From positions 2,709,853 through 2,773,852 of the forward strand of contig OZ240207.1 in NCBI GenBank assembly GCA_965197415.1: a DNA stretch of 64,000 bases. Direction: 5' to 3'. This DNA comes from Dehalococcoidia bacterium (GTDB taxonomy: Bacteria; Chloroflexota; Dehalococcoidia; Lucifugimonadales; JAGWBF01). The stretch's first letter is position 1. Every line of letters starts with the position of its first letter. The position numbers and the translations under genes were made by a program. This document shows positions 1 to 64,000 of this stretch, in pieces. The notes beneath the pieces were generated by a model, which was not told the origin of the DNA, ran no database searches, and saw only the letters and a list, made by a program, of their open reading frames with translations.

Positions 1-291
1 GTGGTCATGCCCATGCTTATGGGGATGAACCGGGGCCGCTATTTCCTTTTCACCGGTCAGACCCTGGACGCCAACGAGGCCAAGGAGTTGGGGCTGGTCA
101 ACGAGGTGCTGCCCAAGGACCAAGTGTTGCCCAGGGCGTGGGAGCTGGCGGAGACGCTGGCGGCCCGGCCAAGGCTGCTGGTGAACTACACACGAGTGGC
201 GGTGGCGCAAATCATCAAGAAGCAGATGCAGGACCTGCTGGGATACGGCTTGGTCCTAGAAGGGCTGGCCCAGATGGACGATCCGGCCTAA
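1..291 (+). CDS. enoyl-CoA hydratase/isomerase (crotonase) family protein, C-terminal fragment truncated by the window edge
   Basis: The translation FTGQTLDANEAKELGLVNEVLPKDQVLPRAWELAETLA is the typical C-terminal helical part of crotonase-fold enzymes. The ORF runs off the 5' edge of the window. Confidence 0.7.
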   Translation: MVMPMLMGMNRGRYFLFTGQTLDANEAKELGLVNEVLPKDQVLPRAWELAETLAARPRLLVNYTRVAVAQIIKKQMQDLLGYGLVLEGLAQMDDPA

Positions 292-341
292 GAGCCTTGT
301 TACCACGTGTGGACCCTACTCTGTCGGGAAACCCCTGCCTA

Positions 342-427
342 CCCCCTCTCCCTCTGGGAGAGGGTTGGGGTGAGGGCTGTCCGCCACTTTGGAGGAGTTC
401 CTGGATACCGGCCTTCGCCGGTATGAC
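342..427. repeat. REP-like intergenic element made of two hairpin modules
   Basis: Module A is ccctctccc-tct-gggagaggg (344-364, 9-bp stem) followed by ttggggtgaggg. Module B is ataccggc-cttc-gccggtat (405-424, 8-bp stem). Both modules recur at 1570-1709. Confidence 0.65.
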
Positions 428-464
428 GAAAGTTGCGCGCAGGTCTTCGTAGAGAGAGGTGGGG

Positions 465-1556
465 CTAGCGATAGCCCCGGTGAGGGCCGAGAGGTTCCAG
501 CTTGGCTGTGACCTCTGCGTGAGCGTCGTCGTCGCCTTCCAGGCTGACCTTGGTCCCAGGCTCGGCGAGTTCAGGCCGGACGTAGCCTAAGCCGACGGCT
601 CCGCTTCCGTCTGACAGAGGGACCAGGGAAGTCACGAGGCCGACCTGCCGGCCATTGGCCATGAGCTTGGAGCCGAAGTCGACATCGGCGCCCGGCGGGA
701 ACCGCAGCGAGACGAAGCTCTTCTGCACCTTCTGGTAGGTGTCCAGCCGGGCGATGACTTCCTGCCCGATGTAGCAGCCCTTGGTGAAGCTGATGGAGCC
801 CCACAGTCCCGTTTCCAGGGGGTTGTAGCTCTCGCTCATGTCCACCCCGCCCTCAGGCGCTCCGGCTTGGACTCTAGCGGCGTGGTAGGCTTCCTGTCCG
901 GTGGGTCTGGCGCCCAGAGACAGCAAACTGCTCCAGACTTCAGTGGCGTCCTCGGCTTGGAATACGACGTCGGCCCGGGGGAGTCGGCCCAGGGTCCGGC
1001 GAACGACCTGTACGGAAGCGTTCCCAAGGACGACGCTAGCTATCGAGTCTGCTTCGATAGCGCTGCCAGGAAATGCCTTGGCCAGGAAGTCGGGGAGTTG
1101 GGGGCCTATAAGTGAGGCCATCCCGGTGGAGTGGGTCACGTCGTCCAACTCGATGTCTTCGATGATGGTGTACTTGTCAATCCACTCTATGACCCGCTGC
1201 GAGGTCTGAGGGCTGGTGAGAATCAGGAATCCGTCGCCGGTGTTGTAGACCCAGATAAGGTCGAGAATCCGGCCCTTGTCGGTGGTGAGGACCGTGTGGG
1301 CACCTTTGCCGGAAGCCAGGTTCTCCACTTCGTTAGTGGAGATGCGGTTGAGAAGGTCCAGCACGTCGGGGCCAGTTGCCATGATGCGTCCAACATGGGA
1401 CATGTCGAGTAGGCCGGTTCCCTGGGTCAGAGCGGTTAGCTCGGCCTCTACGTCTCCGAAGGACGCCGGAAGCTCCCAACCTGACTCAACTGCGTAATGG
1501 GCCCCAGAGGTAAGTGTGGCTTGGTGCAGTGGGGTCTTGGTTGCGGTGGTTGTCAT
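465..1556 (-). CDS. folate-binding aminomethyltransferase-family protein (YgfZ/GcvT-like)
   Basis: The 363-aa ORF has the GcvT-fold N-terminus (LLDMSHVGRI) and the YgfZ signature KGCYIGQE near the C-terminus. Confidence 0.8.
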   Translation of the reverse strand: MTTTATKTPLHQATLTSGAHYAVESGWELPASFGDVEAELTALTQGTGLLDMSHVGRIMATGPDVLDLLNRISTNEVENLASGKGAHTVLTTDKGRILDLIWVYNTGDGFLILTSPQTSQRVIEWIDKYTIIEDIELDDVTHSTGMASLIGPQLPDFLAKAFPGSAIEADSIASVVLGNASVQVVRRTLGRLPRADVVFQAEDATEVWSSLLSLGARPTGQEAYHAARVQAGAPEGGVDMSESYNPLETGLWGSISFTKGCYIGQEVIARLDTYQKVQKSFVSLRFPPGADVDFGSKLMANGRQVGLVTSLVPLSDGSGAVGLGYVRPELAEPGTKVSLEGDDDAHAEVTAKLEPLGPHRGYR

Positions 1557-1569
1557 GGTGGCTTGGTTG

Positions 1570-1709
1570 CCCTCACCCCAACCCTCTCCCCCCGGGAGAG
1601 GGGGATAAGGAAATGTTGGTTTCTGGATTCCGGCCTTCGCCGGAATGACGGTCGTGAGTTATGCAGCCAGTATACTCCTTCCCCCTCTGGGGGAAGGTTG
1701 GGATGGGGG
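1570..1709. repeat. REP-like intergenic element cluster (three hairpin modules)
   Basis: Three modules are present. (1) ccctcaccccaa + ccctctccc-ccc-gggagaggg (1582-1602) is module A inverted. (2) attccggc-cttc-gccggaat (1627-1646) is module B in the same orientation as the 405-424 copy, with compensatory a/t swaps. (3) ccttccccc-tct-gggggaagg + ttgggatggggg (1677-1709) is a module A variant with compensatory stem changes. Confidence 0.65.
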
Positions 1710-1718
1710 CGGCTCCCC

Positions 1719-2075
1719 CTATACGCCGAAGGAGTTGCCGCAGCCGCAGCTTTTGGCCGCGTTGGGGTTTTCGAAAACGAAACCCTTGCCGTTCAGACCG
1801 TCGGAGAAGTCCAGGGTGGTCCCGGCGATATAGATGTAGCTCTTCTTGTCTATGAAGACTCTGACGCCGTTGTTGTCCACCACCTTGACTTCCGGGTCGG
1901 GGTCTTTCTCGATGCTCAGCGTGTACAACAGGCCTGAGCAGCCGCCGCCTTTGACTCCCACCTTGACGTAGAAGTCGTCTTCAAGCCCTTCTTTCTGGGC
2001 GAAGCGCGTCAGCATCTTGGACGCTTTGTCGGTTATCCCGATGGTAAGGGTGCCGTCTTCTGCAACCGATGTCAT
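1719..2075 (-). CDS. A-type iron-sulfur cluster carrier (IscA/ErpA/HesB family)
   Basis: The 118-aa ORF has GGGCSG and a C-terminal CGCGNSF motif, which supply the three conserved Cys. An AGGAGG RBS precedes the ATG. Confidence 0.9.
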   Translation of the reverse strand: MTSVAEDGTLTIGITDKASKMLTRFAQKEGLEDDFYVKVGVKGGGCSGLLYTLSIEKDPDPEVKVVDNNGVRVFIDKKSYIYIAGTTLDFSDGLNGKGFVFENPNAAKSCGCGNSFGV

Positions 2076-2186
2076 TGCCGCCTCCTGATCCTCCGCGGGC
2101 CGTTAGTCTGATTATACTCGCTCTATGGGCCTGCGAGTCAACTCGCTGGGTTTCACGTAAGGCTGCAAACCGCAATTTGGTCAGCG

Positions 2187-2990
2187 CTAAGTGAACTCAG
2201 GCGCACGGAAAACAGAGGTGGCGATGTTCATGGCTGCTCTGGCTGGCATGACGCCGACATAAAGCGACAGGTGGATGAACATTTCCATGAGTTCGGTCTT
2301 TGTGACACCCACTCTGATGGAACCCTCGATAGTCCGGCGGATTACGTTGTCGTATCGACCCTGGGCGACCGTGGACGCCAGGGTACAAATGGCCCTGCTC
2401 TTGGTGTCCAGCCCCGGGCGCGTCCAAATTGATCCCCAGTAGTATTCGGTCATCAGGTCGTCCAACTCCTTTTCCTCAGGAGTCGGCTCGGAGGTATGGT
2501 ATCCGAACACGTCGGGCATCAGTTCTTCGTGGCGTCGAAACCCCTGGAGATACCGTTCCTCCAACGAGACGCTGCTGTCATACACCTCGGTGGCCTTGTA
2601 TTGTATCCCACGCTCTTCGAATACCTCTTTGGCGATGGCCAGGCCCCGGTGACCGGCGGGGATGCCCGCGTTGAACGAGGCCATCATCAACACTTCCACG
2701 ATTTCGTCGGCGGCGACGCCGACGTCAAGGCAGACTCGTATGGCGGACCTGACCTGGGTGTCGGTGCGTTGGGCGGCCATAGCCGACAGAGTGATCATAG
2801 CTCTGTATTTTGTGTCCAAGCCCTCCCGGGTCCACACAGTTCCGTATAGAAACTCGGTGGTTATCTTGTACATGTCGGGGGCCAACTCGTAGGCGGAAGG
2901 AACGGAACCCTCGAAAGACCGGCCGCCCCCTCCCGCCAGAAGTGAACGGGTCTCTTTGCCCTTTTGGAAACGTTCATCGGAAGTGGTCAA
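2187..2990 (-). CDS. carboxymuconolactone decarboxylase (AhpD-like) family protein with two CMD domains
   Basis: Two copies of the CMD-type segment are present (GTVWTREGLDTKYRAMITL and GSIWTRPGLDTKSRAICTL). The ORF extends to 3065, but a TTG at 2990 preceded by GGAGG gives an N-terminus (TTSDERFQKG) typical of the family. Confidence 0.75.
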   Translation of the reverse strand: MTTSDERFQKGKETRSLLAGGGGRSFEGSVPSAYELAPDMYKITTEFLYGTVWTREGLDTKYRAMITLSAMAAQRTDTQVRSAIRVCLDVGVAADEIVEVLMMASFNAGIPAGHRGLAIAKEVFEERGIQYKATEVYDSSVSLEERYLQGFRRHEELMPDVFGYHTSEPTPEEKELDDLMTEYYWGSIWTRPGLDTKSRAICTLASTVAQGRYDNVIRRTIEGSIRVGVTKTELMEMFIHLSLYVGVMPARAAMNIATSVFRAPEFT

Positions 2991-3158
2991 TGTGGGGTTA
3001 GCCTCCAATCTATCGGTTGCACCGACAAAAATAACATAAAATGGCAATCTGCCCAAGGCGCCCAAGTCGTGGTGCGGTTTCTACGGGACCTGGGGGGCGG
3101 TTCGACAAGCTCACCGCGAACGGCTAGTGCGGAATGGCTGGCAGGTCTTGGGGTGTCG

Positions 3159-3458
3159 TTACAGGGTGGATGACTCAATCTCGAAGATCTTGACCCAGTA
3201 CTCGCCGGTGTGGAGATGGTCCACAGACCTGGACGCCTCGGTCCGGGGTTCACTTCTGTCGTATTCCCGCAGGGCGTCCAGATTGTCCCACACCGTGATG
3301 GACATTCCCTCGTCAGGGTTCTCAGTGCTGAGCAGCAGTTGGCGGCCCTTGAAGCCCTCGACGTCTTTGGTGATGCGATCGGCGGCTTCGTTGTAGTGGG
3401 AAACATATTCTCCCCAAGCGCCGCGCTTGAGCCTTCCCCAAATCATGCGAACGTACAT
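3159..3458 (-). CDS. antibiotic-biosynthesis-monooxygenase (ABM/Dabb) fold protein
   Basis: The 99-aa ORF has a ferredoxin-like pattern (MYVRMIWGRLK...ITVWDNLDALREY). A strong GGAGGAGG RBS lies 5 nt upstream of the ATG. Confidence 0.6.
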   Translation of the reverse strand: MYVRMIWGRLKRGAWGEYVSHYNEAADRITKDVEGFKGRQLLLSTENPDEGMSITVWDNLDALREYDRSEPRTEASRSVDHLHTGEYWVKIFEIESSTL

Positions 3459-3546
3459 GTCGGCCTCCTCCGAAGAATATCGCCCAGCTGTCGGCTCCAG
3501 ATATCTATATTATAATAACGATATTGAATATCCACAATACGTTGTA

Positions 3547-3584
3547 ACGAAAAGAGCCCAGGCCCGTGTTCAAGGGCCTGGGCT
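3547..3584 (-). terminator. rho-independent terminator downstream of the LLM oxidoreductase gene
   Basis: A perfect 11-bp stem, agcccaggccc (3555-3565) pairing with gggcctgggct (3574-3584), has an 8-nt loop. On the minus strand it is followed by tcttttcg. Confidence 0.7.
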
Positions 3585-3612
3585 GATCTTGGTATGGTTA
3601 CGTAGTCGGCGC

Positions 3613-4806
3613 TTAGTCTGCCGCGGCGGGGGCGGTTACGCTGCCGGCGAACTTGGGCATCACCTGGGCTGCGAACCTCTCTATTTGCTCGACGATGACC
3701 TGCTGCTTGGCGCCGACGGGTAAGCCCGCCATCACCGTTTCAAGGCCCGGGTAGGCGGCTTCGATGGTTTTCAACGACTCAACGATGTCTTCAGGGGTCC
3801 CTGCCAGGAACCCGCCGCCCTTGACGGCGCCTTCGATGTCCGGCAGGCCCGCCATGGGGGCGCGTTTAGGGTCCGACATGATTTCGACCTGCTCGTCGGA
3901 CAGGCTTCTGACCAGGCGCAGCGGGCCGAACATCTTGAGGTTCTCCTGGTACAGCTTGCGGCCCTCTTCCATAGCCTTTTCCCTGGAGTCGTCCATGTAG
4001 AACTGGTAGCCGATGGCCAGGTCCTCGCCCAGCTTGGCGTCGGTGCGTCCAGCGCGCACCAAGGCGTCCCTCCATGACTCCACAACCTGGCTGACGGCTC
4101 CGCCCTCGGCCACTCCGCCGCCGATGATGCCCTTGATGCCATGCTTGGCCATGAAGTCCAGGGCGCGCAGGCTGGCGCCCTGTATCGGCTGCCACGTCTC
4201 GACGGGCAAGGTCTTGGGCCTGGGGACCAGGGTTATCTTTTCCAGGGTGTACCCGCGGTAGGGGGTAACGGGCGGGGGTATCTCGTAATACTTGCCCCTG
4301 TGGGAGAAGGACTCTTCGTTGAAGGCTTTGAAGATGATTTCCACCTGCTCCTCGAAGAGGTCCCTGTTGCCGGGTTGGTCCCGGAGGGGGGCGTCGAAGG
4401 TTTCCACCTCTCTGGTGTGGTAGCCACGGCCTACACCAAACGTGACCCTGCCGCCCGTCAAGTAGTCTGCGGTGGCAAAGTCCTCGGCCAGCCTCAAGGG
4501 GTGCCACATGGGGGCGATGTTGAAGCCGCACCCGATGCGGATGTGGTCAGTTACGTGGGCTAAGTGAACGGCCAGCATGAGCAAGTTAGGGATGCACTCG
4601 TATCCCTCGGGTTGGAAATGGTGTTCGGCCATCCAGAAGGTGTGAAAGCCGTTGCTGTCCAGGGTCTTGGCTATGGCTTCGGCCTTGTCGAAAACAGTCA
4701 GGAGGTGGTCGTTGGTGAACCGACGGTCGTTCACCGCCGTGCCAGCGTATCCGATGTTGTCCATGTCCACGTGGCCGGCGTATAGGCTGTCGAACTTGCT
4801 TATCAT
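3613..4806 (-). CDS. LLM-class (luciferase-like) flavin-dependent oxidoreductase
   Basis: The segment FWMAEHHFQPEGYECIPN...GRVTFGVGRGYHTREVE is typical of bacterial luciferase-like monooxygenases. The ORF extends to 4851, but the ATG at 4806 has an AGGAG RBS. Confidence 0.85.
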   Translation of the reverse strand: MISKFDSLYAGHVDMDNIGYAGTAVNDRRFTNDHLLTVFDKAEAIAKTLDSNGFHTFWMAEHHFQPEGYECIPNLLMLAVHLAHVTDHIRIGCGFNIAPMWHPLRLAEDFATADYLTGGRVTFGVGRGYHTREVETFDAPLRDQPGNRDLFEEQVEIIFKAFNEESFSHRGKYYEIPPPVTPYRGYTLEKITLVPRPKTLPVETWQPIQGASLRALDFMAKHGIKGIIGGGVAEGGAVSQVVESWRDALVRAGRTDAKLGEDLAIGYQFYMDDSREKAMEEGRKLYQENLKMFGPLRLVRSLSDEQVEIMSDPKRAPMAGLPDIEGAVKGGGFLAGTPEDIVESLKTIEAAYPGLETVMAGLPVGAKQQVIVEQIERFAAQVMPKFAGSVTAPAAAD

Positions 4807-4957
4807 GGGGCGGCTCCTACAAAAGAGTGTGGGGTCGGCGCTTTTGCCCAATTGTAGAAACCTGCCTTTTAGGTGTCAACTTGTCGAATTGGGACATAGA
4901 GAACGGCGCCGGTGCGAACACCGGCGCCGTTTGTCTTGCGGGATGCGCTGCAGCGGT

Positions 4958-5389
4958 CTATTCGACCCGTCCCGGCATCCGGTCCGGGAACCCCATGCCC
5001 ACGACCTGCACGTTGATTTCCTTGGCCACCAGGCCGCAGAACTCCAGCAAGCGGCGGGCCACGTTCTGCCTGGCCTGGACCACTACTGAGGGTATGGAGT
5101 GGCCGTAGAGGACGTGGATTTCTATGTCCAGTATGGCCTCACGCCTCCCGGCCTCCACCGTCACGCCCCTGGCGCGTTGGTTGGCCATGCCGAGCAGTTC
5201 GCCGACATTTTTTCGTATCGACGTGGTCCCCAGAGAGGTGATGCCGTCGACTTCCCTGCAAGCAACCCCGGCAATGGCCGCGATTACTTCATCATCGATG
5301 GAGGTCTCGCCGTTGACCGTTATCTCGGACACTGTCTCCAGTTCGGCGAGCTTGGTCTCCATCTCCCGGTCTATAACATTCTGTAACAT
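4958..5389 (-). CDS. Asp23/Gls24 family envelope stress protein
   Basis: The 143-aa ORF has IDDEVIAAIAGVACREVDGITSLG and a C-terminal INVQVVGM, both typical of the Asp23 family. Confidence 0.85.
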   Translation of the reverse strand: MLQNVIDREMETKLAELETVSEITVNGETSIDDEVIAAIAGVACREVDGITSLGTTSIRKNVGELLGMANQRARGVTVEAGRREAILDIEIHVLYGHSIPSVVVQARQNVARRLLEFCGLVAKEINVQVVGMGFPDRMPGRVE

Positions 5390-5440
5390 GATGATTGCTC
5401 CTTGGTTGTGAATCTGTTGGGCTGGGCTTAGGGGCCGGGC

Positions 5441-5932
5441 TTACCGTACCCGGCCCGGCATGGAGTCGCTGAACTCCAGGGCGGCCACCCGCACGTTGAT
5501 TTCCTTGGCTATCAGGCCGCATATCTTCAAAACCCTGTCGGCCACGTTCTGCCTGAGATTGGTCACTACGTGGGGGATGCTGACGCCGTAGTAGACCCGT
5601 ATGGTGAGGTCGAGAATCGCTTCCCTCTTTCCGGCCTCCACGGTGACGCCTCTGGCTTGCCTGTTGGCTCCGGAGAACCGTTCGGACAACACCCGCCCTA
5701 TGGAGCTGGTGCCCACGTCGGCCACGCCGTCGACTTCCTTCGCGGCAACGCTTGCCACTGCCGCAATCACCTCGTCGTAAATGTTGGTCGAACCTTCCAC
5801 GGGAATGGAGGTGATTTTGCTGATCTCTTCCATCCTGGGGAGCATTTCGAGGTCTCGGACCGTCAGTTCGCTCATCACGGGCGCCGAGTTTGCCGAGTCT
5901 ACCGTCCGTTGGGTGTCTTGCTGTGCGGTCAT
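5441..5932 (-). CDS. Asp23/Gls24 family protein (second paralogue)
   Basis: The motifs YDEVIAAVASVAAKEVDGVADVG and EINVRVAAL match the Asp23 family. I chose the ATG at 5932 because AGGAGG lies 7 nt upstream, although the ORF extends to 6007. Confidence 0.8.
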   Translation of the reverse strand: MTAQQDTQRTVDSANSAPVMSELTVRDLEMLPRMEEISKITSIPVEGSTNIYDEVIAAVASVAAKEVDGVADVGTSSIGRVLSERFSGANRQARGVTVEAGKREAILDLTIRVYYGVSIPHVVTNLRQNVADRVLKICGLIAKEINVRVAALEFSDSMPGRVR

Positions 5933-6214
5933 GTCAATGCCTCCTATGTGATTTAGTGTTTGTTCAAAGTTGGGATTCGTCATAAACTCACCGCAACCAA
6001 TGAACATTGACCGAAACTGTTGTCAAGGCGAGAAGACGCGGGCCAGCTCCGGTGGGCCCTTCCGGTTCCCAATTGGTTCGAAATATATCGTATCTTGCTT
6101 TTGTTACGTCTGCTAACCTATGTTTATATAATACACCATATTACTATATTTATGCAAGGGCCCCGAACGACCACGCGAAAAGTAGGGTTCTCGATTGTGG
6201 CCGGAAGGAGTTTC

Positions 6215-7192
6215 ATGGGACTTGGGCTGTGCATCGCGGGATGCGGCAAGTACGCATATACCGTCTCAAGGGCCATTCAGGGAATGGAAGAGTTGGACTT
6301 GTTTTACGCATCACGCGACCTGGAACGGGCGCGTTACTATTGCGACCGTTTCCGGGGAAAGGGTTTCTTTGCCAGCTACGAGGATGCGGCGGCGGACCCG
6401 AGAGTGGAGGCCATGTACTTTGTGACTCCCCATCATTTGCACAAGGACCACGCCCTGCTGGCCGTAAGCCGCTCCAAGCATATCCTGATGGAGAAGCCTA
6501 TCGCCCGGACGCTGGAGGAAGCGGAAGCCATGCGCGCCGCCGCCACAGATGCCGGCTTGAAGTTTATGGTGGCGGAGAATGCGCGGTTCATTCCGTCGGT
6601 GAGGAAGTGCAAGGAACTGTTGAACAGCGGGGCCATCGGCCGGCCGAGAATCATCCAGGCGCAAGCAGAGGAGGACCAGCTGGCCGACGACTGGCGGAAC
6701 AGCCTGGAAATGAACGGCGGCGGCGTCCTAATCGACGGAGGCATTCATGTTGTGGACAACCTGGTCCACATGGGAGGAATGCCGTCCAGGGTCTACGCCA
6801 GAATTCTTCCCAGCGTATCCCCTGAAATGGATGGGGAAGACGGTATGGCAGTCATTGTTGACTTCGGGGATGGAGCGACAGGCTTGATTAACTTTTCCAC
6901 CGGCAACACGGTCAGTTCCAGAAAGGCGGAGATCGTCATTACGGGCGTCCAGGGCCGGATCAGCGTCAACATACTCCAGGGGAGGGTCACGTTGGAGGAC
7001 TCGACAGGCGCAACCGAGTTCCAGTTCGACGCGACTGACATGGGCTGGCGGGACATGTTCACCGAGTTCGTCGGCTGCATCCAGGAAGATAGGGAACCCG
7101 GCTTTTCCGTTGAGGATGCGGCCCTCGACTTGAGAGTGGTCCTTGCCGCTTACGAATCAGCGTCCAGGGGGTCGCCGGTGGATCTTGTGTAG
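6215..7192 (+). CDS. Gfo/Idh/MocA family NAD(P)-dependent oxidoreductase
   Basis: The gene has a Rossmann N-terminus (GLCIAGCGKYA) and the family EKP motif (HILMEKPIARTLEEAEAM). The ATG at 6215 is preceded by GGAAGGAG. The upstream part of the ORF (6020-6214) is an AT-rich promoter region. Confidence 0.85.
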   Translation: MGLGLCIAGCGKYAYTVSRAIQGMEELDLFYASRDLERARYYCDRFRGKGFFASYEDAAADPRVEAMYFVTPHHLHKDHALLAVSRSKHILMEKPIARTLEEAEAMRAAATDAGLKFMVAENARFIPSVRKCKELLNSGAIGRPRIIQAQAEEDQLADDWRNSLEMNGGGVLIDGGIHVVDNLVHMGGMPSRVYARILPSVSPEMDGEDGMAVIVDFGDGATGLINFSTGNTVSSRKAEIVITGVQGRISVNILQGRVTLEDSTGATEFQFDATDMGWRDMFTEFVGCIQEDREPGFSVEDAALDLRVVLAAYESASRGSPVDLV

Positions 7193-7294
7193 GAAAATGA
7201 GAGAGAAGGTCGATCACTGACATCAAGGGGTGGCGGAAGGGCCGTTAATGTTCTATATAATAGGCCCGAACAGTGTGGAAAGGCGGGAGGAACG

Positions 7295-8341
7295 ATGACA
7301 ACGGAGCGAGAGAAGTCCCTGGACATCGCCATAGCGCAAATCGAGCGCCAGTACGGCAAAGGCGCCATCATGCGTCTGGGCGCGGGGGCCGACAAGCTGG
7401 CCACCGAGGTGATTTCCACGGGCTGCCTGTCCCTGGACATGGCGTTGGGAGTGGGCGGAATTCCCAAGGGCAGGGTCTCAGAGATATTCGGGACTGAGTC
7501 GGCGGGCAAGTCCACCCTCGCGCTGCACATCATGGCGTCAACCCAGGCAACGGGCGGGACTGCCGCCTACATCGACGTGGAGCACGCCTTGGACCCGTCC
7601 TATGCGGCCAACTGCGGCGTCAAGATTGAAGACCTCCTAATTGCCCAGCCCGACAGCGCCGAGCAGGCCTTGGAGATAACGGAGTACCTGGTGCGGAGCG
7701 GCGCCGTGGACACGGTCATCGTGGACAGCGTGGCGGCTCTGGTGCCCAAGTCGGAGCTGGAAGGGGACATGGGAGACACCCACGTGGGTCTGCAGGCCAG
7801 GCTCATGTCCCAGGCGCTGCGAAAACTGACCGCCGCTATACACCACTCCAAGACGGCGGTGGTGTTCATCAACCAGCTTCGGGAGAAGGTGGGAGTGATT
7901 TACGGCAGCCCCGAGGTGACTCCAGGGGGCAGGGCGTTGAAGTTCTACAGCTCCGTGCGCATAGACCTGAGGCGGGCCGAGTCCATCAAGCAGGGCACAG
8001 AGGTGGTGGGCAGCAGGGTGCGCGCCCGCATCGTGAAGAACAAGGTTGCTCCGCCCTTCAGGACCGTCGAGTTCGACATCATGTTCAACCACGGCATCAG
8101 CAAAATGGGCGACCTGCTGGACCTGGGAGTGACCAAAGACATCGTCAAGAAGGCGGGCGCCTTCTACTCCTTTGGCGAAGTAAAACTGGGTCAGGGTCGC
8201 GAGAACTCCAAAGAGTTTCTTGAGCAGAACCCTGAGGTGGCCGCTCGGATAGAAGCTCTGGTCCGTGGGGACGACAAACCCTTGGACCTCGAACCTGTGA
8301 CGGTCGGCGAGCCGAAGCTGAATGGAGCCGCGAAGCTCTAG
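7295..8341 (+). CDS. recA: recombinase RecA
   Basis: The N-terminus ([22 protein letters not shown]), the Walker A motif (GTESAGKST) and overall collinearity with RecA support the call. Confidence 0.98.
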
Positions 8342-8352
8342 GGGGTTGCAGG

Positions 8353-8898
8353 CTAGCGAACGCGGTTTACGGCTACATATCCCGCCAAGCCGCCGAATAT
8401 CAGCAGGAAAAGCCAGTCGCTGACCGAGTCGGGCTTGGACATCACGATGACTACGATGATGGCCGCCGCCGTGCCGGCGCCGGCTATCATCGCCAAGGTC
8501 TGGCCGCGCTTTCGGTTCGTGGAGCGGCTGACCGCCTCACCTATCACGTAGCCTGCTGCGAAGGACACCAGCCAGGGGAGAAAGGGCACCGCCAGGTTGT
8601 CCAGAATGAACCACCAGAGGAACCCCGTGACTACGCCGGAAATAAGCCCTGCCAATAGGGCCTTCCCGGCGTAAGAGGGTTGCACGTCGTAGGTGGGGAG
8701 AGTGGTGACTCTGGCGCAGTCGGGACAGCGAGCCCCCACGGGGGTGGGTATCATGCATCGGGGGCAGATAGAGGTCGAACACCGCCCGCAGGCAAGCCCG
8801 GTTTCAATGGTGGGATGGCGGGCGCATCGGGCCAGTCCGGCGGCGTCGCCGGCTTCGTGCTCACGCCGGAAGGGTTCGTCGGGCTGATAGTCGGTCAA
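8353..8898 (-). CDS. membrane protein with an N-terminal B-box/zinc-ribbon (function unknown)
   Basis: Paired Cys motifs (CARHP...CGRC...CPRC...CPDC) are followed by 3-4 predicted TM helices. The start overlaps the plsY stop by 4 nt. Confidence 0.6.
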   Translation of the reverse strand: MTDYQPDEPFRREHEAGDAAGLARCARHPTIETGLACGRCSTSICPRCMIPTPVGARCPDCARVTTLPTYDVQPSYAGKALLAGLISGVVTGFLWWFILDNLAVPFLPWLVSFAAGYVIGEAVSRSTNRKRGQTLAMIAGAGTAAAIIVVIVMSKPDSVSDWLFLLIFGGLAGYVAVNRVR

Positions 8899-9593
8899 GG
8901 TTGCTCCTGTCTCCGATCTGACGGGCCGCGCTCCAGCCAGTCCTCTCGCCGGGCCACGTCCCTGTCCCTGAACAACCTGTTGAAATAGACCTCACGCAGA
9001 GGCACTCCCCTGGTCGGAGGGTTCCAGTTGGAGGTCAGGCGCTTCAACGTCACTAACCCCAATAGTCCCACACAGAACCAAGTAACTGCAAGTGGCTCCC
9101 CCAACAAAACGCTCCACACAGGCAACAACAGCAGGGATATGTATACCCATACCCCCGAGCTCCTGGTTATGAACCATCCGCCCAGTCCGATTCCCGAGAA
9201 GAGAATCAGCAACTGACACCATTCGTTGAGCCCCAGGACGAACAACGCCCCCAATGCCACGGCTATGCCTCTTCCCCCGGTGAATTTCAGGTAAAGGGAC
9301 CAATTATTGCCTGCTATGGCGGCCAGGGGCAGCCCGGTCAACAGAATGGACGAACGGTCCAAGTCGAGAACGTACATCCCAATCCATAGGGGAGAGCCGC
9401 CCTTCGCGAACAGCTCGAAGAGGCCCAGGGGAATCAACCAGCGTCCGCCCACGCTCTCGAAGAGGTTGGAGCCGCCGACGTTGCCGCTGCCAAAGCCGCG
9501 GATGTCGATGCCTTTTACAACACGGGCAATGACGTAGGCGGTGGGAACGGAACCTATGAGAAGAGCGTAGACGTAAAGGGCCGCCAGTTCCAC
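8895..9593 (-). CDS. plsY: glycerol-3-phosphate acyltransferase PlsY with a charged C-terminal tail
   Basis: The motifs LIGSVPTAYVIARVVKGIDIRGFGSGNVGGSN and GGRGIAV are typical of PlsY. Confidence 0.85.
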   Translation of the reverse strand: MELAALYVYALLIGSVPTAYVIARVVKGIDIRGFGSGNVGGSNLFESVGGRWLIPLGLFELFAKGGSPLWIGMYVLDLDRSSILLTGLPLAAIAGNNWSLYLKFTGGRGIAVALGALFVLGLNEWCQLLILFSGIGLGGWFITRSSGVWVYISLLLLPVWSVLLGEPLAVTWFCVGLLGLVTLKRLTSNWNPPTRGVPLREVYFNRLFRDRDVARREDWLERGPSDRRQEQP

Positions 9594-9602
9594 GAGGGTC
9601 CT

Positions 9603-10433
9603 CTAGCCCTTCCGGGCGTGTCTCTTGAGCTGTTCCACCGTTTCCGGCGGCGGCCCGCTGGCGCCGGGCAGGTACTCGGTGCGGTCGGGTATGGCGTGGT
9701 AGTCGGTGCCTCCGCAGGGGACCAGGCCGAACCGGTCAGCCACCCTGGCCAGCTCCTCGACTTGCTCGCTGGAGAACTTGGCGTAGTGGACTTCGATCCC
9801 AACCAGCCCGGCGTCCTTCAAGTCTGCGACATAGTTCAGGTAGTCGTCCACGTATATGGGATGGGCCATTACAGGGACGCCACCCCAGGACTTGATCAGG
9901 TCTATGGCGTCGTTTGGACTGAGTTTTGCCCTTTCGGTGTATGCCGGAGAGTTGCGCCCGATGTACCTTTCGAATGCATCATCGGTGTCCCTTACCCAGC
10001 CGCCCTCCACCAGGGCCTGTGCGACGTGAGGGCGTCCTATTGCTGCCTCTCCCGCCAACTCTTGCACCCTTTCCCAGGTGATTCCCATTCCCATCTCCCG
10101 GAGCCTTTCAACCATTCTGCGGCCCCGGTCCTGCCTGCCCCGGCGGAACTGTGTCAGGGTCTCCTGCACCTTCGGGTCCTCGTGAGGAATGTAGTATCCC
10201 AGGATGTGTATCTCGTTGCCCGGGACGTCAGCGCTCAGTTCGATGCCGGGTATGACCGTCAAGTCAGGATGCTTCCGGGCGGCCTCGAAGGCTTCCGGGA
10301 GTCCCTCGGTGGAGTCGTGGTCGGTGATTGCGATGACCTTGAGACCTTGCCCGGCGGCCAGGTCCACCAGTTCAGTGGGCGTAAGGCGCCCGTCGGAGGC
10401 CGTGGTGTGGAGGTGAAGGTCTACAAGAGCCAT
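9603..10433 (-). CDS. PHP-domain metal-dependent phosphoesterase (TrpH/YciV-like)
   Basis: The segment DLHLHTTASDGRLTPTELV...IAITDHDS is the canonical PHP N-terminal motif. Confidence 0.85.
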   Translation of the reverse strand: MALVDLHLHTTASDGRLTPTELVDLAAGQGLKVIAITDHDSTEGLPEAFEAARKHPDLTVIPGIELSADVPGNEIHILGYYIPHEDPKVQETLTQFRRGRQDRGRRMVERLREMGMGITWERVQELAGEAAIGRPHVAQALVEGGWVRDTDDAFERYIGRNSPAYTERAKLSPNDAIDLIKSWGGVPVMAHPIYVDDYLNYVADLKDAGLVGIEVHYAKFSSEQVEELARVADRFGLVPCGGTDYHAIPDRTEYLPGASGPPPETVEQLKRHARKG

Positions 10434-10435
10434 GT

Positions 10436-11206
10436 TTAGGGCAGGACCCGGTCAATGCGCTGAATGTCTGTGGCCCGTCCGTCGGCGTCAAGGTCCACCA
10501 GTACCGAGTTGAACTGTACCGGGCCCTGGGGAACGCTAAAGCGTTTGGGCATCTGGGTCAGGAATCCCTCCAACACCGCCTGCACGTCGGTCCCGATGAC
10601 GGAGTTCTGAGGCCCGACCATCCCTACGTCCGAGATGTACGCCGTGCCTTGGGGGAATATGCGCGGGTCTGCGGTGGGCACGTGGGTATGGGTGCCAAAA
10701 ACTGCGCTGACCCTGCCGTCCAAGTACCAGGCCATGGCTTGCTTCTCTGAAGTTGCCTCCGCGTGAAAGTCCACGAGGATCGCCATCTCGTCGCCGTTGG
10801 AGCCGATTTCCCGCAGAACTTGGTCGGCGGTGCGAAACGGGCAGTCCAGAGGACTCATGAAAACACGGCCCATCAGGTTCACCACCGCCGTGTTGCCCAG
10901 CTTGACGTATCCCCGGCCCGGCACGCCGGGCGGGTAGTTGGCCGGCCTGATGAGCGCAGGTTCTTCATCTATGTAGGGGACCACTTCTTTTTGCTTCCAG
11001 ATGTGGTTTCCGGATGTAATTACGTCGACTCCCGCCGCCAGCAGGTCGTGGGCCGTCTCTGGCGTTACTCCGAATCCGCCGGCGCTGTTCTCCCCGTTGG
11101 CGACCACCATGTCGACGTCGTATTCTTGCCGTAGACCGGGCAGGACGCTCTGGACCGCTTTCCGGCCCGGTTTGCCAACCACATCGCCTATCATCAATAT
11201 CCGCAA
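10436..11206 (-). CDS. ymdB: YmdB-family metallophosphoesterase (2',3'-cyclic-nucleotide 2'-phosphodiesterase)
   Basis: The motifs MRILMIGDVVGKPGR and GENSAGGFG support the call, as does the conserved position directly downstream of rny. Confidence 0.85.
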   Translation of the reverse strand: MRILMIGDVVGKPGRKAVQSVLPGLRQEYDVDMVVANGENSAGGFGVTPETAHDLLAAGVDVITSGNHIWKQKEVVPYIDEEPALIRPANYPPGVPGRGYVKLGNTAVVNLMGRVFMSPLDCPFRTADQVLREIGSNGDEMAILVDFHAEATSEKQAMAWYLDGRVSAVFGTHTHVPTADPRIFPQGTAYISDVGMVGPQNSVIGTDVQAVLEGFLTQMPKRFSVPQGPVQFNSVLVDLDADGRATDIQRIDRVLP

Positions 11207-11328
11207 GGTCTTGTCCTTCCAGTGATTTAGATTAACACTCGGCGCCGCCCCTCGCCAACTGGAACAACCAGGTTCTCGTGAAGGGAGACGTTTCGAGACG
11301 TCCAGGGCCTGATTGCCAATATAACATC

Positions 11329-11359
11329 GGGCCTGGCGCCCGTCATTGACGCCAGGCCC
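11329..11359 (-). terminator. strong intercistronic hairpin between rny and ymdB (attenuator or processing site; terminator status uncertain)
   Basis: A perfect 10-bp stem pairs gggcctggcg (11329-11338) with cgccaggccc (11350-11359) across an 11-nt loop. The downstream minus-strand sequence gatgttatatt is only moderately T-rich. Confidence 0.4.
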
Positions 11360-11387
11360 GATATGGTCTCACCGTATTCTTCCCGCA

Positions 11388-12866
11388 CTAGCGGGCATAT
11401 TCTATGGAACGGGTTTCCCTGATCACAGTCACTTTTATCTGACCTGGGAAAATCAGGTCGTTGGTTATTTTATTGGCTACGTCCCGTGCCAGCATGGTGG
11501 CTGCGTAGTCGTCCATGTGCTCGGGCTTGACCATGACCCTGACCTCGCGGCCCGCCTGGATGGCGTAGGCCTTTTCCACGCCGCTGAAGCTGGTGGCAGC
11601 CTCTTCCAGTTCGGCAAGCCGCTTGACGTAGTGTTCAGCGCTTTCCTTACGGGCCCCTGGGCGAGCGGCGCTGACTGCGTCGGCGGAGGCCACCAGGAAC
11701 GCCTCCACGGAGCCGCGCTCTTCGTCGTGGTGCTCCATGATGGCCCGGTAGACCTCCGGGTGTATGCCGAACTTGCGGGCGATTTCCGCTCCAATTTCGG
11801 CGTGGGGTCCGGACACCTCGTGGGTGAGCGCCTTGCCGATGTCGTGGAGGAGCCCTCCGGCCTTGGCGACTTCGATGTTCGCGCCTATCTCTCCCGCCAG
11901 CATTCCGGCGATGTGGGACACCTCGACGGAATGGAGCAGGACGTTCTCACCATAGCTGTAGCGGAATTTCAACCTTCCCAACAGCTTTACGAGTTCGGGG
12001 TTCAGGCCAGCAACTGCAGAGTCTAGTGTGGCCTTCTCTCCCTCTCTCTGGATGGTCTCCTCGATTTCCTTTTGAGCCCTGCCGACCATGTCTTCGATGC
12101 GGGCGGGCTGAATCCGGCCGTCCTGCACCAGGTTGGTGAGGGCGATGCGGGCAGTCTCCCTTCGAATGGGGTCGAAGCAGGATATGGTCACGATTTCCGG
12201 CGTGTCGTCGATGATCACGTCCACGCCGGTGAGGGACTCCAACATTTTGATGTTGCGGCCCTCTCGTCCTATGAGCCTGCCCTTCATGTCGTCGCTGGGC
12301 AGGGGCACCACGGACGTTGTGTGGGTTGACACCACATCGGACGCCAACCTGTGTATGGCCAACGTCACGACCTTGCGGGCTGTTTGGTCCGAATCTTCTT
12401 TCCTTTCGCGGTCCAACTCCCAATACTTCTTAGCCAACTCATGCTTCATCTCGTCTTCGGTCTTCCTCAGAAGCATCTCCTTGGCGTCGGCAAAGGAGAG
12501 TCGGGCGATATCTTCAAGCTGCTTAAGTTGCTGGGCCTTTAACCCATTTATCTCTTCCTTCGAGCTTTCCAGGTCCGATTGTGTCTTGGCCAGTCCGTTT
12601 TCCCGTTCGTCCAGGGATTGGGCCTTCTTCTCCAGGTTCTCTTCCCGCTGACTGTGGCGGCGTTCCTGGCGCTGAATCTCCTTGCGTCGGTCACGCAGTT
12701 CGTTTTCAGCAGTCGAGCGGATCTTCACGGACTCCTCGCGGGCGTCCAGGAGCATCTGTCTCTTCTGCTCCTCTGCCTCTCCGAGGACTTTTTCAGCCTC
12801 CTCCGCAGCTAGCTTTACTCGGCTTCCAGCGCCCACCAGGTCGGTAAGGAACTTGAATGGGTTCAA
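11388..12866 (-). CDS. rny: ribonuclease Y
   Basis: The gene has a coiled-coil N-region, a KH domain (GRLIGREGRNIKMLE) and an HD domain (HSVEVSHIAG...LLHDIGKA). The start is TTG with an in-frame TGA two codons upstream. Confidence 0.95.
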   Translation of the reverse strand: MNPFKFLTDLVGAGSRVKLAAEEAEKVLGEAEEQKRQMLLDAREESVKIRSTAENELRDRRKEIQRQERRHSQREENLEKKAQSLDERENGLAKTQSDLESSKEEINGLKAQQLKQLEDIARLSFADAKEMLLRKTEDEMKHELAKKYWELDRERKEDSDQTARKVVTLAIHRLASDVVSTHTTSVVPLPSDDMKGRLIGREGRNIKMLESLTGVDVIIDDTPEIVTISCFDPIRRETARIALTNLVQDGRIQPARIEDMVGRAQKEIEETIQREGEKATLDSAVAGLNPELVKLLGRLKFRYSYGENVLLHSVEVSHIAGMLAGEIGANIEVAKAGGLLHDIGKALTHEVSGPHAEIGAEIARKFGIHPEVYRAIMEHHDEERGSVEAFLVASADAVSAARPGARKESAEHYVKRLAELEEAATSFSGVEKAYAIQAGREVRVMVKPEHMDDYAATMLARDVANKITNDLIFPGQIKVTVIRETRSIEYAR

Positions 12867-13012
12867 TTCAGTTCACCTTTTCCTTTCCGCACCAGGCATT
12901 GTGTGACAAGAGGCACTCTGCTACCCCTTGTAGCACATATTAGCGAGGCCTCAATATAGTGTCAAGATAGTCTCAAGCTCTTAATACTGGGTATCAATCC
13001 CAGTCCCATTTC

Positions 13013-13041
13013 TTGACAAGCCCATACGCCAAGTCTAGACT
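13013..13041 (+). promoter_or_regulatory. sigma-70-like promoter upstream of the sulfite reductase gene
   Basis: TTGACA (13013-13018), a 17-nt spacer and TAGACT (13036-13041). This leaves a leader of about 135 nt before the GTG at 13182. Confidence 0.55.
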
Positions 13042-13181
13042 GTCTGCAATGCGCCTGGAAGATGACCTTTTCCGCCTCTGTACGTGCCCCTTTTAAGAGC
13101 GGGTGCGCCGCAGCAATGGAGGCATTCGCCTGCGTCAAACTGGAGTAAACGCCTTTTCCCCTTTTCCGACAGGAGGATAAC

Positions 13182-15029
13182 GTGAGCAGTGGAGTCAGAG
13201 GCCCCAACGTAGCATCACAGCAAGAGATTCACAAAAGCAGCATGGAGCTGGCAGGGAAGTCCGTCGGAATCATTCCCTACATCGAGCAGGAGGCGGTCAA
13301 CCTGGAAGAAGAAATCAAGGCGTTCCGCGCCGGGGAGCGTGAGGTCACCCAGTTCATGCCCTTCAGGCTCAGGCAGGGTGTTTACGGGCAGCGTCAGCCG
13401 GAGGCCCAGATGCTCAGGGTGAAAATCCCCGGTGGAATACTGACGCCTGAGGCTATGGATGTCCTGGGCCAGCTGGCCGAAGAGTATGCTCCTCTGGCAA
13501 AGGGCCATGTGACCACACGGGAGAACTTCCAGTTCCATCACATACCCCTGGAACGCACCCCCGACGCTATCCGCCTTATTGGAATGGCGGGCCTCAGCAC
13601 ACGTGAAGCCTGCGGGAACACCGTCCGGAACGTGGTCGGCGACCCGTTGGCCGGAGTATGCCCCGACGAGGTGTTCGACCCGACACCTCACCTGGCGGCC
13701 TACGTGAGGTACGCCGTCAGACATCCCGTGACCCAGAACTTCCCCAGGAAGTTCAAGACTTCATTCACTGGATGCGCCGACCATGACGCGGTGGCAGGCG
13801 CCATCCACGATCTGTCGTTCATAGCCCAGGAGCGTGAAGAGGACGGGGTTTCCAAGCGGGGCTTCAAGGTGATGGTGGGAGGTGGCACCTCAATCATGCC
13901 CAGGCTCGGCCACATACTGTACGAGTTTGTGCCCGAAGAGGACTATCTGAGGGTGGCGGAGGCGCTATGGAGGATATTCGACAGGTCCGACATGCTCCGC
14001 AAGAACCGGATGATGGCCCGTATCAAGGTGCTCATAGACCGCATCGGCTTCGACGCCTTCAAAGAGATGGTGGAGGAGGAACTGAAGGGCATCGGGCCCA
14101 TTGACCCCAAGCCCCTCATGAATCTGGACGAGATACACAACGAGGTCCCGCCGGCAACGGCTTCGTCGCGTAACGGCGACGAACAGGAGTATCCTCCCGA
14201 GTTCCTGTTCTGGAAGAACACCAACACGACAGGCCAGAAGCAGGAAGGTTACTACATAGCCTACGTGAAGCTGCCGCTGGGTGACATATACGTCAATCAG
14301 TTCAAGGCTCTGGCCGACATCACTCGCAAGCACACCGGGGGCAGAGCCAGGACGACCCAGGAGCAGAACCTGGCGTTCCGCTGGGTGCCGGAGGCGCACC
14401 TGTACGACGTGTGGAAGGAACTCAAAGAAATTGGACTGGCGGGCGCAGAAGCCAACACCATCACCGACGTGGTCTCCTGCCCCGGCACTGACAGCTGCAA
14501 GCTGGGCATCACGTCGTCTATGGGCCTTGGGGAGGCCATACGCACGGAGTTGGAGTCGCTGAACGGCCATCTGGACGACCCGCTGGTGAAGAAGATGCAC
14601 ATCAAGATGAGCGGTTGTCCCAACGGGTGCGGCCTCCACCACATAGCTCACATCGGCTTCCACGGCGCGGCTTTGAAAGGGCCGGGCGGAGTCCAGCTTC
14701 CGGCTTATGAGCTGTTCCTGGGAGGTTACTACGGGGAGAAGACCGTGGAAGAGGCCCGCATCGGCCAGAGGCTCCCGGGCGTCAAGGTGCCCTCCAAGAA
14801 GGCGCCGGAACTGGTGAAGGACTTGGTGTCCTACTACAAAGGCAACCGCAACGACGGCGAGGAATTTATAGATTTCGTGGACCGGGTGGGCTTGGAGCCC
14901 TTTGCTGCGATTGCCGCTCCTTACCGGGAAGTGGGGCCGCTGGGACCGGACACCCAGGACATCTACATGGACTGGAAAAAGGAGGAGCTTTACAAGCTTG
15001 AACGGGGTGAAGGGGAGTGCGCCGTCTAG
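13182..15029 (+). CDS. ferredoxin-type sulfite/nitrite reductase (siroheme/[4Fe-4S] hemoprotein)
   Basis: The gene has duplicated nitrite/sulfite reductase ferredoxin-like halves and the siroheme-cluster Cys motifs (SCPGTDSCKLG, SGCPNGCG). AGGAGG lies 5-6 nt before the GTG start. Confidence 0.9.
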   Translation: MSSGVRGPNVASQQEIHKSSMELAGKSVGIIPYIEQEAVNLEEEIKAFRAGEREVTQFMPFRLRQGVYGQRQPEAQMLRVKIPGGILTPEAMDVLGQLAEEYAPLAKGHVTTRENFQFHHIPLERTPDAIRLIGMAGLSTREACGNTVRNVVGDPLAGVCPDEVFDPTPHLAAYVRYAVRHPVTQNFPRKFKTSFTGCADHDAVAGAIHDLSFIAQEREEDGVSKRGFKVMVGGGTSIMPRLGHILYEFVPEEDYLRVAEALWRIFDRSDMLRKNRMMARIKVLIDRIGFDAFKEMVEEELKGIGPIDPKPLMNLDEIHNEVPPATASSRNGDEQEYPPEFLFWKNTNTTGQKQEGYYIAYVKLPLGDIYVNQFKALADITRKHTGGRARTTQEQNLAFRWVPEAHLYDVWKELKEIGLAGAEANTITDVVSCPGTDSCKLGITSSMGLGEAIRTELESLNGHLDDPLVKKMHIKMSGCPNGCGLHHIAHIGFHGAALKGPGGVQLPAYELFLGGYYGEKTVEEARIGQRLPGVKVPSKKAPELVKDLVSYYKGNRNDGEEFIDFVDRVGLEPFAAIAAPYREVGPLGPDTQDIYMDWKKEELYKLERGEGECAV

Positions 15030-15035
15030 CTTCCC

Positions 15036-15401
15036 ATGGGAACGAGTAGAAAGAAGGCCCTGGAGTACGCCGACGAAATCATCGCCGTGCCCAAGGCCCA
15101 CGTTCGTGTAACTCTGCGACAGACGAAACAGGGAGTCACTCTTCTCCACGAGGGCCGTGCCCTGACCCGTTGTCACCTCACCCGCACCGGCATGGCCGCG
15201 GCTCGTTGCATGGCTGAAGCCTTAGGGGTGGGAGTGCCGCGCCTGGGAGAGTCAGTGGACGCGCGGGTCTCTACGGGAGTCCTGTGGAGGGCCGTCTCGA
15301 TCTCATGCTTGGACATGAGGAAAGCCGAGTCCCACGCAATACTGGAAAGGTTGCTGGAGGAGGCGTCGATGCAGAGAGGTTCGGGAAGCGACGCCATCTA
15401 A
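15036..15401 (+). CDS. hypothetical protein
   Basis: This 121-aa ORF starts 7 nt after the reductase stop. I recognise no motif, and the coding status rests only on its position and length. Confidence 0.35.
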   Translation: MGTSRKKALEYADEIIAVPKAHVRVTLRQTKQGVTLLHEGRALTRCHLTRTGMAAARCMAEALGVGVPRLGESVDARVSTGVLWRAVSISCLDMRKAESHAILERLLEEASMQRGSGSDAI

Positions 15402-15425
15402 AGCGTTTACCGCCTATCTGGGCGG

Positions 15426-15821
15426 CTAGCTTCTAAGCCATCGACGGAGGCGTTCCAGGAGGGTGTCTTGTTCATCAACAGTGCGGCCTCGCCATTTCTT
15501 CTGATACCGCGGCGCCCCGGGCCTTACGAAGAAGAGTGCGTAGGCTATTACGAACAGGACCAGCCCGGCGATCACCAACTGGAGCACGTAGCCGATTCCT
15601 GTTGCTCCCAGTATCATCGCTACGACGAGCAACGCAAAGCTGACCAGCATCAGCTTCCCGGCCGATATCTTAAGTCCCCGTCCACCCGTCAGCTTGTGGA
15701 TAGGACCTGGATGGACGCTTTCAGCGGCCTTTGGCTCTTGCCTTGAGGACCGGTCCTTGGGCGAGACCTCCTCGGCCTGCTTGAGGATTTCCTCAATCTC
15801 CCTTTCGAACTTGCTGGACAT
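15426..15821 (-). CDS. hypothetical membrane protein
   Basis: A charged N-terminus is followed by two clear hydrophobic helices (LMLVSFALLVVAMILGATGIGYVLQLVIAGLVLFVIAYALFF). Confidence 0.5.
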   Translation of the reverse strand: MSSKFEREIEEILKQAEEVSPKDRSSRQEPKAAESVHPGPIHKLTGGRGLKISAGKLMLVSFALLVVAMILGATGIGYVLQLVIAGLVLFVIAYALFFVRPGAPRYQKKWRGRTVDEQDTLLERLRRWLRS

Positions 15822-16054
15822 CAGATCTCCCGAATGATGCTCCCCCGAGATGTCTTCTGGACTGCTGTCACGCCGTGTCCCAGTGGGTCGAATCCCTGCG
15901 TATGGTTACGCTTGTTGCACGGCGGGTGTAAACGGAGACGACGCCCGCTCGCTCGATGATTTCACTATATCAGAAGGCAAAATACCCGTCTAGACTTGGA
16001 TTCAAGCATGGTGAATTCCCGGAGGACTCGTGCCGGAGTTCAGGGAGAGGCAGT

Positions 16055-16999
16055 CTATTCCGTTGGCGTCAAGACTCCGATGAAGGGAAGGTTCCTGTAC
16101 CGCTCCAGGTAGTCCAGCCCGTACCCCACAACGAACTCGTCGGGGATTTCAAACCCCACGTACTCCAAGGGGACGTCAACCAACCGCCGGACTTTCTTGT
16201 CCAGGAGGGTGCACACTTTGATCGAGGCAGGCTCCCGAGTCTTTATGTAGTTCAGCAGGTAGTTCAAGGTCATGCCGGTGTCGACTATGTCTTCCACCAT
16301 GAGGACGTGCTTGCCCTTGATGTCTCCGTCCAGGTCTTTGGTGATTTTGACGCCTTCTTCATTGACCCCGAATCTGGAAATGGACATAGTCTCCACGGAC
16401 AAAGGCAGGGATATGCAGCGCATCAAGTCGGCCATGAAACACATGACGCCCTTAAGGACCCCCACCAGCACGGGTTGAGAGTCGGCGTAGTCCCGGGAGA
16501 TTTGACGCCCCAGCTCCCGTACCCGCTTCTGGACCTGCTCGGCGTCGAAAAGCGCCCGGTCTATTGCCTGGAGCTCCTCCTGTGCCAGCGGGCCGTAGCC
16601 AAACTTGGCCAGGATACGGTGGTAGTCGCGCTTGTAGAGGAGCTTGACGTTGACCTCCGGGTATAACTCCCTCAGGGTGCGGAGCTTGCGGTTCTTCTCG
16701 GTGACCAGCTTCTGACGCAACGTGGTCAACTCGACGTACAGGTCCAAGTCGGGCAGGTAGAAGTCAGGGGTGAACATTTCCTGCATCCGGTCCCCTTCCC
16801 ACTTGAGGGCGAAGGAGCGGGGCTCGTAGTCCCAACGTACGCCGTAGAAGTCCAGGATGCGGGCGAACTCGGCCTCGCTGGGATGGGCAAACCGTACAGG
16901 GTTCTTGGGGCAGGCGTCGCTGGGCGACTTCAGCTGGACCGCGACCGAATCGACGTCTGCGCTGCTTGGGGTTGTCTCGTCGTGAGGCGTCTTAGCCAA
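16055..16999 (-). CDS. hpt: hypoxanthine phosphoribosyltransferase fused to an N-terminal endonuclease-like (PD-(D/E)xK-like) domain of about 140 aa
   Basis: The C-terminal 175 aa form a canonical Hpt with the PRPP loop (VLMVEDIVDTGMTL) and YVGFEIPDEFVVGYGLDY. The N-terminal part carries FTPDFYLPDLDLYVELTT. It is a single uninterrupted ORF with a TTG start. Confidence 0.85.
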   Translation of the reverse strand: MAKTPHDETTPSSADVDSVAVQLKSPSDACPKNPVRFAHPSEAEFARILDFYGVRWDYEPRSFALKWEGDRMQEMFTPDFYLPDLDLYVELTTLRQKLVTEKNRKLRTLRELYPEVNVKLLYKRDYHRILAKFGYGPLAQEELQAIDRALFDAEQVQKRVRELGRQISRDYADSQPVLVGVLKGVMCFMADLMRCISLPLSVETMSISRFGVNEEGVKITKDLDGDIKGKHVLMVEDIVDTGMTLNYLLNYIKTREPASIKVCTLLDKKVRRLVDVPLEYVGFEIPDEFVVGYGLDYLERYRNLPFIGVLTPTE

Positions 17000-17197
17000 A
17001 CGATATCCTTGTTTGGGCTGCCGAGCTGGTTACGACTATACAACGAAGGATTTGGCCGAGCAATGGCATGGGCGGCTCGTTTCTATGAACTGGTAAAGCT
17101 CCTTGCTTTGGCGCGCGTGATGCTGGTAAAATGCCCCCGCTCACCCTTCTTTCAGACATGACATTGACGGCCGGGACACGGTAAAGGAGATTCAGCC

Positions 17198-18274
17198 TTG
17201 GGCAAGATCAGAACGGCGATTATCGGAGTGGGCAACTGCGCTTCCTCCCTTGTGCAGGGGGTGCACAAGTACCGCAACCTCTCCGATAACGGGGATGTCC
17301 CGGGGATAATGCACGCCGACGTTGGCGGCTACGCCATTGACGACCTGGAATTCGTTGCCGCCTTCGACGTGGACGTGAACAAGGTTGGCAAGGACCTCTC
17401 CGAGGCTATCTTTACGGAACCCAACAACACGATAAAGTTCCACGACGTGCCCCACATCGGCGTCACCGTCGAGAGAGGCATGACCCATGACGGTATCGGG
17501 AAGTACGTAGAACACCTGGTTCAGAAGAGCCCAGGCGCCACGTCAGACATCGTCAACATTCTTCGGGAACGGGAGTGCGACGTCGTCATCAACTTTCTGC
17601 CGGTGGGCAGCGAAATGGCGACCAAGTGGTATGTAGAGCAGGTTTTGGCCGCCGGATGCGGGCTGGTCAACTGCATTCCGGTCTTTATCGCCCGAGAGTC
17701 CTACTGGCAAAAACGTTTCAAGGACGCGGGTCTTCCCGTTGTGGGCGACGACGTGAAATCCCAACTGGGCGCCACGATCACCCACCGTGTGTTGACTCGG
17801 TTGTTCGAGGACCGGGGTGTGAAGCTGAGCAGGACCTACCAGCTCAACTTCGGCGGGAACACTGACTTCCTGAACATGCTGGAACGGGAACGTCTGGTGT
17901 CCAAGAAAATATCGAAGACCAACTCCGTCGCCTCCCAGCTGGACTACGACATTGAGCCGGACAACATCCACATCGGCCCCAGCGACCACGTGCCCTGGCT
18001 GGGCGACAGGAAATGGTGCTATATCCGCATGGAGGGAGAGAACTTCGGCGGCGCTCCCTTGAACATCGAGCTCAAGCTTGAGGTGTGGGACAGCCCCAAC
18101 TCCGCCGGAGTGGTTGTGGACGCGGTCCGCTGCGTCAAGCTGGCCATGGACAGAGGCATGAGCGGCGCCGTCATAGCTCCTTCCTCCTACTTCATGAAGT
18201 CTCCTCCTGTGCAGTACACCGACGATAAGGCCCGGGAGATGGTGGAGGCCTTTATCGAGGGCCGGGAGGCCTAG
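17198..18274 (+). CDS. ino1: myo-inositol-1-phosphate synthase
   Basis: The N-terminus [18 protein letters not shown] and the 358-aa length are typical of bacterial/archaeal MIPS. AGGAG precedes the TTG start. Confidence 0.9.
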
Positions 18275-18277
18275 AAA

Positions 18278-18295
18278 GGCCCGCCCTGGCGGGCC
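18278..18295 (+). other. GC-rich hairpin immediately after the ino1 stop
   Basis: The stem ggcccgc-cctg-gcgggcc is 7 bp. There is no T-tract, so it is probably an intercistronic structure rather than a terminator. Confidence 0.35.
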
Positions 18296-18328
18296 GGTCA
18301 ACTGATTCCATCACATGGACGTCAGTGT

Positions 18329-19471
18329 ATGAAAATCGGTCTGGCATCCCCTTACGACATCACATGGCCGGGTGGAGTCACCGTCCATATATCCAGGCTT
18401 GCCGACCGGCTGGAGGCCGAGGGCCACGAAGTAAAAATCCTGGCCCCGCACTCTCCCTCCAGGGAACTGCCTGTTGGGTGCGAAGTGATTCCACTGGGAA
18501 GGTCCGTTCCCGTGCCCGCCGGAGGCTCCGTAGCCCGGCTCTCCCTTTCCCTGTGGTTGGACCACAAGGTGAAAGACGTCTTGAGCCGAGAGGCTTTCGA
18601 CCTGGTGCATATACACGAACCGCTCATGCCCGTACTGTCCCTCACTGTGCTGAGGCACTCCAACGCCGTCAACATAGGGACGTTTCACGCGGTGCACGGC
18701 AAGTTCCGCAACTACGGCTGGTCCTATCCTATACTGAGGCGCTGGTTCAAGCGTTTGGACGGTTGTATCGCCGTCTCCCCTGCCGCCAGGGAGTACGTCG
18801 AGAGGTTCTTCCGGGCCGACTACGAAATCATCCCCAACGGAATAGACGTGGAGAACTTTTCCACTCCTAAGGAACCCATACCAAGTCTGAACGACGGGAA
18901 GACCAACATCCTCTTCGTCGGCCGCATGGAGAAGCGCAAGGGGTTCAGATACCTGTTGGAGGCCTACGGGAAGCTCAAGTGGGAAAATCCGAACATCAGG
19001 CTGGTGGTTGTGGGGCCGGGCAGCCCGGATAGGGACTGCTACCGCATAATGAGCGAACGGAACTTGCAGGACGTGGTTTTCGCAGGCACAGTCTCGTACG
19101 AAGACTTGCCCCGCTACTACCAGAGCGCCCATATCTGCTGCGCCCCGGCCACGGGCAGGGAGAGCTTCGGCATAGTCCTCCTGGAGGCCATGGCCTCAGG
19201 CAAACCCGTGGTCGCTACCAACATTAAGGGCTACGCTGCAGTGGTTGAGCATGGTCGTCAAGGGCTTCTGGCGCCTCCCAAGGACTCAGGCAAACTGGCC
19301 GAGGCTTTGGGATTCCTCATCAACGACCCCAAGCTCAGGGAACAGATGGGAGCCTCCGGACGGGAGAAAGCGGTCCAATACTCGTGGGACCTGGTGTCCA
19401 GGCAGATCATGGGATACTACGACCAGGTGATGGAAAGGGCCTATGGCCTTTCCAGGCCGAGAGCAATTTAG
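18329..19471 (+). CDS. GT4-family glycosyltransferase (PimA/MshA-like)
   Basis: The motifs GRMEKRKGF and ESFGIVLLEAMASGKPVVAT indicate a GT-B fold enzyme with the EX7E motif. Confidence 0.85.
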   Translation: MKIGLASPYDITWPGGVTVHISRLADRLEAEGHEVKILAPHSPSRELPVGCEVIPLGRSVPVPAGGSVARLSLSLWLDHKVKDVLSREAFDLVHIHEPLMPVLSLTVLRHSNAVNIGTFHAVHGKFRNYGWSYPILRRWFKRLDGCIAVSPAAREYVERFFRADYEIIPNGIDVENFSTPKEPIPSLNDGKTNILFVGRMEKRKGFRYLLEAYGKLKWENPNIRLVVVGPGSPDRDCYRIMSERNLQDVVFAGTVSYEDLPRYYQSAHICCAPATGRESFGIVLLEAMASGKPVVATNIKGYAAVVEHGRQGLLAPPKDSGKLAEALGFLINDPKLREQMGASGREKAVQYSWDLVSRQIMGYYDQVMERAYGLSRPRAI

Positions 19472-20096
19472 GTCCGCAGTTCTCCGTTACGTGGAGACCC
19501 CCGGAGCCAGAGCGCTGGACCGGCTGGGTCTCACCCCCAACACCATCACGCTGAGTGGGTTTCTCGTTGCCCTTGGAGCGGCGGCATTGGTGGGAGCAGG
19601 GTTTCTGTGGATTGGGGGGCTGGTCTTCCTGGCGGGGGCGCTACTGGACCTTATGGACGGAGCCCTGGCCCGTTACACGCAGAAAGAGTCCCGATTCGGC
19701 GCCCTCCTGGACTCGGTTTTCGACCGGCTGGGTGAGGCGGCCCTCTTCGTGGGTATCGCCGTCTACGGTCTGCTGGAGGACCTGGGAGAGGGCCGTACCC
19801 TCTTCCTCATGACAGCGGTGATGTCAGCCCTCATAACCTCCCAGATGGTCAGTTATCTCCGCGCCCGGGGCGAGGGACTGGGCATTTTCACCAAAGCTGG
19901 GCTGATGACCCGCCCCGAGCGGGTGGTCCTCTATTCCCTGGGGCTGATTCTCGGCCTGAGGGGCCTGGAGGTCATACTCATCATCGTGGCCGCGGTGTCC
20001 TTCCTGACTCTTCTGCAGCGCCTCTATGTCGTGGGGCGCGGCCTGTCAGTCGAGGACTCCGATGGCAATCCCGTCGGCAACGACGCTCCTAACTAA
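19443..20096 (+). CDS. CDP-alcohol phosphatidyltransferase (phosphatidylinositol-phosphate synthase-like)
   Basis: The complete motif DGALAR-x8-G-x3-D-x3-D is seen as DGALARYTQKESRFGALLDSVFD. The protein is multi-TM. The exact start is uncertain, and the gene overlaps the GT4 gene. Confidence 0.85.
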   Translation: MAFPGREQFRSAVLRYVETPGARALDRLGLTPNTITLSGFLVALGAAALVGAGFLWIGGLVFLAGALLDLMDGALARYTQKESRFGALLDSVFDRLGEAALFVGIAVYGLLEDLGEGRTLFLMTAVMSALITSQMVSYLRARGEGLGIFTKAGLMTRPERVVLYSLGLILGLRGLEVILIIVAAVSFLTLLQRLYVVGRGLSVEDSDGNPVGNDAPN

Positions 20097-20120
20097 ACAG
20101 CCTAGGCCGGAAAGTTAGGA

Positions 20121-21104
20121 CTAGTTGGGAAGAACCGCCACCGAGCGGATCTCTCCAAATTCCTTCTTCAGTTTACGCCAGGAGTCTCCCCCGTCCTCAC
20201 TCACGTACACGTATCCGAAGAGGCTGACGGCCACAATAACGTCGGGGACCTCGGCGTGGCTGCCCAGCCAGTAAATGACCGAGTTGGGTTCCACCGGCAG
20301 CGGAGCCGCTTCCCAACTTTGACCGCCGTCTTTGCTCCGCTGGACTGCACCGGTCACGCCGGGGATGAAGTCGCCGTTGCCTACGAACATCACGTCAGGG
20401 TTGTCCCGCTTGACAAGTACGCCGCGGCAGTAGGAGCGGGCGTCGGCTTCGTTGAACTTGGGGAAGTAGTGGTAGTCCCAACTCTCGCCCTCGTCCTTGC
20501 TGGTGGCGATGCCAAAGGGGCTGGTGGCGTAAACTGCGGATTCCGGACCGGCCCTCAGGGCCATGCCGTGAACGTCTCCGTGAAAGGGATCGGGTCCCAG
20601 ATCGGGCAAGTGCAACCAGGAATCGCCGTGGTCCAAGCTCTTGTATACCCCGTCCACTTCAATCCCGGCCCAGACAGTGCGGTTGTCTCGCGGGTCGACG
20701 ATAATGTTGGTGGTGCGTGGGGTCCCGATGGGGCAGTCCATGTTGACGCCCATGTTCATCTTGGTCCACGTCTTCCCGTCGTCCGTAGACCTGAATCCCT
20801 CGGGCCTGGTGCCGGCGAAAATAGTGTTGGGGTCTACGGGGTCTACGGCCACCGACCATATCTGAAGGCTGTCCATGGGCGATTCCAGTTTGTCCCAGGT
20901 GACGCCGTTGTCCTCGCTCCGGAAGATGCCCACGTCAGAGCCGGCCAGGGCACGATGGGGGTTGTCTGGGTAGACTCCTATAGTCCTTACTATGCCTTCC
21001 GTCGGAATGGGCTGCCTGATTTTGGCCCAGGTCTCTCCACAATCGGAACTGACTCCGAGTCCCTGGCCCACGGTCCCAATGAGTATGGAATAGTCTCTTG
21101 CCAT
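20121..21104 (-). CDS. BNR/Asp-box repeat beta-propeller protein (sialidase/Ycf48-like fold)
   Basis: Seven SxDxGxTW-type Asp-boxes are present: SSDCGETW, SEDNGVTW, STDDGKTW, SLDHGDSW, SKDEGESW, SKDGGQSW and SEDGGDSW. The ATG at 21104 has a GGGAGG RBS, although the ORF extends to 21257. Confidence 0.8.
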   Translation of the reverse strand: MARDYSILIGTVGQGLGVSSDCGETWAKIRQPIPTEGIVRTIGVYPDNPHRALAGSDVGIFRSEDNGVTWDKLESPMDSLQIWSVAVDPVDPNTIFAGTRPEGFRSTDDGKTWTKMNMGVNMDCPIGTPRTTNIIVDPRDNRTVWAGIEVDGVYKSLDHGDSWLHLPDLGPDPFHGDVHGMALRAGPESAVYATSPFGIATSKDEGESWDYHYFPKFNEADARSYCRGVLVKRDNPDVMFVGNGDFIPGVTGAVQRSKDGGQSWEAAPLPVEPNSVIYWLGSHAEVPDVIVAVSLFGYVYVSEDGGDSWRKLKKEFGEIRSVAVLPN

Positions 21105-21384
21105 GACTGAACCTCCCTGGACTAAAGATGCGCGGCGAATGGTAGAAGCAGGGACATCATAGACCAAGCAGGCATAATTTGCCACCGGCTCCGGCTCGAA
21201 CCGTTGCCACTGACGGGCAGCCATGAGGAAGATGACCCTCTGGACAAGGTCAACCACAAGCGACTTGCCCTTTGAACGTCTAGTCCACCAAAACAGGCGC
21301 CATCGCTCGGATTAAGTTGGACAAGACGACGGGAAGTTGATATGGTAGAAACGGCTATTGTACTTCTACCCTCAAGGAGACCAA

Positions 21385-21642
21385 GTGAGCCTCAACATCA
21401 AGAACGAAGAGACGTGCCGGCTGGCCAGCGAGTTGGCTCAACTTACCGGCGAGACTATGACAGGCGCTATCACGGTCGCGCTCAAGGAGCGTCTGGAGCG
21501 CGAGAAACGTGAGCGCAGCGTCGAGACTCGTCTCCAAAAGATGCGGGCCATCTCAGAGCGAGTCGCCAAGTCGTTACGGGACGGCCCGTCTGCTGTCGAG
21601 CATGGTGACTTCCTCTATGACGAGCGTGGTCTTCCCAAGTGA
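21385..21642 (+). CDS. vapB: type II antitoxin VapB (Rv0623/PSK-like family)
   Basis: SLNIKNEETCRLASELAQLTGETMTGAITVALKERLERE is typical of this antitoxin family. The GTG at 21385 follows AAGGAGA. The stop overlaps the vapC start (GTGA). Confidence 0.85.
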   Translation: MSLNIKNEETCRLASELAQLTGETMTGAITVALKERLEREKRERSVETRLQKMRAISERVAKSLRDGPSAVEHGDFLYDERGLPK

Positions 21643-22025
21643 TTGTCGACACGTCAGCCGTCCTGGCAGTCCTGTTTAGAGAGTCGGACGCCGAGCGTTA
21701 TGACACAGCGATAGCAGAAGCTTCACGTTGCGGTATGTCGATGGCGAACCTCCTGGAGACCGCCATCGTCGTCGAAAGCCGCAGCGGCGGCGCGGCCGGA
21801 AATGAGCTTGATGCCTTCCTGGATGAAGCGGGGATTGAGTTGGAGCCAGTCACACTTGACCATGTGCGGGCTGCTCGCCGAGCTTGGAGGCGGTTTGGCA
21901 AGGGCAACCACCCGGCGGGGCTGAACTTCGGCGATTGCTTTGCCTACGCCCTGGCGGAAGTTTCCGGCGAGCCGCTTCTGTTCAAAGGCGGCGACTTCGA
22001 GCTTACCGACATCGAGGCCGCCTAA
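21639..22025 (+). CDS. vapC: PIN-domain toxin VapC
   Basis: The motifs IVDTSAVLAV, FGDCFAYALA and LLFKGGDF supply the PIN acidic residues. The gene is 128 aa and coupled to vapB. Confidence 0.9.
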   Translation: MIVDTSAVLAVLFRESDAERYDTAIAEASRCGMSMANLLETAIVVESRSGGAAGNELDAFLDEAGIELEPVTLDHVRAARRAWRRFGKGNHPAGLNFGDCFAYALAEVSGEPLLFKGGDFELTDIEAA

Positions 22026-22145
22026 CAAGATGCACAATGAGGCCAAACCCGACGTGGACGGGAAGTCCAAATCGACGGTTTTTGTAGTCGCCGGTCCTCC
22101 AGATTCTCCTTCAAACTGAAACTCTCTGCCTACAAATGGGCTTGG

Positions 22146-22174
22146 TTGACACGTTTTCACGGCTATGCTATATT
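22146..22174 (+). promoter_or_regulatory. sigma-70-like promoter for infC-rpmI-rplT
   Basis: TTGACA (22146-22151), a 17-nt spacer and TATATT (22169-22174). Confidence 0.6.
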
Positions 22175-22227
22175 TTTGACCGCGGAATCTTGCGTTCCGC
22201 CGTTATTCTTTTTGGAGGATAGAGCGA

Positions 22228-22800
22228 ATAGCCCGCGACTATAGAGTAAACGAAAGAATCCGAGCGCCGGAAGTCATGGTGATCGCCGATGACGGCGAGC
22301 AAGTCGGGGTAATGACCGTCCCTCAAGCCCTGACTCTGGCAAGAGGGCGTGGGTTGGACCTGGTGGAAGTGCAGCCCAACGGAGACCCCCCTGTGTGCCG
22401 GATTCTGGACTACGGGAGGCTCCGATACCTCTCCTCCAAAAAAGAACGGGAAGCCAAGAAAGCCCACAAAAATACGCCCTTCAAAGAAGTCAGGTTCAGG
22501 ACCCGGATCGGGAACCATGACTTCCAATCGAAGCTGCGCAAGGTCAAGGAGTTCATCGACGATGGCTCGAAGGTGAAAGTGGCCGTCGTCTTTCGCGGCA
22601 GGGAAGTCACTCACCGGGACCTGGGAGTGGCCCTGCTGAAAAGGGTGGCCGACGACGTGGAGGAGGTGGCCAGGGTTGAAGGGCCGCCATCTCTCGAAGG
22701 AAGGTTTCTGTCCGTAGTCCTGGCCCCGGGGGCCAAAAAAATCAAGAAAGAGACGACCAACGGGACTGATGCCCAAGCAGAAAACACACAAGGGAGCTAG
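22228..22800 (+). CDS. infC: translation initiation factor IF-3, probably with a non-canonical ATA start
   Basis: Conserved IF-3 sequence (RVNERIRAPEVMVIADDGEQ...) begins upstream of the first ATG at 22276. An in-frame ATA at 22228 lies 9 nt after GGAGG (22214-22218). Confidence 0.9.
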   Translation: MARDYRVNERIRAPEVMVIADDGEQVGVMTVPQALTLARGRGLDLVEVQPNGDPPVCRILDYGRLRYLSSKKEREAKKAHKNTPFKEVRFRTRIGNHDFQSKLRKVKEFIDDGSKVKVAVVFRGREVTHRDLGVALLKRVADDVEEVARVEGPPSLEGRFLSVVLAPGAKKIKKETTNGTDAQAENTQGS

Positions 22801-22969
22801 CGCCCGCTTCTACGTAACCGGCTCCGGTAAGCTGATGCGCCGGAAGCGGATGAGCAGCCACCTTCGCAGAAAGAAACCTAAGAAAGTCCGCCGACAGTTC
22901 GCAGGAAAGCTGCCCCTGGACAAGGTCGACGCCCCTCGAATCCAGAAGCTTCTGCCCTACAGCGGCTAG
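22769..22969 (+). CDS. rpmI: 50S ribosomal protein L35
   Basis: The sequence MPKQKTHKGASARFYVTGSGKLMRRK matches L35. The gene overlaps the infC 3' end by 32 nt. Confidence 0.95.
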   Translation: MPKQKTHKGASARFYVTGSGKLMRRKRMSSHLRRKKPKKVRRQFAGKLPLDKVDAPRIQKLLPYSG

Positions 22970-22990
22970 ACGCGCCCGCAGGAGTACACC

Positions 22991-23344
22991 GTGGCAAGAG
23001 TCAAACGCGGAGTCACCAAACGACGCCGCCACAAGAAAATCCTGGCCCTGGCCCGCGGCTACCGCGGCTCCTCTAGCCGCAACTACAAATGGGCCAAAGA
23101 AGCCGTCATACACGCATGGAGCCACGCCTACCGTCACCGCAGAGAACGGAAGGGCGACTTCCGGCGGCTCTGGATTCTTAGAATAAACGCCGCCGCACGA
23201 CAAGCCGGAATCACCTATCACCAGTTCATGCACGGACTGCGTGTAGCCAACATGGAGATCAACCGGAAGATGTTGGCCGATCTGGCCGTCAGGGATCCCA
23301 AGGCTTTCGACGACTTGGTTGTAGTTGCCAAGGCCAATATCTAG
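22991..23344 (+). CDS. rplT: 50S ribosomal protein L20
   Basis: The sequence [25 protein letters not shown] matches L20. The start is GTG. Confidence 0.95.
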
Positions 23345-23370
23345 CCGAGCTCAATATCGCCAATGCTTAA

Positions 23371-23397
23371 AGGCCCCCTACACAAGGGGGCTTTTTC
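23371..23397 (+). terminator. rho-independent terminator after rplT (possibly bidirectional, also serving sco)
   Basis: The stem gccccct-acaca-agggggc is followed by ttttt (23392-23396). Confidence 0.8.
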
Positions 23398-24117
23398 TTA
23401 CGACGCCTCTTCCATCAGGATGCGCAGGTCGTTGACCACGTCGGCTGGGTCGAGGAAGAGGTTGTTAAACAACACACGCCTGACGCCCCAAGCGTCTATC
23501 AGGAAAATGGGCGCGGTATGGCCCACCAGATAACCTGAGTCCGACGCGTCCACCGTCTTCTCGTCCAGCGTATGTTGGTACCCTTCTGGGTGCTCATGAG
23601 GGCCGTACCGGTAGACTGTATCCCCGTCCGTGTTCTTGCCTGGGTCGGAGTCGACCTCCGTAACCACCGGAGCCAGCCAGTACTGGCTCCAGATGGGGCT
23701 CAGCTCCTCCTCGGCGCCTATCAAGTATTGCCACCGCCCTTCCATGCCCATGTATCGGGTGTATTCTCGCACTTGCTCCATGGTGTCACCCCTGGGGTCT
23801 ACCGATATGGTCAGGAAGTTGACCCTATCGACCTCTTCGGGAGCGAGCATCATATGGGCCTGCTGGAGGTTGGCCGTGACCAGGGGACAAACGTCAGGGC
23901 AGTTGGTATAGAGGAATGTCAGCAGGACCACCTCGCCCCGGAAGTCCAATAGAGACACGGACTCTCCGGTGTGGTCTATCAGCGTGAACTCTGGCGCCTG
24001 TTCCGGGTTGAGTTCTGTTCCCAGGAACGCTGATGAGGAAGCGCCGGAGCAGGCTCCTGCAGCCAAGAAAACCAGAGCCGTAAGCGCTACGGCTCTAAAT
24101 AAGGCGCCGAAATCCAT
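23398..24117 (-). CDS. SCO1/SenC-family copper chaperone (thioredoxin fold), lipoprotein-like N-terminus
   Basis: The CxxxC motif appears in LLTFLYTNCPDVCPLV. The protein has a signal/lipobox-like LAAGAC and lies next to the cytochrome oxidase cluster. Confidence 0.85.
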   Translation of the reverse strand: MDFGALFRAVALTALVFLAAGACSGASSSAFLGTELNPEQAPEFTLIDHTGESVSLLDFRGEVVLLTFLYTNCPDVCPLVTANLQQAHMMLAPEEVDRVNFLTISVDPRGDTMEQVREYTRYMGMEGRWQYLIGAEEELSPIWSQYWLAPVVTEVDSDPGKNTDGDTVYRYGPHEHPEGYQHTLDEKTVDASDSGYLVGHTAPIFLIDAWGVRRVLFNNLFLDPADVVNDLRILMEEAS

Positions 24118-24127
24118 GGTGGTTAGG

Positions 24128-24589
24128 CTAGCGTCTGGAAACCGCCAAAAGGGCCGCCACGGACGGGATTCCCAGGACGAGGCCCATTCCTATGATGATG
24201 GCTCCCCAGACCCCGGCTCCTGTCTCATTCAACACTATGAATATGATCCCTATGCCGCCTCCCCACCCGATTATGACTAAAGCGGCCAATATGGGTAGGA
24301 CCATTGCTAGAGACGGCCGTTTTAGAGCGGGCGACAGGAGGTCGGCGATTTCCGACATCTGTCTTTGCACAGCTTCGAACGGGGGAAGGAGTATATCCAG
24401 AATTGGTCGGTGGATCGCCGCCAGCAATGGGATTCCCACAACCAGGGCCATGCCGACAATGATGGCTCCCCAGACCCCGGCTCCGGTCTCATTCAAGACT
24501 ATGAATATGACCCCTATGCCGCCTCCCCATATGATTACGACTATAGCTGCCAACAGAGGCAGGGCCATTGCCAACGGCGTTCGTTGCAT
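24128..24589 (-). CDS. membrane protein consisting of an internal tandem duplication (function unknown)
   Basis: Two units of about 55 aa are nearly identical: IIWGGGIGVIFIVLNETGAGVWGAIIVGMALVVGIP and IGWGGGIGIIFIVLNETGAGVWGAIIIGMGLVLGIP. The DNA period is about 267 bp. Confidence 0.6.
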   Translation of the reverse strand: MQRTPLAMALPLLAAIVVIIWGGGIGVIFIVLNETGAGVWGAIIVGMALVVGIPLLAAIHRPILDILLPPFEAVQRQMSEIADLLSPALKRPSLAMVLPILAALVIIGWGGGIGIIFIVLNETGAGVWGAIIIGMGLVLGIPSVAALLAVSRR

Positions 24590-24716
24590 TGCTCTCTTCT
24601 ACACTCCCCTACGGGTTTCTAAGCTATGAATTCGGCGTCCAAAAGATACCACATACGGCATTATGTTTCCACAGCGCCAGCTAGGAAACAGCGCCTGTGT
24701 TCATGGCCCCCCACCG

Positions 24717-24766
24717 GTGACGGTGGGGCGGTTGGAGGCGTTCTCCTGGTTGGCCCATATCAGGAA
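24717..24766. repeat. left copy of an exact 50-nt direct repeat (relic of the ctaG 3' end)
   Basis: The sequence gtgacggtggggcggttggaggcgttctcctggttggcccatatcaggaa is identical to 26485-26534. On the minus strand it would read ...FLIWANQENASNRPTVTGGGP*. Confidence 0.9.
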
Positions 24767-24810
24767 GACGACGGAGGAACTAGTCTGCGGGAGTACGTCA
24801 TAGATGTCGA

Positions 24811-26256
24811 TCATCGTCCCGCAGAAGCCTGAGGCTGTAGCAGATTCAAGACAAGGGCAGACGCGTAGTCCTTACTATTCTCTCTTTTGACTTTGATATT
24901 TACCTGAACAAGCTTTTTGCACGGTGTGGTGAGGTTTTCGGCGTGAACGACACACGCAATTGCTCCCGAAACCTCATCCCCACGACCGTCAACACAAATT
25001 TCAACATCAAAAAAATGGTCGCCCGTTCCATGCCGCCACTGTTCGCATTCCAGGCTATACGACTCGACCGGCCCAGTCGGTCGAGTCGGTTTGTAGTAGA
25101 AGCCGTTAGGGTCGCGCCGATGGGTTGTAGGCGGAACAATATCAGCTGAACGAGGAGTCAGAATAGGGGAACGGGATATACCTTCGTTGAAACCTATGAG
25201 ACTCGACTTCTGTCTCCCACGTGGTCTGAGTGGAGGCCTAGGAAGGAGTAAATTACCTTCCTGGTCGTCCTCTGACTGGGGGTAAACCCTGAATCCTCCT
25301 TTCCCCGAGATGTCCACCAACGTGCCGCTTCCTGGGCGAGTTCCTTCGTTAGCAATTGCAAACCGGAGGAAGGGTCTACTTGACTGTTGCAAAGCTAGAT
25401 GCAAACCTGACAACTTCGCTTGGCAATCTCTTCTCCAATCCACTAAGTGACGATTGTATTCATCAATATCCCCGCGGGATGGAGGTACACGCTCTTCTTT
25501 TCTCCAGGGTGGTTGATTGTTGTGCTTGACATGAAGTTTTGCTGCGTCCACTTCATCGATCGGTGGGAACCCATCCCTTAACTTTCGAAGGAGTTCTCTG
25601 ACTTCATCATCGGTCAATGGGCTATAAACTCCGCACTCGACCTCGATCGATTCTATTTCCTTACCTTGTTCGTCGATACACCTGATCTGGAATAGAGGGT
25701 CAGCTTTCTTAAGCCGCTCAAGCTCGTTTTGAAGGCGCGCAACCTCTCGTTCTTTCGTGGTGCTTTCAGGTGGTAGCAGCCATTCATCTTTGACAGGAGT
25801 AAACGAGAGACTGATGCTCTTCGCCGTCATCATAAGGCCAGTATCATGGGTGAGTAGCTGTACAGACGAACTCTCTTGTTCTTCTCTATATCTGTAACAG
25901 CATCCCGCGATTTCATCATCTAGCTTGCTGTAATCAAGACGGTCCTTCAAATCTTGACTGGGCAGATTAGTCGGATCAATGTAGAGTCGTACGTGCGGCG
26001 CTGATTCTCGAACAAGATGATATCCCTCGTTACTGGAAACGATACTCTGAAAAATAGAATTAGCCTTACGTGCGCGTCGCCCTACTCGGTCGTTTCCCCT
26101 GGATTTCTGATTGTCTATCTCCCTTTGAACTGGACGACATACGATTAAATGGATTTCCTCGAAATCTCCGCAATCTGACCAATCAATTTCCTCTAACGGT
26201 CGGCATTGAATAAACAAGTTAGTATCAGGGAATAGGTAAAGGACGCGATTGGTCAT
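24811..26256 (-). CDS. PIN-like (DUF4935-type) nuclease-domain protein with a coiled-coil and a large uncharacterised C-terminal region
   Basis: The N-terminus shows LFPDTNLFIQC...VCRPVQREIDN...DDEIAGCC...LLTHDTGLMMTAK, which is the PIN acidic-residue pattern. A coiled coil (KEREVARLQNELERLKK) follows. I recognise no motif in the C-terminal 250 aa. The ATG has a GAGGTGG RBS. Confidence 0.6.
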   Translation of the reverse strand: MTNRVLYLFPDTNLFIQCRPLEEIDWSDCGDFEEIHLIVCRPVQREIDNQKSRGNDRVGRRARKANSIFQSIVSSNEGYHLVRESAPHVRLYIDPTNLPSQDLKDRLDYSKLDDEIAGCCYRYREEQESSSVQLLTHDTGLMMTAKSISLSFTPVKDEWLLPPESTTKEREVARLQNELERLKKADPLFQIRCIDEQGKEIESIEVECGVYSPLTDDEVRELLRKLRDGFPPIDEVDAAKLHVKHNNQPPWRKEERVPPSRGDIDEYNRHLVDWRRDCQAKLSGLHLALQQSSRPFLRFAIANEGTRPGSGTLVDISGKGGFRVYPQSEDDQEGNLLLPRPPLRPRGRQKSSLIGFNEGISRSPILTPRSADIVPPTTHRRDPNGFYYKPTRPTGPVESYSLECEQWRHGTGDHFFDVEICVDGRGDEVSGAIACVVHAENLTTPCKKLVQVNIKVKRENSKDYASALVLNLLQPQASAGR

Positions 26257-26468
26257 TCTTCCACCTCTTGAGCATGTTGCCGGACATCAACCTCACCCCC
26301 ACGCCAACTACGGCAGCCAAGCGTCTTGATGGACGGAGTGTGTGCGGGATTCTTCCACACGGTACCGGCGCCTATCCAACAACTTAGAGGGTCACTCGTT
26401 GACCTGGCCTACTCTCCATTCTACCAGTTACAACTTGGGACGATAGCCCATCACTAGTGGACAGTGGA

Positions 26469-27293
26469 TTATCGGTCTGAACCCGTGACGGTGGGGCGGT
26501 TGGAGGCGTTCTCCTGGTTGGCCCATATCAGGAAAATAACGGCGAGGGCGCCAACAAAGAAGAGGCCGCCGGGCACCCACATGATGATGCCGCCTATCTG
26601 CTGGTCAGACACCACCGAAGTGCCCCATATCCTTGGAGCCTCGGCGTACCATTCGTATATCCCGGCATCGCTGAAAGTAATCAGCGCTCCAAGGATGGTA
26701 GGAATCGTGGGCTGGGCTACTAGGTAGACCATCTGGACCAGGTAAGAAGGCCGGGGAAGCTCCCTCATCCGGCTCATGATGGGCCACCAGAGAAGGATGC
26801 CTCCTCCTATAAATAGGATATGCTCCAGTATGTGTATTCCTCTGTCCCTCAGAGCCCCGTCGTACAGAGCGGGTACGTGCCACAGGACAAATATGAAATT
26901 GAAGATGAGGAAGGCGGGAATCGGCCTTGTGATGAACCGCAGCGCTGGCAGTACCCTCCGACCATTGACCAGCGGGCGGATCAGCCAAGGCGGGGCGCCG
27001 GCCAGCAAGAACGGCGGCGAAACCAGGGTCAACAGCAGGTGCTGGACCATGTGTGCCGAGAAGAGGTACTTGTCTCCCAGCTCGTGGATAGGCGACAGCA
27101 GGGCCACGAAGAGGACCAGGACCCCAGTGAGAAACAGGGCCACTTCCCCCGAGCCGAGGGCTTCGGACCCTTGAAAGCGTTTCCTAAGCGGTCCCACGCC
27201 CAGAAGGTAGAGAGCCGTGAATGTCAGGAGGCCTATGACAACGCTGGGATGGGCGTGCCATTCCGTCCAGGAGAATTGGACCTCAGCGGGCAA
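26469..27293 (-). CDS. ctaG: cytochrome c oxidase assembly factor CtaG (caa3-type, membrane)
   Basis: The motifs HMVQHLLLTLVSPPFLLAG and FVLWHVPALYD are typical of Caa3_CtaG. The gene sits within the cox cluster. Confidence 0.8.
   Translation of the reverse strand: MPAEVQFSWTEWHAHPSVVIGLLTFTALYLLGVGPLRKRFQGSEALGSGEVALFLTGVLVLFVALLSPIHELGDKYLFSAHMVQHLLLTLVSPPFLLAGAPPWLIRPLVNGRRVLPALRFITRPIPAFLIFNFIFVLWHVPALYDGALRDRGIHILEHILFIGGGILLWWPIMSRMRELPRPSYLVQMVYLVAQPTIPTILGALITFSDAGIYEWYAEAPRIWGTSVVSDQQIGGIIMWVPGGLFFVGALAVIFLIWANQENASNRPTVTGSDR
26485..26534. repeat. right copy of the exact 50-nt direct repeat (functional 3' end of ctaG)
   Basis: This copy is identical to 24717-24766 and encodes ...FLIWANQENASNRPTVTG of the CtaG-like protein. 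Confidence 0.9.
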
Positions 27294-27359
27294 CGACGTC
27301 CCCTTAACAGCTTCCGGCTAATGAATCGGACTGCGGCCGCGCCGGAGACTCAGGGCAGC

Positions 27360-27803
27360 CTAGGTGCGGGTGGAGAAGGGGCCGGTCCAACGTAGGTCGC
27401 CCAGGTCAATGGAGGCGGAAGCAAGGCCATTCGGCTCTTCTCTGATGATGGAACCGTGGCCTCCTCCTGCATCCGGCGGATTGGCTTTGGACGAAAGCAC
27501 CTGGAATAAGGCCAGCAACGCTACGGTGATGACCAAAGCGAGCAGCGCACCGCCGATGAAGACGGTCGAGAAGAGGCGATGGTCGAACTTAAGGTGCATG
27601 TAGAACAGTATCACGAGGGCGAACTTGGCTATAGACAGGATGAGGAATATGGGCAGGAAGGCAGGTTCCAGCACGTCGATGTAAAACACACCGACCTCGA
27701 TGCCGGTGAGCACCGCCAGAAGAAAGGCGATCTTGATATAGGTGGCAGGTGTGGGGTGCTCCCCGTGCCCTGCCTGCTGATTCGCGTTAGGATTGTGAGC
27801 CAT
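27360..27803 (-). CDS. cytochrome c oxidase subunit IV (small prokaryotic subunit) with a C-terminal extension
   Basis: The segment YIKIAFLLAVLTGIEVGVFY...AKFALVILFYMHLKFD is typical of the CoxIV/CyoD-like family. Confidence 0.8.
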   Translation of the reverse strand: MAHNPNANQQAGHGEHPTPATYIKIAFLLAVLTGIEVGVFYIDVLEPAFLPIFLILSIAKFALVILFYMHLKFDHRLFSTVFIGGALLALVITVALLALFQVLSSKANPPDAGGGHGSIIREEPNGLASASIDLGDLRWTGPFSTRT

Positions 27804-27822
27804 GCCGGTCCCTCATGCCGTA

Positions 27823-28545
27823 CTAAGTTACCCCGACTCCGATTAGATAGACCACCGCGAAGATGACAATCCAGACGATGTCAACAAAGTGCCAGTACAG
27901 GGCTGCCAGGTCCACACTCAGCGCCTGCCTGTCGGTCAGTTCCCGCTGGGCTTTCTTCCCTCCCCACAGGGAGTATCCCAAGATCGACAGTAGCCATATC
28001 ACGCCAACCGTCACGTGGGCCCCGTGGAACCCGGTCAATGTGAAGAAGGTCGTGCCGAACAGGTTGGTCTTTGGGGTCAGTCCGTATTGCGCCTCGTATT
28101 CTGCCTCCCCGTGCATGCAGGCCTCATCCGGGTGCACAGGAATCTTGTCGGTCTGCACGGGGCACTCGACGACCTGATGGTGGTTGGCGAATTCGTAGAA
28201 CTCGAAGGTCTGGAAGGCAAGGAAAGTCGCTCCCAACAGAGCGGTCGAAAGGAGCCAAACCCGGAAGGCCCTCATGTCGCCCCGGTTGATGGAGGCGTAG
28301 GCCAGCACCATGGACATGCTGGACATCAGCAGGACGAAGGTGCTCACAGAAGTGGTGGGTATGTCGAACACGTCTATGGGGTAAGGCCCCACTATGCTCT
28401 GGCCCCTGTATATCAGATAGGTGGCTATCAGGCTGCCGAAGAACAAGCAGTCGGAGCCCAGGAAGAGCCACATGAGCATCTTCCTGTGGTTTAGCCCGGT
28501 GGTAGTGTCTTCCACCACCGCGTGGTGTCCGTGCTGTTCCTGCAA
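27823..28545 (-). CDS. ctaE: cytochrome c oxidase subunit III
   Basis: The heme-copper oxidase subunit III pattern is present (FFGSLIATY...TGFHGAHVTVG...YWHFVDIVW). Confidence 0.9.
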   Translation of the reverse strand: MQEQHGHHAVVEDTTTGLNHRKMLMWLFLGSDCLFFGSLIATYLIYRGQSIVGPYPIDVFDIPTTSVSTFVLLMSSMSMVLAYASINRGDMRAFRVWLLSTALLGATFLAFQTFEFYEFANHHQVVECPVQTDKIPVHPDEACMHGEAEYEAQYGLTPKTNLFGTTFFTLTGFHGAHVTVGVIWLLSILGYSLWGGKKAQRELTDRQALSVDLAALYWHFVDIVWIVIFAVVYLIGVGVT

Positions 28546-28574
28546 CTATGCGCTCCCCATCCGACTATTCACCT

Positions 28575-30500
28575 CTACTCGTCGGGTTCTTCCGGCTCCG
28601 ATGCCGGTTCGAAAGACCAGGCGTACACGGCCACCATGGCCATGAACATACCAATCGCGCCCAAGGCCCAGGTTGTAGCCTCTTGAAAGATGGCGCCGTA
28701 GGCCGCGACGGTCATGCCTCCGGCTACCATGAAAGGCCAGTAGGAGAGGCCCGGCATGTGAATCCCGTGGCCTCCACCGTGTGCGTCACCGTGTCCTTCG
28801 GAATGATGGTCGTGGTCGTCCGCCTCGGAGGAACCTCCCGCCACAGGCTCGGGACCTTCCCGGTGTTCTCCGGACCCGTACTTTTCTTCCCAGAAGGCGT
28901 CGCGGGAATGCACCGTGGGAATCTCTGCGAAGTTGTAGTGGGGCGGCGGCGAGGATATGGACCATTCCAGGGTCCTGGCATCCCAGGGGTCGTTGGGCGC
29001 CTTCTCGCCCTTCCTCAAGCTGCGGAACGCGTTGTGAATGAAGATTAAGGTGGAGGACGCCATCAGAAATGCGCCGACGGTGGCCAGCAGGTTCAGGTTG
29101 TCCCATCCCATGCCCTCGGCGTAGGTGTATATGCGCCGTGGCATTCCGTCCAACCCCAGATTGTGCATTGGGAAGAAGGTCACGTTCATTCCCAGGAGCA
29201 TCACCCAGAAATGGAGCTTGCCCAGACCTTCGCTAAGCATCGTGCCCGTGAACTTGGGCCACCAATAGTAGATTCCGCCGAACAGGGCCCAAATGGCGCC
29301 GCCAAAGAGCACGTAGTGGATGTGGGCCACTACGAAGTAGGTGTCCTGCTGCTGATTGTCCGATGGAGCGGAGGAGTGCATGATGCCGCTCAGTCCGCCC
29401 ACGATGAACAGAATAATGAACCCTATAGCGAATAGCATGGGCGTGGTGAACTTGATTTGGCCTCCCCACATGGTGGCAATCCAGTTGAAGATTTTCACGC
29501 CTGTGGGAATGGCGATGATCATGGTGCTAATAGCAAAGGCGGCGGAGGCGTAAGGCCCCAGCCCCACCGTGAACATGTGGTGGCTCCAGACGCCCCATCC
29601 CAGGAATCCGATGATCACGCCCGAAAGCACCACCACGGGATAGCCGAAGAGGGGCTTACGGGAGAACGTTGGGATGATTTCCGTCACTATCCCCATAGCG
29701 GGCAGGATGAGTATATAGACCTCAGGATGTCCGAACACCCAGAAAATATGCTGCCAGAGGATCGGGTCTCCGTTGGCCACGGGATCGAAGAAGTTGAACC
29801 CGAAGTTGCGGTCCATGTAGAGCTCTATCAGCCCCACGGTGATGACCGGCATGGCCAGCATGATGAGCAGAGAGGTAACCAGGGTCATCCACACGAACAC
29901 GGGCATGCGCATCAGGCTCATTCCGGGCGCCCGCATGTTTACGATGGTCACTATAAAGTTGAACGCCGCTATCATCGAGGCGGTTCCAAGCGTTCCAAGC
30001 CCCACGGTGTAGAAGTCCATGCTGTCGCCCAGGGTGTACGGCTCCTCGGTGAGGTTGGCGTAAGCGAACCATCCGGTGTCCGGCGAAATGCCGCCCGCAA
30101 GCCAGCCTGAATTCAGAACGATGCCGCCGCCAAGGAACAACCAGTAGGACAACGCGTTCATCCTTGGAAACGCTACGTCCCTGGCCCCGATCATCAGGGG
30201 TATCATGTAGTTGAAGAAGGCTGCGCCCATCGGCATGATGGCCAGGAATATCATGCTCAGCGCGTGCATTGTGAACAGCTGGCTGAAAATCTCCGGGCTG
30301 ACAAGGTCCTGCTCCGGCCCGGACAATTGGACTCGCATGATCAGGGCTTCGATACCGGCCAGCAGGAAGAATATGAAGGCCGTCACCCCGTAGAGGATTC
30401 CTATCCTCTTGTGGTCAACAGTGGTTATCCAGCCCCATACTCCCTCGTAGGAGGTGGGTCTCTTTAGAGCGCCGCTTATGGTTTCAGTCAGGGTCACCAT
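28575..30500 (-). CDS. ctaD: cytochrome c oxidase subunit I with a His-rich linker and two extra C-terminal TM helices
   Basis: Canonical subunit I motifs are present (WFFGHPEVYILILP-like: FWVFGHPEVYILILPAMG; HHMFTVG; VAHIHYV). Confidence 0.97.
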   Translation of the reverse strand: MVTLTETISGALKRPTSYEGVWGWITTVDHKRIGILYGVTAFIFFLLAGIEALIMRVQLSGPEQDLVSPEIFSQLFTMHALSMIFLAIMPMGAAFFNYMIPLMIGARDVAFPRMNALSYWLFLGGGIVLNSGWLAGGISPDTGWFAYANLTEEPYTLGDSMDFYTVGLGTLGTASMIAAFNFIVTIVNMRAPGMSLMRMPVFVWMTLVTSLLIMLAMPVITVGLIELYMDRNFGFNFFDPVANGDPILWQHIFWVFGHPEVYILILPAMGIVTEIIPTFSRKPLFGYPVVVLSGVIIGFLGWGVWSHHMFTVGLGPYASAAFAISTMIIAIPTGVKIFNWIATMWGGQIKFTTPMLFAIGFIILFIVGGLSGIMHSSAPSDNQQQDTYFVVAHIHYVLFGGAIWALFGGIYYWWPKFTGTMLSEGLGKLHFWVMLLGMNVTFFPMHNLGLDGMPRRIYTYAEGMGWDNLNLLATVGAFLMASSTLIFIHNAFRSLRKGEKAPNDPWDARTLEWSISSPPPHYNFAEIPTVHSRDAFWEEKYGSGEHREGPEPVAGGSSEADDHDHHSEGHGDAHGGGHGIHMPGLSYWPFMVAGGMTVAAYGAIFQEATTWALGAIGMFMAMVAVYAWSFEPASEPEEPDE

Positions 30501-30556
30501 AGCACACCTCTAATTGTCGCACCGGGTCGTAATCGTCATCATTTTATCGTATCGAA

Positions 30557-31768
30557 TCACCGCTGGTTAAGCAGGTACTCTGCCAGAGCCAGCACTTCGT
30601 TGGGCTGCATCTCCAGGTCTGGGTTGTTGTAGACGTCCGCCAGTTCGCCCATCCGGTTTCCAGGTTTGACTTCGTTGGGGTCGGTAAGCCAACGAATCAG
30701 GTTTTCACGGTTCAGGTTAAGCGCGCCAGCCGCCAGAATCTGTCTGGCGCCCAGGTTGGTCAGGTTCGGGCCTGGGAACTGGGCGGCTCCATTTTCGAAG
30801 CTGGTCTGACGAGCCTGACGGACTGCTGCGACTCCGGCCCCTGCAATGTCATGGCAAAGCAGACATCCCTTGTCGGCGAAAAGCGCTTTCCCTTTGTCGG
30901 CCAGGTCCGAGGACTGTTCGGGCCCGTCGGCAAGAGCGTGATATTGTTCCACCCAGGCATCGAACCCCTCCTGGGTGTCCACTATGACCCTGAACTTCAT
31001 GTGCGCATGGGCCACACCGCAAAATTCGGCGCATTGGCCATACAACGTCTGGGGGAAAGGCTCGTCGAAGGTCGACGAATCGGCTTGAAGCCAAAGGCCG
31101 TTATCGTTGTTGGGGACGATATCTATCTTCCCGCCCAGCTTGGGGATCCAGAAGCTGTGGATGACGTCGCCCGAAATGAGGTTGAACTGGACTTTCCGGT
31201 CAACCGGTATATGCAACTGGTTGGCGGTGACTACGCCCTGCTCGGGGTACTCGAACTCGAACCACCACTGGTGGCCGATAACGTTGACCTCCAGGGCGTT
31301 TTCTTCCGGCTTTGGGTCTGCGGAGATGTCGAAGAGGACTATCACAGTTGGCACGGCGATTATCGCCAGCACGATGACCGGGAAGATGGTCCAAGTGATT
31401 TCCAATGGGGTGTTGCCGTGGGTCTGTTTCGGCATCTCTGTCTGTCCAGGCCTGCTCCGGTAGCGGAACATGGCATAAAGAAGGGCGCCGACCACTACCA
31501 CGAAGACGGCCACGGCAGCCCAGAAGATGAGGTAGAAGAGGTCAGCCTGCTGTTGGGCGACAGGACCCTTGGGGTCGAAAGTGGACTGGGCGTTGTCAGG
31601 GGTGCAGGCTATAAGGGCTAGAGTCCCAAGGACCAGAACCAGCCCGAATGCCGTTTTGGGCCGGGACCCCAGTCCTTTTCTGAGCAGTCCCAAGGAGCGC
31701 TGGAGGCTATGCTTGAACGTTTCCATGTAACGACGCTGGAGCACTATATCAAAAGGCGCTTCCGACAT
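30557..31768 (-). CDS. ctaC: cytochrome c oxidase subunit II fused to a cytochrome c domain (caa3-type)
   Basis: The CuA site (GQCAEFCGVAHAHM) and a C-terminal heme c motif (CLLCHD) are present. The exact start is uncertain. Confidence 0.92.
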   Translation of the reverse strand: MSEAPFDIVLQRRYMETFKHSLQRSLGLLRKGLGSRPKTAFGLVLVLGTLALIACTPDNAQSTFDPKGPVAQQQADLFYLIFWAAVAVFVVVVGALLYAMFRYRSRPGQTEMPKQTHGNTPLEITWTIFPVIVLAIIAVPTVIVLFDISADPKPEENALEVNVIGHQWWFEFEYPEQGVVTANQLHIPVDRKVQFNLISGDVIHSFWIPKLGGKIDIVPNNDNGLWLQADSSTFDEPFPQTLYGQCAEFCGVAHAHMKFRVIVDTQEGFDAWVEQYHALADGPEQSSDLADKGKALFADKGCLLCHDIAGAGVAAVRQARQTSFENGAAQFPGPNLTNLGARQILAAGALNLNRENLIRWLTDPNEVKPGNRMGELADVYNNPDLEMQPNEVLALAEYLLNQR

Positions 31769-31820
31769 TCAAGAGGCATTGCACCGCCGACCCGACCGCA
31801 AAATGGGCTAGTGAAATTTC

Positions 31821-32765
31821 TCACACATTCACCATGCTGTCAACCGTTACAAATACGAAAACCAGGGCGAGGTAGAGGAGGGAATAGAGATATAGCCGCT
31901 TGGAACCCGGCGCCCGTCCGTCAGCCTCAGGTTTCGTGAGGGCCATCTTTGCAGCCAGCAATAGGAACACCGCGCCAGATACTGCCGCGCCGCTCAGGTA
32001 TACCCATCCAAGGGCGTCCGTGGCGAAGTAGAACCCCAGGCTGAGGGCCACGGTAGCCAGGGTGTACAACAGGATTCCCCTCTGAGTTGCTGGCGTTCCC
32101 TTGACCACTGGCAGCATGGGGATTCCAGCTTTTCCGTAATCCTCTTTCATCAGAAGGGCCAGCGCCCAGAAGTGGGGGGGCGTCCATAGAAAGATGATGC
32201 CGAACAGGAAAGCCGCTGGGGCATCGAGTCCGCCGGTCACCGCCGCCCAACCGGCCAGGGGCGGCACGGCTCCGGCGGCCCCGCCGATGACGATGTTCTG
32301 GGGAGTGGTGCGCTTCAGCCACCAGGTGTAGACGAACACGTAGAACAGAGCTCCGGCAAGGGTCAGCGTGGCGCTTAGAAGGTTGACCCCCACGGCCAGA
32401 AGGATGAAGGCGAATACGTTAAGAGCCACCCCGAAAACCAGGGCGGAGGTTGGGCTGATCCGGTGGCCGGGGATGGGCCTCTGCCGGGTGCGGTTCATGA
32501 TGTAGTCGATGTCCCGGTCCATGTACTGGTTAATGGCTCCGGCGCCTCCTGCAGCCGCCGCCCCAGCCACTACCAGAAAAAGGGCTACGTCCAAAGGCGG
32601 CGGGCCCCCCGCAGCCAGGAACATGGCCGACACCGCCGTTACGAGAAGCAGTAGAACAATGGGCGGTTTTGTCAGGGCGACGTAGTCCGACACGGTAGCC
32701 CAAATCGCTGTCCAAATAGTGGACTGTCCCGCGACGGGGCGCAGTATGAAGCTGGCCTTAAGCAT
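31821..32765 (-). CDS. ctaB: protoheme IX farnesyltransferase (heme O synthase)
   Basis: The gene shows the UbiA-family pattern (NQYMDRDIDYIMNRTRQRP) and is multi-TM. I chose the ATG at 32765, which overlaps the ctaA stop by 8 nt, although the ORF extends to 32801. Confidence 0.92.
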   Translation of the reverse strand: MLKASFILRPVAGQSTIWTAIWATVSDYVALTKPPIVLLLLVTAVSAMFLAAGGPPPLDVALFLVVAGAAAAGGAGAINQYMDRDIDYIMNRTRQRPIPGHRISPTSALVFGVALNVFAFILLAVGVNLLSATLTLAGALFYVFVYTWWLKRTTPQNIVIGGAAGAVPPLAGWAAVTGGLDAPAAFLFGIIFLWTPPHFWALALLMKEDYGKAGIPMLPVVKGTPATQRGILLYTLATVALSLGFYFATDALGWVYLSGAAVSGAVFLLLAAKMALTKPEADGRAPGSKRLYLYSLLYLALVFVFVTVDSMVNV

Positions 32766-33762
32766 CGGCAGTCCTCTGGGCCTCATCTCGCAGTCCCGCA
32801 ATGGCGCCGTAGGCCATCGCCACCATGCCCAACCACATGAGAGTAGCGATGGCTAAATGGGTCAGCCGCAAACTTAACGGGAAGCCTTCCCATACAATCC
32901 CTGCTCCCAGGACTATCTGCACGAAGAAAGCCCCTGCGGTGAACGCAGCGCCATAGCCCAGCGCCGGGTTTTCGGACCGCCGGTTCCATGCCGCCGCAAC
33001 CACTCCGACTATTGCCAGACCGGCTATAAGGGCGACAAAACGATGTCCCATGTGTATGGAAGGCAAGAGGCCATGGGGAAGCCCGTTGCAGAGAGGCCAT
33101 GACTCCCCGCAAGCCGTCGCCGCTCCGGAAACAGTAACGTAGGAACCGCTGAGGATCAGGCCGTAGTTCAGCAGCGCCGTTGCCAAAACCGCCAGTACGA
33201 ACTTGCCGCCTACTATGCCTCGGGACGCCCCGCCGGGCTGCGTCCCCCCCAGGGCTACGAGCGCCACTATGAGATAGCACGCTATCAAAGCCTCTGCGGT
33301 CGCCAGGTGGGCCAGCACAAGTTCGCCAGGCAGTTCCCGCAGCACGGTGAATCCGCCCAGCACTCCTTGCCCTACCAGCAGCACGACCCCCAAAGCGGCG
33401 GGAACGGACATCCACCGGACATGCCTCCACTTCACCCATACTATGACGGAAGTGGCCACCGCCAGGACTCCGACGACACTGGCCAGCAGCCGGTGGGAAT
33501 ATTCTATGAGGGTGGCTTTATCCGCTGGGGGTATGAGTTGCCCGTGGCACAAGGGCCAGTCGGGACACCCAAGGCCCGAGTCGGTGAGCCTCACGACTCC
33601 GCCCAAGACCACCAATCCAAATGTTGTGGCGACGGTGGTGACTGCGAGCGTCTTGAAGGGACGGCCCGGCAGTCCTTCGGCCGTATCTTGGCCGTCTGTG
33701 GTCGTGCGAAAGGGCAAGGCGCTGGCCGCATGGGCTACGCGGGGTCTGTGCAACGAAAACAA
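32758..33762 (-). CDS. ctaA: heme A synthase (COX15/CtaA)
   Basis: The CPDWPLCHG motif, the second Cys pair (CGESWPLCNG) and His-containing TM helices support the call. Confidence 0.9.
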   Translation of the reverse strand: MFSLHRPRVAHAASALPFRTTTDGQDTAEGLPGRPFKTLAVTTVATTFGLVVLGGVVRLTDSGLGCPDWPLCHGQLIPPADKATLIEYSHRLLASVVGVLAVATSVIVWVKWRHVRWMSVPAALGVVLLVGQGVLGGFTVLRELPGELVLAHLATAEALIACYLIVALVALGGTQPGGASRGIVGGKFVLAVLATALLNYGLILSGSYVTVSGAATACGESWPLCNGLPHGLLPSIHMGHRFVALIAGLAIVGVVAAAWNRRSENPALGYGAAFTAGAFFVQIVLGAGIVWEGFPLSLRLTHLAIATLMWLGMVAMAYGAIAGLRDEAQRTADA

Positions 33763-34048
33763 TGGTACGGCGGCCCTGAAGAGAACCCCAGCGGCCCCAG
33801 TTTTAAGCTGTTTCAGGTCAGTGATTGGAGGCCTACTTGAGCGGCGTTTAATAGTCTGCCCGGAAAGATGCGCCCATTATAGCACGGCCCTTCCACCCAT
33901 AAAACAAGAGCCTCCGGCGTCTGTCCCTCCACCCACATGGGTTCAGTTGGCCCTGAGTCTGTCGAAAGCCCAACTCCCTGTAGTAACATCCCACCAACCG
34001 TTCTGGTTGGCCTGAGGCGTTCGAAGGGCCGGGCATAAGGAGGAGGTC

Positions 34049-34897
34049 ATGTCGGGTACAGGACGAGGGCGGCCCGTTATTATCACAGGAGCTTCTTCAG
34101 GCATCGGAATGGCCACCGCAATCCATCTTGCGCGCAAAGGGTTTCCCACGTTGGCCGCCAGCCGGAGTCTGCAACGCCTCGACCCGTTGGTGGAGATCGC
34201 CGCCTCGGAAGACTTGCCCATAACACCATACGAGTTGGACCCCAACGACTCCGACTCGGTGAACGACGCTGTGGCCCGCATGGAAGAGGAGCACGGGACA
34301 ATCTTCGGCCTGGTCAACAACGCAGGGTACGGGCTGCGGGGCTGCATGGAGGACTTGAGCATCCAGGAACTCCGGGACCAGTTTGAGACCAATCTGTTCG
34401 GCGCTTTGAGAATGAGCCAGGCGGTGCTTCCAGGCATGAGGAAAGCGGGCTCCGGAAGAATTGTAGACGTTGGGTCCGTGCTGGGACAGCTTGTAGCGCC
34501 CGACATGGGAGCTTACTCGGCGTCCAAACATGCCCTGAAAGCCATGAACGCCGCAATGAGAATGGAGACGGCGAAGTTCGGCGTCAAGGTCGTGTTAGTC
34601 GAGCCGGGACTCTTCCGCTCCAGTTTCAGCGGCAACCAGGTCACGGCAGCTAAGTCGATGGACCCGGATTCCCCCTACAGAGCTTATGCAACAGGCCCCC
34701 AGAAAAACCCCCGTAAGCAGATTCGATGGGGAGGCGACCCGTTCAAAGTGGCCCGCGTGATACACAAGGCCATCACGTCCCGGTGGCCCGCTCCCCGCTA
34801 CGCCGTGGGGCCCGACGCCCGCCTCGGAGTGCTGGCGGCCAAGTTCGTTCCTGACCGGCTTATTGAATTCTTTACCGTGAAGGCAGTCTCGCCCTAG
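34049..34897 (+). CDS. short-chain dehydrogenase/reductase (SDR)
   Basis: The cofactor motif (TGASSGIGMATA), NNAG and the catalytic YSASK are present. Confidence 0.9.
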   Translation: MSGTGRGRPVIITGASSGIGMATAIHLARKGFPTLAASRSLQRLDPLVEIAASEDLPITPYELDPNDSDSVNDAVARMEEEHGTIFGLVNNAGYGLRGCMEDLSIQELRDQFETNLFGALRMSQAVLPGMRKAGSGRIVDVGSVLGQLVAPDMGAYSASKHALKAMNAAMRMETAKFGVKVVLVEPGLFRSSFSGNQVTAAKSMDPDSPYRAYATGPQKNPRKQIRWGGDPFKVARVIHKAITSRWPAPRYAVGPDARLGVLAAKFVPDRLIEFFTVKAVSP

Positions 34898-35084
34898 GAG
34901 ACCTTGGCACTACCGTCTTGGTCTCTGAAGCAATCTCTGGATTCCGACCGTCGCCGTTATGTTACAAATTGGTTAAAATTTGAAAAAAGTCCTCTTTGTG
35001 GGTTGGTTACTGCGTTGGTGTATGTTATAGTCCGCCAGCTTACAGTCATCATGCTGGAATTTTAGAATAAAAGGGGAGGGGTAA

Positions 35085-36428
35085 GTGTCCGATTCGGAAA
35101 CCACCATAGAGAGACATGCGCCGGCGTCCGAGTTCCAGATTTCATCCAACGGGACTGCCTTACATGAGATAGTGGAGTCGAGCGTCGGTGCCAAAGAGAC
35201 GCTCCGCGCGGTCAGCGTCGGCGCCCAGTCCATCGACGCATATGGCCCCATAATTGGCGAAGAGCGGATGGAGGAGCTCAGGAGATTGGCGGAACCCTTG
35301 AAAGGGGCCCGAGTTCTCCAGATTAACGCGACTCCCTATGGTGGAGGAGTGGCCGAACTTCTCAGGTCCCAGACGCCCCTTATGAGAAGCCTGGGCATCC
35401 AGACAGACTGGAAAGTGATACACGGCGAGGCCCCCTTCTACCAGGTCACCAAGTCGTTTCACAATGCCCTTCAAGGCGCGGACTACGACTTGACCGAATC
35501 AGTCAAGGATACCTATCTGTCCACCAACGCCAGGAACGCCGACCTCATAGACGGTGACTACGACTACATAATTGTCCATGACCCTCAACCGGCGGCCGTC
35601 CGCGCCATACACGGTGGGAACGGCTCCAAGTGGGTCTGGCGCTGCCACATAGACACCTCCGACCCCCATGCGGGCGTATGGAACTTCCTGCAACCCTACG
35701 TAGAGCAGTACGACGCGATGGTCTTCACTATGGACCAGTACGTCGAGCCGGGACTGGACCGCTCCAAGGTCAGGCTGATGCCCCCAGCCATCGACCCCCT
35801 CAGTCCCAAGAACATCAGCCTGTCCACGGACTTCTGCAAGCGCATCGTCGGCTGGGTCGGAGTGGACACTACGCGCCCGCTCATCACCCAGGTGTCACGG
35901 TTCGACCCGTGGAAGGACCCCATGGGAGTGGTGGAGGTGTACCGTTCGCTGCGACGCCGGGTTCCCGGCTTGCAGTTGGCCATGCTGGGCCACCTGGCCA
36001 TGGACGACCCACAGGGCTGGGAGATTTTCGGCCAAGTGCAAGCCGAGGTCGAGGGAGATCCAAACGTCCACCTCTTCACCAACTACACCGCGGCCAGCAG
36101 CATCGAGGTCAACGCCTTCCAGTCTTTCTCCGACGTCATTATCCAGAAGTCGCTGAGGGAAGGTTTCGGACTGGTGGTCTCCGAAGCCATGTGGAAGGGC
36201 AGCCCCGTGGTGGCCGGAAGGGCCGGAGGAATCCCGCTTCAAATGGAAGACGGGGAGTCGGGCTACCTGGTGGACAGTACGGAACAGTGTGCTGAGAAAG
36301 TCCTATACCTGCTGGAAAACCCCCAAGAAGCCAGGCGAATCGGCGCCAACGCCCACAAGTTCGTCCGGGACAACAACCTGATGCCCCGCCTCATCGCCCA
36401 GGAAATGGAGCTCCTGAACTCGCTCTAG
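35085..36428 (+). CDS. GT4-family glycosyltransferase, trehalose-synthase (TreT)-like
   Basis: The motifs INATPYGGGVAELL and REGFGLVVSEAMWKGSPVVAG indicate a GT-B fold enzyme. The GTG start follows GGGGAGGGG. The TreT assignment is tentative. Confidence 0.75.
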   Translation: MSDSETTIERHAPASEFQISSNGTALHEIVESSVGAKETLRAVSVGAQSIDAYGPIIGEERMEELRRLAEPLKGARVLQINATPYGGGVAELLRSQTPLMRSLGIQTDWKVIHGEAPFYQVTKSFHNALQGADYDLTESVKDTYLSTNARNADLIDGDYDYIIVHDPQPAAVRAIHGGNGSKWVWRCHIDTSDPHAGVWNFLQPYVEQYDAMVFTMDQYVEPGLDRSKVRLMPPAIDPLSPKNISLSTDFCKRIVGWVGVDTTRPLITQVSRFDPWKDPMGVVEVYRSLRRRVPGLQLAMLGHLAMDDPQGWEIFGQVQAEVEGDPNVHLFTNYTAASSIEVNAFQSFSDVIIQKSLREGFGLVVSEAMWKGSPVVAGRAGGIPLQMEDGESGYLVDSTEQCAEKVLYLLENPQEARRIGANAHKFVRDNNLMPRLIAQEMELLNSL

Positions 36429-36586
36429 GTACAATGGGAGGGCGCCCGCGCCTGACCTTGCCAGGCCTATAGCCCCGTGCTACCATTCCGACCTGACGGG
36501 TGTTCCATCATTTCCCATTCCTTGACATCCGACGGCACAGAACCCTAACGTCAAACCGCTGGCATCGACCGATATAGTCAACACGG

Positions 36587-36808
36587 AGGACTGGTGACAG
36601 CCCCAAGCGTTCCCATCGTCTATTCCATTGAGGGTTGAAGCGTCAGCGATAAGCTGCGCGAGTCGTGGGCTCGCCAGGGAATCGTGTACGAGGAGCGTCG
36701 TGTGGACTTGGAACAGAAGTGGCTGGACGAGCTGCTTGAGTTCTCCGACGTCTCCCCCACCATCGTCTATCCTGATGGACGCATCGAAATCGGGTTCGAA
36801 GGTGAGGC
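36587..36808 (+). CDS. glutaredoxin/NrdH-like protein with an in-frame TGA at the active-site position (candidate selenoprotein, U-S-V-S motif)
   Basis: GGAGG (36578-36582) precedes the GTG at 36587. The translation is VTAPSVPIVYSIEG-[TGA 36629]-SVSDKLREWLARQGIVYEERRVDLEQKWLDELLEFSDVSPTIVYPDGRIEIGFEGEAG*. It aligns without gaps to the NrdH/Grx fold, with the TGA on the first Cys of CxxC. It is absent from the ORF track because of the TGA. Confidence 0.5.
36647..36670 (+). promoter_or_regulatory. SECIS-like hairpin 15 nt downstream of the in-frame TGA
   Basis: The structure is ctg[c]gcgag-tcgtggg-ctcgccag: 8 bp with one bulged C and a G-rich 7-nt loop. The distance from the TGA to the loop is 24 nt. 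Confidence 0.4.
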
Positions 36809-36899
36809 GGGTTGAGCCCTTGCGTAGGGCGGCGTGACCGCCCGGCGCTTGATGGGACACACTTCCGGCTGCCTGCCGGTTGTATAGGAGGGTAGTTCA

Positions 36900-37493
36900 A
36901 TGACAGACCGCACTAGCGTCGTGACCACCGAGAGGTTTGACAGCGGCTACAACTATGAGGAGTACGTGGACCAGGCGGTCAAAGTAAACAAAGACTGGTT
37001 CACGCAGCTTTACGACGACTTCCAAATAGACCCGGACGACGCCAGTTTCTTCAAAGAAGTCTCGGCCAGACCCGACGGCCCGGCCAAGATGATGGTCATA
37101 GGCGAGGACTGGTGCCCCGACGTATACAGGGGCATGCCCACCGTAGCCCGCATCGCCGAGGCCGGCGGCATGGACATGCGCATCTTCCCAAGAGACTCCC
37201 ACAAGGACATCATGGCCGAGTTCCTCAAGGACGGCCTCTATGAGTCCATCCCCGCGGTGGTCTTCTACACCAGCGGCCACGACTACATCTGCCACTGGAT
37301 TGAACGCCCAGAACTGGCCGACAAGGAGATGGCAGAGACAAACCGCCAGATCAAGGAAGAGATGCCCGACGCCACGGAAGTTCAGCAGCGAGCGGCGGCA
37401 AGGCCTCGGAACCAGGAGAGGTTCCCAGTGTGGCAGAGAGAGTCGGTCAAGGAGATCAGAGAACTGCTGGCCGAAAAGCTGGGTCTGATTTGA
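36900..37493 (+). CDS. thioredoxin-fold protein (Thioredoxin_9-like) with a single-Cys WCPDV site
   Basis: The segment MMVIGEDWCPDVYRGMP and the cis-Pro region (SIPAVVFY) are present. AGGAGGG RBS. Confidence 0.7.
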   Translation: MTDRTSVVTTERFDSGYNYEEYVDQAVKVNKDWFTQLYDDFQIDPDDASFFKEVSARPDGPAKMMVIGEDWCPDVYRGMPTVARIAEAGGMDMRIFPRDSHKDIMAEFLKDGLYESIPAVVFYTSGHDYICHWIERPELADKEMAETNRQIKEEMPDATEVQQRAAARPRNQERFPVWQRESVKEIRELLAEKLGLI

Positions 37494-37798
37494 CGGTAAG
37501 CAGAACCACGGTCGAGTTGGCAGTGGCGATATAGGGCCGGGCTGATCAAACAACCCCGGAGGCTTCAGGGTCTGTGGACTGGCTGTAATCCACGACATAG
37601 TCCTGCCAGCAGTCGACTGCTGGCGATTCCGTCGACAGGGCGTTGGTTGGCGGGTTCTTAGCACAGACGGGCCTCCATTCCCAACAGGCCGGGGGCTCTT
37701 GGGCCTTACGACGCTCACACTCCCGTAGAAACCCTAGTCCCATTACGCTTTTGTGGGCGCTTGACATGTCGTCATGTCTAGTTTATTTTACAAACTAG

Positions 37799-38461
37799 TT
37801 GGCGACACAGAACAAGGAGGGTGACATGCATGGCCAGGAAGGCGAGGGGCACAGGATTACACCTGAAGAAGGATGGGAGTCCATACATGCGACTCTGGAC
37901 AGATCCAGAAGCTCGATGTACGTAGCGGGATGGCAGTCAATCATGTTGATGTGGGGCTCAATCGTGGCCGTGGGGTACCTTTCGCAGTACGCCGTGGGGT
38001 TGCTGGCGCCCGCGTTCGCCGAGGACTACCCGTGGTTTCCCGGACCCCTCTGGGGCGCACTGGGAGTCGTAGGCATGGCAGCAAGTTCCCTTATTGGGTA
38101 TCGTGCCAGCCGCCAAAACGCCACGGGCGCCGCCGCCACCATCGCAGGGCTGCGGGTATTCTTTTTCTGGATGTCAGTGGTGGCAGCCGCTTTCGTGATT
38201 CCCACGGCCTCGGGGATGTGGACAGCAGAGGCTGACGGCCGGGCCATCGGTGGAGTTGCAGTCGGCGTTGTGGCGCTGGGGTACATCCTCTTCGGCATTA
38301 TGCACCATGTGGCGATTGCTCTCGTGGGACTGGGCATCGCCGCGGCGTTCTACATCCCCTCCTACTTCGCAGGTGACGTCGCTCCCGTGGTGTCTGCGCT
38401 CCTCATCCTGGCCGTCGTTGCCGTCGCATGGAGCTGGATCCGCAAGAGTGGTGTGGCGTGA
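37799..38461 (+). CDS. hypothetical polytopic membrane protein
   Basis: Five to six hydrophobic helices are predicted. The stop overlaps the start of the downstream wHTH gene (GTGA). An alternative ATG lies at 37826. Confidence 0.55.
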   Translation: MATQNKEGDMHGQEGEGHRITPEEGWESIHATLDRSRSSMYVAGWQSIMLMWGSIVAVGYLSQYAVGLLAPAFAEDYPWFPGPLWGALGVVGMAASSLIGYRASRQNATGAAATIAGLRVFFFWMSVVAAAFVIPTASGMWTAEADGRAIGGVAVGVVALGYILFGIMHHVAIALVGLGIAAAFYIPSYFAGDVAPVVSALLILAVVAVAWSWIRKSGVA

Positions 38462-38769
38462 GCGACGACCCCATCGTCTTCAACGAGACCATCCACCAGT
38501 CGACGCGGCTGCGCATAATGACGCTCCTAGCGTCCCAGTCCGGGTCGGACCGGGTGGCGTATGGCTTCATCCAGAGGGCGTTGGGCTTGACTGGCGGCAA
38601 CCTCACGGTTCACTTACGCAAGCTTGAAGAGGCTGGATACGTGGCCACCACCAAGGAGTTTGTCAACGCCAAGCCGCGCACATGGGTGCAGGCCACTCCT
38701 GACGGTCGCCGCGAGTACACTAAGCATCTCTCGAACCTGGAACGCGCCCTCAAGGTGCCCCTACGGTGA
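38458..38769 (+). CDS. winged-helix transcriptional regulator (HTH_34/ArsR-like)
   Basis: The segment IHQSTRLRIMTLLAS...GNLTVHLRKLEEAGYV...KPRTWVQATPDGRREY matches this family. The GTG at 38458 overlaps the upstream stop. Confidence 0.75.
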   Translation: MSDDPIVFNETIHQSTRLRIMTLLASQSGSDRVAYGFIQRALGLTGGNLTVHLRKLEEAGYVATTKEFVNAKPRTWVQATPDGRREYTKHLSNLERALKVPLR

Positions 38770-38906
38770 CCGCCTCTCACGGCGGATAGCATGCTGTGGC
38801 AGAAGGGTGTGTGCATCGGGCCAGCGGGACGTAAGATGGAGCACTCCGGAAGTCCCGCGCGCTTCAGTCTAAGTTAGGCCGGGAAAAGTGGGTCTATAGG
38901 GGCCCA

Positions 38907-40109
38907 TCACCCGACGGCTTTGCTCTGGAATAGAGTTTCCGTCTCCTCATCCGAGTAGCCAAGCTCCCCTAGAATGTCCCGCGTGTGCTCTCCCAGGAGG
39001 GGATGATACTGGCGTTCGGGCGTTGCGGGAGTCCCGAAGAATTTGACAGGCGCTCCAAAGCTCTTCACCGTGCCGGCCGCCGGGTGCTGCACCTCGGCTA
39101 TCAGGTCGTTCTCCCACACGTCCACGTCGTCGAACATGTCGGCGTAGTCCCTCACCGGCACGACCCATTGGCCGTTCTCTCTCAGTATCTCGACCCATTC
39201 ATCCTGGTCTCTCGTTATGAATATGTCTTCAAGGAGCGAGGTCAGTTCTTCACGGTTCTCTCTCCTGCGATGCTGGTTATCGAACCTTGGATCGGTGAGC
39301 AGGTCCGGACGTTCTACAGCCGCGCAGAAGCCCGTCCAGTCCCTGTCCCGGTAGTTGGAGATGGCGATTTCCTTGCCGTCTCTGCACGTCCACAGGCCGT
39401 AGGGCGGCGGAAGGTACGACCTCATGCCCCGCTTCACGGGGAGGTCGTAGGTGCCCAGGTAGTGGCCGATAGTGGCAGGTTGAAGGGCCAGTGAACCGGC
39501 CAGCAATGAAGTGCTCAACTCCTGTCCCTCTCCCGTGCGGTCCCGGTTGTAGAGGGCGCTGACCACTCCGAACGCCATGAGCATCCCGGCCGCCGAGTCT
39601 CCCAGCATCGTGCCGATGGGCGTGTTGGCCCGGTCGGGATACCCGCTGAGGCTGAGAATTCCGCTCATGGCCTGCACCTGCATGTCCTGGCCGGGCAGGT
39701 CTTTATAGGGGCCCTTGTCGCCGAATCCGGTGATGGCCCCGTATATCAGCATCGGGTTGACCTTCTTCAGGTCGCTGTAGTCCAGGGCCAGGCTGGCCAT
39801 GGTATTGCGGCGCAAGTTGTGGAGGAACACGTCGGAAGCCTCCACCAGCTTGTACATCACGCCCTTTCCCTCTTCCTTGGCCAGGTCTAGGCACATGCTC
39901 CGCTTGCTCCGGTTCCTGGACAGGAACGTATACGACACGTTCCCCACCTTGGAGAAAGGAGCTCCTTCCCTCGACCGGTCTCCCTTGCCTATGGCCTCCA
40001 CCTTAACCACGTCGGCGCCCAGGTCACCCAGCAACTGGGTGCAAAGGGGTGTGGAAAGCATGTGGGCGACCTCTATGACCTTCACGCCATGAAGGGGACC
40101 GCAAGACAT
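38907..40109 (-). CDS. family III CoA-transferase (CaiB/BaiF)
   Basis: The N-terminus GVKVIEVAHMLSTPLCTQLLGDLGADVVKVE and the 400-aa length fit the family. Confidence 0.9.
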   Translation of the reverse strand: MSCGPLHGVKVIEVAHMLSTPLCTQLLGDLGADVVKVEAIGKGDRSREGAPFSKVGNVSYTFLSRNRSKRSMCLDLAKEEGKGVMYKLVEASDVFLHNLRRNTMASLALDYSDLKKVNPMLIYGAITGFGDKGPYKDLPGQDMQVQAMSGILSLSGYPDRANTPIGTMLGDSAAGMLMAFGVVSALYNRDRTGEGQELSTSLLAGSLALQPATIGHYLGTYDLPVKRGMRSYLPPPYGLWTCRDGKEIAISNYRDRDWTGFCAAVERPDLLTDPRFDNQHRRRENREELTSLLEDIFITRDQDEWVEILRENGQWVVPVRDYADMFDDVDVWENDLIAEVQHPAAGTVKSFGAPVKFFGTPATPERQYHPLLGEHTRDILGELGYSDEETETLFQSKAVG

Positions 40110-40393
40110 GGGCTACGCTCCTAAACCGTATTGTGCTGCCCGATTTTAGCACAAGGCGGCGTATGCATGATTTGAATCCATTCCATGCTTAGAGCTTGCT
40201 GATTTTCCTGTAGTCCTGAACGCAGCCCAACACACCATAGTTGTTGCCATGCCATCACCACGAAAAACGGCTGTCTAACTACCCCTTCCCCTTCTGGAGG
40301 AAGGCCAGCATGAGCCTCTCTTTGGAACCCAGGCCCTTCCGTCAGAATGAAAGGACAGGCGGGGTCGTGTTACAATGTGTGCAAGGCTGGATA

Positions 40394-40762
40394 ATGACCA
40401 CAACGGTGACATATCGCGACGCTAGCCGCCATCTGCAGGCCCAGGCAGAAGCAGAGTACGCCGCCCGGGACTTGCGTCAGGCGTCTGAAAAGGGCTGGGG
40501 TTCCGCGGCCCAAATAGTCAAAGCCCTATGCGCGGACCGAGGGTGGAGGCACGACCATCACGCGTTGCTATTCGAGGCGGTGAGGACCCTGCGCGTCGAA
40601 ACGGGCGACGAGGAGCTGTATGTGTTGTTCAGTGTAGCCCACAACCAGCATATCAACTTCTACGAGAACTGGCTGGACGACTGGGAAGTCTGTAGGGACC
40701 TAGACGAGGTTCGGCGGTTCGTCGACAAGGTGGAAACCCTCCTGAATGTCGAAACGCCCTAG
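40394..40762 (+). CDS. PaREP1-like (HEPN-superfamily) protein
   Basis: The pattern RQASEKGWGSAAQIVKAL...RGWRHDHHALLFEAV...ETGDEEL...HINFYENWL matches my recollection of the PaREP1 family. The ATG at 40394 is preferred over the upstream ORF extension. Confidence 0.5.
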   Translation: MTTTVTYRDASRHLQAQAEAEYAARDLRQASEKGWGSAAQIVKALCADRGWRHDHHALLFEAVRTLRVETGDEELYVLFSVAHNQHINFYENWLDDWEVCRDLDEVRRFVDKVETLLNVETP

Positions 40763-40860
40763 CCTAGTTTACGCCTATCTCAATCCTCTCGTTTCTAAGA
40801 CAAGAAGTGTTACAAAGGTTAACAAAGGGGAAGGGACGTGGCCCCGGTGGCCCCGGCGCT

Positions 40861-42876
40861 CTATGAGGCCTGTCTAACTGCAAGGCTGTAGTGGGCCCGC
40901 TCGATGGCGGCGGGAGCCATAGCCGCCACTACAATGACAAGCTCGTCCAGGTCTTCCAAGCGGGACACGTCCAGACTTCCCCGGTTGGCATCGTCCAGGT
41001 CCATCTTGGTGACTTTAGTCTCGGCTCCTGTCTCAATCGCATAGACCGCAAAGCTTTGCGGGACACGGTTGTCCGTCAATGCAAACCCCTGGGTCTCCCA
41101 ACCGTTGTGTCCCTGATTTCCGTCATCGTAGAACCCAATCTGAGGCACGGCCACATCATCGACGCATAACCCGATGCCGTTCAGCGCAGCGTCGGTGACG
41201 TAGTGGAACCGGAGAAGGACTTGTTTTCCGGCATAGGCCCCTAGGTCCACGGTTTCGTCGAGCCACCGGCCGCTGAAGCCGGTGTACCCGGGTCCAAAAC
41301 TGTTCCCCACAGGATTGGCGGGAGAGGTACCGGGCGCCTCGATGATGTCCCAGGTCTTGCCGTCGTCAGTTGAGACCTGGAGGTACCCGTAGTCCCAGCC
41401 TTCCTCTATCCCGAACCACACACGATATTCTAGCGTCGCCTCATCCACACCGGAGAGGTCGAGGCTCCGAGTCAGGGTGGAACTTATGGAATCGCCCCGG
41501 TTGCTCCACCAGCAGCTGACCTCAGGGTCATTGACGGCCAGAAGGGAAGCGTGTTGTTCTCCATCAAAGTCTATGGTCACATCTCCGCGGGTTATGTCCA
41601 CTTCAAAATACTCGGCGGCGTATTGGGGCAGGCTCGACTCGAACCCTTCGTACTCGTTGATTCTCCGTGGCCTGTGAGGCTCGAAGTCGTCTTGCGGATA
41701 GCCGTACTTCCCATCGGCCAGGTCCAGGTAATTCGCGACGGTCCAATCGCCGAATATCTCGTCGAAGGTCTCCGCATATCCCAGGTCCGTGAGATAAGCG
41801 TTGATGCCGTCGATTCCGTCCAGGGGTTGCGTCATCAAGGGCCGCAAGTCTCCCTGGGAATAGTGGGAAACAAAGTACCGGAAGAAGAGGAACCCGGCGG
41901 CGTAGTATACCGTTCGACCTCCAGACACCGGCCAGTTGACCAGCGAGGCCGTGGGGTTGCCCAGACGAGCAGGTTGATGTCCCGTACGGAAGCCCGCTTC
42001 CTGAGCAGCGTACTCCGCCAACCCCTCAGCGACCCACGTCTCCTCCGACGGGTCGGCGTTCCACAGGACAGCGTGGTGCAGCTCGTGGGCTAGTACACCC
42101 GAGTGTCCCCTGGAACCTACTGGGATGGAGCCGGATATATAGACCATTTCCCTCTGGTTGCTGAACTGGTGGACGAACGTGGGGTACTCATCCATAGAGC
42201 TGTAGTAACCGCCGAGTCCGGGGATGTTGGCGGTGAGTATGGTCATCCTGGGGTCGTTGTCCACTCCCGGGACCCACTCGGTACCGAATGCCGAAGTGAT
42301 TTTCGGGTAGGTTGACTCTTCGAACTCCCTCGCCGCCCGCTCCAAGTCTTCATCCGACACTCCCAGACGGTTCTCCACGTACCAGTAGGCGTGGTCGGAC
42401 ACCAGCCTCAGGGTGGCGTCTATGCTGAAGACGTCTTTTGAAATAGCGTCCGTGACCCAGAAGGAGTCCACCCTTCCCTGCTCCAAGCTTACGGGCTCCG
42501 GGTTGACCACCCTGGGAATCTCGCTGTCGATCTTGAACAAAGACCGAGCCAGCTCGTACAGATCGCGTTCAGGTGGAATGGGGAAGGAGGCGGTTGACGG
42601 CGCCGCCAAGGTCGGTTCCGGGGTGCGCTCCGGAGCAATCGACGGCGCGGCGGTCGGAGGCAGCGACGCCGTGGGCGTCGGCCCATCGGTTGGCGCCAGT
42701 GTCGGAGTGTCCGCTACAGTAGGAGTTGGTCCAGCGGACTCGGGGGTTGGAGTCGGCGCTGCGGTTAGAGTCCTGCCGGATTCGCAGCCGACCAGGAAAA
42801 TCGCAGCGACAGCAGCCACCGACAGTGCGAGATTTCGGGTCGTACGCCCCCACGAAGGGAGGAGCATTCTACCCAC
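40861..42876 (-). CDS. secreted/lipoprotein zinc metalloprotease (HExxH) with an immune-inhibitor-A-like C-terminal domain
   Basis: The protein has a signal peptide with LVGC, a Pro/Thr-rich linker and HELHHAVLW...EGLAEY. The C-terminus reads WDYGYLQVSTDDGKTW...AGKQVLLRFHYVTD. The start is GTG 42876 or ATG 42867. Confidence 0.75.
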   Translation of the reverse strand: MGRMLLPSWGRTTRNLALSVAAVAAIFLVGCESGRTLTAAPTPTPESAGPTPTVADTPTLAPTDGPTPTASLPPTAAPSIAPERTPEPTLAAPSTASFPIPPERDLYELARSLFKIDSEIPRVVNPEPVSLEQGRVDSFWVTDAISKDVFSIDATLRLVSDHAYWYVENRLGVSDEDLERAAREFEESTYPKITSAFGTEWVPGVDNDPRMTILTANIPGLGGYYSSMDEYPTFVHQFSNQREMVYISGSIPVGSRGHSGVLAHELHHAVLWNADPSEETWVAEGLAEYAAQEAGFRTGHQPARLGNPTASLVNWPVSGGRTVYYAAGFLFFRYFVSHYSQGDLRPLMTQPLDGIDGINAYLTDLGYAETFDEIFGDWTVANYLDLADGKYGYPQDDFEPHRPRRINEYEGFESSLPQYAAEYFEVDITRGDVTIDFDGEQHASLLAVNDPEVSCWWSNRGDSISSTLTRSLDLSGVDEATLEYRVWFGIEEGWDYGYLQVSTDDGKTWDIIEAPGTSPANPVGNSFGPGYTGFSGRWLDETVDLGAYAGKQVLLRFHYVTDAALNGIGLCVDDVAVPQIGFYDDGNQGHNGWETQGFALTDNRVPQSFAVYAIETGAETKVTKMDLDDANRGSLDVSRLEDLDELVIVVAAMAPAAIERAHYSLAVRQAS

Positions 42877-43090
42877 TGGACAGCGCTTGTTTGGAGTAAA
42901 CTTCAGAGGTTGTCTCCGTCTTATTCCTGGAAAGGTGCATCGGAGGCGCCGATGAATTTGGTCTATCGGATATGCCTAGAAAGTATATACCGAAACCCGT
43001 TAAGGTATTGTAAAGACATTAAGTGGTTACGACCGTCGCTCAAGCCAAGGCTCCTAATGGAACGGGAGACTACGACGGGAGACTCGCTCT

Positions 43091-43801
43091 ATGGTTGACC
43101 AGATGGCCTCCATGCCCATCGGCGACACGCTGATGGCGTATTACGTGAAGCTGTATGACCACTACGGCCCCCAAGGCTGGTGGCCCGGCGACGGCCCGTT
43201 GGAGACTATCGTCGGTGCCGTCCTGACCCAGTTCACTTCCTGGCGGAACGTGGAGCAGGCTCTGGACAACCTGAAAAGCGCTGGCGCCATGTCCGCACAT
43301 GCCCTGCGGGACATTCCCACGGACGAGTTGGCCTTGCTGATAAAGCCGTCGGGGGCTTTCAACCAGAAGGCCCGGCGGCTGAAGGCGTTCGTGGACCGTC
43401 TCTGGGATGTCCACGACGGAAATCTCGACGCCATGCTGTCCCAGGAACCGGAAGCTCTCCGCCAAGAGCTCCTTTCGGTCCACGGAATCGGCCCCGAGAC
43501 TGCCGATGACATCATGCTCTACGCAGCGGAACAGCCCTATTTCGTCATCGACTCTTATACCAGACGCGTCCTGGAGCGGTGGGGTGTACATCCTGACAAA
43601 CCGACGTACGATGCCTATCAACGCATTTTCCATGACAACCTGCCCCGCGACGCCCGCCTCTACAACGAGTATCATGCATTGTTCGACCGACACGCCAAGG
43701 AGCTATGCAAAACCCGCCCCGCCTGCCCCCAATGTTTTCTCAAAGAGACGTGCCCCGCAGGCGGGCGGAACAATACAGGACGACCGCACAAATTGAAATA
43801 G
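43091..43801 (+). CDS. endonuclease III-related HhH-GPD DNA glycosylase family protein
   Basis: The HhH motif (LLSVHGIGPETADDIMLYA) and the C-terminal Cys cluster (CKTRPACPQCFLKETC) are present. Confidence 0.85.
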   Translation: MVDQMASMPIGDTLMAYYVKLYDHYGPQGWWPGDGPLETIVGAVLTQFTSWRNVEQALDNLKSAGAMSAHALRDIPTDELALLIKPSGAFNQKARRLKAFVDRLWDVHDGNLDAMLSQEPEALRQELLSVHGIGPETADDIMLYAAEQPYFVIDSYTRRVLERWGVHPDKPTYDAYQRIFHDNLPRDARLYNEYHALFDRHAKELCKTRPACPQCFLKETCPAGGRNNTGRPHKLK

Positions 43802-44066
43802 GAGACTGCCTCGGCCGTTGGGTGGAGAAATCGAGGGCTACGGGGCGTGGAAACGGTTCTACAACATGGTCCCACCGCATCAGTTCGCAGACGGGCCGAC
43901 GCTGCCGTGTATATCGAAAATGCGCACCCGGAACCTTAGGCCTCCCTACGACCGTTTTATATCTACTGTACCGGCTCGCCGCCTTTACTTTACAGGCCGC
44001 CCGCCTTAGAATAGAACCATCGGGCCTAAGGGCAACGGGCCCGTTTGTCTGCTGAGTCGACGAAAA

Positions 44067-46010
44067 ATGAGAAACAGCTTCATATATCTGCTCATTATCA
44101 TCGCTGTCATTGCGATATTCTTCACCATGCTGGGAGGATTCGGCGGCACTCCCGAGATGGACTTCTCGCAGGTGTTGGAACTGGCCAAGCAGGAAAAGAT
44201 ACAGAAGATAGAAGTGGACGGTGAGAAGCTCACCGTCACTCAAGGCACAGAGAAGTTCAACAGCCGCATAGGCAAGAACACAGATATTCTGGAAGTGCTT
44301 CGTAGCGAAGGTGTGAAGACCGGGCCAGGCGGAGTTGAAATCAAGTTCAAGAGCGGCGGAGGCCTTGGGAACGTCTTTGGCATATTTCTCAATTTCCTGC
44401 CCCTCATATTCTTTGGCGCCCTGATCATCTTCATGATGCGCCAGGCCCAGGGCTCCAACAACCAGACCATGAGCTTCGGCCGCAGTCGGGCGCGCATGTT
44501 CATGGTGAACCGCCCCACGGTGACTTTCGCCGACGTCGCGGGGGTCGAGGAAGCCAAGGCCGAGCTTCAAGAGGTGGTGGAGTTCCTCAAGTTCCCCGAG
44601 AGGTTCCTTGCTCTTGGGGCCCGGATACCCAAGGGCGTTCTTCTCGTCGGACAGCCTGGCACAGGCAAGACCCTGCTTGCCAGGGCCGTTGCGGGAGAGG
44701 CGGGAGTCCCCTTCTTCTCCATCAGCGGGTCCGAGTTCGTAGAGATGTTCGTAGGGGTCGGCGCCGCCAGGGTTAGGGACCTGTTTGACCAGGCCAAGCG
44801 CAACGCGCCGTGCATCGTCTTCGTGGACGAGATAGACGCCGTGGGCCGGCACCGGGGAGCAGGTCTCGGCGGAGGCCACGACGAACGTGAGCAAACGCTC
44901 AACCAGATTTTGGTGGAGATGGACGGCTTCGACACCAACACTAACATCATCATAGTCGCGGCCACCAACCGGCCAGACATTCTGGACCCGGCTCTCCTCC
45001 GCCCCGGGCGGTTTGACAGGCGCGTGGTGCTGGACCTTCCAGACTTGAATGGGCGGGTTGCCATTCTCAAGGTGCACAGCGGCGGCAAACCGCTGGCGCT
45101 GGACCTCAGCCTCGAAACACTGGGCAAACAGACTCCCGGCTTCAGCGGCGCCGACTTGGCGAACCTGGTCAATGAAGCGGCCCTGCTGACTGCCCGGCGA
45201 AACAAGAAGCTCATCGGCATGTCGGAGTTCGGGGAGGCCATCGACCGGGTGGTAGCCGGACCGGAGAGAAGAAGCCGCCTCATCAGTGACCGCGAGCGGG
45301 AGATGACAGCCTTCCATGAAGCGGGCCACGCCCTTGTCGCGTGGAAGTTGCCTCACGCAGACCCGGTGCACAAGATATCCATTGTCGCTCGAGGGAGCAT
45401 GGGAGGCTACACTAGGTTGGTCCCCGAAGAGGACCGGTTCCTCTGGACCAGGAACCAGTTCGAAGACATGCTGGCCACAGCCCTCGGAGGCCGAATCGCC
45501 GAGGAACTCACCTTCGACGAAGTGACCACTGGCGCAAGCAACGACTTGGAGAACGCCACCAAGATATCCCTACGGATGGTCAAACAGTACGGCATGAGCC
45601 CCAGCCTGGGGCCCAGGACCTTCGGCCGCAGGGAAGAGTTGGTCTTCCTGGGGCGGGAGATTCACGAAGAGCGTGACTACAGCGACAAGGTTGCCGAGGA
45701 AATCGACCAGGAGGTCCAGCGGCTGATACAGCAGGCCTACGACACGGCCAAGGGCATACTGGTCAACAACACGGAAAAGCTGAGCGAGGTGGCCGCCTAC
45801 CTGATTGAGCACGAATCGGTAGAGGGGGACTCCCTGAAGCGGCTGTTCGACGGTCTCGACGCCAGGCCTGCGGCGCCGGAGTTCCAGCCGGCGCCCATCA
45901 TCCCTCCAACCGCCCGGACCATCCCGCTGCCGGGTTCGCCGCTGCCCAACCCCACCATGCCCAGCCAGCAGGAAGCCAACCCCGCTGACCTGAACGACCC
46001 CTCCGCATAG
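44067..46010 (+). CDS. ftsH: ATP-dependent zinc metalloprotease FtsH
   Basis: The gene has an N-terminal TM helix, Walker A (GQPGTGKT), the SRH region and the HEAGHA zinc site. Confidence 0.98.
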
Positions 46011-46031
46011 GCTAAGCGGCAGACAACCGGA

Positions 46032-46304
46032 CTACTCCTCGGCCCTTTCCTCCTCATCGGACTCGATGGGAAGCTGCCTGAAGTACACGCCCCACCGCTG
46101 CATGATTTCCTTGACTCGGGTGTCTTCCAACCCCACGATCTCCCTCAGACAACCGGCAAGGGCATGGGCGGGCATCAGGTCCTGAGAGCATACCCAGCTC
46201 TTTTCGGAGGGGACCACGTACAGCAGCCCGCTTTGGTGCATGCAACTCATCTGCACCCGGCTCATCCCTTCGCCCGTCTTCGCAATTAACCCGTAGTCGG
46301 ACAC
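46032..46304 (-). CDS. hypothetical small protein
   Basis: This 90-aa ORF has a GTG start preceded by GGGAGGA. I recognise no motif. It is convergent with ftsH. Confidence 0.4.
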   Translation of the reverse strand: MSDYGLIAKTGEGMSRVQMSCMHQSGLLYVVPSEKSWVCSQDLMPAHALAGCLREIVGLEDTRVKEIMQRWGVYFRQLPIESDEEERAEE

Positions 46305-46501
46305 GTTTTCCTCCCGGAGGCGCTTGCTCTAATCGATACATTATAGCCCACTCGACCACCGGAGGCGCTCCCGCCGGACGCAGGTTCGTACAATTGACGA
46401 ATTCCCGTACCCGCTGCATATCCAACTTGAACCTTCTCATGTTAGAATCCTGTTTGCGGTTTCGGCCCCGGCGTTGTGGGACTAGAACCGCCGAGATAGA
46501 A

Positions 46502-47650
46502 ATGCAGCAACCACCTAGAAGAGGCGAGCCTGAGATAGACCTGGAACAGATTCTGGGCCGTATCAACGACTTTTTCAAAGGGCTTGGAGGCCGCTTTGGA
46601 GGGGGCGGACGAGGGGCCAGGGACGGCGACCGGGCCATCACGATAATCACCTTCGTCATCCTGGGGATCGCTCTCATTCTCTGGCTGGCCACCGGCATCT
46701 ACCAAGTCGACGCGGGCGAGCAGGGAGTCCTTCGCACCTTTGGTCAGGTCACCAGCACCACAACCCCGGGTCTGCATTGGCACTGGCCTGCCCCCATAGG
46801 AACGAGAAACGTCGACTCCATCGAGCAGACACGCTCCATGGAGTTGGGCTTTTCGCAGAGAGACGACATCACACGCTCCGTCATTGAAGAAGCCCAGATG
46901 ATCGCTGGAGACTTGAACATCGTCGACGTGCAGCTGGTGGTCCAGTACCGCATCCGGGACCTGACCGCGTTCCTGTTCAATGTAGCCGACCCAGGAGAGG
47001 GAGCGCCTAACAGGGAGGTCGACATTGAGCCAGGACGTCCCGAGGGCCGCACTCTCAAGGATGCCACGGAAGCCGCCCTCCGTCTCGTTGTAGGGCAACG
47101 CCCCATCGATGACGTGCTCACCGAAAACAGAGAAGTAGTGCAGGCGGAAACGGAAGAACGTCTCCAGCGGATCCTGGACATCTATGAGACGGGAATCCAA
47201 GTCATAGGAGTCAGGCTCCAGGAAGTCAAGCCTCCGGAAGAAGTGAGGGACGCCTTTGACGACGTGCTGCGCGCCCGCCAGGACAAGGAGACGGCTATCA
47301 ACCAGGCCACAGCCGTGGAGCGGGACATCCTTCCCCGAGCCCGTGGAAACGCAGAGAGGATTCTGCAGGGCGCAGAGGCTTTCAAGCGGGAGCGAATCGC
47401 CGCCGCCGAAGGTCAAGCGGGACGGTTCCTGTCCATTCTAGCCGAATACGAAAAGGCGCAGGATGTCACACGTCAGCGCCTGTATCTGGAAGCAATGGAA
47501 GAAATCTTGCCGGGCATCACTAAGTTCATCGTGGACCCGGGTGCTGAAGGAGCCATCATTCTGAACGCCGGTGGAAACGTGGTTACCCCCGGCGGAAGCT
47601 CCATAGTGCCCGTGCCGCAGATTCAGCCCCAGCCGACGGCGGCGCCATAG
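46502..47650 (+). CDS. hflK: FtsH protease modulator HflK (SPFH/band 7)
   Basis: A Gly-rich N-terminus and a TM helix are followed by an SPFH domain and a C-terminal coiled region (EGQAGRFLSILAEYEKA). The start was chosen at the ATG at 46502. Confidence 0.88.
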   Translation: MQQPPRRGEPEIDLEQILGRINDFFKGLGGRFGGGGRGARDGDRAITIITFVILGIALILWLATGIYQVDAGEQGVLRTFGQVTSTTTPGLHWHWPAPIGTRNVDSIEQTRSMELGFSQRDDITRSVIEEAQMIAGDLNIVDVQLVVQYRIRDLTAFLFNVADPGEGAPNREVDIEPGRPEGRTLKDATEAALRLVVGQRPIDDVLTENREVVQAETEERLQRILDIYETGIQVIGVRLQEVKPPEEVRDAFDDVLRARQDKETAINQATAVERDILPRARGNAERILQGAEAFKRERIAAAEGQAGRFLSILAEYEKAQDVTRQRLYLEAMEEILPGITKFIVDPGAEGAIILNAGGNVVTPGGSSIVPVPQIQPQPTAAP

Positions 47651-47652
47651 TC

Positions 47653-49365
47653 ATGAAGACAGCAATTATTGCACTAGTTGTCGTGATACTGCTGGGCATC
47701 TTTGGGCCTCAGACCCTCTACACAGTGGACGAGACCCAGATAACCGTCGTCAGACGTTTCGGAGACATTAAGGCCGTGAATCTCAACCCCGGCATTCAGG
47801 TCAAGGCTCCGTTCATTGACTCAGTGACCAAGATGGACAAGAGACTTCTCAGAGTGGACATACCCGAAGCGACCCTTCCCGACGTGGAGCTTCAATTCCT
47901 GGTCATCGACGCCTACGTCAGATACAAGGTACGCAGGACGGAAGCGGACGCCATCAAGTTCTTCGAGAAGACCCGCGGTGGCAACCTCCAAATCGCCGAG
48001 GAACGCATCGAGCGGATCGTGGTGTCGGCGCTCCGTGAAGAGGTGGCCAAACGTCAGCGGCAGGAAATCATAGGTGGAAGAATCCAGATTGGCGAGGACG
48101 GCCAGCAGGAGGTCGTCGCCACCGAGACACGTCAGGAGATATTGGACGCAGTGGTGAAAGCCGCCGTCCAGGCCACATCTCCCGGGGTTGAGGGAGATGA
48201 CGAAAATGACCTTGGCATAGAGATAGTGGATGTCCGCATGAAGCGGGCAGACTTTCCGGACGCCACAATCGAGAATATCTTCACCAGGATGGAGACAGAG
48301 CGTGAACTGATCTCGGCCGGGCTCAGGGCGGAAGGAGCGGAAGATGCGGCGAAGATTACAGCCGCCGCCGAACGCGACAGGACAATCATCCTGGCCGAGG
48401 CCGAACGGTCGGCCAACCTGACTCGCGGTGAAGGCGAGGCAAAGGCCATCGAGATATTCGCGGGCGCCCTTCAAGAAAACCCTGAATTCTACGCGTTCCA
48501 GCGCAGCCTGGAAGCCTATAAAGAGTTCCTGTCCACCAACGCGACGGTTATTCTCGGGTCCGACTCCGAGCTGTTTGAGTTCTTGCAGGACACCGACTTC
48601 ATCCCCGTTGAACTGCCTGTGTCAGTCGTGGACGTCATAGAAAGGCTCCAGGGCAATCTGTGGACTGTGGGCGGTGTGGAAGTCACCCTTGCAGGCTCCA
48701 CTACCATCAGCTCCGACGTGAGACCGGAAGTAGGGCTGTCCGTGTTCGTTGAAGGCAATTCCGACGAGGCAGGCGGATTGGTGGCCTCGGGCGTGCTTGT
48801 CGGGTCCAAGGGAATCGTGGATGACATTTCGCTGTCCAGTCTGATCGTGAACCAGCAGCGAGTTGTTGTAAATGAACATACGGACGTCAGGGCCAAGCCC
48901 AGGGTCATAGCCACGGTCTACGTTGAGGGAGTGTCTGAAGGGGGCGCGTTGACCGCCGCCCTCATCACCGAAGGTCTCGCAGGCGCCGTCGACGGCGCCA
49001 CCGACAACCTCTGGACCATTGGGGGCACGGACGTTGCCATTGGTCCCGCCACCGATATACGCTCCGGGGCTTCCGGTGTGGGAACCCTGGTGGTGGCGTC
49101 GGTGGAGAGGTTGCCCGACGACAGCTTCAGGGCCATCAGAATCGCACCGGCCGAGTCGACTTCCCAAGGCGAGCCTACCAGAATCGTCGGAATCCCCACG
49201 TCCATCGTGCAAGAATGGACTGTTCGGGGAACTGCGGGTCGAGTCATAGTGGACGAAAACGCCGATGTGCAGTTAGGGGCCGACCAGACGGGTCTGACTG
49301 TGCTCATCGGCTACGAAATAGACGCCGACGGTTCTCTGCTAGCCCGAACAATCCGGGTGCAGTAG
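47653..49365 (+). CDS. hflC: HflC (SPFH/band 7) fused to a C-terminal extension of about 265 aa made of four beta-domain repeats
   Basis: The N-terminal 300 aa are collinear with HflC. The C-terminal part (about 48565-49365) contains four repeats of about 60 aa, recognisable by NLWTVGGVEVTL, NQQRVVVNEHTDV, NLWTIGGTDVAI and QEWTVRGTAGRVIV. Confidence 0.8.
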   Translation: MKTAIIALVVVILLGIFGPQTLYTVDETQITVVRRFGDIKAVNLNPGIQVKAPFIDSVTKMDKRLLRVDIPEATLPDVELQFLVIDAYVRYKVRRTEADAIKFFEKTRGGNLQIAEERIERIVVSALREEVAKRQRQEIIGGRIQIGEDGQQEVVATETRQEILDAVVKAAVQATSPGVEGDDENDLGIEIVDVRMKRADFPDATIENIFTRMETERELISAGLRAEGAEDAAKITAAAERDRTIILAEAERSANLTRGEGEAKAIEIFAGALQENPEFYAFQRSLEAYKEFLSTNATVILGSDSELFEFLQDTDFIPVELPVSVVDVIERLQGNLWTVGGVEVTLAGSTTISSDVRPEVGLSVFVEGNSDEAGGLVASGVLVGSKGIVDDISLSSLIVNQQRVVVNEHTDVRAKPRVIATVYVEGVSEGGALTAALITEGLAGAVDGATDNLWTIGGTDVAIGPATDIRSGASGVGTLVVASVERLPDDSFRAIRIAPAESTSQGEPTRIVGIPTSIVQEWTVRGTAGRVIVDENADVQLGADQTGLTVLIGYEIDADGSLLARTIRVQ

Positions 49366-49522
49366 TTCGGTCCTAGGTCCTGCCTCGTAGGACTTCCCCC
49401 AACCGCCGTGCGGCGCCCAACTACAACATATTCTGGCATTGTCCCTGCTTAACCGTTTCTTCAGAATCGATGTGATATATTGAAAACAGGTCACGGCCAT
49501 TCCTGAGGAGGTCGCCGGTCCC

Positions 49523-50743
49523 TTGTTTTCCAAGTTCAGAAACGGTTGGTCCATACTCCTGTTGGCAGTCGTCGCGGCCCTAGTGATTGTCGCAGGTTGC
49601 GTGTCGGTCCGATTCGGCAAGTCCGACGACGGAACGGCCCCGACCCCCGAAGCCGGCGCCAGCGCGGGAATCGAGGGGCTGCCGTCGGAGTTCGACATAC
49701 TTGCCGAGGTCTGGGCCCATCTGCAAGAAGAACACCTACGGGGCCGAGAACTGGACGCAGAACTGTTGAGCCAAGGGGCCGCCCGCGGGATTATCGAGGC
49801 GCTGGACGATCCCCATGCTGCCTACCTGACCCCGGAGCAGCAACAACAGGAGTCGCAGGACCTTAGGGGCGAGTTCGAGGGAATAGGCGCCCACGTCGGC
49901 ATGAGAGACGGGCGCATCACCATCATAGCCCCCATCGCCGACACTCCCGCCGACAAAGCGGGACTCAAGCCAGGCGACATCCTGACTTCCATAAACGGCG
50001 AAAGCGCCGAGGGGCTGTCCATCATGGAGGCCGTAGGGCGGATTCGAGGACCTAAAGGGGAAGCCGTGGAACTGGGCGTCTTCCGCCCGTCCAGGGGCGA
50101 GCCTCTCACGGTGACCATCGTCAGGGACGTAATCCTGGTGGACAGCGTGAGCTTGAGGATGCTGGTGGGGCGGATAGCCCATCTCCGGATAACCTCCTTC
50201 ACAGACATCACCAACCAGGAGACGGTCGAGGCCATCGAAACCCTGCACAGGCTCGGCGCGAGTGGAATTATATTGGACCTTCGAAACAACCCCGGCGGGT
50301 TTCTCAGGACCGTCGTGGACGTTACCAGCCAGTTCGTCGACGAAGGGATCGCCCTCTACGAGGTGGACGGTCAAGGAACGAGGAACGACTGGCCATTAAA
50401 GAAGGGAGGGCTTGCCCGGGACATTCCCATGGTGGTGCTGGTAAACGAGTACAGCGCCAGCGGAAGCGAGGTCCTGGCCGGGGCCATTAGAGACAACGAC
50501 CGGGCTCCGATTATAGGAGTAGTCACCTTCGGCAAGGGCAGCGTCAACACCCTCCGCAAGCTGTCCGACGGGTCGGGCATATTCTTCACCATCGCCCATT
50601 GGCATACTCCCTCCGGGACTCTCATCGAGGGCGACGGCCTTGAGCCTGACATCGTGGTCGAGCAGCCGGAGGACAGCGACGACGACCTCCAGTTGGACCG
50701 GGCCATCGAAGAGTTGGAGATTCTGGTACAGGCCGTTGAATAG
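49523..50743 (+). CDS. ctpA: S41 carboxyl-terminal processing peptidase with a PDZ domain
   Basis: The protein has a signal/lipobox (VAGC), a PDZ domain (GLKPGDILTSING), the catalytic Ser region (SASGSEVLAGA) and a Lys (FGKGS). The start is TTG with a GAGGAGG RBS. Confidence 0.9.
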   Translation: MFSKFRNGWSILLLAVVAALVIVAGCVSVRFGKSDDGTAPTPEAGASAGIEGLPSEFDILAEVWAHLQEEHLRGRELDAELLSQGAARGIIEALDDPHAAYLTPEQQQQESQDLRGEFEGIGAHVGMRDGRITIIAPIADTPADKAGLKPGDILTSINGESAEGLSIMEAVGRIRGPKGEAVELGVFRPSRGEPLTVTIVRDVILVDSVSLRMLVGRIAHLRITSFTDITNQETVEAIETLHRLGASGIILDLRNNPGGFLRTVVDVTSQFVDEGIALYEVDGQGTRNDWPLKKGGLARDIPMVVLVNEYSASGSEVLAGAIRDNDRAPIIGVVTFGKGSVNTLRKLSDGSGIFFTIAHWHTPSGTLIEGDGLEPDIVVEQPEDSDDDLQLDRAIEELEILVQAVE

Positions 50744-51206
50744 CAAGAAGGTTGATAACCACCGCACGATAACCCAGAACCGGAAAGCGTTCCACGACTA
50801 CAACATCCTGGAACGTGTGGAGGCCGGAGTGGTTCTGACCGGCACTGAGATTAAGTCTATCAGGGCCGGACGGGTGAACATCGGGGGCGCATTTGTTAAG
50901 CCGGAGAGGGGTGAGTTATGGCTGGTCAACTGCCACGTAGCCCAGTACCAGGACGCGAACGTCAATAACCACGACCCCCTCAGGCTGCGGAAACTGCTTC
51001 TTCACAAGGAGCAGGTAAGAGAGTGGGCGGCGGCGGTGTCTCAGAAGGGGCACACAATAGTCCCACTGCGCCTCTATATCAGGAACCACGTGGCGAAGGT
51101 GGAATTAGGACTGGCCCGGGGAAAGCGTCAGTACGATAAGCGGCGCGCCATCATCGACCGAGACAGAGACAGGGAAGCCCAGCGGGCCGTCAGGCGCAGC
51201 GTCTGA
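50736..51206 (+). CDS. smpB: SsrA-binding protein SmpB
   Basis: The segment NRKAFHDYNILERVEAGVVLTGTEIKSIRAG matches SmpB. I chose the TTG at 50736, which overlaps the ctpA stop, because the conserved sequence begins immediately after it. Confidence 0.9.
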   Translation: MNSKKVDNHRTITQNRKAFHDYNILERVEAGVVLTGTEIKSIRAGRVNIGGAFVKPERGELWLVNCHVAQYQDANVNNHDPLRLRKLLLHKEQVREWAAAVSQKGHTIVPLRLYIRNHVAKVELGLARGKRQYDKRRAIIDRDRDREAQRAVRRSV

Positions 51207-51213
51207 AAGCCGT

Positions 51214-52167
51214 TTAACGCTTGAAGTGGGGGATGATTTCGGTCGCCGCTATCTCCATCTGACGGGGCCGGTCGGCATGTCTTGAAGCCCAGCTGAACAG
51301 GAAATGCCTTGCTCCGGCGTCTACGTATTCCTGTATCCGCTCTATGCACTGCTCCACCGTTCCCAACACGCAGTATGAGCCGACGATGTTCAGGAAGTCG
51401 CCGGAATAGGTGTAACCGGCAGACAAGGTCCTCGCTGCCTCCACCGCCGCCTCCTCCTTGCTGTCGCCGATGCAGATAAACTGGAAGTTGGTCCACTGGA
51501 ATTCTGTCAGGTCCCTGCCTGCCTCTTCCGCAAATGCGTGTATCTTTTCCACGCTGTCGCGGTAGCGTTCGGGGCTGTACAGGTACGGGAACCAGCCTTC
51601 GGCGTATTTGACGGCCCTCTTCATGGCCGCGTCTCGCCTCCCCGCCACCCAGATGGGAGGATGGGGCTCCTGGGCCGGACCGGGCACGATAGTCACGTCG
51701 TTCAGATTGTAGTAGCGTCCCTCATAGCTAACGTGCTCTTCGGTCCACAACCTCCGCAGTGACTCCAGGCACTCGTCGGCGCGCCTGCCGCGCTGATTGG
51801 CTTTTATCCCCGCCGCTTCGAACTCCACGGGGTATTCGCCGCCCACTCCTACGCCCAGTATGAGCCTGCCCCCCGAAGCTATATCCAGAGTGTTGGTGAA
51901 TTTGGCCAACATGGTCGGGTGGTAGAAGGGTATCAGCAGCACGGATGGCACGATTTTTATGCTGGACGTGGCGCCTGCTGCCACGGCCAGAAGGGGCAGA
52001 TTGGCGCTGGAGGGGCCGGGCGGGTTCCCGCGCATGAAATGCTCTCCGGCGCCAACATACTCGTAACCCAGAGACTCCAGAAGGGTGGCCTCCGCCACGG
52101 CGGATTCTATGCCAAGGCCCAAAGTCGCGCCAAAGTGTATGTCGGGGTTGGTCATTGGTCTCTCCAA
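51214..52167 (-). CDS. LLM-class F420/flavin-dependent oxidoreductase
   Basis: The motifs GEHFMRGNP, GGRLILGVGVGGEYPVEFEA and IWVAGRR fit luciferase-like F420-dependent reductases. Confidence 0.85.
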   Translation of the reverse strand: MERPMTNPDIHFGATLGLGIESAVAEATLLESLGYEYVGAGEHFMRGNPPGPSSANLPLLAVAAGATSSIKIVPSVLLIPFYHPTMLAKFTNTLDIASGGRLILGVGVGGEYPVEFEAAGIKANQRGRRADECLESLRRLWTEEHVSYEGRYYNLNDVTIVPGPAQEPHPPIWVAGRRDAAMKRAVKYAEGWFPYLYSPERYRDSVEKIHAFAEEAGRDLTEFQWTNFQFICIGDSKEEAAVEAARTLSAGYTYSGDFLNIVGSYCVLGTVEQCIERIQEYVDAGARHFLFSWASRHADRPRQMEIAATEIIPHFKR

Positions 52168-52252
52168 GCCGGTTAGTGTGGACCCGGAGCAAGCCGAGCC
52201 TTCAGGATGGTTGGGTCATTGTTGCGCCTGGCCGGAATGGGGTCAAGAGGTG

Positions 52253-53629
52253 TCAGGCGACGTCAAGGCCGGAATTCGGTCCTGATTTGGGGAGGGTTAT
52301 GCTAAACGAGGCCCCCTCCCCTACCCGGCTGTCCAGTGTAATGCGACCCCCGTGGGCCTCCACCAGACGGCGGGCGATGGTCAGGCCCAAGCCGGTGCCG
52401 CCGGTGGCTCTGGAGCGGGACCTGTCCACTCGATAGAACCTCTCGAACACCTGGGGAATCTGGTCGTCAGGGATTCCAGGACCGGTGTCCGTTACTCGCA
52501 CTTCAACGTCGTCTCCCGACGTTGACACGCTGACAGTCACCGTACCTCCTGAGGGAGTATAGTTGACGGCGTTGGTCAGCAAGTTCCGTATTGCCTGACC
52601 CAGCCGCCCCGGGTCTCCATACAGAGGGGCTGACTCGGCCAGGTCCAATGCGATGGCCACGCCCGCTTCCTCAGCCGTGGGCAGGTGAGCCGCGACTTCC
52701 CTCCGGCTTAGGTCCGCCAGATCGCAGGGTTGGAAGTCCAGGGCAAGTTGCCCAGACTCCGCCAGGGCCAGCTCTTGAAGGTCCTCGATAAGCCTGGTAA
52801 GAACCCCGACCTCTTCGTGCATGGTGTCGATGGTCGTTGCGTCGGGTTCCACTAGTCCGTCTTTGATGGCCTCCATGTATCCTCTGAGGTTGGACAGTGG
52901 GGTGCGCAGTTCGTGGGCCACGTCGGCTACCATATTCCGGCGGACTGTCTCGGCGGCGGCCAACTCCTGGGCCATGGAGTTGAAGGCGCCAGCCAGTTCT
53001 CCTACCTCATCCTTTGACTTTACGTCCACCCTTTGGGAGAAGTCGCCCCTGGCCAGGTCTCGGGCCGCCCTGGATAGAGACTCCACGGGAGCCAGGATGC
53101 GCCGGGACAGAAAGAAGGTGAGTATGATGCCTGCAGCTCCGGCCAGGATTCCGCTCCAAACAAGGAATCGGTTGATGGAAGGCAGGCTGCTCTCCTCGAC
53201 GGCGGCAGCCGGGTCGCCAGGCAGCGTAAACGGGTTTATGAGCATGGTTCCCACCTGGCCCGACGGACCCCTGACCACCAGGCTGCGTTCGCTTTCCACC
53301 GGAGAGTCCATAAAACGCCCCAAGGTTGAGTTGGTCAACGCGGAGTCGGCCACGATGATTCCTCGAAAGTCCACCACGATTACTCTCTGGGAATAGAGCT
53401 GCCCCACCTGTTGGAGCATCCCGTTTACGCCGCTCCAGCCTCTGCTCCGGGAGTATTCCTGGGCCAGCATTGCCTGGAGCTGCTCGGAACGCTGATCCTC
53501 AGCCCGCGTCTCATGGGCTTTAATCTCGGCGGTGGCGGCGCGGCTGACCACCAAGGCAGCCATGCCGAGGCTGACTCCACTGACTAGGAAGAAGCTGATA
53601 AGAAGACGCCACCGGATGCTGTGCAGCAA
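52253..53629 (-). CDS. sensor histidine kinase (TM-sensor-HAMP-HisKA-HATPase)
   Basis: The H-box (VADVAHELRTPLSNL), N-box (RNLLTNAVNY) and G-boxes (DTGPGI, GGTGLGL) are present. Confidence 0.92.
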   Translation of the reverse strand: MLHSIRWRLLISFFLVSGVSLGMAALVVSRAATAEIKAHETRAEDQRSEQLQAMLAQEYSRSRGWSGVNGMLQQVGQLYSQRVIVVDFRGIIVADSALTNSTLGRFMDSPVESERSLVVRGPSGQVGTMLINPFTLPGDPAAAVEESSLPSINRFLVWSGILAGAAGIILTFFLSRRILAPVESLSRAARDLARGDFSQRVDVKSKDEVGELAGAFNSMAQELAAAETVRRNMVADVAHELRTPLSNLRGYMEAIKDGLVEPDATTIDTMHEEVGVLTRLIEDLQELALAESGQLALDFQPCDLADLSRREVAAHLPTAEEAGVAIALDLAESAPLYGDPGRLGQAIRNLLTNAVNYTPSGGTVTVSVSTSGDDVEVRVTDTGPGIPDDQIPQVFERFYRVDRSRSRATGGTGLGLTIARRLVEAHGGRITLDSRVGEGASFSITLPKSGPNSGLDVA

Positions 53630-53632
53630 GGG

Positions 53633-54328
53633 TCAGCCCTCGAACTTATAACCCATGCCGTAGACGGTCTTGATGTACCGGGGCTTGTTGACTAGTGGTT
53701 CGATTTTGCGTCGGATGTTGAGGATGTGCACGTCCACAGTTCGTTCCATACCCTCGTAATCGTAACCCAGGGCACGGTCCACCAAGGTGGTGCGCGTGAA
53801 CAGCCTGCCCGGCTCTCTAGCCATCAGGGCCAGAATTCTGAACTCGGTGGGCGTAAGATGGACTTCCTCCTCCTTGGCCATGACGCTGTGGCGTTGAAGG
53901 TCAATACTCAGCCCGTCGAAGCTTAGATGGGAAGGTCCAGTGAAAAGACCGTCGTCGGTGGTCCTGCGGAGGACCGCTTTCACCCGCGCCGCCAATTCCC
54001 TGGGACTGAAGGGCTTGGTGACGTAATCGTCTGCGCCCAGGTCCAATCCCTCCAGCTTATCCTGTTCCGTGGACATGGCCGTGAGCATGATGATAGGCAC
54101 GTCCATTTCCTTGCGGATGACACGGCATACGTCCAGACCGTTGATTTCGGGCAACATGAGGTCCAGCACCACAAGGTCCGGGTCTTCTTCGCGGGCGAGG
54201 TCCAATCCCGCAACACCGTCGTGGGCTAACGAAACCCGGTGGCCGTCCCGTTCCAAGTAGATACGGACCAAGTCAGCGGTCTTGTGGTCGTCCTCCACCA
54301 CCAGGATATGGCGTTGATTGCCGGGCAT
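53633..54328 (-). CDS. OmpR/PhoB-family response regulator
   Basis: The receiver domain (ILVVEDD...DLVVLDLMLP) and the winged-helix output (YIKTVYGMGYKF) are present. The ATG at 54328 lies 6 nt after GAGGAG. Confidence 0.92.
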   Translation of the reverse strand: MPGNQRHILVVEDDHKTADLVRIYLERDGHRVSLAHDGVAGLDLAREEDPDLVVLDLMLPEINGLDVCRVIRKEMDVPIIMLTAMSTEQDKLEGLDLGADDYVTKPFSPRELAARVKAVLRRTTDDGLFTGPSHLSFDGLSIDLQRHSVMAKEEEVHLTPTEFRILALMAREPGRLFTRTTLVDRALGYDYEGMERTVDVHILNIRRKIEPLVNKPRYIKTVYGMGYKFEG

Positions 54329-54489
54329 CGTCATCTCCTCGCCAAAACCGTAAGAAACATCGAGATGTTCCCTTAACATTGTATCTCACCGACCTTAAAG
54401 GAAATGTTAAGACGGGCGCTTCTGTCGAATAAGGACGCCTTCTCCCCGCAAGGTGTAGAATTATTGCGTTAATCGCTACTGGATCGTGA

Positions 54490-55701
54490 CTAACGTATAG
54501 ATTGCCTCAGGATGAACTGGTCCAAAAGAGGGACTGCCAGGGAATATTTCCCCCATCTGTTCTTGTAAACCAGCCCGGCGTCGCTTAGCGATGCCAGCAT
54601 CTGGCTGATCTGGCTGCCTCCGAAGGAACGTTCCAAGACTGTCCGCGACATCTCCGCGATTTCTTGAACAGTGAATTCTGAGGAGGCGGTGTCCAGCTGA
54701 GCGATGACCTTCAAAAGGTCCCGTTGCCTGTCTGTCGCCCTCGCCCATCTACCAGCGAAGAAGTCTGTGTCCAGCTTCCGCATAATGTTTTCTACGGGGA
54801 TGGGAGTCATCTGCTCACCCGCTTCTCCCTTCATCACCCACACATCGTAAACTTCTCTACACACGTACTGAATAAAATATGGATAGCCAAGAGTCACAGT
54901 GTAGATGGTCTCAACAGACTCGCCGGTGAATTTCACTGGACACGCAGAATCTTCAATTGGTCGAGATATTGCCTCCTCACTGTCTTTTCGATCCAACCGA
55001 TACAACGTAACTATATGGAACATCCGCTCAGCGAAAGTTCTTGCTTCGACCAGTTTCGGGAACAGGGTCGGCAAACCGGTCAAGACCAACATTAAGGGCA
55101 GGTCTTTTCTTTGCAGTGATTGGAATACGTCCAGCAACAGCGACAGGGGGAATTCGTTTCTGTCAGCGTGGTCGGCAAGGTTCTGAGCTTCGTCGTAGGC
55201 AAATATCATGCCGCGTTTGCCCAGCGGTTCAAGGCAGTCCCACACAGTCTCTAGGACAACCTTGAGCTTATCTGACGACAATCCGGGTGTCCTATCCCAC
55301 AGAAGTTGGAGTTCATCAAAACCCAGAGAACGAGTAACCTCCTCTGTAGCCCCTGTAAAACCAGCCTCTTTAATGTTCTCCGTAGCGGCTACTAACGTTG
55401 AAGTTACAGAGGAGAGGTCGGCGAGCAGTCGTATGGCCAGGGTTTCCTCGGATACGCTTGTTGACTCTGACAGATCGGTCCCGAGCCAGACCCAACCAGA
55501 CTCGATGGCTATCGGCTTCAAGGTCTCCAACAAAACGGTCTTGCCTACGCCCCTGAGCCCCGTCAGGACCAGGTTTTCTAGGATCGTGTCCTGTTCCAGG
55601 AGTCTGTGGAAGTCGGCCTTCTCCGTTTCGCGGCCTGCCAGATATGGAGGCATGTGGCCAGCGCCGGGCCTGAAAGGGTTCCTGAATCCTGTGTTTACCA
55701 T
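54490..55701 (-). CDS. orphan AAA+ ATPase (ORC/Cdc6- or archaeal-ATPase-like) with a C-terminal winged helix
   Basis: The N-terminal motif NPFRPGAGHMPPYLAGRE, Walker A (GLRGVGKT) and Walker B (MIFAYDEAQ) are present. The C-terminal wHTH-like segment is FTVQEIAEM...LSDAGLVYKNRWGKYSL. The gene is visibly AT-richer (hand counts of 38-57% per line) and has a very AT-rich upstream region. Confidence 0.7.
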   Translation of the reverse strand: MVNTGFRNPFRPGAGHMPPYLAGRETEKADFHRLLEQDTILENLVLTGLRGVGKTVLLETLKPIAIESGWVWLGTDLSESTSVSEETLAIRLLADLSSVTSTLVAATENIKEAGFTGATEEVTRSLGFDELQLLWDRTPGLSSDKLKVVLETVWDCLEPLGKRGMIFAYDEAQNLADHADRNEFPLSLLLDVFQSLQRKDLPLMLVLTGLPTLFPKLVEARTFAERMFHIVTLYRLDRKDSEEAISRPIEDSACPVKFTGESVETIYTVTLGYPYFIQYVCREVYDVWVMKGEAGEQMTPIPVENIMRKLDTDFFAGRWARATDRQRDLLKVIAQLDTASSEFTVQEIAEMSRTVLERSFGGSQISQMLASLSDAGLVYKNRWGKYSLAVPLLDQFILRQSIR

Positions 55702-55872
55702 GTGTTATACTCCCTACTAATTTAACTTGATATACTAATATTACTATATAATATTAATTTATACAACAGGCTAATGGCATGTAAACATGGGGCATTGCCG
55801 TCTGGTCCTGGCATCGAGGCGCCTTATGGTTTCAAGAATCCACTTCAAGGCTGGGCTACAGAACGCCTGGGA

Positions 55873-55902
55873 TTGACACCTTCTTAAAGCCGCTCCTATA
55901 CT
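55873..55902 (+). promoter_or_regulatory. sigma-70-like promoter upstream of the SsuD-like gene
   Basis: TTGACA (55873-55878), an 18-nt spacer and TATACT (55897-55902). Confidence 0.55.
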
Positions 55903-55956
55903 CGACTCCGCGTTTCGACGCAGAGAAGCCGCCGGTCTACGAGAGAAGCTTTCTAC

Positions 55957-57069
55957 ATGGAACGTCTTTCACGCCCCGAACCCCGTTTCAGCTGGTTCAT
56001 TCCCATAGATGGAGACGGCACACGGCTGGGCGCTCTCAGAGCCGAACGGCCCCCGACTTTCGACTACCTGAAGAAGGTAGTGCTTACGGCTGAAGAAGAG
56101 GGGTTCTACTCGCTCCTGATTCCCACAAGGTTCGCCAACGGACTCTTCCACGAGTCCGCGCCCCTTGCCGAGACCTGGACCACTGCGACCGCGCTGTCCG
56201 CAGTGACCAGCCGAATTCGCTTTCTCGTAGCCGTACGTCCCGGCTTCATATCGGTGGGCCTCTTTGCCCAGATGGCGGCGGCTTTCCACCAGATATCCGG
56301 AGGACGACTGGACATAAACATTGTCCCAGGGGGAATTCAGAACGACATGGAACGGCTGGGTGAAGAGTCGGACCACGACGCCAAGTACGACCGGGCCGAG
56401 GAGTTCATCGCCGCCTGCCGGCTGCTGTGGTCAGAACCAGGTCCGGTAAGCTTCCAAGGCAACTTCTACAAGCTGGAGGACGCTTACTGCGAACCCAGGC
56501 CCGAGGGAGAGCAGCCCAAGTTCTACCTGGGCGGCGTCTCGGGGTCGGCTTTGGAACTGGCCGGGCGGCAAGCCGACGTCCACCTGGGTTGGATAGAGCC
56601 CGTGGAGGCCACGGCCAAACGGATCTCGGATAGCCGCGACAGCTTCCAACGGCATGGGCGAACCCCATCCTTCGGACTGCGCACCCACCTGGTAGTCCGG
56701 GACACTGAAGCCGACGCTTGGGACACCGCTGACGATCTCATATCGCATGCCGCCCCGGAGGTCAAAGCCCAGCGCCGAGCCGCTATCGCCGGCACTCCTA
56801 TGGTTGGCCAGAAAGCCCAAGCCCAGGCTGCCCCCAACCACCGGGTAGCCGCCCACCTGTGGAACGGGCTTTCCGAGGTGCGCGTAAACTGTGGAACCGC
56901 CATCGTAGGCGACCCTGACCAAGCGGCTAAAGAGCTGGTCAAGTATTGGGAACTGGGCATTGACGAGTTCATCCTGTCGGGTTTCCCCCACGTAGAGGAG
57001 TGCCGCCGCGTGGCCTCCGAGGTAGTCCCGCTGGTCAAGCGCAGCGTCTCCAAGGTCCTGGCGGCCTAG
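55957..57069 (+). CDS. LLM-class FMNH2-dependent monooxygenase, alkanesulfonate monooxygenase (SsuD)-like
   Basis: The N-terminus FSWFIPIDGDGTRLG...YLKKVVLTAEEEGFYSLLIPT...RFLVAVRPG is collinear with the SsuD-type N-terminus. Confidence 0.8.
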   Translation: MERLSRPEPRFSWFIPIDGDGTRLGALRAERPPTFDYLKKVVLTAEEEGFYSLLIPTRFANGLFHESAPLAETWTTATALSAVTSRIRFLVAVRPGFISVGLFAQMAAAFHQISGGRLDINIVPGGIQNDMERLGEESDHDAKYDRAEEFIAACRLLWSEPGPVSFQGNFYKLEDAYCEPRPEGEQPKFYLGGVSGSALELAGRQADVHLGWIEPVEATAKRISDSRDSFQRHGRTPSFGLRTHLVVRDTEADAWDTADDLISHAAPEVKAQRRAAIAGTPMVGQKAQAQAAPNHRVAAHLWNGLSEVRVNCGTAIVGDPDQAAKELVKYWELGIDEFILSGFPHVEECRRVASEVVPLVKRSVSKVLAA

Positions 57070-57079
57070 CCTAACAGTC

Positions 57080-58291
57080 ATGCAAGAGTCAGCGCTGTCC
57101 GATATTAAAGTCCTGGACTTCTCTCACTACATAGCCGGCCCCTATTGCACGAAGCTCCTGGCCGATTACGGCGCAGACGTCATTAAAGTGGAACGTCCGG
57201 GAAGCGGAGACCGCAGCCGCAGCCTGGGTCCCTTCCCTGACGACATTCCCCACCAAGAAAAGAGCGGCCTGTTCCTGCATCTGAACACCAACAAACGCAG
57301 CGTCACCCTGGACCTCAAGACCGACGCCGGGACCGCCATCGCACTGAAACTGGCAGAGCAGGTGGATATAGTCGTAGAAAGCTTCAAGCCTGGCGCTATG
57401 GAGCGTTTCGGGCTGGGTTACGGCGCCCTCAAGGCCGTCAAGCCGGACCTTGTGTTCACGTCGGTGTCCAACTTCGGACAGACTGGGCCGTACCGAGACT
57501 GGAAGGCTTCCGAGGCTGTGATGTACGGAATGGGCGGCGACATGTACTCCACGGGCGTGGCCGAAAAAGAGCCTATCAAGCTGGGCGGCTTTGTGGGAAT
57601 GTACCAGGCTGGGGCCGTCGCCGCTTACGCAACTATGGCGGCGCTGTTCGGCGCTCGTCTGCAGGGTATGGGAGAACACGTCGACATCTCCATATTCGAG
57701 ACGCAATTGGGTTCCATAGACCGTCGCACGAGCAACCTGGTGGGGCATGTCTACACCGGGGAAGTCGCTCTCAGGACCTCCATGGGAACCTCTGGCACCA
57801 CGTCTCAGGCTTATCCCTGCGCCGACGGATACCTGGAGGCCACCGTGGCCAGGGGCTACGTGCAACGGGTTATCGGAATGCTCCGGCCCCTGGGTTACTT
57901 CCAGGAGTCGAAGTGGGACAACCCAGATACATACGGCAACCCGGAACTGCAAATCGAGGCCGAGGAGCAGTTCCTGGACTGGTGTTTGCAGCGCACCAAA
58001 ATGGAGGCCTGGCAGACCACCCAGGCCCACAAGGTGCTCACCGCGCCCCTCAACTCCATCGGTGACGCCTCTCAGGACCCGACGCTCAACGAGCGGGGCG
58101 CTTTCCAGGACGTGGACCACCCCCAGGCAGGCGCCCTGAAATACGCCGCCAGGCCCTTCATATTGCCGGAAACCCCTTGGTCGGTGCGCACCCCTCCTCC
58201 GCTGCTGGGCCAGCACACCGCCGAGGTCCTGAGCGGCCTGGGCTACAACGCTGATGACATTGTGACTCTACGACGACAGGGGGTTGTGTAG
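57080..58291 (+). CDS. family III CoA-transferase (CaiB/BaiF), first of a tandem pair
   Basis: The N-terminus IKVLDFSHYIAGPYCTKLLADYGADVIKVERPGSGD fits the family. Confidence 0.9.
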   Translation: MQESALSDIKVLDFSHYIAGPYCTKLLADYGADVIKVERPGSGDRSRSLGPFPDDIPHQEKSGLFLHLNTNKRSVTLDLKTDAGTAIALKLAEQVDIVVESFKPGAMERFGLGYGALKAVKPDLVFTSVSNFGQTGPYRDWKASEAVMYGMGGDMYSTGVAEKEPIKLGGFVGMYQAGAVAAYATMAALFGARLQGMGEHVDISIFETQLGSIDRRTSNLVGHVYTGEVALRTSMGTSGTTSQAYPCADGYLEATVARGYVQRVIGMLRPLGYFQESKWDNPDTYGNPELQIEAEEQFLDWCLQRTKMEAWQTTQAHKVLTAPLNSIGDASQDPTLNERGAFQDVDHPQAGALKYAARPFILPETPWSVRTPPPLLGQHTAEVLSGLGYNADDIVTLRRQGVV

Positions 58292-58296
58292 AAACG

Positions 58297-59586
58297 ATGC
58301 TGCCCCTTGAAGGAATACGGGTGATGGACATGACGGTGGTCTGGGCGGGGCCATATTGCACTGCTTTGCTGTCCGCCTTGGGCGCTGAGGTCATCCGCGT
58401 TGAGACTACCAATTTCTTCGTCCCTCTGACCCGCGGCATCATGGCTCGCCCGGCCAGACACCAGCTTGAGAGGTTGATGCTGTTTCAGGGAGGGCTGCCC
58501 GACCGGGAGCCGGGTCAGCGTCCCTGGAACCGCTACCCTATTTTCAATGCCCATTCCAGCAACAAATTAAGCATGACCGTGAATCTCAAGACGCCGAGAG
58601 GTCTGGAGATATTCAAGCGGCTTGTAAGCAAGTCCGACGTGCTGGTCGAGAACAATGTGACCGAGACTATGGGGAAGCTGGGCATCTCTTATGAGATGCT
58701 CAAAGAGCAGAAGAACGACTTCATCATGCTGCGCATGCCCGCCTACGGAAGCACGGGCCCCTACAGCAACTACCGGGCTTTTGGCGTCCACATTGAGGGT
58801 GTCATAGGCCACAGCGTGATGCGGGGTTACACCGACATGGACCCCTCCTCCAATACTGCAGTGTACGTGGCGGACGCCGCAGGTGGAGCCCAGGGCGCCT
58901 TCGCTGTCCTGGCCGCTCTCAACTACAGACGGCGGACGGGTAAAGGTCAGCTGGCGGAGTTGTCGTTGACAGAAAGCGCCCTCCCGTACTTTGGGGAGAT
59001 GTTTATGGACTACTTCATGAACAACCGCAACCCGGAGCGTTTGGGCAACCGGCATCCCTATGCTGTGCAAGGCTGCTATCCATGCAAAGGCGAGGACCGG
59101 TGGTTGAACATCACCATCTTCAACGACAGGGAGTGGGAAGCCTTTTGCAACGCTCTGGGAGACCCGCCGTGGGCAAAGGACGATAAGTACTCAGGAGTTG
59201 TCGAGCGCCGCCGGAACCAGGACGACCTGGACCCGTATATAGCTGAGTGGAGTCTGGGAATGGACAACATGGAAGCCGCTCGGCTTCTCCAGGAAGCCGG
59301 GGTCCCAGCCGGGCCAGTGATGGACCAGAGGGACGCGGTCAACGACCCTCATGCCAACGAGCGCGGCTTTTTCGAGGAAATCTACCAAGAAGACTGCGGC
59401 ATCCACAAATATCCGGGCGCTCCCTTCCGGTTCTCAAACACCGACACGTCCATCAGACGCGGGCCGGTCCGTCTCGGCGAGGACAACGAATACGTCTACC
59501 GGACGGTGATGGGGTACTCGGAAGAGGAGTACGCAGACTTCGTGCGTCAGGGGCACATTGGGACCGAATACGATCCGGGAGTCTAG
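58297..59586 (+). CDS. family III CoA-transferase (CaiB/BaiF), second of a tandem pair
   Basis: The N-terminus IRVMDMTVVWAGPYCTALLSALGAEVIRVE fits the family. The gene starts 5 nt after the upstream stop. Confidence 0.9.
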   Translation: MLPLEGIRVMDMTVVWAGPYCTALLSALGAEVIRVETTNFFVPLTRGIMARPARHQLERLMLFQGGLPDREPGQRPWNRYPIFNAHSSNKLSMTVNLKTPRGLEIFKRLVSKSDVLVENNVTETMGKLGISYEMLKEQKNDFIMLRMPAYGSTGPYSNYRAFGVHIEGVIGHSVMRGYTDMDPSSNTAVYVADAAGGAQGAFAVLAALNYRRRTGKGQLAELSLTESALPYFGEMFMDYFMNNRNPERLGNRHPYAVQGCYPCKGEDRWLNITIFNDREWEAFCNALGDPPWAKDDKYSGVVERRRNQDDLDPYIAEWSLGMDNMEAARLLQEAGVPAGPVMDQRDAVNDPHANERGFFEEIYQEDCGIHKYPGAPFRFSNTDTSIRRGPVRLGEDNEYVYRTVMGYSEEEYADFVRQGHIGTEYDPGV

Positions 59587-59599
59587 GCGCGCGCTTGGC

Positions 59600-60172
59600 C
59601 TAACCGGTAGGGCGGTCCCGGAACATATCCAGACTCATGGCTTGACCAGGGTTGGGTCTCCCCTCCGTCTCACCCAGCATGATTATCTCCGCGTGAACGG
59701 AGTCCTTTGTGATTTCCAGCAACCCCACCGTGCCCAACCTCAGTTCCTTCTGCCGAGGAAAGCTGGGGCTGCCGCTGTTCATCAGCATCACATTTTCTTC
59801 GCGGAGTTCGAGCCGCTCGTAGTGAGTGTGGCCGCTGATCATGATGTCGACGGGTGTCCGAAACGTTTTCTGCAGCAGTTCCACGGGCCGCTCTTCAGGA
59901 GTTAAGTCGTGAATCATCCCGATGCGCCAGCCCTCTACGTCAAGAATCTGAATCTCTTTGTGACGGTGGTCGGGGATGGGGTCATTGTTGCCCGTGGAAC
60001 AGAGGACGGGAGCGAACTGCTCGCACCAGTCCAGCACACTGTTGCCCGTCAGGTCGCCGCTGTGGAGAATCAGGTCCACTCCGGACAGGAACTCGGCAGG
60101 GGCCGGCCCCAGAGCGTCGAGAGTTCTGGCCAGAGCCGGCAGGTGCGTGTCCGTAATAACCCCGATGCGCAT
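59600..60172 (-). CDS. YfcE/MJ0936-type metallophosphoesterase
   Basis: The motifs MRIGVITDTH, HSGD, GNND and ISGHTH are present. The ATG at 60172 is preferred over the ORF extension to 60223. Confidence 0.85.
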   Translation of the reverse strand: MRIGVITDTHLPALARTLDALGPAPAEFLSGVDLILHSGDLTGNSVLDWCEQFAPVLCSTGNNDPIPDHRHKEIQILDVEGWRIGMIHDLTPEERPVELLQKTFRTPVDIMISGHTHYERLELREENVMLMNSGSPSFPRQKELRLGTVGLLEITKDSVHAEIIMLGETEGRPNPGQAMSLDMFRDRPTG

Positions 60173-60256
60173 TCCGTCCAGCCTACAGGCGACAGATGGG
60201 CAAGTCAATGAGTTGGGAGGCATCAGGTCTTGTCGTTTGCCAACCTAGGTTTGCGA

Positions 60257-61132
60257 TCAAATGGCTAGGTCCAATGGAAGGTCACTGATGTCCCTTAACC
60301 GTCTCCCTGCAACCAAGGTTTCGAACATATCGGATTGTGACTCGTCTTCCAGCGAGCCGACAGCCTCTCGTAGTTCGTACATTGCCATGTGATACACACA
60401 ATCCAAGTCTCCTGAACCTAAAGCAAGGGAGGCCAGCCTGGTTGGCATTGGTTCGCCAGTCACAACAACGATATGAGGAGTGTTGCCTTTCCTATTCCTA
60501 ATCAGATTCAGGGCTTCTGTGCGTGTGTTCTGCGCTCGGTCGCTGCGGATAGTCCATTTACATGAAATGCTCGCGTGCAGCATCGTTGTGGTTTCCGAGT
60601 TGCGTGCCCGTAGCGGTGATAAGCTGCCTGCTTCTTCGTTGTCAGCAATATATCGTTCGTTTGCATTGATGGCGACATCGGATACAGGTTCTCTCCCAAT
60701 CACGATGTCAGGAACGATCAGATAGTCTAAAGCGAATGCCGCGCGAAACTCACGGTTCTCTCGGTGTTCTTCAAGCATTTCTCGAACTGTAGCCAGATGT
60801 TCATATTGCTGGAACGCCATGATCCCGGTTTTGGCCTGTGCGGTACTGTACCGCCATTCTCCCGGACGAAGATGTGAGAGACGGGAGAATGCCTTTTCGA
60901 CGAACGCCATGGTGAGTTCTGTGAATGCAACTCCTGCCGACTGGCTTTTGGCTGGTGTGTTTGTCGCATTCAGGGCATTAGCCAGCATCGCCGAAGCTAT
61001 GATGCCGCTTACTTTACTTCCCTTGTCGGCATTGGACGCATAGGCGCCGTCCCAACCCCATACTCTGTTTTGAAGCGCCTGATGGTACCCCAGCCGAAGT
61101 TGCATCAGTAATGAGTCCGACGAGGAGCTCAT
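60257..61132 (-). CDS. type II restriction endonuclease, NgoMIV/Cfr10I/Bse634I family
   Basis: The catalytic pattern is PD(141-142)-x49-K192-x13-E206, with S-C-K-W-T-I-R-S-D-R after the catalytic Lys (the R-x-D-R CC:GG-recognition motif of this family). The gene is 291 aa and starts 3 nt downstream of the methyltransferase gene. Confidence 0.75.
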   Translation of the reverse strand: MSSSSDSLLMQLRLGYHQALQNRVWGWDGAYASNADKGSKVSGIIASAMLANALNATNTPAKSQSAGVAFTELTMAFVEKAFSRLSHLRPGEWRYSTAQAKTGIMAFQQYEHLATVREMLEEHRENREFRAAFALDYLIVPDIVIGREPVSDVAINANERYIADNEEAGSLSPLRARNSETTTMLHASISCKWTIRSDRAQNTRTEALNLIRNRKGNTPHIVVVTGEPMPTRLASLALGSGDLDCVYHMAMYELREAVGSLEDESQSDMFETLVAGRRLRDISDLPLDLAI

Positions 61133-61135
61133 GAA

Positions 61136-62410
61136 TCAATCTTTGAGCAGGCCGATGACATATTCTTCATGGATCCTTCGTTCAATGCCGGAGTTGTCGT
61201 GGTTGAATCGCGCAGGCATCATGCGCCGGTCTCTATCCAGTTCCCGCTTCTCCACGCCGACGACCTTGAATCCTTCGTGGGAGGCCAATGTCGCTAGGTG
61301 CGTATGCGTTTCGAGCGCGGCGCCTCGTATGGTTGATGGGCCAACTACAACCACGCCCGCCTTGCCGGGCTTCAGAACTCTCAGCATCTCCCCTAGGACC
61401 AGACGCATATCCGAGAAGTATTTCTCGACCACCCTGCTTTTGTGCAAGTCTGAGACGCCAATGGTACTCACCGCCGCGTATACCGAGTACGGCAAGGAAA
61501 TGCCTCTATCGGGAAGACGCTCAGCCCCAACATACTGGCTTCGTAGACTCTTCAGCGCAGGAATCGACTCCCCTAGCCATACAAGGGAAAACTTGTGAGC
61601 GCGAACGTAGTCCAGTGCATTGGCGTATGGAGGAGACGTGACGATAAGGTCAACGCTGTCGTTTGACAATGGGACCGCTCTGGAGTCCGCATGGATTACC
61701 CGTGACTGGCCTTTCTGAACGCCTTTAATGCTGTCAAAAGTCTTTATCGCGGTTGTTAGAACAGCTTGAAACCTCTTTATCGCGTTCTTGGGTTCTTTCG
61801 CGCTTACTTTGTGGGGCCGGGAGTGGGCCAAGTCGCGCGCTAGAGACACACCCCCGGACTTGGTGACGATGACTGACGAGAACAGGACTTCCAAAAGACG
61901 CCGCATTTCCAGAGACGTCACGGCTCTTATGGCCAGAACAAGCGCAGCCAGTTCATGTTGGGTCTGTGGAAGGAACCAGTAGTCTACGAACTTTCGGGTT
62001 TCCTGGTCCCAGGTCTCCGCAACACTGTCAAAAGCCCGATACCCGGCGCATAGCTCATGCGCATGAGCCAACACATTGACTCCGACCCGACTTAAGGTAT
62101 CTGAATCAACGGCGGTGGTCTTAGCCAACGACTGCCTTACCGCTAATGGGTCGAGGTCAACGCCAACGACGTTGCGTCCCAAGAGCCATCCTTCGACAAG
62201 AGTGGCCCCAGAACCTGACATAGGGTCGAGGACGGTTTCTCCAACGTCCGACAAACCTTCAATAAAGTATCGGGGCAGTCCCCCGGGGAATCTTGCGGCG
62301 TACGTGTGGAGGCCGTGGAGTTGGTTCTTAGAGTACGGAGTCTTAAATGAGAGGTCGCCGGACAACAGCCGGTGAAGGTCCCATTCAATAAGGTGTTCGG
62401 TGGTCGTCAT
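61136..62410 (-). CDS. DNA amino-methyltransferase (N4-C or N6-A), with a permuted motif order
   Basis: The AdoMet block (HTYAARFPGGLPRYFIEGLSDVGETVLDPMSGSGAT, aa 44-79) precedes the catalytic TSPPY (aa 259-263). The gene is lower in GC (hand counts of 43-50% per line). Confidence 0.8.
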   Translation of the reverse strand: MTTTEHLIEWDLHRLLSGDLSFKTPYSKNQLHGLHTYAARFPGGLPRYFIEGLSDVGETVLDPMSGSGATLVEGWLLGRNVVGVDLDPLAVRQSLAKTTAVDSDTLSRVGVNVLAHAHELCAGYRAFDSVAETWDQETRKFVDYWFLPQTQHELAALVLAIRAVTSLEMRRLLEVLFSSVIVTKSGGVSLARDLAHSRPHKVSAKEPKNAIKRFQAVLTTAIKTFDSIKGVQKGQSRVIHADSRAVPLSNDSVDLIVTSPPYANALDYVRAHKFSLVWLGESIPALKSLRSQYVGAERLPDRGISLPYSVYAAVSTIGVSDLHKSRVVEKYFSDMRLVLGEMLRVLKPGKAGVVVVGPSTIRGAALETHTHLATLASHEGFKVVGVEKRELDRDRRMMPARFNHDNSGIERRIHEEYVIGLLKD

Positions 62411-62586
62411 TCGAGAATGAATATGCGAATATCCAGGCCAGTATAGTGTTGTCGCAGACGCTAGTAAAGGAACGGATGTCTCTTTTCCCTACGTCACTGC
62501 ATTCGGTACCAACGGCATAAATTGACGCCTCAAGGCTCCTATGCTAACTTGTGTCCGTTCCATCTCGCCTACCGAAAGGAGACGCT

Positions 62587-63777
62587 ATGCCTCAGCGTAG
62601 AGAGGCCGCCGTCGTAGGCATCAACGAGTATCCGCTCCGAGTAGCCCCCGACGTCAGCTCGCTCCAGATAAAAGCCCACTCCGCGGCCAAGGCCCTGGAG
62701 GATGCCGGGCTTTACTGGGGAGACGTGGACGCCGTATACGACACCGGCGGAGACCAGTCCATCGGCGGCCTTGGCATTTCCGAATACTTTGGTATGAAGC
62801 CCAGGGTCATCGACACCACCTATGTCGGTGGGAGTTCCTTCGAATTCCTGGCCAACCACGCAGCCCTGAGCATTGCTGCGGGGAAAGCCAACGTCGCCCT
62901 CATTACCTACGGCTCCACCGCCCACTCCAACCGCCGGGCCATCGGCACCGCTGGGGCTACCGGCGTGGGAGAGCCGACCCCGTTCAACAATATGGAAGAT
63001 CCCTGGGGGCTGACACTCATCGCCAACTACGCGATGGTCAAGGCCCGCCACATGCACCAGTACGGCACCACTGAGGAGCAGTTCGCCAACATCTCCGTGG
63101 CTACTCGCCGTCACGCCATGCGCAACCCGGAGGCCGTCAAGGCAATGACCGATCTGGCCTTTGTAGGCATCGACGAGATTACGATCCAGGACGTGATAGA
63201 CTCCCGGCTCATCGCCTACCCCCTACACCTGCTGGAATGCTGCATGGTGTCGGACGGGGGAGGCGCAGTCGTGATCGCCTCCAAGGAGGCCGCAGCCAAC
63301 ACCCGCAAGAAGCCCGCCTGGATTATCGGGACCGGCGAGGCTACCAAGTATCGGGAGAACGGCGGAGACATTACGGTGAGCGCCGGGGGGCAGTCTGGAC
63401 CGATGGCTTTTGCCGACGCGGGAGTTTCTCCCTCCGAGATTGACATCCTCATGGCCTATGACTCCTTCAGCATAACCGTCATGTGCATGATCGAGGACCT
63501 GGGCTTCTGCACGAAGGGAGAGGGTGGAGCGTTCGTCAGCGACGGACGCCTCAACTTCGACGACCCCCGGAAACCCGCCATCAACACCGACGGCGGCGGT
63601 TTGTCCTCCAACCACCCGGGCCAGAGAGGAATCTTCCTGCTCATCGAGGCGGTGCGGCAGCTCCGGGGCGAGTCAACGTCCCAGATTCAAGACCCCAAGC
63701 TGGCGTGCGCCGTGGGCAACGGCGGTCAACTGGGCTCCCGCCACGCCACGGGAGTCACTATCTTAGCCGCCGATTAA
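62587..63777 (+). CDS. thiolase-fold protein (SCP-x/BbsB-like, DUF35-associated)
   Basis: The protein is thiolase-like throughout (AAVVGINEYP...NTDGGGLSSNHPG). The ATG at 62587 follows GAAAGGAG. It is followed by a DUF35 gene. Confidence 0.85.
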   Translation: MPQRREAAVVGINEYPLRVAPDVSSLQIKAHSAAKALEDAGLYWGDVDAVYDTGGDQSIGGLGISEYFGMKPRVIDTTYVGGSSFEFLANHAALSIAAGKANVALITYGSTAHSNRRAIGTAGATGVGEPTPFNNMEDPWGLTLIANYAMVKARHMHQYGTTEEQFANISVATRRHAMRNPEAVKAMTDLAFVGIDEITIQDVIDSRLIAYPLHLLECCMVSDGGGAVVIASKEAAANTRKKPAWIIGTGEATKYRENGGDITVSAGGQSGPMAFADAGVSPSEIDILMAYDSFSITVMCMIEDLGFCTKGEGGAFVSDGRLNFDDPRKPAINTDGGGLSSNHPGQRGIFLLIEAVRQLRGESTSQIQDPKLACAVGNGGQLGSRHATGVTILAAD

Positions 63778-63806
63778 GCATAGACCCACGCAAGGAGAGA
63801 TTCGAA

Positions 63807-64000
63807 ATGCCTCCACTTAGACCACAACCCCGTTTCCCCGAGCCGGACACGGAACCCTTCTGGGAAGCCACCAAGCGACACGAGCTCGCTTACCAGGACT
63901 GCAATCAGTGCAGCGAGATCGTATTCTATCCCCGGTCTCACTGCACCAAGTGCGGCTCCACGGACCTGAAATGGAACGTCTCCAGGGGTGAGGGCCAGGT
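63807..64000 (+). CDS. DUF35 zinc-ribbon/OB-fold protein (thiolase partner), 5' fragment truncated by the window end
   Basis: The segment FWEATKRHELAYQDCNQCSEIVFYPRSHCTKCGS contains the CxxC...CxxC rubredoxin-like ribbon typical of DUF35. Confidence 0.8.
   Translation, partial: MPPLRPQPRFPEPDTEPFWEATKRHELAYQDCNQCSEIVFYPRSHCTKCGSTDLKWNVSRGEGQ

What the first reader, a model, noticed from the sequence alone, without database searches (positions are those of the whole stretch)
24590..26540. A 1.7 kb low-GC insertion bracketed by an exact 50-nt duplication of the ctaG 3' end, with no recombinase
The 50-mer gtgacggtggggcggttggaggcgttctcctggttggcccatatcaggaa occurs at 24717-24766 and 26485-26534, and imperfect similarity continues for about 15 nt beyond it.

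The right copy is the real coding 3' end of the CtaG-like gene (...IFLIWANQENASNRPTVTGSDR*). The left copy is an orphan relic that would read ...VVFLIWANQENASNRPTVTGGGP* on the minus strand.

The DNA between the copies is clearly AT-richer. My hand counts give 42-47% GC on internal 60-nt lines, against about 63% in ctaG. It contains a single gene.

This geometry is the classic footprint of site-specific integration into the 3' end of a gene, with att duplication. However, there is no integrase, transposase or tRNA.

The insertion separates ctaG from the duplicated membrane protein and sco, in an otherwise contiguous respiratory cluster.
Basis: seen in the sequence. Interest (0 to 1): 0.8.

Follow-up and report, generated by a model that had tools for sequence, protein, structure and literature searches.

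The report
Recombinase-less defence-gene islet in ctaG end
A 1.7-kb foreign DNA piece carrying one probable defence ribonuclease sits in the tail of a respiratory gene of a Dehalococcoidia bacterium, bounded by a duplicated gene end, and comparison with relatives shows it was gained or lost at exactly this spot at least three times although it encodes no enzyme to move itself.

Summary
The exact 50-mer occurs only at 24717-24766 and 26485-26534, and the similarity extends to 62 nt at 94%. The 1,718 bp between the copies are the lowest-GC stretch of the window (49.7% vs 59.1%; GC3 0.46 vs 0.61-0.86). They hold one gene, a 481-aa PIN_4 ribonuclease.

Eleven related Dehalococcoidia loci gave 3 occupied sites, 7 empty sites with one copy of the repeat, and 1 site with a different insert (DNA methyltransferase plus HNH). 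The "orphan" left copy plus its tail is the ancestral ctaG end. The present ctaG tail (GSDR*) came in with the insert.

Each occupied genome is sister to an empty one, and similarity breaks inside the repeat. This needs at least 3 gains or at least 6 losses by recombination within a ctaG-end segment of 87 nt or less. The three islands are mosaic, and parts are more alike across clades than the core genomes are.

No integrase or transposase was found in the 64 kb, in any relative, or in the fold of the cargo protein.

Verdict: a non-autonomous, att-bounded single-gene islet, like a cis-mobilizable element, probably carrying a defence RNase. The recombining enzyme is unresolved: a recombinase acting in trans, or RecA. 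It is a new member of a known kind and of moderate interest.

The parts
26469..27293 (-). ctaG (caa3 cytochrome oxidase assembly factor), the target gene. Its last 5 codons plus stop (26469-26484) are supplied by the insert.
   Evidence: Pfam Caa3_CtaG E 8.7e-61. Junction alignment with empty sites.
26481..26542 (-). Repeat copy A (attL-like); exact core 26485-26534. Native ctaG sequence on its upstream side, insert DNA on its downstream side.
26257..26484 (-). Left end of the insert: the imported ctaG tail (G-S-D-R-stop) plus a 212-nt non-coding leader. No similarity to the native intergenic region.
   Evidence: z about 0 against the native intergenic region. Highly divergent among the three island alleles (53-56% in 26484-26390).
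24811..26256 (-). Cargo gene: 481-aa protein with an N-terminal PIN_4 (SMG6-like) ribonuclease domain, a helical/beta middle part and a C-terminal beta-sandwich. Mosaic allele.
   Evidence: Pfam PIN_4 E 5.7e-14. AF2 pLDDT 83.7. Foldseek hits to SMG6/EST1A PIN domains and Ig-like sandwiches. Acidic catalytic residues conserved. Mosaic structure.
24767..24810 (-). Right end of the insert, between the PIN_4 stop codon and repeat copy B.
24713..24774 (-). Repeat copy B (attR-like); exact core 24717-24766. This is the displaced ancestral ctaG 3' end.
24701..24716 (-). Ancestral ctaG tail (…G-G-G-P-stop), now orphaned. It continues into the native intergenic region upstream of the 153-aa gene.
   Evidence: Same tail type (GGGP*, a few nucleotide differences) as empty-site alleles L003, L085 and L086, and 13 of 15 CtaG cluster members carry the native tail type.
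24701..24814 (-). 37-codon ORF whose ATG overlaps the PIN_4 stop codon (ATGA) and which reads through copy B in the CtaG frame. Probably fortuitous.
   Evidence: Intact in the window and in L001. Frame-shifted, and with a premature stop in the tail, in L002.
24128..24589 (-). Clade-specific 153-aa membrane protein with an internal duplication; the native downstream neighbour of ctaG.
23398..24117 (-). SCO1/SenC copper chaperone, the last gene of the respiratory cluster.

Best explanation
The 1,718-bp segment is a non-autonomous integrated cassette, an islet comparable to a cis-mobilizable element. It carries its own copy of the last ~26 codons of ctaG (up to 87 nt in relatives).

A single crossover between that copy and the chromosomal ctaG end put the cassette into the gene. 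The cassette's mimic now finishes ctaG (tail GSDR*). The original end was pushed 1.7 kb downstream as the 'orphan' copy, which created the direct repeat. The reverse crossover between the two copies deletes the cassette and restores an intact empty site.

The cassette encodes no recombinase, so the enzyme must act in trans. It could be a site-specific recombinase of another element, or host RecA acting on the 50-87-nt homology. I cannot tell which.

The cassette has been gained or lost at this one spot at least three times in this Dehalococcoidia group, and its alleles recombine with each other across lineages.

Its single gene is a PIN_4 ribonuclease that is most likely an anti-phage defence or toxin-type effector.

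Shown: the geometry, the empty sites, breakpoints inside the repeat, the patchy distribution, the mosaicism, the absence of a recombinase, and the PIN fold.
Inferred: the direction of events (gain versus loss), the enzyme, a circular intermediate, and the defence role.
For: (1) Exact repeat and foreign composition.
(2) Seven empty sites have one repeat copy. Their ctaG tail and downstream DNA match the window's copy B, and the tail after copy A is foreign.
(3) The insert-borne tails of L001 and L002 encode G[SA]D[AS]ET, like the native tail of another clade (RGADSET*) and unlike the clade-1 native GGGP*. So the cassette brought its own ctaG end, and the repeat is not a target-site duplication.
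(4) The flank phylogeny pairs every occupied genome with an empty sister: W+L085 (bootstrap 98), L002+L003 (100), L001+L005 (100).
(5) In all three sister pairs identity stays 93-100% up to the repeat on both sides and collapses inside it.
(6) Island segment 26134-25700 is 92.6% identical between W and L001, whose flanks are 83-85% identical, but only 56.8% between W and L002, whose flanks are 91-97% identical.
(7) There is no integrase or transposase in the 64 kb or in any of the 11 loci. The cargo folds as a PIN domain plus a beta-sandwich, not as a recombinase.
(8) Host recA is present.
(9) Relatives of the cargo are nested in type I R-M operons next to a ThsB-like TIR gene, or sit among toxin-antitoxin and transposase genes.
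(10) Another relative has a methyltransferase plus HNH insert at the same point.
(11) Precedent: CIMEs (PMC5704250) and integrase-less ssrA islands in Dehalococcoides (PMC3146451).
Against: No cognate integrase-bearing element using this site was found in 11 loci. No viral contig carries the core sequence.

No circular junction or excision product was observed. The occupied and empty alleles from the same sample (L002 and L086) belong to different strains.

Both repeat copies carry the host clade's own sequence variants. A fixed-point site-specific recombinase does not predict this without extra gene conversion.

Only about 30 genomes of this clade exist in public data, so the counts of gains and losses rest on a small tree, and core genes also recombine between clades (L087 sco).

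The defence role rests on gene neighbourhood only. There are no PADLOC, NCBIfam or PHROG matches.
Confidence: 0.55

Rival explanations
1. One ancient insertion, then vertical descent. The island entered once before the clades split. It has since only been lost, by precise deletion between the two repeat copies, in at least 6 lineages. Ordinary homologous recombination between strains shuffled its alleles, and gene conversion keeps the two copies alike. Under this view it is a decaying fixed relic and not a mobile unit.
For: Deletion between 50-87-nt direct repeats is easy and gives a perfect empty site. Both copies carry host-clade-specific variants, as expected from in-situ gene conversion. 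The left boundary of ctaG homology is the same in all three islands, which points to a single origin. The core genes of these lineages also recombine (L087 sco groups with the other clade).
Against: It needs at least 6 independent losses, against 3 gains. W and L002 belong to the same clade yet differ by about 44% in the insert's left end and in PIN segment 2, while parts of the island are closer across clades than the core genomes are. So whole or partial island alleles have moved horizontally. After long residence, GC3 would be expected to have shifted toward the host's 0.7-0.8, yet it is still 0.46-0.48 in all three.
Confidence: 0.25
2. Import by flanking homology. Occupied alleles spread between strains as linear DNA, by double crossover in ctaG on one side and in the 153-aa/sco genes on the other. 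On this reading the repeat is only a scar of the original insertion and plays no part in movement.
For: Flanks within clade 1 are 92-97% identical, so crossover end points there would be nearly invisible. Mosaicism inside PIN_4 shows that homologous recombination acts on this locus.
Against: In three independent sister pairs the flanks remain sister-like right up to the repeat on both sides, with no adjacent donor tract. Across clades the flanks are clade-specific up to the repeat, while island segments are shared.
Confidence: 0.1
3. Self-mobilisation. The PIN_4 protein itself is the nuclease or recombinase that inserts its own gene, making this a new kind of homing or transposing element.
For: It is the only gene in the insert, and PIN-like folds include some DNA nucleases (PMC5499597).
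Against: About 45 of 48 testable loci of the same protein family in other organisms have no flanking direct repeat above the control level. The only strong exception is a REP/MITE-like dispersed repeat. Many family members sit inside type I R-M operons. The fold matches the SMG6-type RNA endonucleases. Homing would not create a duplication and would co-convert the flanks, and no such tracts are seen.
Confidence: 0.03
4. The left copy is kept because it is functional. Either it is translated as a 37-aa peptide that mimics the CtaG C-terminus, translationally coupled to PIN_4, or it acts as a regulatory sequence for the downstream genes.
For: An ATG overlapping the PIN_4 stop codon (ATGA) opens a frame through copy B in the CtaG frame in both the window and L001.
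Against: In L002 the frame is shifted and the tail carries a premature TGA. The sequence is simply the native ctaG end, identical in type to the empty sites. There is no Rfam hit and no promoter signal above chance.
Confidence: 0.04

Closest known systems
Cis-mobilizable elements (CIMEs) of streptococci, derived from ICEs/IMEs integrated in the 3' end of protein-coding or tRNA genes (definition in PMC5704250)
   Same: Bounded by attL/attR-type direct repeats, one of which is the 3' end of the target gene. Encodes no integration or transfer genes. Can in principle be excised or moved only by an enzyme supplied in trans.
   Different: CIMEs are recognisable remnants of a known ICE or IME, and a cognate integrase-bearing element uses the same site. 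Here no cognate element is known, the unit is a single 1.7-kb gene cassette, and the host is a Dehalococcoidia bacterium.
Dehalococcoides ssrA genomic islands, including the 15 islands without an integration module (PMC3146451)
   Same: Same bacterial class. Low-GC islands bounded by the target gene's 3' end and a direct repeat of it. Polymorphic between strains. Some lack the integrase and were proposed to be CIMEs.
   Different: Those islands target the tmRNA gene, have a 20-bp repeat, use a serine recombinase (DsiB) found in sister islands, occur in tandem arrays and carry reductive dehalogenase cargo. Here the target is the protein-coding ctaG, the repeat is 50-87 nt and includes the stop codon, there is a single islet, and no recombinase is known.
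Defence-gene hotspots between conserved core genes (my own knowledge of the defence-island literature; not tested against a specific paper)
   Same: A fixed chromosomal position that holds different defence-type cargo in related genomes: PIN_4 RNase in W, L001 and L002, and methyltransferase plus HNH in L006. Alleles are hypervariable and mosaic.
   Different: Most described hotspots hold multi-gene islands with integrases or transposases, or have no defined boundaries. Here the PIN_4 cassette has precise repeat boundaries inside a gene's coding end.
PrrC/RloC-type latent RNases embedded in type I R-M loci (my own knowledge; comparison of the cargo only)
   Same: Relatives of the cargo lie between hsdS and hsdR of type I R-M operons, the position PrrC occupies. 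The predicted activity is an RNA nuclease.
   Different: There is no sequence or fold relation to PrrC: this is a PIN domain, not an ABC-ATPase plus anticodon-nuclease domain. In the window the gene stands alone with no R-M partner.
Integron gene cassettes
   Same: A single gene, no recombinase inside the unit, inserted by a trans-acting enzyme.
   Different: There is no attC-like imperfect palindrome at the cassette end, and no attI or IntI nearby. The boundaries are a duplicated host gene end.

Membership tests
Integrative genomic island at a gene 3' end | Direct repeats at both ends, one being the 3' end of the target gene | tested here: met
   Exact 50-nt core, 62 nt at 94%. The same arrangement occurs in L001 (87 nt, 90%) and L002 (59 nt, 97%).
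Integrative genomic island at a gene 3' end | Related genomes with an empty site carrying a single copy of the repeat | tested here: met
   L003, L004, L005, L085, L086, L087 and L088.
Integrative genomic island at a gene 3' end | The element supplies a substitute 3' end that keeps the target gene intact | tested here: met
   The tail after copy A differs from the native tail and completes the ORF: GSDR* in the window, KGSDAET* and GADSETGSHR* in relatives.
Integrative genomic island at a gene 3' end | Encodes its own integrase (tyrosine or serine recombinase) | tested here: not met
   The only gene is a PIN_4 protein. Its fold is not that of a recombinase. None was found in the 64 kb.
Integrative genomic island at a gene 3' end | Excision to a circular form with an attP junction | not testable with these tools
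   This needs read-level data from the source metagenomes.
Cis-mobilizable element (CIME) | Retains attL and attR but lacks integration and transfer genes | tested here: met
   (structural criterion only).
Cis-mobilizable element (CIME) | Derived from, and mobilised by, a cognate ICE/IME whose integrase uses the same att site | tested here: inconclusive
   No integrase-bearing occupant was found in 11 loci of the clade. No viral contig carries the core sequence. The sample is small, and the full genomes were not searchable.
Transposon / IS / MITE | Terminal inverted repeats and a short target-site duplication of native sequence | tested here: not met
   No terminal inverted repeats. The duplication is 50-87 nt, and the copy-A tail is foreign rather than a duplicate of the native tail. 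No transposase is present.
Integron cassette | attC recombination site at the cassette end, with attI/IntI nearby | tested here: not met
   No palindromic attC-like element at either end. No integrase in the window.
Free-standing homing endonuclease gene | DNA endonuclease cargo, no duplication, and co-conversion of flanking markers | tested here: not met
   The cargo has an RNase-type PIN fold. A duplication is present. The flanks are sister-like up to the repeat.
PIN_4 (PF13638) ribonuclease family (cargo protein) | Profile match above the curated threshold | tested here: met
   53 bits against a cut-off of 21.9, E 5.7e-14, residues 11-150.
PIN_4 (PF13638) ribonuclease family (cargo protein) | PIN fold with a conserved acidic active site | tested here: met
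   The model matches the SMG6/EST1A PIN domains 2hww and 2dok. D11 is nearly invariant, and E46, D113/D114 and D138 are invariant in 27 relatives.
Known anti-phage defence systems (PADLOC-DB 2.0) | Match to a model of a described defence protein | tested here: not met
   No PADLOC hit at E up to 1. The defence role rests on gene neighbourhood only.

The most novel reading that the evidence does not exclude
The cassette is a recombinase-free mobile unit. Its ~60-87-nt mimic of the ctaG end serves as a homology arm. A circularised single-gene cassette, made by recombination between the two repeat copies, is taken up by a related cell and integrates by a RecA-dependent single (Campbell-type) crossover. 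Repeated cycles make the mimic match each host clade. This would be a minimal way for defence genes to hop between related genomes, needing no integrase and keeping the target gene intact.
Probability: 0.2. Interest if true: 0.65.

Novelty: new member of a known kind. Interest (0 to 1): 0.38.

Why it matters
The locus gives a clean natural example, with occupied and empty sister genomes, of how a single accessory (probably defence) gene is slotted into the coding end of an essential-pathway gene without damaging it, and without carrying its own integrase.

It extends the 'gene-3'-end island' theme, known for the tmRNA gene in Dehalococcoides, to a protein-coding respiratory gene in uncultured aerobic Dehalococcoidia.

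It flags a large, uncharacterised, full-length-conserved PIN_4 protein family (at least 664 relatives) that recurs inside type I R-M operons as a candidate new defence effector.

If the RecA-only route were shown, it would matter for how defence genes spread in streamlined genomes that have few mobile-element enzymes.

Tried and rejected
(1) Flanking repeats as a property of the PIN_4 family. I tested 48 metagenome loci with a reverse-orientation control, and all but one group scored at background. The exception (L011/L012/L046) is a REP/MITE-like palindromic dispersed repeat, not a gene-end duplication, and has no tRNA.

(2) The L006 methyltransferase/HNH insert as the same element with swapped cargo. 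Homology stops at the ctaG tail, so it is an independent insertion.

(3) The insert leader as a diverged copy of the native intergenic region, which would indicate a larger duplication. It is not significant (z about 0).

(4) Phage origin. There is no match to the core sequence or to the protein in IMG/VR, and no PHROG match.

(5) A structured RNA or strong promoter/terminator in the island. There is no Rfam hit, and promoter hits are at chance level.

(6) A recombinase elsewhere in the window. None was found; only host RecA is present.

(7) A solved-structure relative by sequence. None was found.

(8) A 9-bp inverted repeat in the core as a recombinase site. It is perfect only in clade 2 and 6-8/9 elsewhere, against a background of one per 3-9 kb, so I kept it only as a weak lead.

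(9) A search for an integrase-bearing occupant through CtaG and 153-aa-protein homologues. The clade is small in public data (one 28-member CtaG cluster, 8 clusters of the 153-aa protein), and none was found.
Full report
OBSERVATION. The 50-mer GTGACGGTGGGGCGGTTGGAGGCGTTCTCCTGGTTGGCCCATATCAGGAA is present exactly twice in the 64-kb window, at 24717-24766 and 26485-26534. It has no further copy at up to 3 mismatches, and none is expected by chance. Ungapped similarity extends to 62 nt at 94%.

All genes here lie on the minus strand:
- ctaD 28575-30500
- ctaE 27823-28545
- ctaF 27360-27803
- ctaG 26469-27293 (Pfam Caa3_CtaG)
- a 481-aa ORF 24811-26256
- a 153-aa internally duplicated membrane protein 24128-24589
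- SCO1/SenC 23398-24117

The DNA between the repeat cores (24767-26484) is 49.7% GC, against 59.1% for the rest of the window. It is the lowest-GC stretch of its size in the window. GC3 of the ORF is 0.46, whereas almost every other gene is at 0.61-0.86. The window has no tRNA. Pfam scans of about 55 genes found no integrase or transposase, only host RecA at 7295-8341.

RELATIVES AND EMPTY SITES. The organism is an uncultured Dehalococcoidia bacterium. I collected eleven loci of this clade.
- Three are occupied by the same kind of insert: the window, L001 and L002. Each has ctaG, PIN_4 gene, 153-aa gene, sco, and each carries the flanking ctaG-end repeat (87 nt at 90% in L001, 59 nt at 97% in L002).
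- Seven are empty: L003, L004, L005, L085, L086, L087 and L088. There ctaG is followed directly by the 153-aa gene, with a single copy of the repeat.
- L006 has a different insert just after the ctaG stop codon: an N6/N4 DNA methyltransferase plus an HNH nuclease, with no long repeat. It shares no homology with the PIN_4 insert beyond the ctaG tail.

Of 15 listed members of the CtaG 90% cluster, 13 carry the native tail type GGGP/GGGR.

WHICH COPY IS WHICH. Aligning empty and occupied junctions shows that the window's left ("orphan") copy, its tail (...TVTGGGP*) and the DNA downstream match the ctaG end of the empty-site alleles of the same clade (same GGGP* tail, about 90% nucleotide identity downstream). 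The sequence after the right copy (GGGTTCAGACCGATAA..., giving GSDR*) has no counterpart in empty sites.

So the left copy is the ancestral ctaG end, and the present ctaG tail was imported with the insert. In L001 and L002 the imported tails read KGSDAET* and GADSETGSHR*. These resemble the native tail of another clade (RGADSET* in L005), not the native GGGP* of the window's clade.

The insert therefore carried its own mimic of the ctaG end, so the repeat is not a target-site duplication of local sequence. Beyond the repeat, the insert's leader shows no similarity to the native intergenic region. Homology to the locus is thus confined to 87 nt or less.

GAIN/LOSS PATTERN. Flanking core genes define three groups, about 85% identical between groups:
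- clade 1 (W, L002, L003, L004, L085-L088), 92-97% identical within the clade
- clade 2 (L001, L005), about 93.5%
- L006

In a neighbour-joining tree of the flanks, each occupied genome is sister to an empty one: W+L085 (bootstrap 98), L002+L003 (100) and L001+L005 (100). That requires at least three gains or at least six losses.

In all three sister pairs nucleotide identity stays at 93-100% right up to the repeat on both sides and collapses inside it. There are no donor-type tracts in the adjacent core genes. Whatever the direction of events, the recombination took place within the ctaG-end segment itself, three separate times.

THE ISLAND IS MOSAIC AND HORIZONTALLY EXCHANGED.
- W and L002 have flanks 91-97% identical, but their PIN_4 genes are only 72% identical in nucleotides and 62% in amino acids.
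- Segment 26134-25700 is 92.6% identical between W and L001 (flanks 83-85%) but 56.8% between W and L002.
- Segment 25699-25110 groups L001 with L002 (84%) against W (66-68%).
- The leader plus the first 40 codons group W with L002 (91%).
- GC3 is 0.46-0.48 in all three alleles.

These patterns cannot come from vertical descent alone. Island alleles, or parts of them, move between lineages and recombine.

Both repeat copies in a genome also carry that clade's own variants (GAGAAC/CGCCCC in clade 1, GAAGAC/CGCTCC in clade 2). This points to homology-dependent homogenisation, either by gene conversion or by crossovers at variable points.

THE CARGO. The 481-aa protein matches Pfam PIN_4 (E 5.7e-14, residues 11-150). 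It has no PADLOC, NCBIfam or PHROG match.

It belongs to a large family conserved over its full length: at least 664 relatives at 40-50% identity. D11 is nearly invariant, and E46, D113/D114 and D138 are invariant.

The AlphaFold model (mean pLDDT 83.7) has three parts: an N-terminal PIN domain, a helical/beta middle region and a C-terminal beta-sandwich. The PIN domain is closest to the human SMG6/EST1A RNA endonucleases. The beta-sandwich resembles Ig-like domains. Nothing in the model resembles a recombinase or transposase. Matelska et al. place PIN_4 among VapC-like RNases (PMC5499597).

In distant genomes the gene is nested in type I R-M operons. The order is hsdM-hsdS-PIN_4-ThsB-like TIR-8xMP-hsdR in L089-L092, and hsdS-PIN_4-hsdR in L016 and L018. 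Elsewhere it lies among toxin-antitoxin and transposase genes. I infer a defence or toxin-type RNase. This rests on association only.

IS THE PROTEIN THE MOBILISING ENZYME? I tested 48 loci of the family from unrelated metagenomes for a direct repeat bracketing the gene, with a reverse-orientation control. All but one group scored at background. The exception is a REP/MITE-like dispersed palindrome. No relative and no copy of the core sequence occurs in IMG/VR. The repeat bracket therefore belongs to this ctaG locus and not to the protein family.

MECHANISM. The best-supported reading is a non-autonomous cassette that integrates and excises by a single crossover within its ctaG-end mimic. Structurally this is a cis-mobilizable element: attL and attR are kept, and there are no integration or transfer genes (definition in PMC5704250). 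The closest precedent in the same class is the set of Dehalococcoides ssrA islands. Those are bounded by a 20-bp repeat of the tmRNA gene end, and 15 of them lack the serine-recombinase module (PMC3146451).

The enzyme is unresolved. For a trans-acting site-specific recombinase: the same left boundary of homology in all three alleles, and a 9-bp inverted repeat in the core that is perfect only in clade 2 (weak). For RecA: recA is present, the core variants match the host, identity tracts differ in length between genomes, homologous recombination is pervasive at the locus, and no cognate integrase was found in any of the 11 loci.

Rivals:
- A single ancient insertion followed only by repeat-mediated losses and allele shuffling (about 0.25).
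- Import through flanking homology (about 0.1, weakened).
- Self-mobilisation by the PIN protein (about 0.03).
- A functional role for the orphan copy as a small ORF (about 0.04). The frame is intact in W and L001 but broken in L002.

NOVELTY AND VERDICT. Integrase-less, att-bounded islets and defence hotspots are known kinds. What is new is this instance: a ctaG-targeting, single-gene, 1.7-kb cassette in aerobic Dehalococcoidia. It comes with three occupied/empty sister pairs, mosaic alleles, and a second independent defence-like insertion at the same point.

I rate it a new member of a known kind, with interest about 0.38. The most novel reading still open is a recombinase-free cassette that uses its gene-end mimic as a homology arm for RecA-dependent Campbell integration (probability about 0.2, interest about 0.65 if true).

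Noticed in passing
L006:6810-8500 (CBDEGP010000002.1): At the same point, just after the ctaG stop codon, this relative carries an unrelated ~1.7-kb insert. It encodes an N6/N4 DNA methyltransferase (6948-8078) and a 98-aa HNH nuclease (8154-8450), with no long flanking repeat. The downstream membrane gene is reduced to one 65-aa repeat unit.
   Followed up: yes
window 24811-26256 vs L001/L002 8001-9440: The PIN_4 gene is a three-way mosaic. Successive blocks group W with L002, then W with L001, then L001 with L002. Non-matching blocks fall to 40-60% nucleotide identity.
   Followed up: yes
L089-L092 (about 1400-11000), L016, L018: Distant members of the same PIN_4 family are nested between hsdS and hsdR of type I restriction-modification operons. 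They often sit next to a ThsB-like TIR gene and an 8xMP membrane protein. This family is a candidate uncharacterised defence module.
   Followed up: partly
window 24701-24814 (minus strand): A 37-codon ORF starts at an ATG overlapping the PIN_4 stop codon (ATGA). It reads through the orphan repeat in the CtaG frame: MIDIYDVLPQTSSSVVFLIWANQENASNRPTVTGGGP*. L001 has an equivalent called gene. In L002 the frame is shifted and the tail has a premature stop.
   Followed up: partly
window 25060-25088 (inside the PIN_4 ORF): A perfect 11-13-bp GC-rich hairpin lies in the coding region. L001 keeps a 7-bp stem at the same place through two compensatory double changes that also alter the amino acids. 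The stem is weaker in L002.
   Followed up: partly
window 26497-26526 and 24729-24758; L001 7727-7756; L005 about 5491-5520: An inverted repeat GTCTTCCTG-N12-CAGGAAGAC lies inside the repeat core. It is perfect (9/9) in clade 2 (L001 copy A, empty L005) and 6-8/9 in the other genomes. It could be a recombinase half-site pair or chance in coding sequence.
   Followed up: partly
window 60257-62410 (minus strand): A NgoMIV-type restriction endonuclease (GC3 0.53) and an adjacent N6/N4 methyltransferase (GC3 0.61). This is a second compositionally atypical, defence-type pair in the window.
   Followed up: no
window 21358-22025 (plus strand) and the same position in L001, L085: A VapB-like (PSK_trans_fac) plus VapC PIN toxin-antitoxin pair next to infC. 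The region is variable in relatives. L001 keeps only the antitoxin gene. L085 has two extra ORFs and a DDE transposase beside it.
   Followed up: no
window 24153-24321 / 24417-24585: The 153-aa membrane protein is an internal tandem duplication (169 nt, 81%, spacing 264). Relatives carry 65-aa (L006) and 121-aa (L087) versions. The protein has no Pfam family and only 8 clusters in the protein database.
   Followed up: partly
L087:5171-5905: The sco gene of this clade-1 genome groups with clade 2 (bootstrap 89), while its cta genes group with clade 1. This shows that core genes at this locus also recombine between clades.
   Followed up: no
L011:3366-3790 and 5716-6112: The PIN_4 homologue in this soil metagenome contig is surrounded by several families of short palindromic dispersed repeats (REP/MITE-like), including a 106-nt direct pair and a 31-nt inverted pair.
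   Followed up: partly

Follow-up and report, generated by a model that had tools for sequence, protein, structure and literature searches.

A PIN_4 nuclease gene in a single-gene cassette behind ctaG: a plausible defence gene from an uncharacterised family recurrent in type I restriction-modification operons

Introduction

What is the gene of a putative nuclease doing inside a cytochrome oxidase (cox) gene cluster? In the 64-kb stretch of DNA analysed here (the window, from a Dehalococcoidia bacterium), an open reading frame of 481 codons lies between ctaG and the next gene of the cluster. An original prediction, made from the letters of the DNA, had described this frame as the only cargo of a repeat-bounded insertion and as a candidate stand-alone defence effector, in which a PIN-like nuclease domain is joined to a C-terminal region of no recognisable kind.

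Genes embedded within type I restriction-modification (R-M), BREX and DISARM systems turn out in most cases to be defence genes (10.1101/2024.01.29.577857), and the candidates described in this way include HEC-03 (an ABC-ATPase with a PIN domain) and HEC-09 (an NYN protein) (10.1101/2024.01.29.577857). Effectors coupled to type I R-M subunits are already known from PrrC and Ronin (10.1101/2023.04.06.535777), the latter being formed by hsdS and hsdM with the tightly linked gene of a 61-residue transmembrane protein (RonA), and no hsdR (10.1101/2023.04.06.535777). The prrC gene is always linked to a type I R-M locus (10.1101/2023.04.06.535777; PMC3458546), and RloC is described as an autonomous relative of PrrC (PMC3458546).

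Results

The gene and the cassette that carries it

The frame (Table 1) starts with ATG and ends with a stop codon at 24811-24813, and its product is modelled by AlphaFold with a mean pLDDT of 86. It is a genuine gene: at least 664 full-length homologues (41-73% identity, coverage of about 98%) rule against a chance ORF, and so does a dN/dS of 0.23-0.27 (about 0.25) relative to two orthologues (L057 and L058), a value that indicates that the gene is maintained by purifying selection.

Table 1. Coordinates of the features at the ctaG locus, numbered along the window.
Feature	Position	Strand	Evidence
SCO1/SenC, after the 153-aa membrane protein gene	23398-24117		
153-aa membrane protein gene, downstream in the operon	24128..24589	-	
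Direct repeat R2, the former ctaG 3' end, now a displaced relic, reads ...VVFLIWANQENASNRPTVTGGGP*	24713..24774	.	
PIN_4 plus C-terminal-module protein gene	24811..26256	-	ORF list, Pfam PIN_4, homologues, AlphaFold model
Conserved C-terminal module, residues 189-481	24814..25692	-	Models, conservation, exhaustive search
Disordered Pro/Arg-rich loop, residues ~335-385	25102..25254	-	pLDDT, alignments
Linker helix, residues 167-183	25708..25758	-	DSSP on AlphaFold model
PIN_4 nuclease domain, residues 1-160	25777..26256	-	Pfam, conservation, Foldseek
Cassette 5' part, new last ctaG codons SDR* and 212-nt spacer	26257..26480	-	
Direct repeat R1, present ctaG 3' end (codons ...VIFLIWANQENASNRPTVTG)	26481..26542	.	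Repeat search; Caa3_CtaG
ctaG, Caa3_CtaG cytochrome oxidase assembly factor, target gene	26469..27293	-	Pfam E=8.7e-61

The gene belongs to a 1.77-kb cassette, made of the gene itself and a 62-nt second copy of the ctaG tail, which entered the cox cluster between ctaG and the gene that follows, in the orientation of the operon. The repeat-bounded insertion that had been proposed is borne out by a 62-nt direct repeat, whose two copies (R1 and R2) are 94% identical in a repeat search, and by a dip of the GC content to 45-52%, compared with 57-62% in the flanks. The ending of R2 is identical to that of ctaG in a relative in which the site is unoccupied (L061). The stop codon now used by ctaG (26469-26471) is supplied by the cassette, and the 212-nt spacer that precedes the PIN start follows it. 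This 5' part is conserved with one related genome (L058) and has no relatives elsewhere; in particular, blastn and blastx searches of the spacer for traces of an earlier neighbour, such as an hsdS tail, returned nothing outside L058. Scanning the cassette for a sigma-70-type promoter, a terminator or an Rfam element gave nothing above background. The native right-hand context is defined by SCO1/SenC and by the gene of the 153-residue membrane protein, which is an internally duplicated version of a 65-residue protein.

In its insertion at a gene 3' end between direct repeats, and in providing a substitute gene end (SDR*) that displaces the original one (GGGP*), the cassette resembles the integrase-borne islets that rebuild the 3' end of the gene they enter (attL/attR). 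Unlike these, it is a single-gene element of 1.77 kb, with no integrase, excisionase or tRNA target; no element-encoded integrase, recombinase or transposase was found between the repeats, and no tRNA in the whole 64-kb window. The PIN gene is indeed the sole cargo, as no other ORF between the repeats has homologues. The accompanying claim, that the gene has no partner, holds for the cassette, which contains no antitoxin-like ORF, but not for the family, whose commonest context is directly downstream of hsdS in a type I R-M operon. HMMs for hsd, abiE and TIR genes had no matches among all ORFs of the 64-kb window. The window also contains a genuine VapBC-type pair, 3 kb from the PIN gene.

Domain architecture of the protein

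The motifs quoted in the original prediction were located at residues 9-13 (FPDTN), 45-48 (REID), 113-116 (DDEI), 136-140 (THDTG) and 169-184 (EREVARLQNELERLKK), and the PIN-like nature of the N-terminus was confirmed by profile and structure searches. The Pfam family PIN_4 (PF13638) matches residues 11-150 with E=5.7e-14 (53 bits, compared with a curated cutoff of 21.9), the alignment covering profile positions 4-126 of 132, and a precomputed match to the same family is present in 120 of the 120 homologues among the matches listed. The best Foldseek matches are the PIN domains of EST1A/SMG6 (2dok_A, E 2.3e-5; 2hww_B, E 4.7e-5; target-normalised TM of 0.53-0.57), with further matches to Nmd4, the Dis3 PIN domain and AF0591. 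The acidic residues are D11, E46/D48, D113/D114 and D138, with the tetrad intact. Throughout 218 family members, conservation reaches 97% for E46, 98% for D48, 100% for D113 and 99% for D138, and D11 is at least 90% conserved in alignment A1; the window protein has all five. The active-site acids of SMG6 are D1251/E1282/D1353/D1392 (PMC5499597) and, judged by this conservation, a putative active site of four Asp/Glu residues is maintained as in SMG6.

The supposed resemblance to DUF4935/PIN_12 was mistaken, given that both Pfam and Foldseek place the domain in PIN_4, within the SMG6/PhoH2 group. DUF4935 (PF16289) was rejected since a Pfam scan extended to E 10 returned only PIN_4 and a sub-threshold FerI match; its length (about 350 residues, compared with 481) and a different C-terminal fold also disfavour it. 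With the PIN_4/COG1875 group (SMG6, SMG5, Swt1 and the bacterial PhoH2/YlaK) the window protein shares PF13638, the structure and the acidic site, but a PhoH ATPase, NMD-type partner domains and an adjacent antitoxin are all missing, and its family-specific fusion to a 300-residue beta-sandwich is absent from the 2017 classification of PIN domains (PMC5499597). The PIN_4 relatives of known substrate are RNases (SMG6 cuts single-stranded RNA and not single-stranded DNA), and the housekeeping enzymes SMG6 and PhoH2 are among the members of PIN_4 (PMC5499597). We infer that the N-terminal part is a metal-dependent RNase domain of the PIN_4 (SMG6) type, with RNase activity as its predicted function. 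PIN-like domains can act on DNA as well, so that RNA is a putative substrate of this one.

Residues 167-183 form one 17-residue helix in the AlphaFold model, for which "linker helix" is a fitter name than the "coiled coil" of the original prediction. The pTM of the full-length model (0.54), compared with that of the C-terminal module by itself (0.78), suggests a flexible hinge at this helix, the module being modelled as one rigid unit. In the predicted models, residues 189-229 of this module form a small alpha/beta unit and residues 261-292 a helical hairpin; residues 296-326 and 387-460 make up an Ig-like beta-sandwich, which has a C-terminal helix. The description of a beta-rich, Cys-containing region thus agrees with the models, and the region is strongly conserved: W274, C278, N303, G305, P342, C404, W407, R408, H409 and N441 are invariant, and in the alignments of the 218 members the conservation of the module equals that of the active site. 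The Pro/Arg-rich segment, which had been taken for an interdomain linker, is instead a low-confidence loop within the beta-sandwich (pLDDT <50 at residues 353-377), hypervariable and rich in gaps in the alignments, yet with an invariant PPxPP motif. It is the most divergent segment between orthologues (32-47% nucleotide identity).

As had been anticipated, nothing named matches the C-terminal module. Foldseek gives many Ig-like/DUF11-like sandwiches (E 5e-5 to 1e-3), with a query-normalised TM of only about 0.25-0.3, which makes the fold class clear but does not amount to a family assignment. Compared with the PDB and BFVD, both the full model and the module alone returned only PIN domains and such generic Ig-like sandwiches, none of which points to a function for the module; the CARDB/DUF11-type Pfam families do not match the module, and the family profile matched no sequence in the PDB. 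Since the beta-sandwich matches are this generic, a sensing role for the module is conjectural. An exhaustive search with the C-terminal 292 residues found the module almost always at about residues 190-500 of PIN proteins of about 500 residues, with essentially no other domain partners, and the fusion is represented by at least 825 clusters at 50% identity.

The claim that the protein corresponds to no named defence system was upheld by the database scans, with no matching family in PADLOC-DB v2.0.0 (at E up to 10), NCBIfam or PHROGs. Additionally, tblastn against phage genomes found no homologue. The PIN_4 plus Ig-like family is uncharacterised, and would be a variant architecture among the effectors nested in R-M operons.

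Genomic context of the family

Family members occur in Chloroflexota, Binatia, Latescibacterota, Poribacteria, Gemmatimonadota, Acidobacteriota, Verrucomicrobiota and Proteobacteria, and most of them are supplied by uncultivated lineages, whose defence repertoire is poorly charted; Bosea sp. BE125 (L042) is a cultivated carrier. The context was surveyed in 56 loci from GTDB species representatives, where type I R-M genes were sought within 8 kb. In 21 of these 56 loci (about 38%) the gene is in a type I R-M operon, in the order hsdM-hsdS-PIN-(ThsB-like TIR)-hsdR, and in 15 of them the distance from the hsdS stop to the PIN start ranges from -32 to +25 nt. AbiEi/AbiEii genes are directly upstream in five loci, DrmA and DrmB (DISARM) are upstream in one (L013), and PD-Lambda-4 is nearby in another (L021); RmrA, PDC-S01, PD-Lambda-2, CapP, type IIG R-M, VapC, transposases and integrases are among the other neighbours. 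Of four independent loci, two have the arrangements hsdM-HEPN/MNT-hsdS-PIN-hsdR (L066) and HsdS-SIR2-PIN-Schlafen/AlbA_2-HNH (L065), and the other two (L067 and L068) carry copies that are solitary like that of the window. Approximately 24 of the 56 GTDB loci (about 40%), the locus of the window included, have no defence neighbour recognised by the models applied. In the tree, solitary copies are scattered among embedded ones, and in only 30 of 48 cases does the nearest neighbour have the same context.

The family loci show no uniform housekeeping context, cox genes were never seen beside members outside the window lineage, and no small neighbouring ORF recurs across the 56 loci. The enrichment in defence islands expected for a defence gene is therefore apparent, with 21 of 56 loci in type I R-M operons and others with AbiE, DISARM or further defence genes, in an estimate that leans on type I R-M loci being generally rare in a genome and not on a matched background. 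The neighbouring genes are simple longest-ORF calls, which probably makes some of them spurious where the GC content is high; the very long ORFs of L006, L010, L025 and L042, which have no Pfam or PADLOC match, may be such spurious calls in high-GC DNA.

In most loci, spread over many phyla, the GC content of the PIN gene is about 10 points lower than that of the flanks, and distant homologues are borne on plasmids, near AbiEii and IS6; based on both observations, the gene is horizontally acquired. Robbsia has a plasmid copy. Several copies are decayed or frameshifted (L020, L026, L030, L045 and L046) or exist as fragments (L048-L054). Flanking direct repeats, sought in all 56 loci, are convincing only for the window lineage, with weak or distant ones in L022, L026, L032, L019 and L028.

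Presence, absence and mosaic evolution in related genomes

The cassette is present at the same ctaG site in two related genomes (L057 and L058), the flanking duplication measuring 62-75 nt in the three genomes, and in all three the PIN gene shares strand and operon position with ctaG, the membrane-protein gene and SCO1. The site is empty in a close relative (L061, as read from a contig that ends 40 nt after ctaG) and in two outgroup Dehalococcoidia (L063 and L064). Since the three occupied sites are orthologous, they point to one old event plus recombination, rather than to repeated homing.

Between the window locus and L058, the flanking proteins are 94-98% identical and the PIN protein 62%. 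For codons 46-195, the window gene is 90-96% identical to L057 at the nucleotide level, above the host-level value of 84.6%, and only 44-64% identical to L058. By these sequence comparisons, recombination has made the cassette of the window lineage a mosaic of segments, on which purifying selection acts. Close relatives differ in having or lacking the cassette, and it diversifies through segmental recombination, an evolution of the arms-race type.

Discussion

With relatives mostly found inside R-M and other anti-phage loci, the window gene is plausibly a defence gene, as read from its genomic context. The reading towards which we lean, with some reserve, is that the protein works on its own as a conflict or anti-phage effector, in the manner of abortive infection, combining a sensor module with a PIN RNase and possibly acting as a back-up to R-M. 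The product is a cytoplasmic two-part protein (predicted PIN_4 RNase, hinge helix and Ig-like module of about 300 residues), whose C-terminal module may either bind an infection signal (protein or ligand) or keep the PIN domain inactive; upon the trigger, the PIN domain would cut RNA (tRNA, rRNA or mRNA), halting translation. Because the preferred home of the gene is after hsdS, and also with AbiEi/AbiEii and DISARM, the protein is probably a co-expressed second line behind DNA restriction, in a manner conceptually like PrrC/RloC. Because the gene is often alone, it is probably autonomous like RloC, and not obligately silenced by R-M like PrrC or RonA. A more specific version, which we offer as speculation and would not expect to hold, is that the Ig-like module directly senses anti-restriction proteins or the state of R-M, unleashing the PIN RNase, with the sensor loop and PIN core of the alleles shuffled by recombination in an arms race. 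If this were true, the family would be a third, structurally unrelated way of guarding restriction, after PrrC and Ronin, and a widespread, previously unrecognised single-protein immune effector.

A strict mechanism of the PrrC/Ronin kind, in which the beta-sandwich would bind HsdM/HsdS (with or without HsdR) and silence the PIN domain until an anti-restriction attack frees the RNase, seems unlikely to us. The PIN frame does overlap or abut hsdS in 15 loci and its embedding between hsdS and hsdR is like that of prrC; Ig-like domains typically mediate protein-protein interaction, and three loci (L004, L018 and L027) have HsdM and HsdS with no HsdR within 8 kb, resembling Ronin (10.1101/2023.04.06.535777). 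Nevertheless, the gene is also found after AbiEii, beside DISARM genes and often solitary, and there are no hsd genes within the 64-kb window; the solitary copies, including this one, would need a type I R-M system encoded at another place in the genome. Moreover, embedded and solitary copies are phylogenetically mixed, which makes obligate silencing by one partner complex unlikely. It is more doubtful still that the protein is an addiction (stabilisation) toxin or a selfish hitch-hiker, which stabilises the R-M operon or island, or simply spreads, giving no phage protection. A simple toxin would not be expected to carry a conserved extra module of 300 residues, no small antitoxin-like ORF adjoins the gene in the window or is conserved across the loci, and purifying selection is seen in three diverged genomes although recombination between the repeats could delete the gene. 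These points have to be set against the low GC content, the broad horizontal spread and the several decayed copies, as well as the facts that PIN is the commonest domain of type II toxins and that type I R-M operons have been seen to contain PIN genes with no antitoxin (PMC5499597).

Self-mobilisation by homing, with the PIN domain cutting DNA near gene 3' ends and so promoting its own insertion, would account for a single-gene cassette with a long target duplication. The cassette sits exactly at the ctaG 3' end with its 62-75-nt duplication in three genomes and carries no integrase or transposase, and many family copies directly adjoin hsdS or abiEii at its 3' end. We nonetheless consider this explanation very improbable, in view of the orthology of the three occupied sites, the restriction of near-gene duplications to the window lineage (and, weakly, L022, L026 and L032) and the RNase nature of the PIN_4 relatives of known substrate; to our knowledge, there is no PIN-based homing endonuclease. 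Hardly any credence is left for a housekeeping RNase (for RNA processing or quality control) tied to the cytochrome oxidase operon, in spite of the strand and operon position that the gene shares with its cox-cluster neighbours in three genomes, and of the presence of SMG6 and PhoH2 in PIN_4. This possibility is largely refuted by the empty sites, the same operon existing without the PIN gene in the outgroup Dehalococcoidia and in the close relative; in addition, the gene is 10 GC points under its flanks, it diverges far faster than the flanking genes and as a mosaic, and elsewhere family members accompany defence genes, never cox genes. If the gene is not defensive, it is merely an orphan, horizontally acquired RNase gene.

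The effector reading that we prefer has to be placed among known systems. Like prrC, the predicted RNase gene lies between hsdS and hsdR and, like rloC, it is often alone; its R-M linkage (about 38%) is neither "always" nor "rarely". PrrC and RloC consist of an ABC-ATPase and an anticodon-nuclease domain, whereas this family has PIN_4 and Ig-like parts, and membership was rejected, with no PADLOC, Pfam or NCBIfam match except PIN_4 and a predicted fold of PIN plus beta-sandwich. As in Ronin, the gene is tight to hsdS/hsdM, and a few loci have no hsdR within 8 kb. RonA, in contrast, is always linked to hsdMS, while the PIN family consists of soluble nucleases of 480-510 residues, often unlinked; Ronin membership was discarded for a soluble effector of about 500 residues with hsdR present in most R-M-linked loci. 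The candidates found through guilt by embedding (PADLOC PDC, HEC-03 and HEC-09) share with the family the nesting on the same strand within DISARM or type I R-M, as well as a PIN-like RNase domain as the predicted effector, but the family has no PADLOC v2 matches and is a single polypeptide with no ATPase partner. VapBC toxins have in common with the window protein the PIN fold and the acidic active site; they differ in length (about 130 residues, compared with 481), in Pfam family (PF01850, and not PIN_4) and in the upstream antitoxin gene, which the window gene does not have. A VapBC-type toxin-antitoxin pair was rejected based on the length of 481 residues, a 212-nt spacer with no conserved ORF and no recurrent small neighbour in 56 loci.

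If the protein is a defence effector, the architecture of PIN_4 RNase and Ig-like module joins the few effectors nested in type I R-M. The window lineage is a natural experiment, offering one orthologous site, occupied or empty, and segment-swapped alleles under purifying selection, which are useful for asking which parts of the protein face diversifying pressure. The 62-nt duplication, in turn, illustrates how a single defence-type gene can enter an essential operon, and disappear from it again, without breaking it.

The gene and its product

The PIN gene begins with ATG and encodes a 481-aa protein containing every motif quoted in the original prediction, and it lies in a GC trough (45-52%, against 57-62% on either side). 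At least 664 relatives were retrieved from 5.8 billion proteins, and the best 120 all show ~98% length coverage at 41-73% identity, with "PIN domain-containing protein" as the fullest annotation among them. These comparisons show the ORF to be a real gene.

Coordinates of features in the window, in related contigs, and along the PIN gene and protein
Feature	Position	Strand	Remarks
PIN gene	window 24811-26256	-	
62-nt direct repeat (94% identical), left-hand copy	window 24713-24774		displaced ctaG tail, ...TVTGGGP*
62-nt direct repeat, right-hand copy	window 26481-26542		present ctaG 3' end
153-aa membrane-protein gene	window 24128-24589	-	downstream of cassette
Repeat inside that gene (169 nt, 81% identical)	window 24153-24321, 24417-24585		
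VapBC-type pair	window 21358-22025	+	3 kb from cassette
ctaG-tail duplication in L057	L057 7723-7802, 9465-9560		~75 nt, through stop codon and further
Locus end in L061	ena:ERZ25069191:ctg467756_4x_l, 5868		
PIN domain	residues 1-160		AlphaFold model
Single helix	residues 167-183		AlphaFold model
Small alpha/beta unit	residues 189-229		AlphaFold model
Helical hairpin	residues 261-292		AlphaFold model
Beta-sandwich	residues 296-326 and 387-460		AlphaFold model
Disordered Pro-rich loop splitting the sandwich	residues ~335-385		AlphaFold model
C-terminal helix	after the sandwich		AlphaFold model
Mosaic segment	codons 1-45		follows host relatedness; window near L058 (89-94% nt)
Mosaic segment	codons 46-195		window-L057 90-96% nt, above host-level 84.6%; L058 44-64%
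Mosaic segment	codons 196-300		L057-L058 83-96% nt; window divergent
Mosaic segment (loop)	codons 331-375		window unlike both L057 and L058 (32-47% nt)

Pfam places residues 11-150 in PIN_4 (PF13638; 53 bits, cutoff 21.9) and finds no other family in the protein; the PIN-like N-terminus proposed originally is therefore confirmed by profile, while its assignment to the DUF4935/PIN_12 type was wrong, DUF4935 not being matched. The protein had zero matches in PADLOC, NCBIfam and PHROGs, as did the family in a profile search of PDB sequences. In the full-length AlphaFold model (input alignment of 40 sequences; mean pLDDT 86), the PIN domain matches those of SMG6/EST1A, Nmd4 and Dis3 by Foldseek, all of which are RNases. 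The C-terminal module (residues 189-481), in which the first reading had recognised nothing, was also modelled by itself (pLDDT 88, pTM 0.78), and its structure search returned nothing more specific than sandwiches of a general Ig-like, DUF11 or CARDB-like type.

Across 218 full-length family members, the acidic residues E46, D48, D113 and D138 are 97-100% conserved, and they are equalled by a set of C-terminal invariants (W274, C278, N303, G305, P342, C404, W407, R408, H409 and N441); the window protein departs from the >=90% consensus at only 3 positions. Used as an exhaustive HMMER query, the C-terminal 292 residues gave 825 clusters at 50% identity, with the match almost always at positions ~190-500 of ~500-aa proteins, so that the module is specific to this PIN family and has not moved onto other effectors.

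A polymorphic insertion at ctaG

The cassette lies in operon orientation and leaves ctaG (Caa3_CtaG, E=8.7e-61) unbroken, the functional gene now ending ...TVTGSDR*, with its last codons supplied by the cassette. Searches of the cassette turned up neither an integrase nor a tRNA, nor any promoter-like, terminator-like or Rfam element. The two closest PIN homologues (73% and 62% identical) occupy the identical site in the syntenic contigs L057 and L058, both of which carry the ctaG-tail duplication and the order ctaG, PIN, 153-aa membrane protein, SCO1. In outgroup Dehalococcoidia (CtaG ~65% identical), the PIN gene is missing: ~60 nt separate ctaG from the gene for a 65-aa membrane protein, after which comes SCO1. 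A closer relative, L061 (92-93% nt identity to the window and L058 across the cox region), has a complete ctaG that ends ...TGGGP* and runs directly into native downstream sequence, which we read as an unoccupied site on a contig ending 40 nt past the stop. L057 is the most distant of the four (~85% nt identity) and yet is occupied; most simply, then, the cassette was inserted long ago and L061 lost it when the repeats recombined, or it spread through homologous exchange. Under either history, the cassette is a presence/absence polymorphism within a conserved operon.

Some further details of this region were noted. The two repeat copies of L057 have substitutions in common that are specific to L057, as might result from gene conversion between them within that genome. 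The L061 contig, in which COX3 is split into two ORFs, breaks at the very point at which occupied and empty haplotypes would part, possibly a sign of heterogeneous strains in the sample. The 153-aa membrane protein is an internal tandem duplication of the 65-aa protein, which is single-copy in the outgroup operons L063 and L064.

Allele divergence and mosaicism

Between the window and L058, flanking proteins are 94-98% identical (dS 0.10-0.37), against 62% for the PIN protein (dS ~1.0); for L057, the corresponding values are 79-95% (most ~90%) and 73%. Sliding-window nucleotide identity reveals a mosaic PIN gene among the three, and residues 46-195 of L058 share no more with the window protein than with unrelated members of the family. 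Given this segmental mosaic and an overall dN/dS of 0.23-0.27, the gene is kept by selection while its alleles swap segments, a pattern common in conflict genes. Some genomes carry two paralogues in differing contexts (L013 and L022, ~57 kb apart on contig CBDCJA010000002.1; L001 and L047, in one MAG), one beside DISARM genes and the other in a type I R-M operon; segments of the kind exchanged in the window lineage could have come from such copies.

Family neighbourhoods

We examined 56 loci from species-representative genomes (Dehalococcoidia, Binatia, Latescibacterota, Gemmatimonadota, Acidobacteriota, Verrucomicrobiota, and Alpha-, Beta- and Gammaproteobacteria), in most of which the PIN-family gene lies ~10 GC points under its flanks. 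When neighbouring genes were clustered, with Pfam and PADLOC as a check, HsdS, HsdM, HsdR, AbiEi, AbiEii-WYL and a ThsB-like TIR protein were recognised among them. Counted with HMMs built from these clusters, type I R-M genes occur within 8 kb in 21 of the 56 loci, typically as hsdM-hsdS-PIN-(TIR)-hsdR, and the hsdS stop lies -32 to +25 nt from the PIN start in 15. AbiEi/AbiEii are directly upstream in 5 loci (gap 10-15 nt in 4), DrmA and DrmB are upstream in L013, and PD-Lambda-4 is near the L021 gene; other neighbours include RmrA, PDC-S01, PD-Lambda-2, CapP, a type IIG enzyme, VapC-type PINs, HEPN/MNT, transposases and integrases.

Outside the GTDB set, L066 is a canonical embedded copy (hsdM-HEPN/MNT-hsdS-PIN-hsdR), L065 belongs to a defence islet (HsdS-SIR2-PIN-Schlafen/AlbA_2-HNH), and L067 and L068 are solitary amid metabolic genes. 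Solitary and embedded copies intermingle in the distance tree. Distant homologues on plasmids have AbiEii and IS6 elements close by, and the phage genomes searched gave no homologue. The proposed absence of a partner therefore holds locally, no hsd, abiE or TIR gene being found within the 64-kb window, but not for the family as a whole.

In five loci (L002, L011, L015, L022, L033), the ThsB-like TIR protein (~129 aa) and then a ~167-aa protein lie between PIN and hsdR, so that the PIN gene is not the only embedded candidate effector in these operons. Several copies are decayed (L020, L026, L030, L045, L046) or fragmentary (L048-L054), either frameshift-split into an N-terminal and a ~180-aa C-terminal ORF or reduced to an N-terminal fragment, which indicates that decay is frequent alongside gain. 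ORFs of 1287-1456 aa, with no Pfam or PADLOC match, adjoin the gene in L006, L010, L025 and L042; these could be genuine, novel large proteins or artefacts that longest-ORF calling produces in high-GC DNA.

Interpretation

The PIN protein is best read as a conflict effector that is self-contained and horizontally mobile. The data above show its domains, conservation, insertion, polymorphism, mosaicism and genomic associations, and from these we infer RNase activity, a trigger and a protective function. An SMG6-type PIN RNase would be controlled by the family-specific Ig-like module; its gene would usually ride in type I R-M operons, sometimes in AbiE or DISARM loci, and be expressed together with them, and could also persist alone. 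The original interpretation is thus supported in part, its defence role by genomic context only.

The 2017 PIN classification (PMC5499597) groups SMG6, Swt1 and PhoH2 in PIN_4.COG1875 and goes no further than a general remark that certain PIN genes, in some cases lacking an antitoxin, are coupled to subunits of type I R-M. PrrC and Ronin are established cases of effectors restrained by such subunits and freed by anti-restriction proteins (10.1101/2023.04.06.535777), and RloC, a PrrC relative, is rarely R-M-linked (PMC3458546). The PIN protein may work by a strict guard mechanism of the PrrC/Ronin kind, but the many copies that are solitary or lie outside R-M loci weaken this reading. Readings of the gene as a TA toxin, a homing gene or a housekeeping gene fit worse than a mobile conflict effector. 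Most of the genes found inside type I R-M, BREX and DISARM systems are defence genes ("guilt by embedding"; 10.1101/2024.01.29.577857); the candidates of that study are assumed, from the shared PDC- prefix, to be included in PADLOC-DB v2.0.0, where no PDC- candidate matched the PIN protein. Our literature search found no paper on this PIN_4 plus beta-sandwich family; as a putative defence-embedded RNase effector, the protein would be an uncharacterised form of a kind already known.

Many carriers are MAGs from lineages characteristic of sponge and marine microbiomes (Poribacteria, Latescibacterota, Binatia, SAR202/Dehalococcoidia, and bins named APA_, RHO3_ and IRC3_); going by the naming, they are presumably sponge-derived. 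Near the cassette, the window also holds a VapBC-type toxin-antitoxin pair, in which a PSK_trans_fac/Rv0623-like antitoxin (94 aa) overlaps a PF01850 PIN toxin (128 aa); this pair is polymorphic, with both genes in L058 and the antitoxin gene alone in L057.

What the first reader, a model, noticed from the sequence alone, without database searches (positions are those of the whole stretch)
36587..36808. Hidden glutaredoxin/NrdH-like gene with TGA at the catalytic Cys position: a candidate selenoprotein (UxxS)
A 73-codon frame starts at GTG 36587, with GGAGG at 36578-36582, and reads VTAPSVPIVYSIEG-TGA-SVSDKLREWLARQGIVYEERRVDLEQKWLDELLEFSDVSPTIVYPDGRIEIGFEGEAG*.

It aligns without gaps to E. 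coli NrdH as I recall it. ITIYTRNDCVQCHATKRALENRGFDFEMINVD aligns with PIVYSIEGUSVSDKLREWLARQGIVYEERRVD. The TGA (36629-36631) falls exactly on the first Cys of CxxC. The cis-Pro region (SPTIV) and the terminal GF motif are conserved.

An 8-bp hairpin with one bulge and a G-rich loop lies 15 nt downstream (36647-36670). The distance from the TGA to the loop is 24 nt, which is within the range reported for bacterial SECIS elements.

Other genes in the window use TGA as a stop (for example vapB), so general recoding of TGA is unlikely.

The six-frame track misses this gene and shows only antisense or out-of-frame ORFs here.
Basis: partly seen in the sequence, partly recalled or inferred. Interest (0 to 1): 0.75.

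Follow-up and report, generated by a model that had tools for sequence, protein, structure and literature searches.

The report
Unannotated glutaredoxin-like gene with two selenocysteines

Summary
The gene starts at GTG 36594, after GGAGG at 36585-36589, and has an in-frame TGA at 36636-36638.

The gene does not end at the next TGA (36813-36815). That codon is a second selenocysteine (Sec). It is followed by Ala-Leu-Ala and the true stop, TAG 36825-36827. The product is 77 aa with Sec at positions 15 and 74.

Evidence comes from 82 orthologues, all from Dehalococcoidia, SAR202 or other Chloroflexota:
- Both columns alternate between TGA and TGC/TGT.
- Each TGA is followed by a GC-rich hairpin with compensatory base changes. 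The hairpin is missing from the Cys-coding orthologues.
- In the window's clade the three tail codons show 198 synonymous and 0 nonsynonymous pairwise differences.
- Ordinary TGA stops in the window lack such hairpins (0 of 14).

The nearest known families are the NCBIfam 'Uxx-star' glutaredoxin-like selenoproteins. Every member of this clade scores below their curated cutoffs, and the tail here is U-x-x-x-stop, not U-x-x-stop.

A single-cysteine (monothiol) Thioredoxin_9 gene lies immediately downstream in 58 of 60 Sec-containing loci, against 3 of 21 all-Cys loci.

The Sec-decoding machinery could not be checked in this genome. Two related genomes rank among the ten most selenoprotein-rich bacteria in BSepDB.

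The parts
36585..36589 (+). Ribosome-binding site GGAGG, 4 nt upstream of the start codon
   Evidence: Read directly from the sequence. In the diverged relative L001, alignable sequence begins at this point, while the intergenic DNA upstream cannot be aligned.
36594..36827 (+). Full coding sequence: 77 codons plus the TAG stop. Product: VTAPSVPIVYSIEG-U-SVSDKLRESWARQGIVYEERRVDLEQKWLDELLEFSDVSPTIVYPDGRIEIGFEGEAG-U-ALA
   Evidence: Translation. Orthologues from 81 other loci align without frame disruptions. Best family match is NF041212 Uxx-star, E = 1.3e-9. The family profile matches solved glutaredoxins.
36636..36638 (+). First Sec codon (UGA, residue 15), at the first position of the active-site motif U-S-V-S
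   Evidence: This column is TGA in 36 of 82 orthologues and TGC/TGT in 46. When it is TGA the fourth motif residue is Ser in 34 of 36. When it is Cys the fourth residue is Cys in 46 of 46.
36654..36677 (+). SECIS-like hairpin 1, inside the coding sequence: CUG-C-GCGAGUC-GUG-GGCUCGC-CAG. The loop is at 36665-36667, 29 nt after the U of UGA
   Evidence: Predicted fold -28.3 kcal/mol, z = -2.5. 92.6% of cells pair across 34 TGA-type sequences, against 28-62% when partner columns are slid. Four pairs show compensatory changes. Only 50.2% pair in 45 Cys-type sequences.
36813..36815 (+).
   Evidence: This column is TGA in 61 of 82 orthologues and TGC/TGT in 21. It is always preceded by Gly and followed by exactly three residues and a stop. 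It aligns to the Sec position of the Uxx-star profiles.
36816..36827 (+). C-terminal tail Ala-Leu-Ala and the true stop codon TAG (36825-36827)
   Evidence: In the 15-member UALA clade the tail codons show 198 synonymous and 0 nonsynonymous pairwise differences. The three codons after the stop show 4 and 226.
36822..36848 (+). SECIS-like hairpin 2, spanning the stop codon and the 3' untranslated spacer. Upper stem GGGCGG/CCGCCC at 36827-36843, loop CGUGA at 36833-36837. The upper stem starts 11 nt after the UGA
   Evidence: Fold. A hairpin was detected in 56 of 61 TGA-type loci and 1 of 21 Cys-type loci, with 48 distinct stem/loop combinations. 80.9% of cells pair, all 7 pairs show compensatory changes, and the covariation score is 0.458 against 0.169 for shuffles. 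It has no T-run and was not called as a terminator.
36900..37493 (+). Conserved partner gene: a Thioredoxin_9-family protein (197 aa) with the single-cysteine motif W-C-P-D-V and a second conserved Cys in YICHWIERP. Probably co-transcribed
   Evidence: Pfam PF14595, E = 1.3e-25. It lies immediately downstream in 35 of 35 double-Sec, 23 of 25 single-Sec and 3 of 21 all-Cys loci. The motif is conserved. No terminator was called between the two genes.

Best explanation
Window 36594-36827 (+) encodes a 77-residue glutaredoxin/NrdH-fold redox protein with two selenocysteines.

**Decoding (inferred from the anatomy and from the established bacterial SelB/SECIS mechanism)**
- UGA 36636 is read as Sec-15 with the help of a hairpin inside the coding sequence (36654-36677).
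- UGA 36813 is read as Sec-74 with the help of a second hairpin (36822-36848) that spans the stop codon and the untranslated spacer.
- Translation then adds Ala-Leu-Ala and ends at UAG 36825.

**Protein chemistry (inferred, not shown)**
- Sec-15 sits at the N-terminus of helix 1, in the classical CxxC position, here as U-x-x-S.
- Sec-74 sits in a short flexible tail directly after the GFEG loop, which in this fold lies next to the active site.
- Sec at position 15 occurs only together with Sec at position 74. It almost always coincides with replacement of the second motif Cys by Ser.
- The likeliest chemistry is therefore a Sec-15/Sec-74 diselenide redox couple that replaces the CxxC disulfide of the Cys-type relatives.
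- The tail would act as a mobile redox arm, as in thioredoxin reductase.

**Partner (inferred from synteny)** The single-cysteine Thioredoxin_9 protein encoded immediately downstream is the probable dedicated partner, either substrate or relay.
For: **Sec/Cys pairing at both columns.** 82 orthologues from species-level Chloroflexota genomes: TGA/TGA in 36, Cys/TGA in 25, Cys/Cys in 21, and TGA/Cys in none.

**Purifying selection on both sides of both UGAs.**
- Conservation starts at the ribosome-binding site and start codon.
- PIVY(T/S) is conserved upstream of UGA1.
- Tail codons: 198 synonymous against 0 nonsynonymous differences.

**Hairpin 1.** 92.6% paired with compensatory changes in TGA-type loci, against 50.2% in Cys-type loci that encode a similar peptide.

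**Hairpin 2.** All 7 pairs show compensatory changes and there are 48 distinct stems. It is found in only 1 of 21 Cys-type loci.

**Window controls.** 0 of 14 ordinary TGA stops have such a hairpin. The background is 5%. TGA is a normal stop here.

**Family.** The best hits are the Uxx-star glutaredoxin-like selenoprotein models, and the tail Sec aligns to their Sec position. A review lists UXX-star family 1 as a distant Grx-like protein with two Sec.

**Lineage.** Two genomes that carry double-Sec orthologues (L027, L028) are in BSepDB's top ten, with 46 and 49 selenoprotein genes. BSepDB requires Sec-pathway genes for inclusion.

**Partner.** Thioredoxin_9 synteny in 58 of 60 Sec-form loci against 3 of 21 all-Cys loci.
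Against: - No selA, selB, selD or tRNA-Sec was found in the 64-kb window. The rest of this genome could not be searched, so Sec decoding in this organism is inferred from relatives.
- The TGA/hairpin co-occurrence at site 2 traces to about one evolutionary transition, and at site 1 to about four. The Fisher P values are therefore inflated. The case rests on stem covariation and the synonymous-substitution pattern.
- The window's own hairpin 2 is not significantly more stable than shuffled sequence (z = -1.2).
- Neither hairpin matches any Rfam model.
- The structure model has low confidence (mean pLDDT 66, tail below 50). Proximity of the two Sec residues is therefore not shown.
- The diselenide and the link to the partner are inferences from sequence co-variation and synteny only.
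- There are no expression or protein data.
Confidence: 0.85

Rival explanations
1. One reading: a 73-residue protein with one Sec (U-x-x-S) that ends at TGA 36813. The GC hairpin after it would be a terminator or a stabilising element.
For: TGA is a legitimate stop in this genome. The window's hairpin 2 alone is not statistically unusual (z = -1.2). Gene callers end the gene there.
Against: - 21 orthologues have Cys at that column, followed by three residues and a stop.
- Tail codons show 198 synonymous and 0 nonsynonymous differences, against 4 and 226 just after the true stop.
- The hairpin keeps a fixed distance from the TGA, shows covariation at all 7 pairs, and is found in only 1 of 21 Cys-type loci.
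- There is no T-run and no terminator call.
Confidence: 0.03
2. The gene is a decaying pseudogene, or only the short downstream ORF (43 aa from GTG 36684, or 57 aa in a relative) is the real gene. The TGAs would then be plain stops.
For: This is how public pipelines call it. No Sec machinery was seen in the window.
Against: - The TGA is kept at exactly the same two columns in 36 and 61 species-level genomes, with no other frame disruptions.
- The upstream strand and active-site region are conserved, and conservation begins at the ribosome-binding site.
- A 43-aa product would lack strand 1 and helix 1 of the fold.
Confidence: 0.02
3. The UGAs are read through, but not as selenocysteine. For example, Cys or Trp could be inserted by near-cognate decoding, or the lineage could have lost selenium use while keeping the gene.
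For: Sec machinery was not verified in this genome. Cys is functionally interchangeable at both positions in relatives.
Against: - Hairpins at SECIS-like spacing are conserved after both UGAs and are not conserved after the Cys codons.
- Relatives with the same double-UGA gene are among the most selenoprotein-rich bacteria known and possess the pathway by BSepDB's criteria.
- TGA ends about a quarter of the window's ORFs, so there is no general reassignment.
Confidence: 0.05
4. It is an orthologue of NrdH-redoxin, the electron donor of class Ib ribonucleotide reductase, that happens to use Sec.
For: Similar length and fold. The family profile hits E. coli NrdH (1h75) at E = 1.4e-5, and the model overlaps NrdH structures at TM about 0.62.
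Against: - The NrdH models TIGR02194 and PRK10329 give no hit to the window protein, and only 16-29 bits (cutoff 85.75) to relatives.
- Glutaredoxin and mycoredoxin structures match better.
- The neighbours are a TreT-like glycosyltransferase and Thioredoxin_9, not nrdEF.
- The Sec tail is foreign to NrdH.
Confidence: 0.02

Closest known systems
Uxx-star family glutaredoxin-like (seleno)proteins: NCBIfam NF041212, with families 1-3 (NF041114, NF041211, NF047338) and the HUGP/GUXX-star fusion (NF045501). Family 1 is the 'distant Grx-like protein 1' of Zhang & Gladyshev 2008; the others are from Haft & Tolstoy 2025, as listed in review PMC13188914
   Same: - A glutaredoxin-like protein of about 70 aa.
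- Sec or Cys in a very short C-terminal tail after a Gly, so the insertion signal for that Sec must lie across or after the stop codon.
- Family 1 also has a second Sec in the N-terminal motif (UxxT, two Sec).
- These are the best-scoring models for the window protein and for all its relatives, and the tail Sec aligns to the models' Sec position.
   Different: - Every tested member of this clade scores below the curated cutoffs. The window scores 38.2 and relatives 28-59.5 bits against 66 for NF041212, and 22-38 bits against 72-100 for families 1-3.
- The tail is U-x-x-x-stop in 82 of 82 sequences, not U-x-x-stop.
- The motif is UxxS or CxxC, not UxxT.
- The clade is restricted to Chloroflexota in my sample and is tightly linked to a Thioredoxin_9 gene.
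- I could not read Haft & Tolstoy 2025, so their neighbourhood descriptions were not compared.
Selenoprotein glutaredoxin of Clostridium oremlandii (Grx1; Cys form solved as cGrx1, PDB 7c10)
   Same: - A small glutaredoxin fold with a redox motif at the start of helix 1.
- It is the best solved-structure match to the family profile (E = 1.3e-9) and the second-best structural match.
- Review PMC13188914 lists bacterial Sec-glutaredoxins with a U/CxxC/S motif.
   Different: - It has one Sec only and no C-terminal Sec tail.
- It has a dithiol-type motif and a different lineage.
- That 7c10 is the Cys form of the natural selenoprotein is my recollection, not a tool result.
C-terminal Gly-Cys-Sec-Gly tail of mammalian thioredoxin reductase
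   Same: Analogy only: a redox-active Sec in a flexible tail a few residues from the stop, which shuttles electrons to or from a buried redox centre. Its insertion signal lies after the stop codon (established knowledge).
   Different: It is an unrelated flavoprotein fold with a eukaryotic 3'-UTR SECIS and different decoding factors. There is no homology.
NrdH-redoxin and mycoredoxin (small glutaredoxin-fold proteins)
   Same: Same size and topology, with the conserved cis-Pro (VP) and the GF loop.
   Different: They contain no Sec and no redox-active tail, and they sit in different operon contexts. Curated NrdH and mycoredoxin models are far below their cutoffs.

Membership tests
Bacterial selenoprotein gene (generic in-silico criteria) | An in-frame UGA that aligns with Cys in homologues (a Sec/Cys pair) | tested here: met
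   Site 1: 36 TGA against 46 TGC/TGT. Site 2: 61 TGA against 21 TGC/TGT, among 82 orthologues.
Bacterial selenoprotein gene (generic in-silico criteria) | Sequence conservation, in frame, on both sides of the UGA | tested here: met
   Conservation starts at the ribosome-binding site and start codon. PIVY(T/S) lies upstream of UGA1. The tail after UGA2 shows 198 synonymous and 0 nonsynonymous differences.
Bacterial selenoprotein gene (generic in-silico criteria) | A stem-loop shortly downstream of the UGA (bacterial SECIS), usually with G in the apical loop | tested here: met
   Hairpin 1: the loop GUG starts 29 nt after the U of UGA, and 92.6% of cells pair with compensatory changes. Hairpin 2: the loop starts 20 nt after the U, and all 7 pairs covary. 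Neither hairpin is conserved in the Cys-type loci. There is no Rfam model to test against.
Bacterial selenoprotein gene (generic in-silico criteria) | selA, selB, selD and tRNA-Sec present in the same genome | not testable with these tools
   None in the 64-kb window. Related genomes L027 and L028 are listed by BSepDB with 46 and 49 selenoprotein genes.
Bacterial selenoprotein gene (generic in-silico criteria) | Selenium shown in the protein (labelling or mass spectrometry) | not testable with these tools
   No experimental data are available.
Uxx-star glutaredoxin-like (seleno)protein, NF041212 and families 1-3 | Score at or above the curated cutoff of the family model | tested here: not met
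   Window with tail: 38.2 bits against a cutoff of 66. Relatives with tails: 31.6-59.5 bits. Families 1-3: 22-38 bits against cutoffs of 72-100. These are still the best-scoring models.
Uxx-star glutaredoxin-like (seleno)protein, NF041212 and families 1-3 | C-terminal Sec/Cys followed by exactly two residues and the stop (U-x-x-stop) | tested here: not met
   The tail is [U/C]-x-[I/L]-[G/A]-stop, three residues after Sec, in 82 of 82 sequences. The related P0032 clade has U-E-I-S-stop. The tail Sec maps to profile position 68 of 70, 69 of 71 and 234 of 236. That the name means U-x-x-stop is my reading of it together with these profile lengths.
Uxx-star glutaredoxin-like (seleno)protein, NF041212 and families 1-3 | A glutaredoxin-like fold of about 70 residues with an N-terminal [U/C]xx[C/S/T] motif | tested here: met
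   Alignment A1, PDB profile hits, model topology, and motifs USVS, UPAS and CPAC.
NrdH-redoxin | Match to the NrdH models (TIGR02194, PRK10329) and an nrdEF gene context | tested here: not met
   No NrdH hit for the window protein at E <= 1. Relatives score 16-29 bits against 85.75. The neighbours are TreT-like and Thioredoxin_9 genes.
Glutaredoxin domain (Pfam PF00462) | Score at or above the Pfam gathering threshold | tested here: inconclusive
   The window protein scores 19.1 bits against 22.9, but Cys-form relatives carry precomputed PF00462 hits. It belongs to the superfamily and is a divergent member.

The most novel reading that the evidence does not exclude
This is a distinct, so far unnamed 'G-U-x-x-x-stop' family of glutaredoxin-fold proteins confined to Dehalococcoidia/SAR202. 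Its N-terminal Sec and tail Sec form a diselenide redox couple that replaced the CxxC disulfide. It works as a two-gene selenium redox relay with a dedicated single-cysteine Thioredoxin_9 partner. In about half of the members, the codon UGA means Sec and then, 12 nt later, stop.
Probability: 0.35. Interest if true: 0.6.

Novelty: new variant of a known kind. Interest (0 to 1): 0.45.

Why it matters
- **Annotation.** The gene is mis-annotated in every public source I sampled. It appears as a 43- or 57-aa fragment, as a 70-aa truncated 'glutaredoxin', or as a hypothetical protein. That includes genomes of SAR202 and other Dehalococcoidia, a group with many marine members. A corrected gene model and a family model would recover at least 61 selenoprotein genes among the 80 species-level genomes returned (99 candidates passed the filter).
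- **Decoding.** The family is a compact natural example of two Sec insertions in a 77-residue protein, one driven by a hairpin that straddles the stop codon. In many relatives the same codon means Sec and then stop 12 nt later, which is a natural test of the spacing rule for bacterial Sec insertion.
- **Chemistry.** The three-state series (CxxC with Cys tail, CxxC with Sec tail, UxxS with Sec tail) and the Sec-linked Thioredoxin_9 partner give a testable hypothesis for diselenide-based redox chemistry.
- **Limits.** It is not a new principle. Glutaredoxin-like proteins with two Sec and a C-terminal Sec tail have been described.

Tried and rejected
- **Searches with the corrected protein.** The representatives search and the structure predictor refuse sequences that are not exact window translations, so the U-to-C protein could not be submitted. 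I used the 58-aa segment between the two TGAs for the search, and a Cys-form homologue for the model.
- **Annotating the rest of the window.** Exact-protein look-ups for two other window genes found nothing.
- **Screen for other genes bridged by a TGA.** A screen based on G+C at third codon positions was too unspecific in this 59% G+C sequence. A stricter scan of read-through and upstream extensions gave no convincing second selenoprotein. One ORF ending TGA-SQT-TAG (60257-61132, minus strand) has no hairpin and is chance.
- **Sec machinery in the window.** Motif searches for SelA, SelB and SelD found nothing. The motifs were from memory, so this is a weak negative.
- **Hairpin 2 alignment.** MAFFT plus RNAalifold on all hairpin-2 sequences predicted no structure, because loop length and register differ between clades. 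An ungapped subset gave the covariation result.
- **Rfam.** No match, even at E <= 10.
- **Literature.** Haft & Tolstoy 2025 is not in the library, and no BSepDB supplements are held.
- **Structure.** The model was too uncertain (pLDDT 66) to judge the distance between the two Sec positions, and no coordinates are returned.
- **Explanations rejected.** Pseudogene, downstream start, single-Sec model, general TGA reassignment, terminator hairpin and NrdH orthology; see the rival explanations.
Full report
**1. Checking the observation**

Translating 36587-36808 or 36593-36815 gives a frame full of stops. The correct frame is 36594-36815.

- GGAGG lies at 36585-36589 and GTG at 36594.
- The peptide reads VTAPSVPIVYSIEG-TGA-SVSDKLRESWARQGIVYEERRVDLEQKWLDELLEFSDVSPTIVYPDGRIEIGFEGEAG-TGA.
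- The in-frame TGA is at 36636-36638.
- The hairpin is at 36654-36677: CUG, a bulged C, GCGAGUC, a GUG loop, GGCUCGC, CAG. Its predicted energy is -28.3 kcal/mol, z = -2.5 against shuffles.
- The mechanical ORF list shows only a 43-aa ORF (36684-36815) in this frame, plus antisense ORFs.
- TGA ends 16 of 61 greedily chosen ORFs in the window, against 35 for TAG and 10 for TAA. TGA is therefore an ordinary stop here.

**2. First family clue**

With Sec replaced by Cys, Pfam's Glutaredoxin model matches only weakly (19.1 bits, threshold 22.9). The best NCBIfam matches are the 'Uxx-star family glutaredoxin-like (seleno)protein' models (NF041212, E = 2.6e-9).

[quoted passage not shown] It also lists further UXX-star families from Haft & Tolstoy 2025 (PMC13188914).

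That made me re-read the 'stop'. After TGA 36813 the frame continues GCC CTT GCG TAG, followed at once by a GC-rich hairpin.

**3. Public databases truncate the gene**

A word-indexed search of 5.8 billion proteins found only a 57-aa and a 43-aa fragment. The contigs that carry them show the same local order, TreT-like glycosyltransferase, then the fragment, then Thioredoxin_9, with a caa3 oxidase operon upstream.

In a DNA alignment, the most diverged of these contigs (L001) cannot be aligned upstream of GGAGG. From the ribosome-binding site onwards it is conserved:
- Both TGAs are kept.
- The changes in the 14 upstream codons are conservative or synonymous.
- The two changes in the Ala-Leu-Ala tail are both synonymous.

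**4. Distant relatives show Cys at both columns**

An exhaustive HMMER search with the 58 residues between the two TGAs returned 40 relatives.
- Many have PIVYT..GC(P/D)AC at the N-terminus.
- After the GFEGxxG motif, many have a Cys tail: GCFI-stop, GCYIG-stop or GCYIA-stop.
- Others are called as ending exactly at that Gly (alignment A1).

**5. Eighty genomic loci**

A scan of one genome per GTDB species returned 80 loci, all from Dehalococcoidia, SAR202 or other Chloroflexota MAGs. The closest, OZ244780.1, is 95.1% identical to the window over 6.2 kb.

I translated each locus with TGA shown as U and tallied 82 sequences:

| Site 1 | Fourth motif residue | Site 2 | Count |
|---|---|---|---|
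| TGA | Ser | TGA | 34 |
| TGA | Cys | TGA | 2 |
| Cys | Cys | TGA | 25 |
| Cys | Cys | Cys | 21 |
| TGA | any | Cys | 0 |

The tail is always [U/C]-x-[I/L]-[G/A] followed by a stop: UEIG 39, UALA 15, CYIG 11, CHIG 10, UDIG 4, others 3. No locus has a frame disruption elsewhere.

In the 15-member UALA clade that contains the window, pairwise codon differences are as follows:

| Region | Synonymous | Nonsynonymous |
|---|---|---|
| Three tail codons | 198 | 0 |
| Three codons after the true stop | 4 | 226 |
| Between the two UGAs | 2094 | 1338 |

The tail is therefore translated. The true gene is 36594-36827, 77 residues, with Sec at positions 15 and 74.

**6. The hairpins**

*Site 1.* On an ungapped alignment of 34 distinct TGA-type sequences, the window's hairpin structure is kept in 92.6% of cells. 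Sliding the partner columns gives 28-62%. Four pairs show double (compensatory) changes, in 36 cells, and no shuffle of 500 reaches the covariation score. Stems seen include GCGAGUC/GGCUCGC, GCGACGC/GCGUCGC and GCCAGUC/GACUGGC. The GUG loop is formed by the last base of one codon plus the UG of the conserved Trp codon. At the same columns, 45 Cys-type sequences that encode a similar peptide pair in only 50.2% of cells.

*Site 2.* On 50 ungapped sequences a 7-bp stem with a 3-nt loop pairs in 80.9% of cells, against 29-56% when slid. That figure includes sequences whose loop length puts them out of register. All seven pairs show compensatory changes, in 51 cells, and the covariation score is 0.458 against 0.169 for shuffles (0 of 500).

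*Simple detector* (a perfect stem of at least 6 bp with at least 4 G-C pairs):

| Site | TGA-type loci with hairpin | Cys-type loci with hairpin |
|---|---|---|
| Site 1 | 25 of 36 | 1 of 46 |
| Site 2 | 56 of 61 | 1 of 21 |

Site 2 shows 48 distinct stem/loop combinations. Its loops mostly begin with G, and the loop starts 20-22 nt after the U of UGA in 49 of 57 detected hairpins.

*Caveat.* On a neighbour-joining tree the Sec/Cys state changes at least four times at site 1 and only about once at site 2. The Fisher P values overstate independence. The weight lies on the covariation and on the substitution pattern.

*Window controls.* 0 of 14 ordinary TGA stops and 5% of all TGA triplets have such a hairpin. 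Both TGAs of this gene do.

*Not a terminator.* Hairpin 2 has no T-run and is not called as a terminator. None is called between this gene and the next.

*Spacing.* In the window the upper stem of hairpin 2 starts 11 nt after the UGA. As I recall the literature (not tested here), that is the spacing of the minimal E. coli fdhF element, and 16-37 nt from UGA to the apical loop is the range used by bSECISearch.

**7. Fold**
- A profile of the family matches solved glutaredoxins (7c10 at E = 1.3e-9), mycoredoxin, and NrdH (1h75 at 1.4e-5).
- An AlphaFold model of a Cys-form homologue has low confidence (mean pLDDT 66, tail below 50). Its topology is beta1-alpha1-beta2-alpha2-beta3-beta4 plus a tail.
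- Its best structural matches are Mrx1, cGrx1 and NrdH, at TM 0.6-0.68.
- The Pro of the VP/SP motif (the cis-Pro of this fold) is invariant, and the loop Gly and tail Gly are conserved.

**8. Partner gene**

The next gene (36900-37493) is a Thioredoxin_9-family protein (PF14595, E = 1.3e-25).
- It lies immediately downstream, on the same strand and within 400 nt, in 35 of 35 double-Sec loci, 23 of 25 single-Sec loci and 3 of 21 all-Cys loci. Of the two single-Sec exceptions, one is cut off by a contig end.
- Other neighbours are not conserved. The TreT-like gene is present in 4 of 81 loci.
- The partner keeps a single-cysteine motif, GEDWC(P/G)DV, and a second Cys in YICHWIERP.
- It has no solved homologue detectable by sequence.

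**9. Does the lineage decode Sec?**

The window holds no tRNA gene, no Rfam hit, and no SelA, SelB or SelD signature. That is unsurprising for 64 kb of a genome of about 3 Mb. I could not search the rest of the genome.

The BSepDB paper analyses only species with at least two Sec-pathway genes. In its top-ten table it lists 'Dehalococcoidia bacterium UBA1141' with 49 selenoprotein genes and 'Dehalococcoidia bacterium 10f4566d-...' with 46 (PMC13326102). These are the genomes of my loci L028 and L027, and both carry the double-TGA form of this gene.

**10. Mechanism**

*Shown:*
- two conserved UGA codons on Cys columns;
- two covarying hairpins;
- a translated tail;
- a glutaredoxin-like fold;
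- a conserved partner gene.

*Inferred from the established bacterial SelB/SECIS mechanism:* SelB carrying Sec-tRNA binds hairpin 1 to decode UGA-15, then hairpin 2 to decode UGA-74. The ribosome then reads three more codons and terminates at UAG inside the base of hairpin 2.

*Inferred from co-variation:* Sec at position 15 never occurs without Sec at position 74. It coincides with replacement of the resolving Cys by Ser in 34 of 36 cases, while Cys at position 15 always keeps CxxC. The tail Sec is therefore the likely resolving partner, forming a diselenide. The three states look like stepwise replacement of sulfur chemistry by selenium chemistry.

*Inferred from synteny:* the single-cysteine Thioredoxin_9 protein is the partner or target. 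The reductant and the physiological substrate are unknown. The review notes that Sec in UXX-star proteins might instead bind metals or unknown substrates, and I cannot exclude that.

**11. Comparison with known families**

The protein works like, and is most similar to, the Uxx-star glutaredoxin-like selenoproteins, but it fails two membership tests.
- *Curated cutoffs.* The window scores 38.2 bits and relatives with tails score 31.6-59.5 bits, against 66 for NF041212. Scores against families 1-3 are 22-38 bits against cutoffs of 72-100.
- *Tail length.* The tail here is U-x-x-x-stop in 82 of 82 sequences. The models end two positions after the aligned Sec: position 68 of 70, 69 of 71 and 234 of 236.
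- The neighbouring P0032 clade also has a four-residue tail, U-E-I-S-stop, followed by a hairpin.
- Public sources call Cys-form or truncated members 'glutaredoxin', 'glutaredoxin domain-containing protein' or 'hypothetical protein', never a selenoprotein.
- It is not an NrdH orthologue.

**12. Verdict**

It is a new variant, a sister clade, of a known kind rather than something categorically new. I could not read Haft & Tolstoy 2025 or query BSepDB, so prior cataloguing of this clade cannot be excluded.

Interest is moderate. A selenoprotein specialist would find the double-Sec glutaredoxin unsurprising. The useful parts would be the three-state series, the hairpin that straddles the stop codon, the Sec-then-stop use of UGA 12 nt apart in relatives, and the Sec-linked Thioredoxin_9 partner.

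Noticed in passing
L012, L013, L015, L017, L019, L021 and others (42 of 82 family members); not the window itself, which uses TAG: In about half of the orthologues the stop codon after the four-residue tail is itself TGA. UGA would then mean Sec and, 12 nt later, stop, with the hairpin beginning right at or after the second UGA. Read-through products beyond the second UGA are not conserved in length or sequence.
   Followed up: partly
window 1-64000 (greedy set of 61 ORFs): Stop-codon usage is dominated by TAG (35), with TGA 16 and TAA 10. That is unusual for a genome with 59% G+C. It might relate to heavy use of UGA for Sec in this lineage, but the ORF set is crude and I made no comparison with other genomes.
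   Followed up: no
window 36900-37493 (+), and immediately downstream of the gene in 61 related loci (for example L001, L011, L022, L053): The Thioredoxin_9 partner has a single-cysteine motif, W-C-(P/G)-D-V, instead of CxxC, plus a second invariant Cys in YICHWIERP. It has no solved homologue by sequence and no NCBIfam name. Its linkage to the Sec forms but not the Cys forms of the glutaredoxin-like gene is unexplained.
   Followed up: partly
L088-L092 (P0032 clade), around locus positions 2001-2260: A sister clade of 70-aa 'glutaredoxins' also continues G-TGA-GAG-ATC-AGC-TAA followed by a GC hairpin. The next called gene is a fusion of a CysRS-like domain and a glycosyltransferase, reminiscent of enzymes that make low-molecular-weight thiols. 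Its called start overlaps the tail and may be mis-set.
   Followed up: partly
window 24811-26256 (-): This 481-aa ORF has a third-codon-position G+C of 0.46, against 0.7-0.8 for its neighbours. It may have been acquired horizontally.
   Followed up: no
window about 26400-33800 (-), by correspondence with L002 and L003: A complete caa3-type cytochrome c oxidase cluster (CtaG, COX4, COX3, COX1, COX2, heme O and heme A synthases) lies just upstream. This Dehalococcoidia organism is therefore probably aerobic, unlike the organohalide-respiring members of the class.
   Followed up: no
L003 positions 10815-12016, compared with window 38907-40109 (-): The CoA-transferase family III gene is intact in the window (400 aa). 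In the 1.93-Mb relative contig it is split into products of 96 and 318 aa, and a nearby HhH-GPD gene is shorter there as well. These are either assembly frameshifts or real gene decay.
   Followed up: no
window 60257-61132 (-): This ORF ends TGA, then Ser-Gln-Thr, then TAG, which superficially resembles the U-x-x-x-stop pattern. No hairpin follows it (z = +0.84), so I judged it to be chance.
   Followed up: yes
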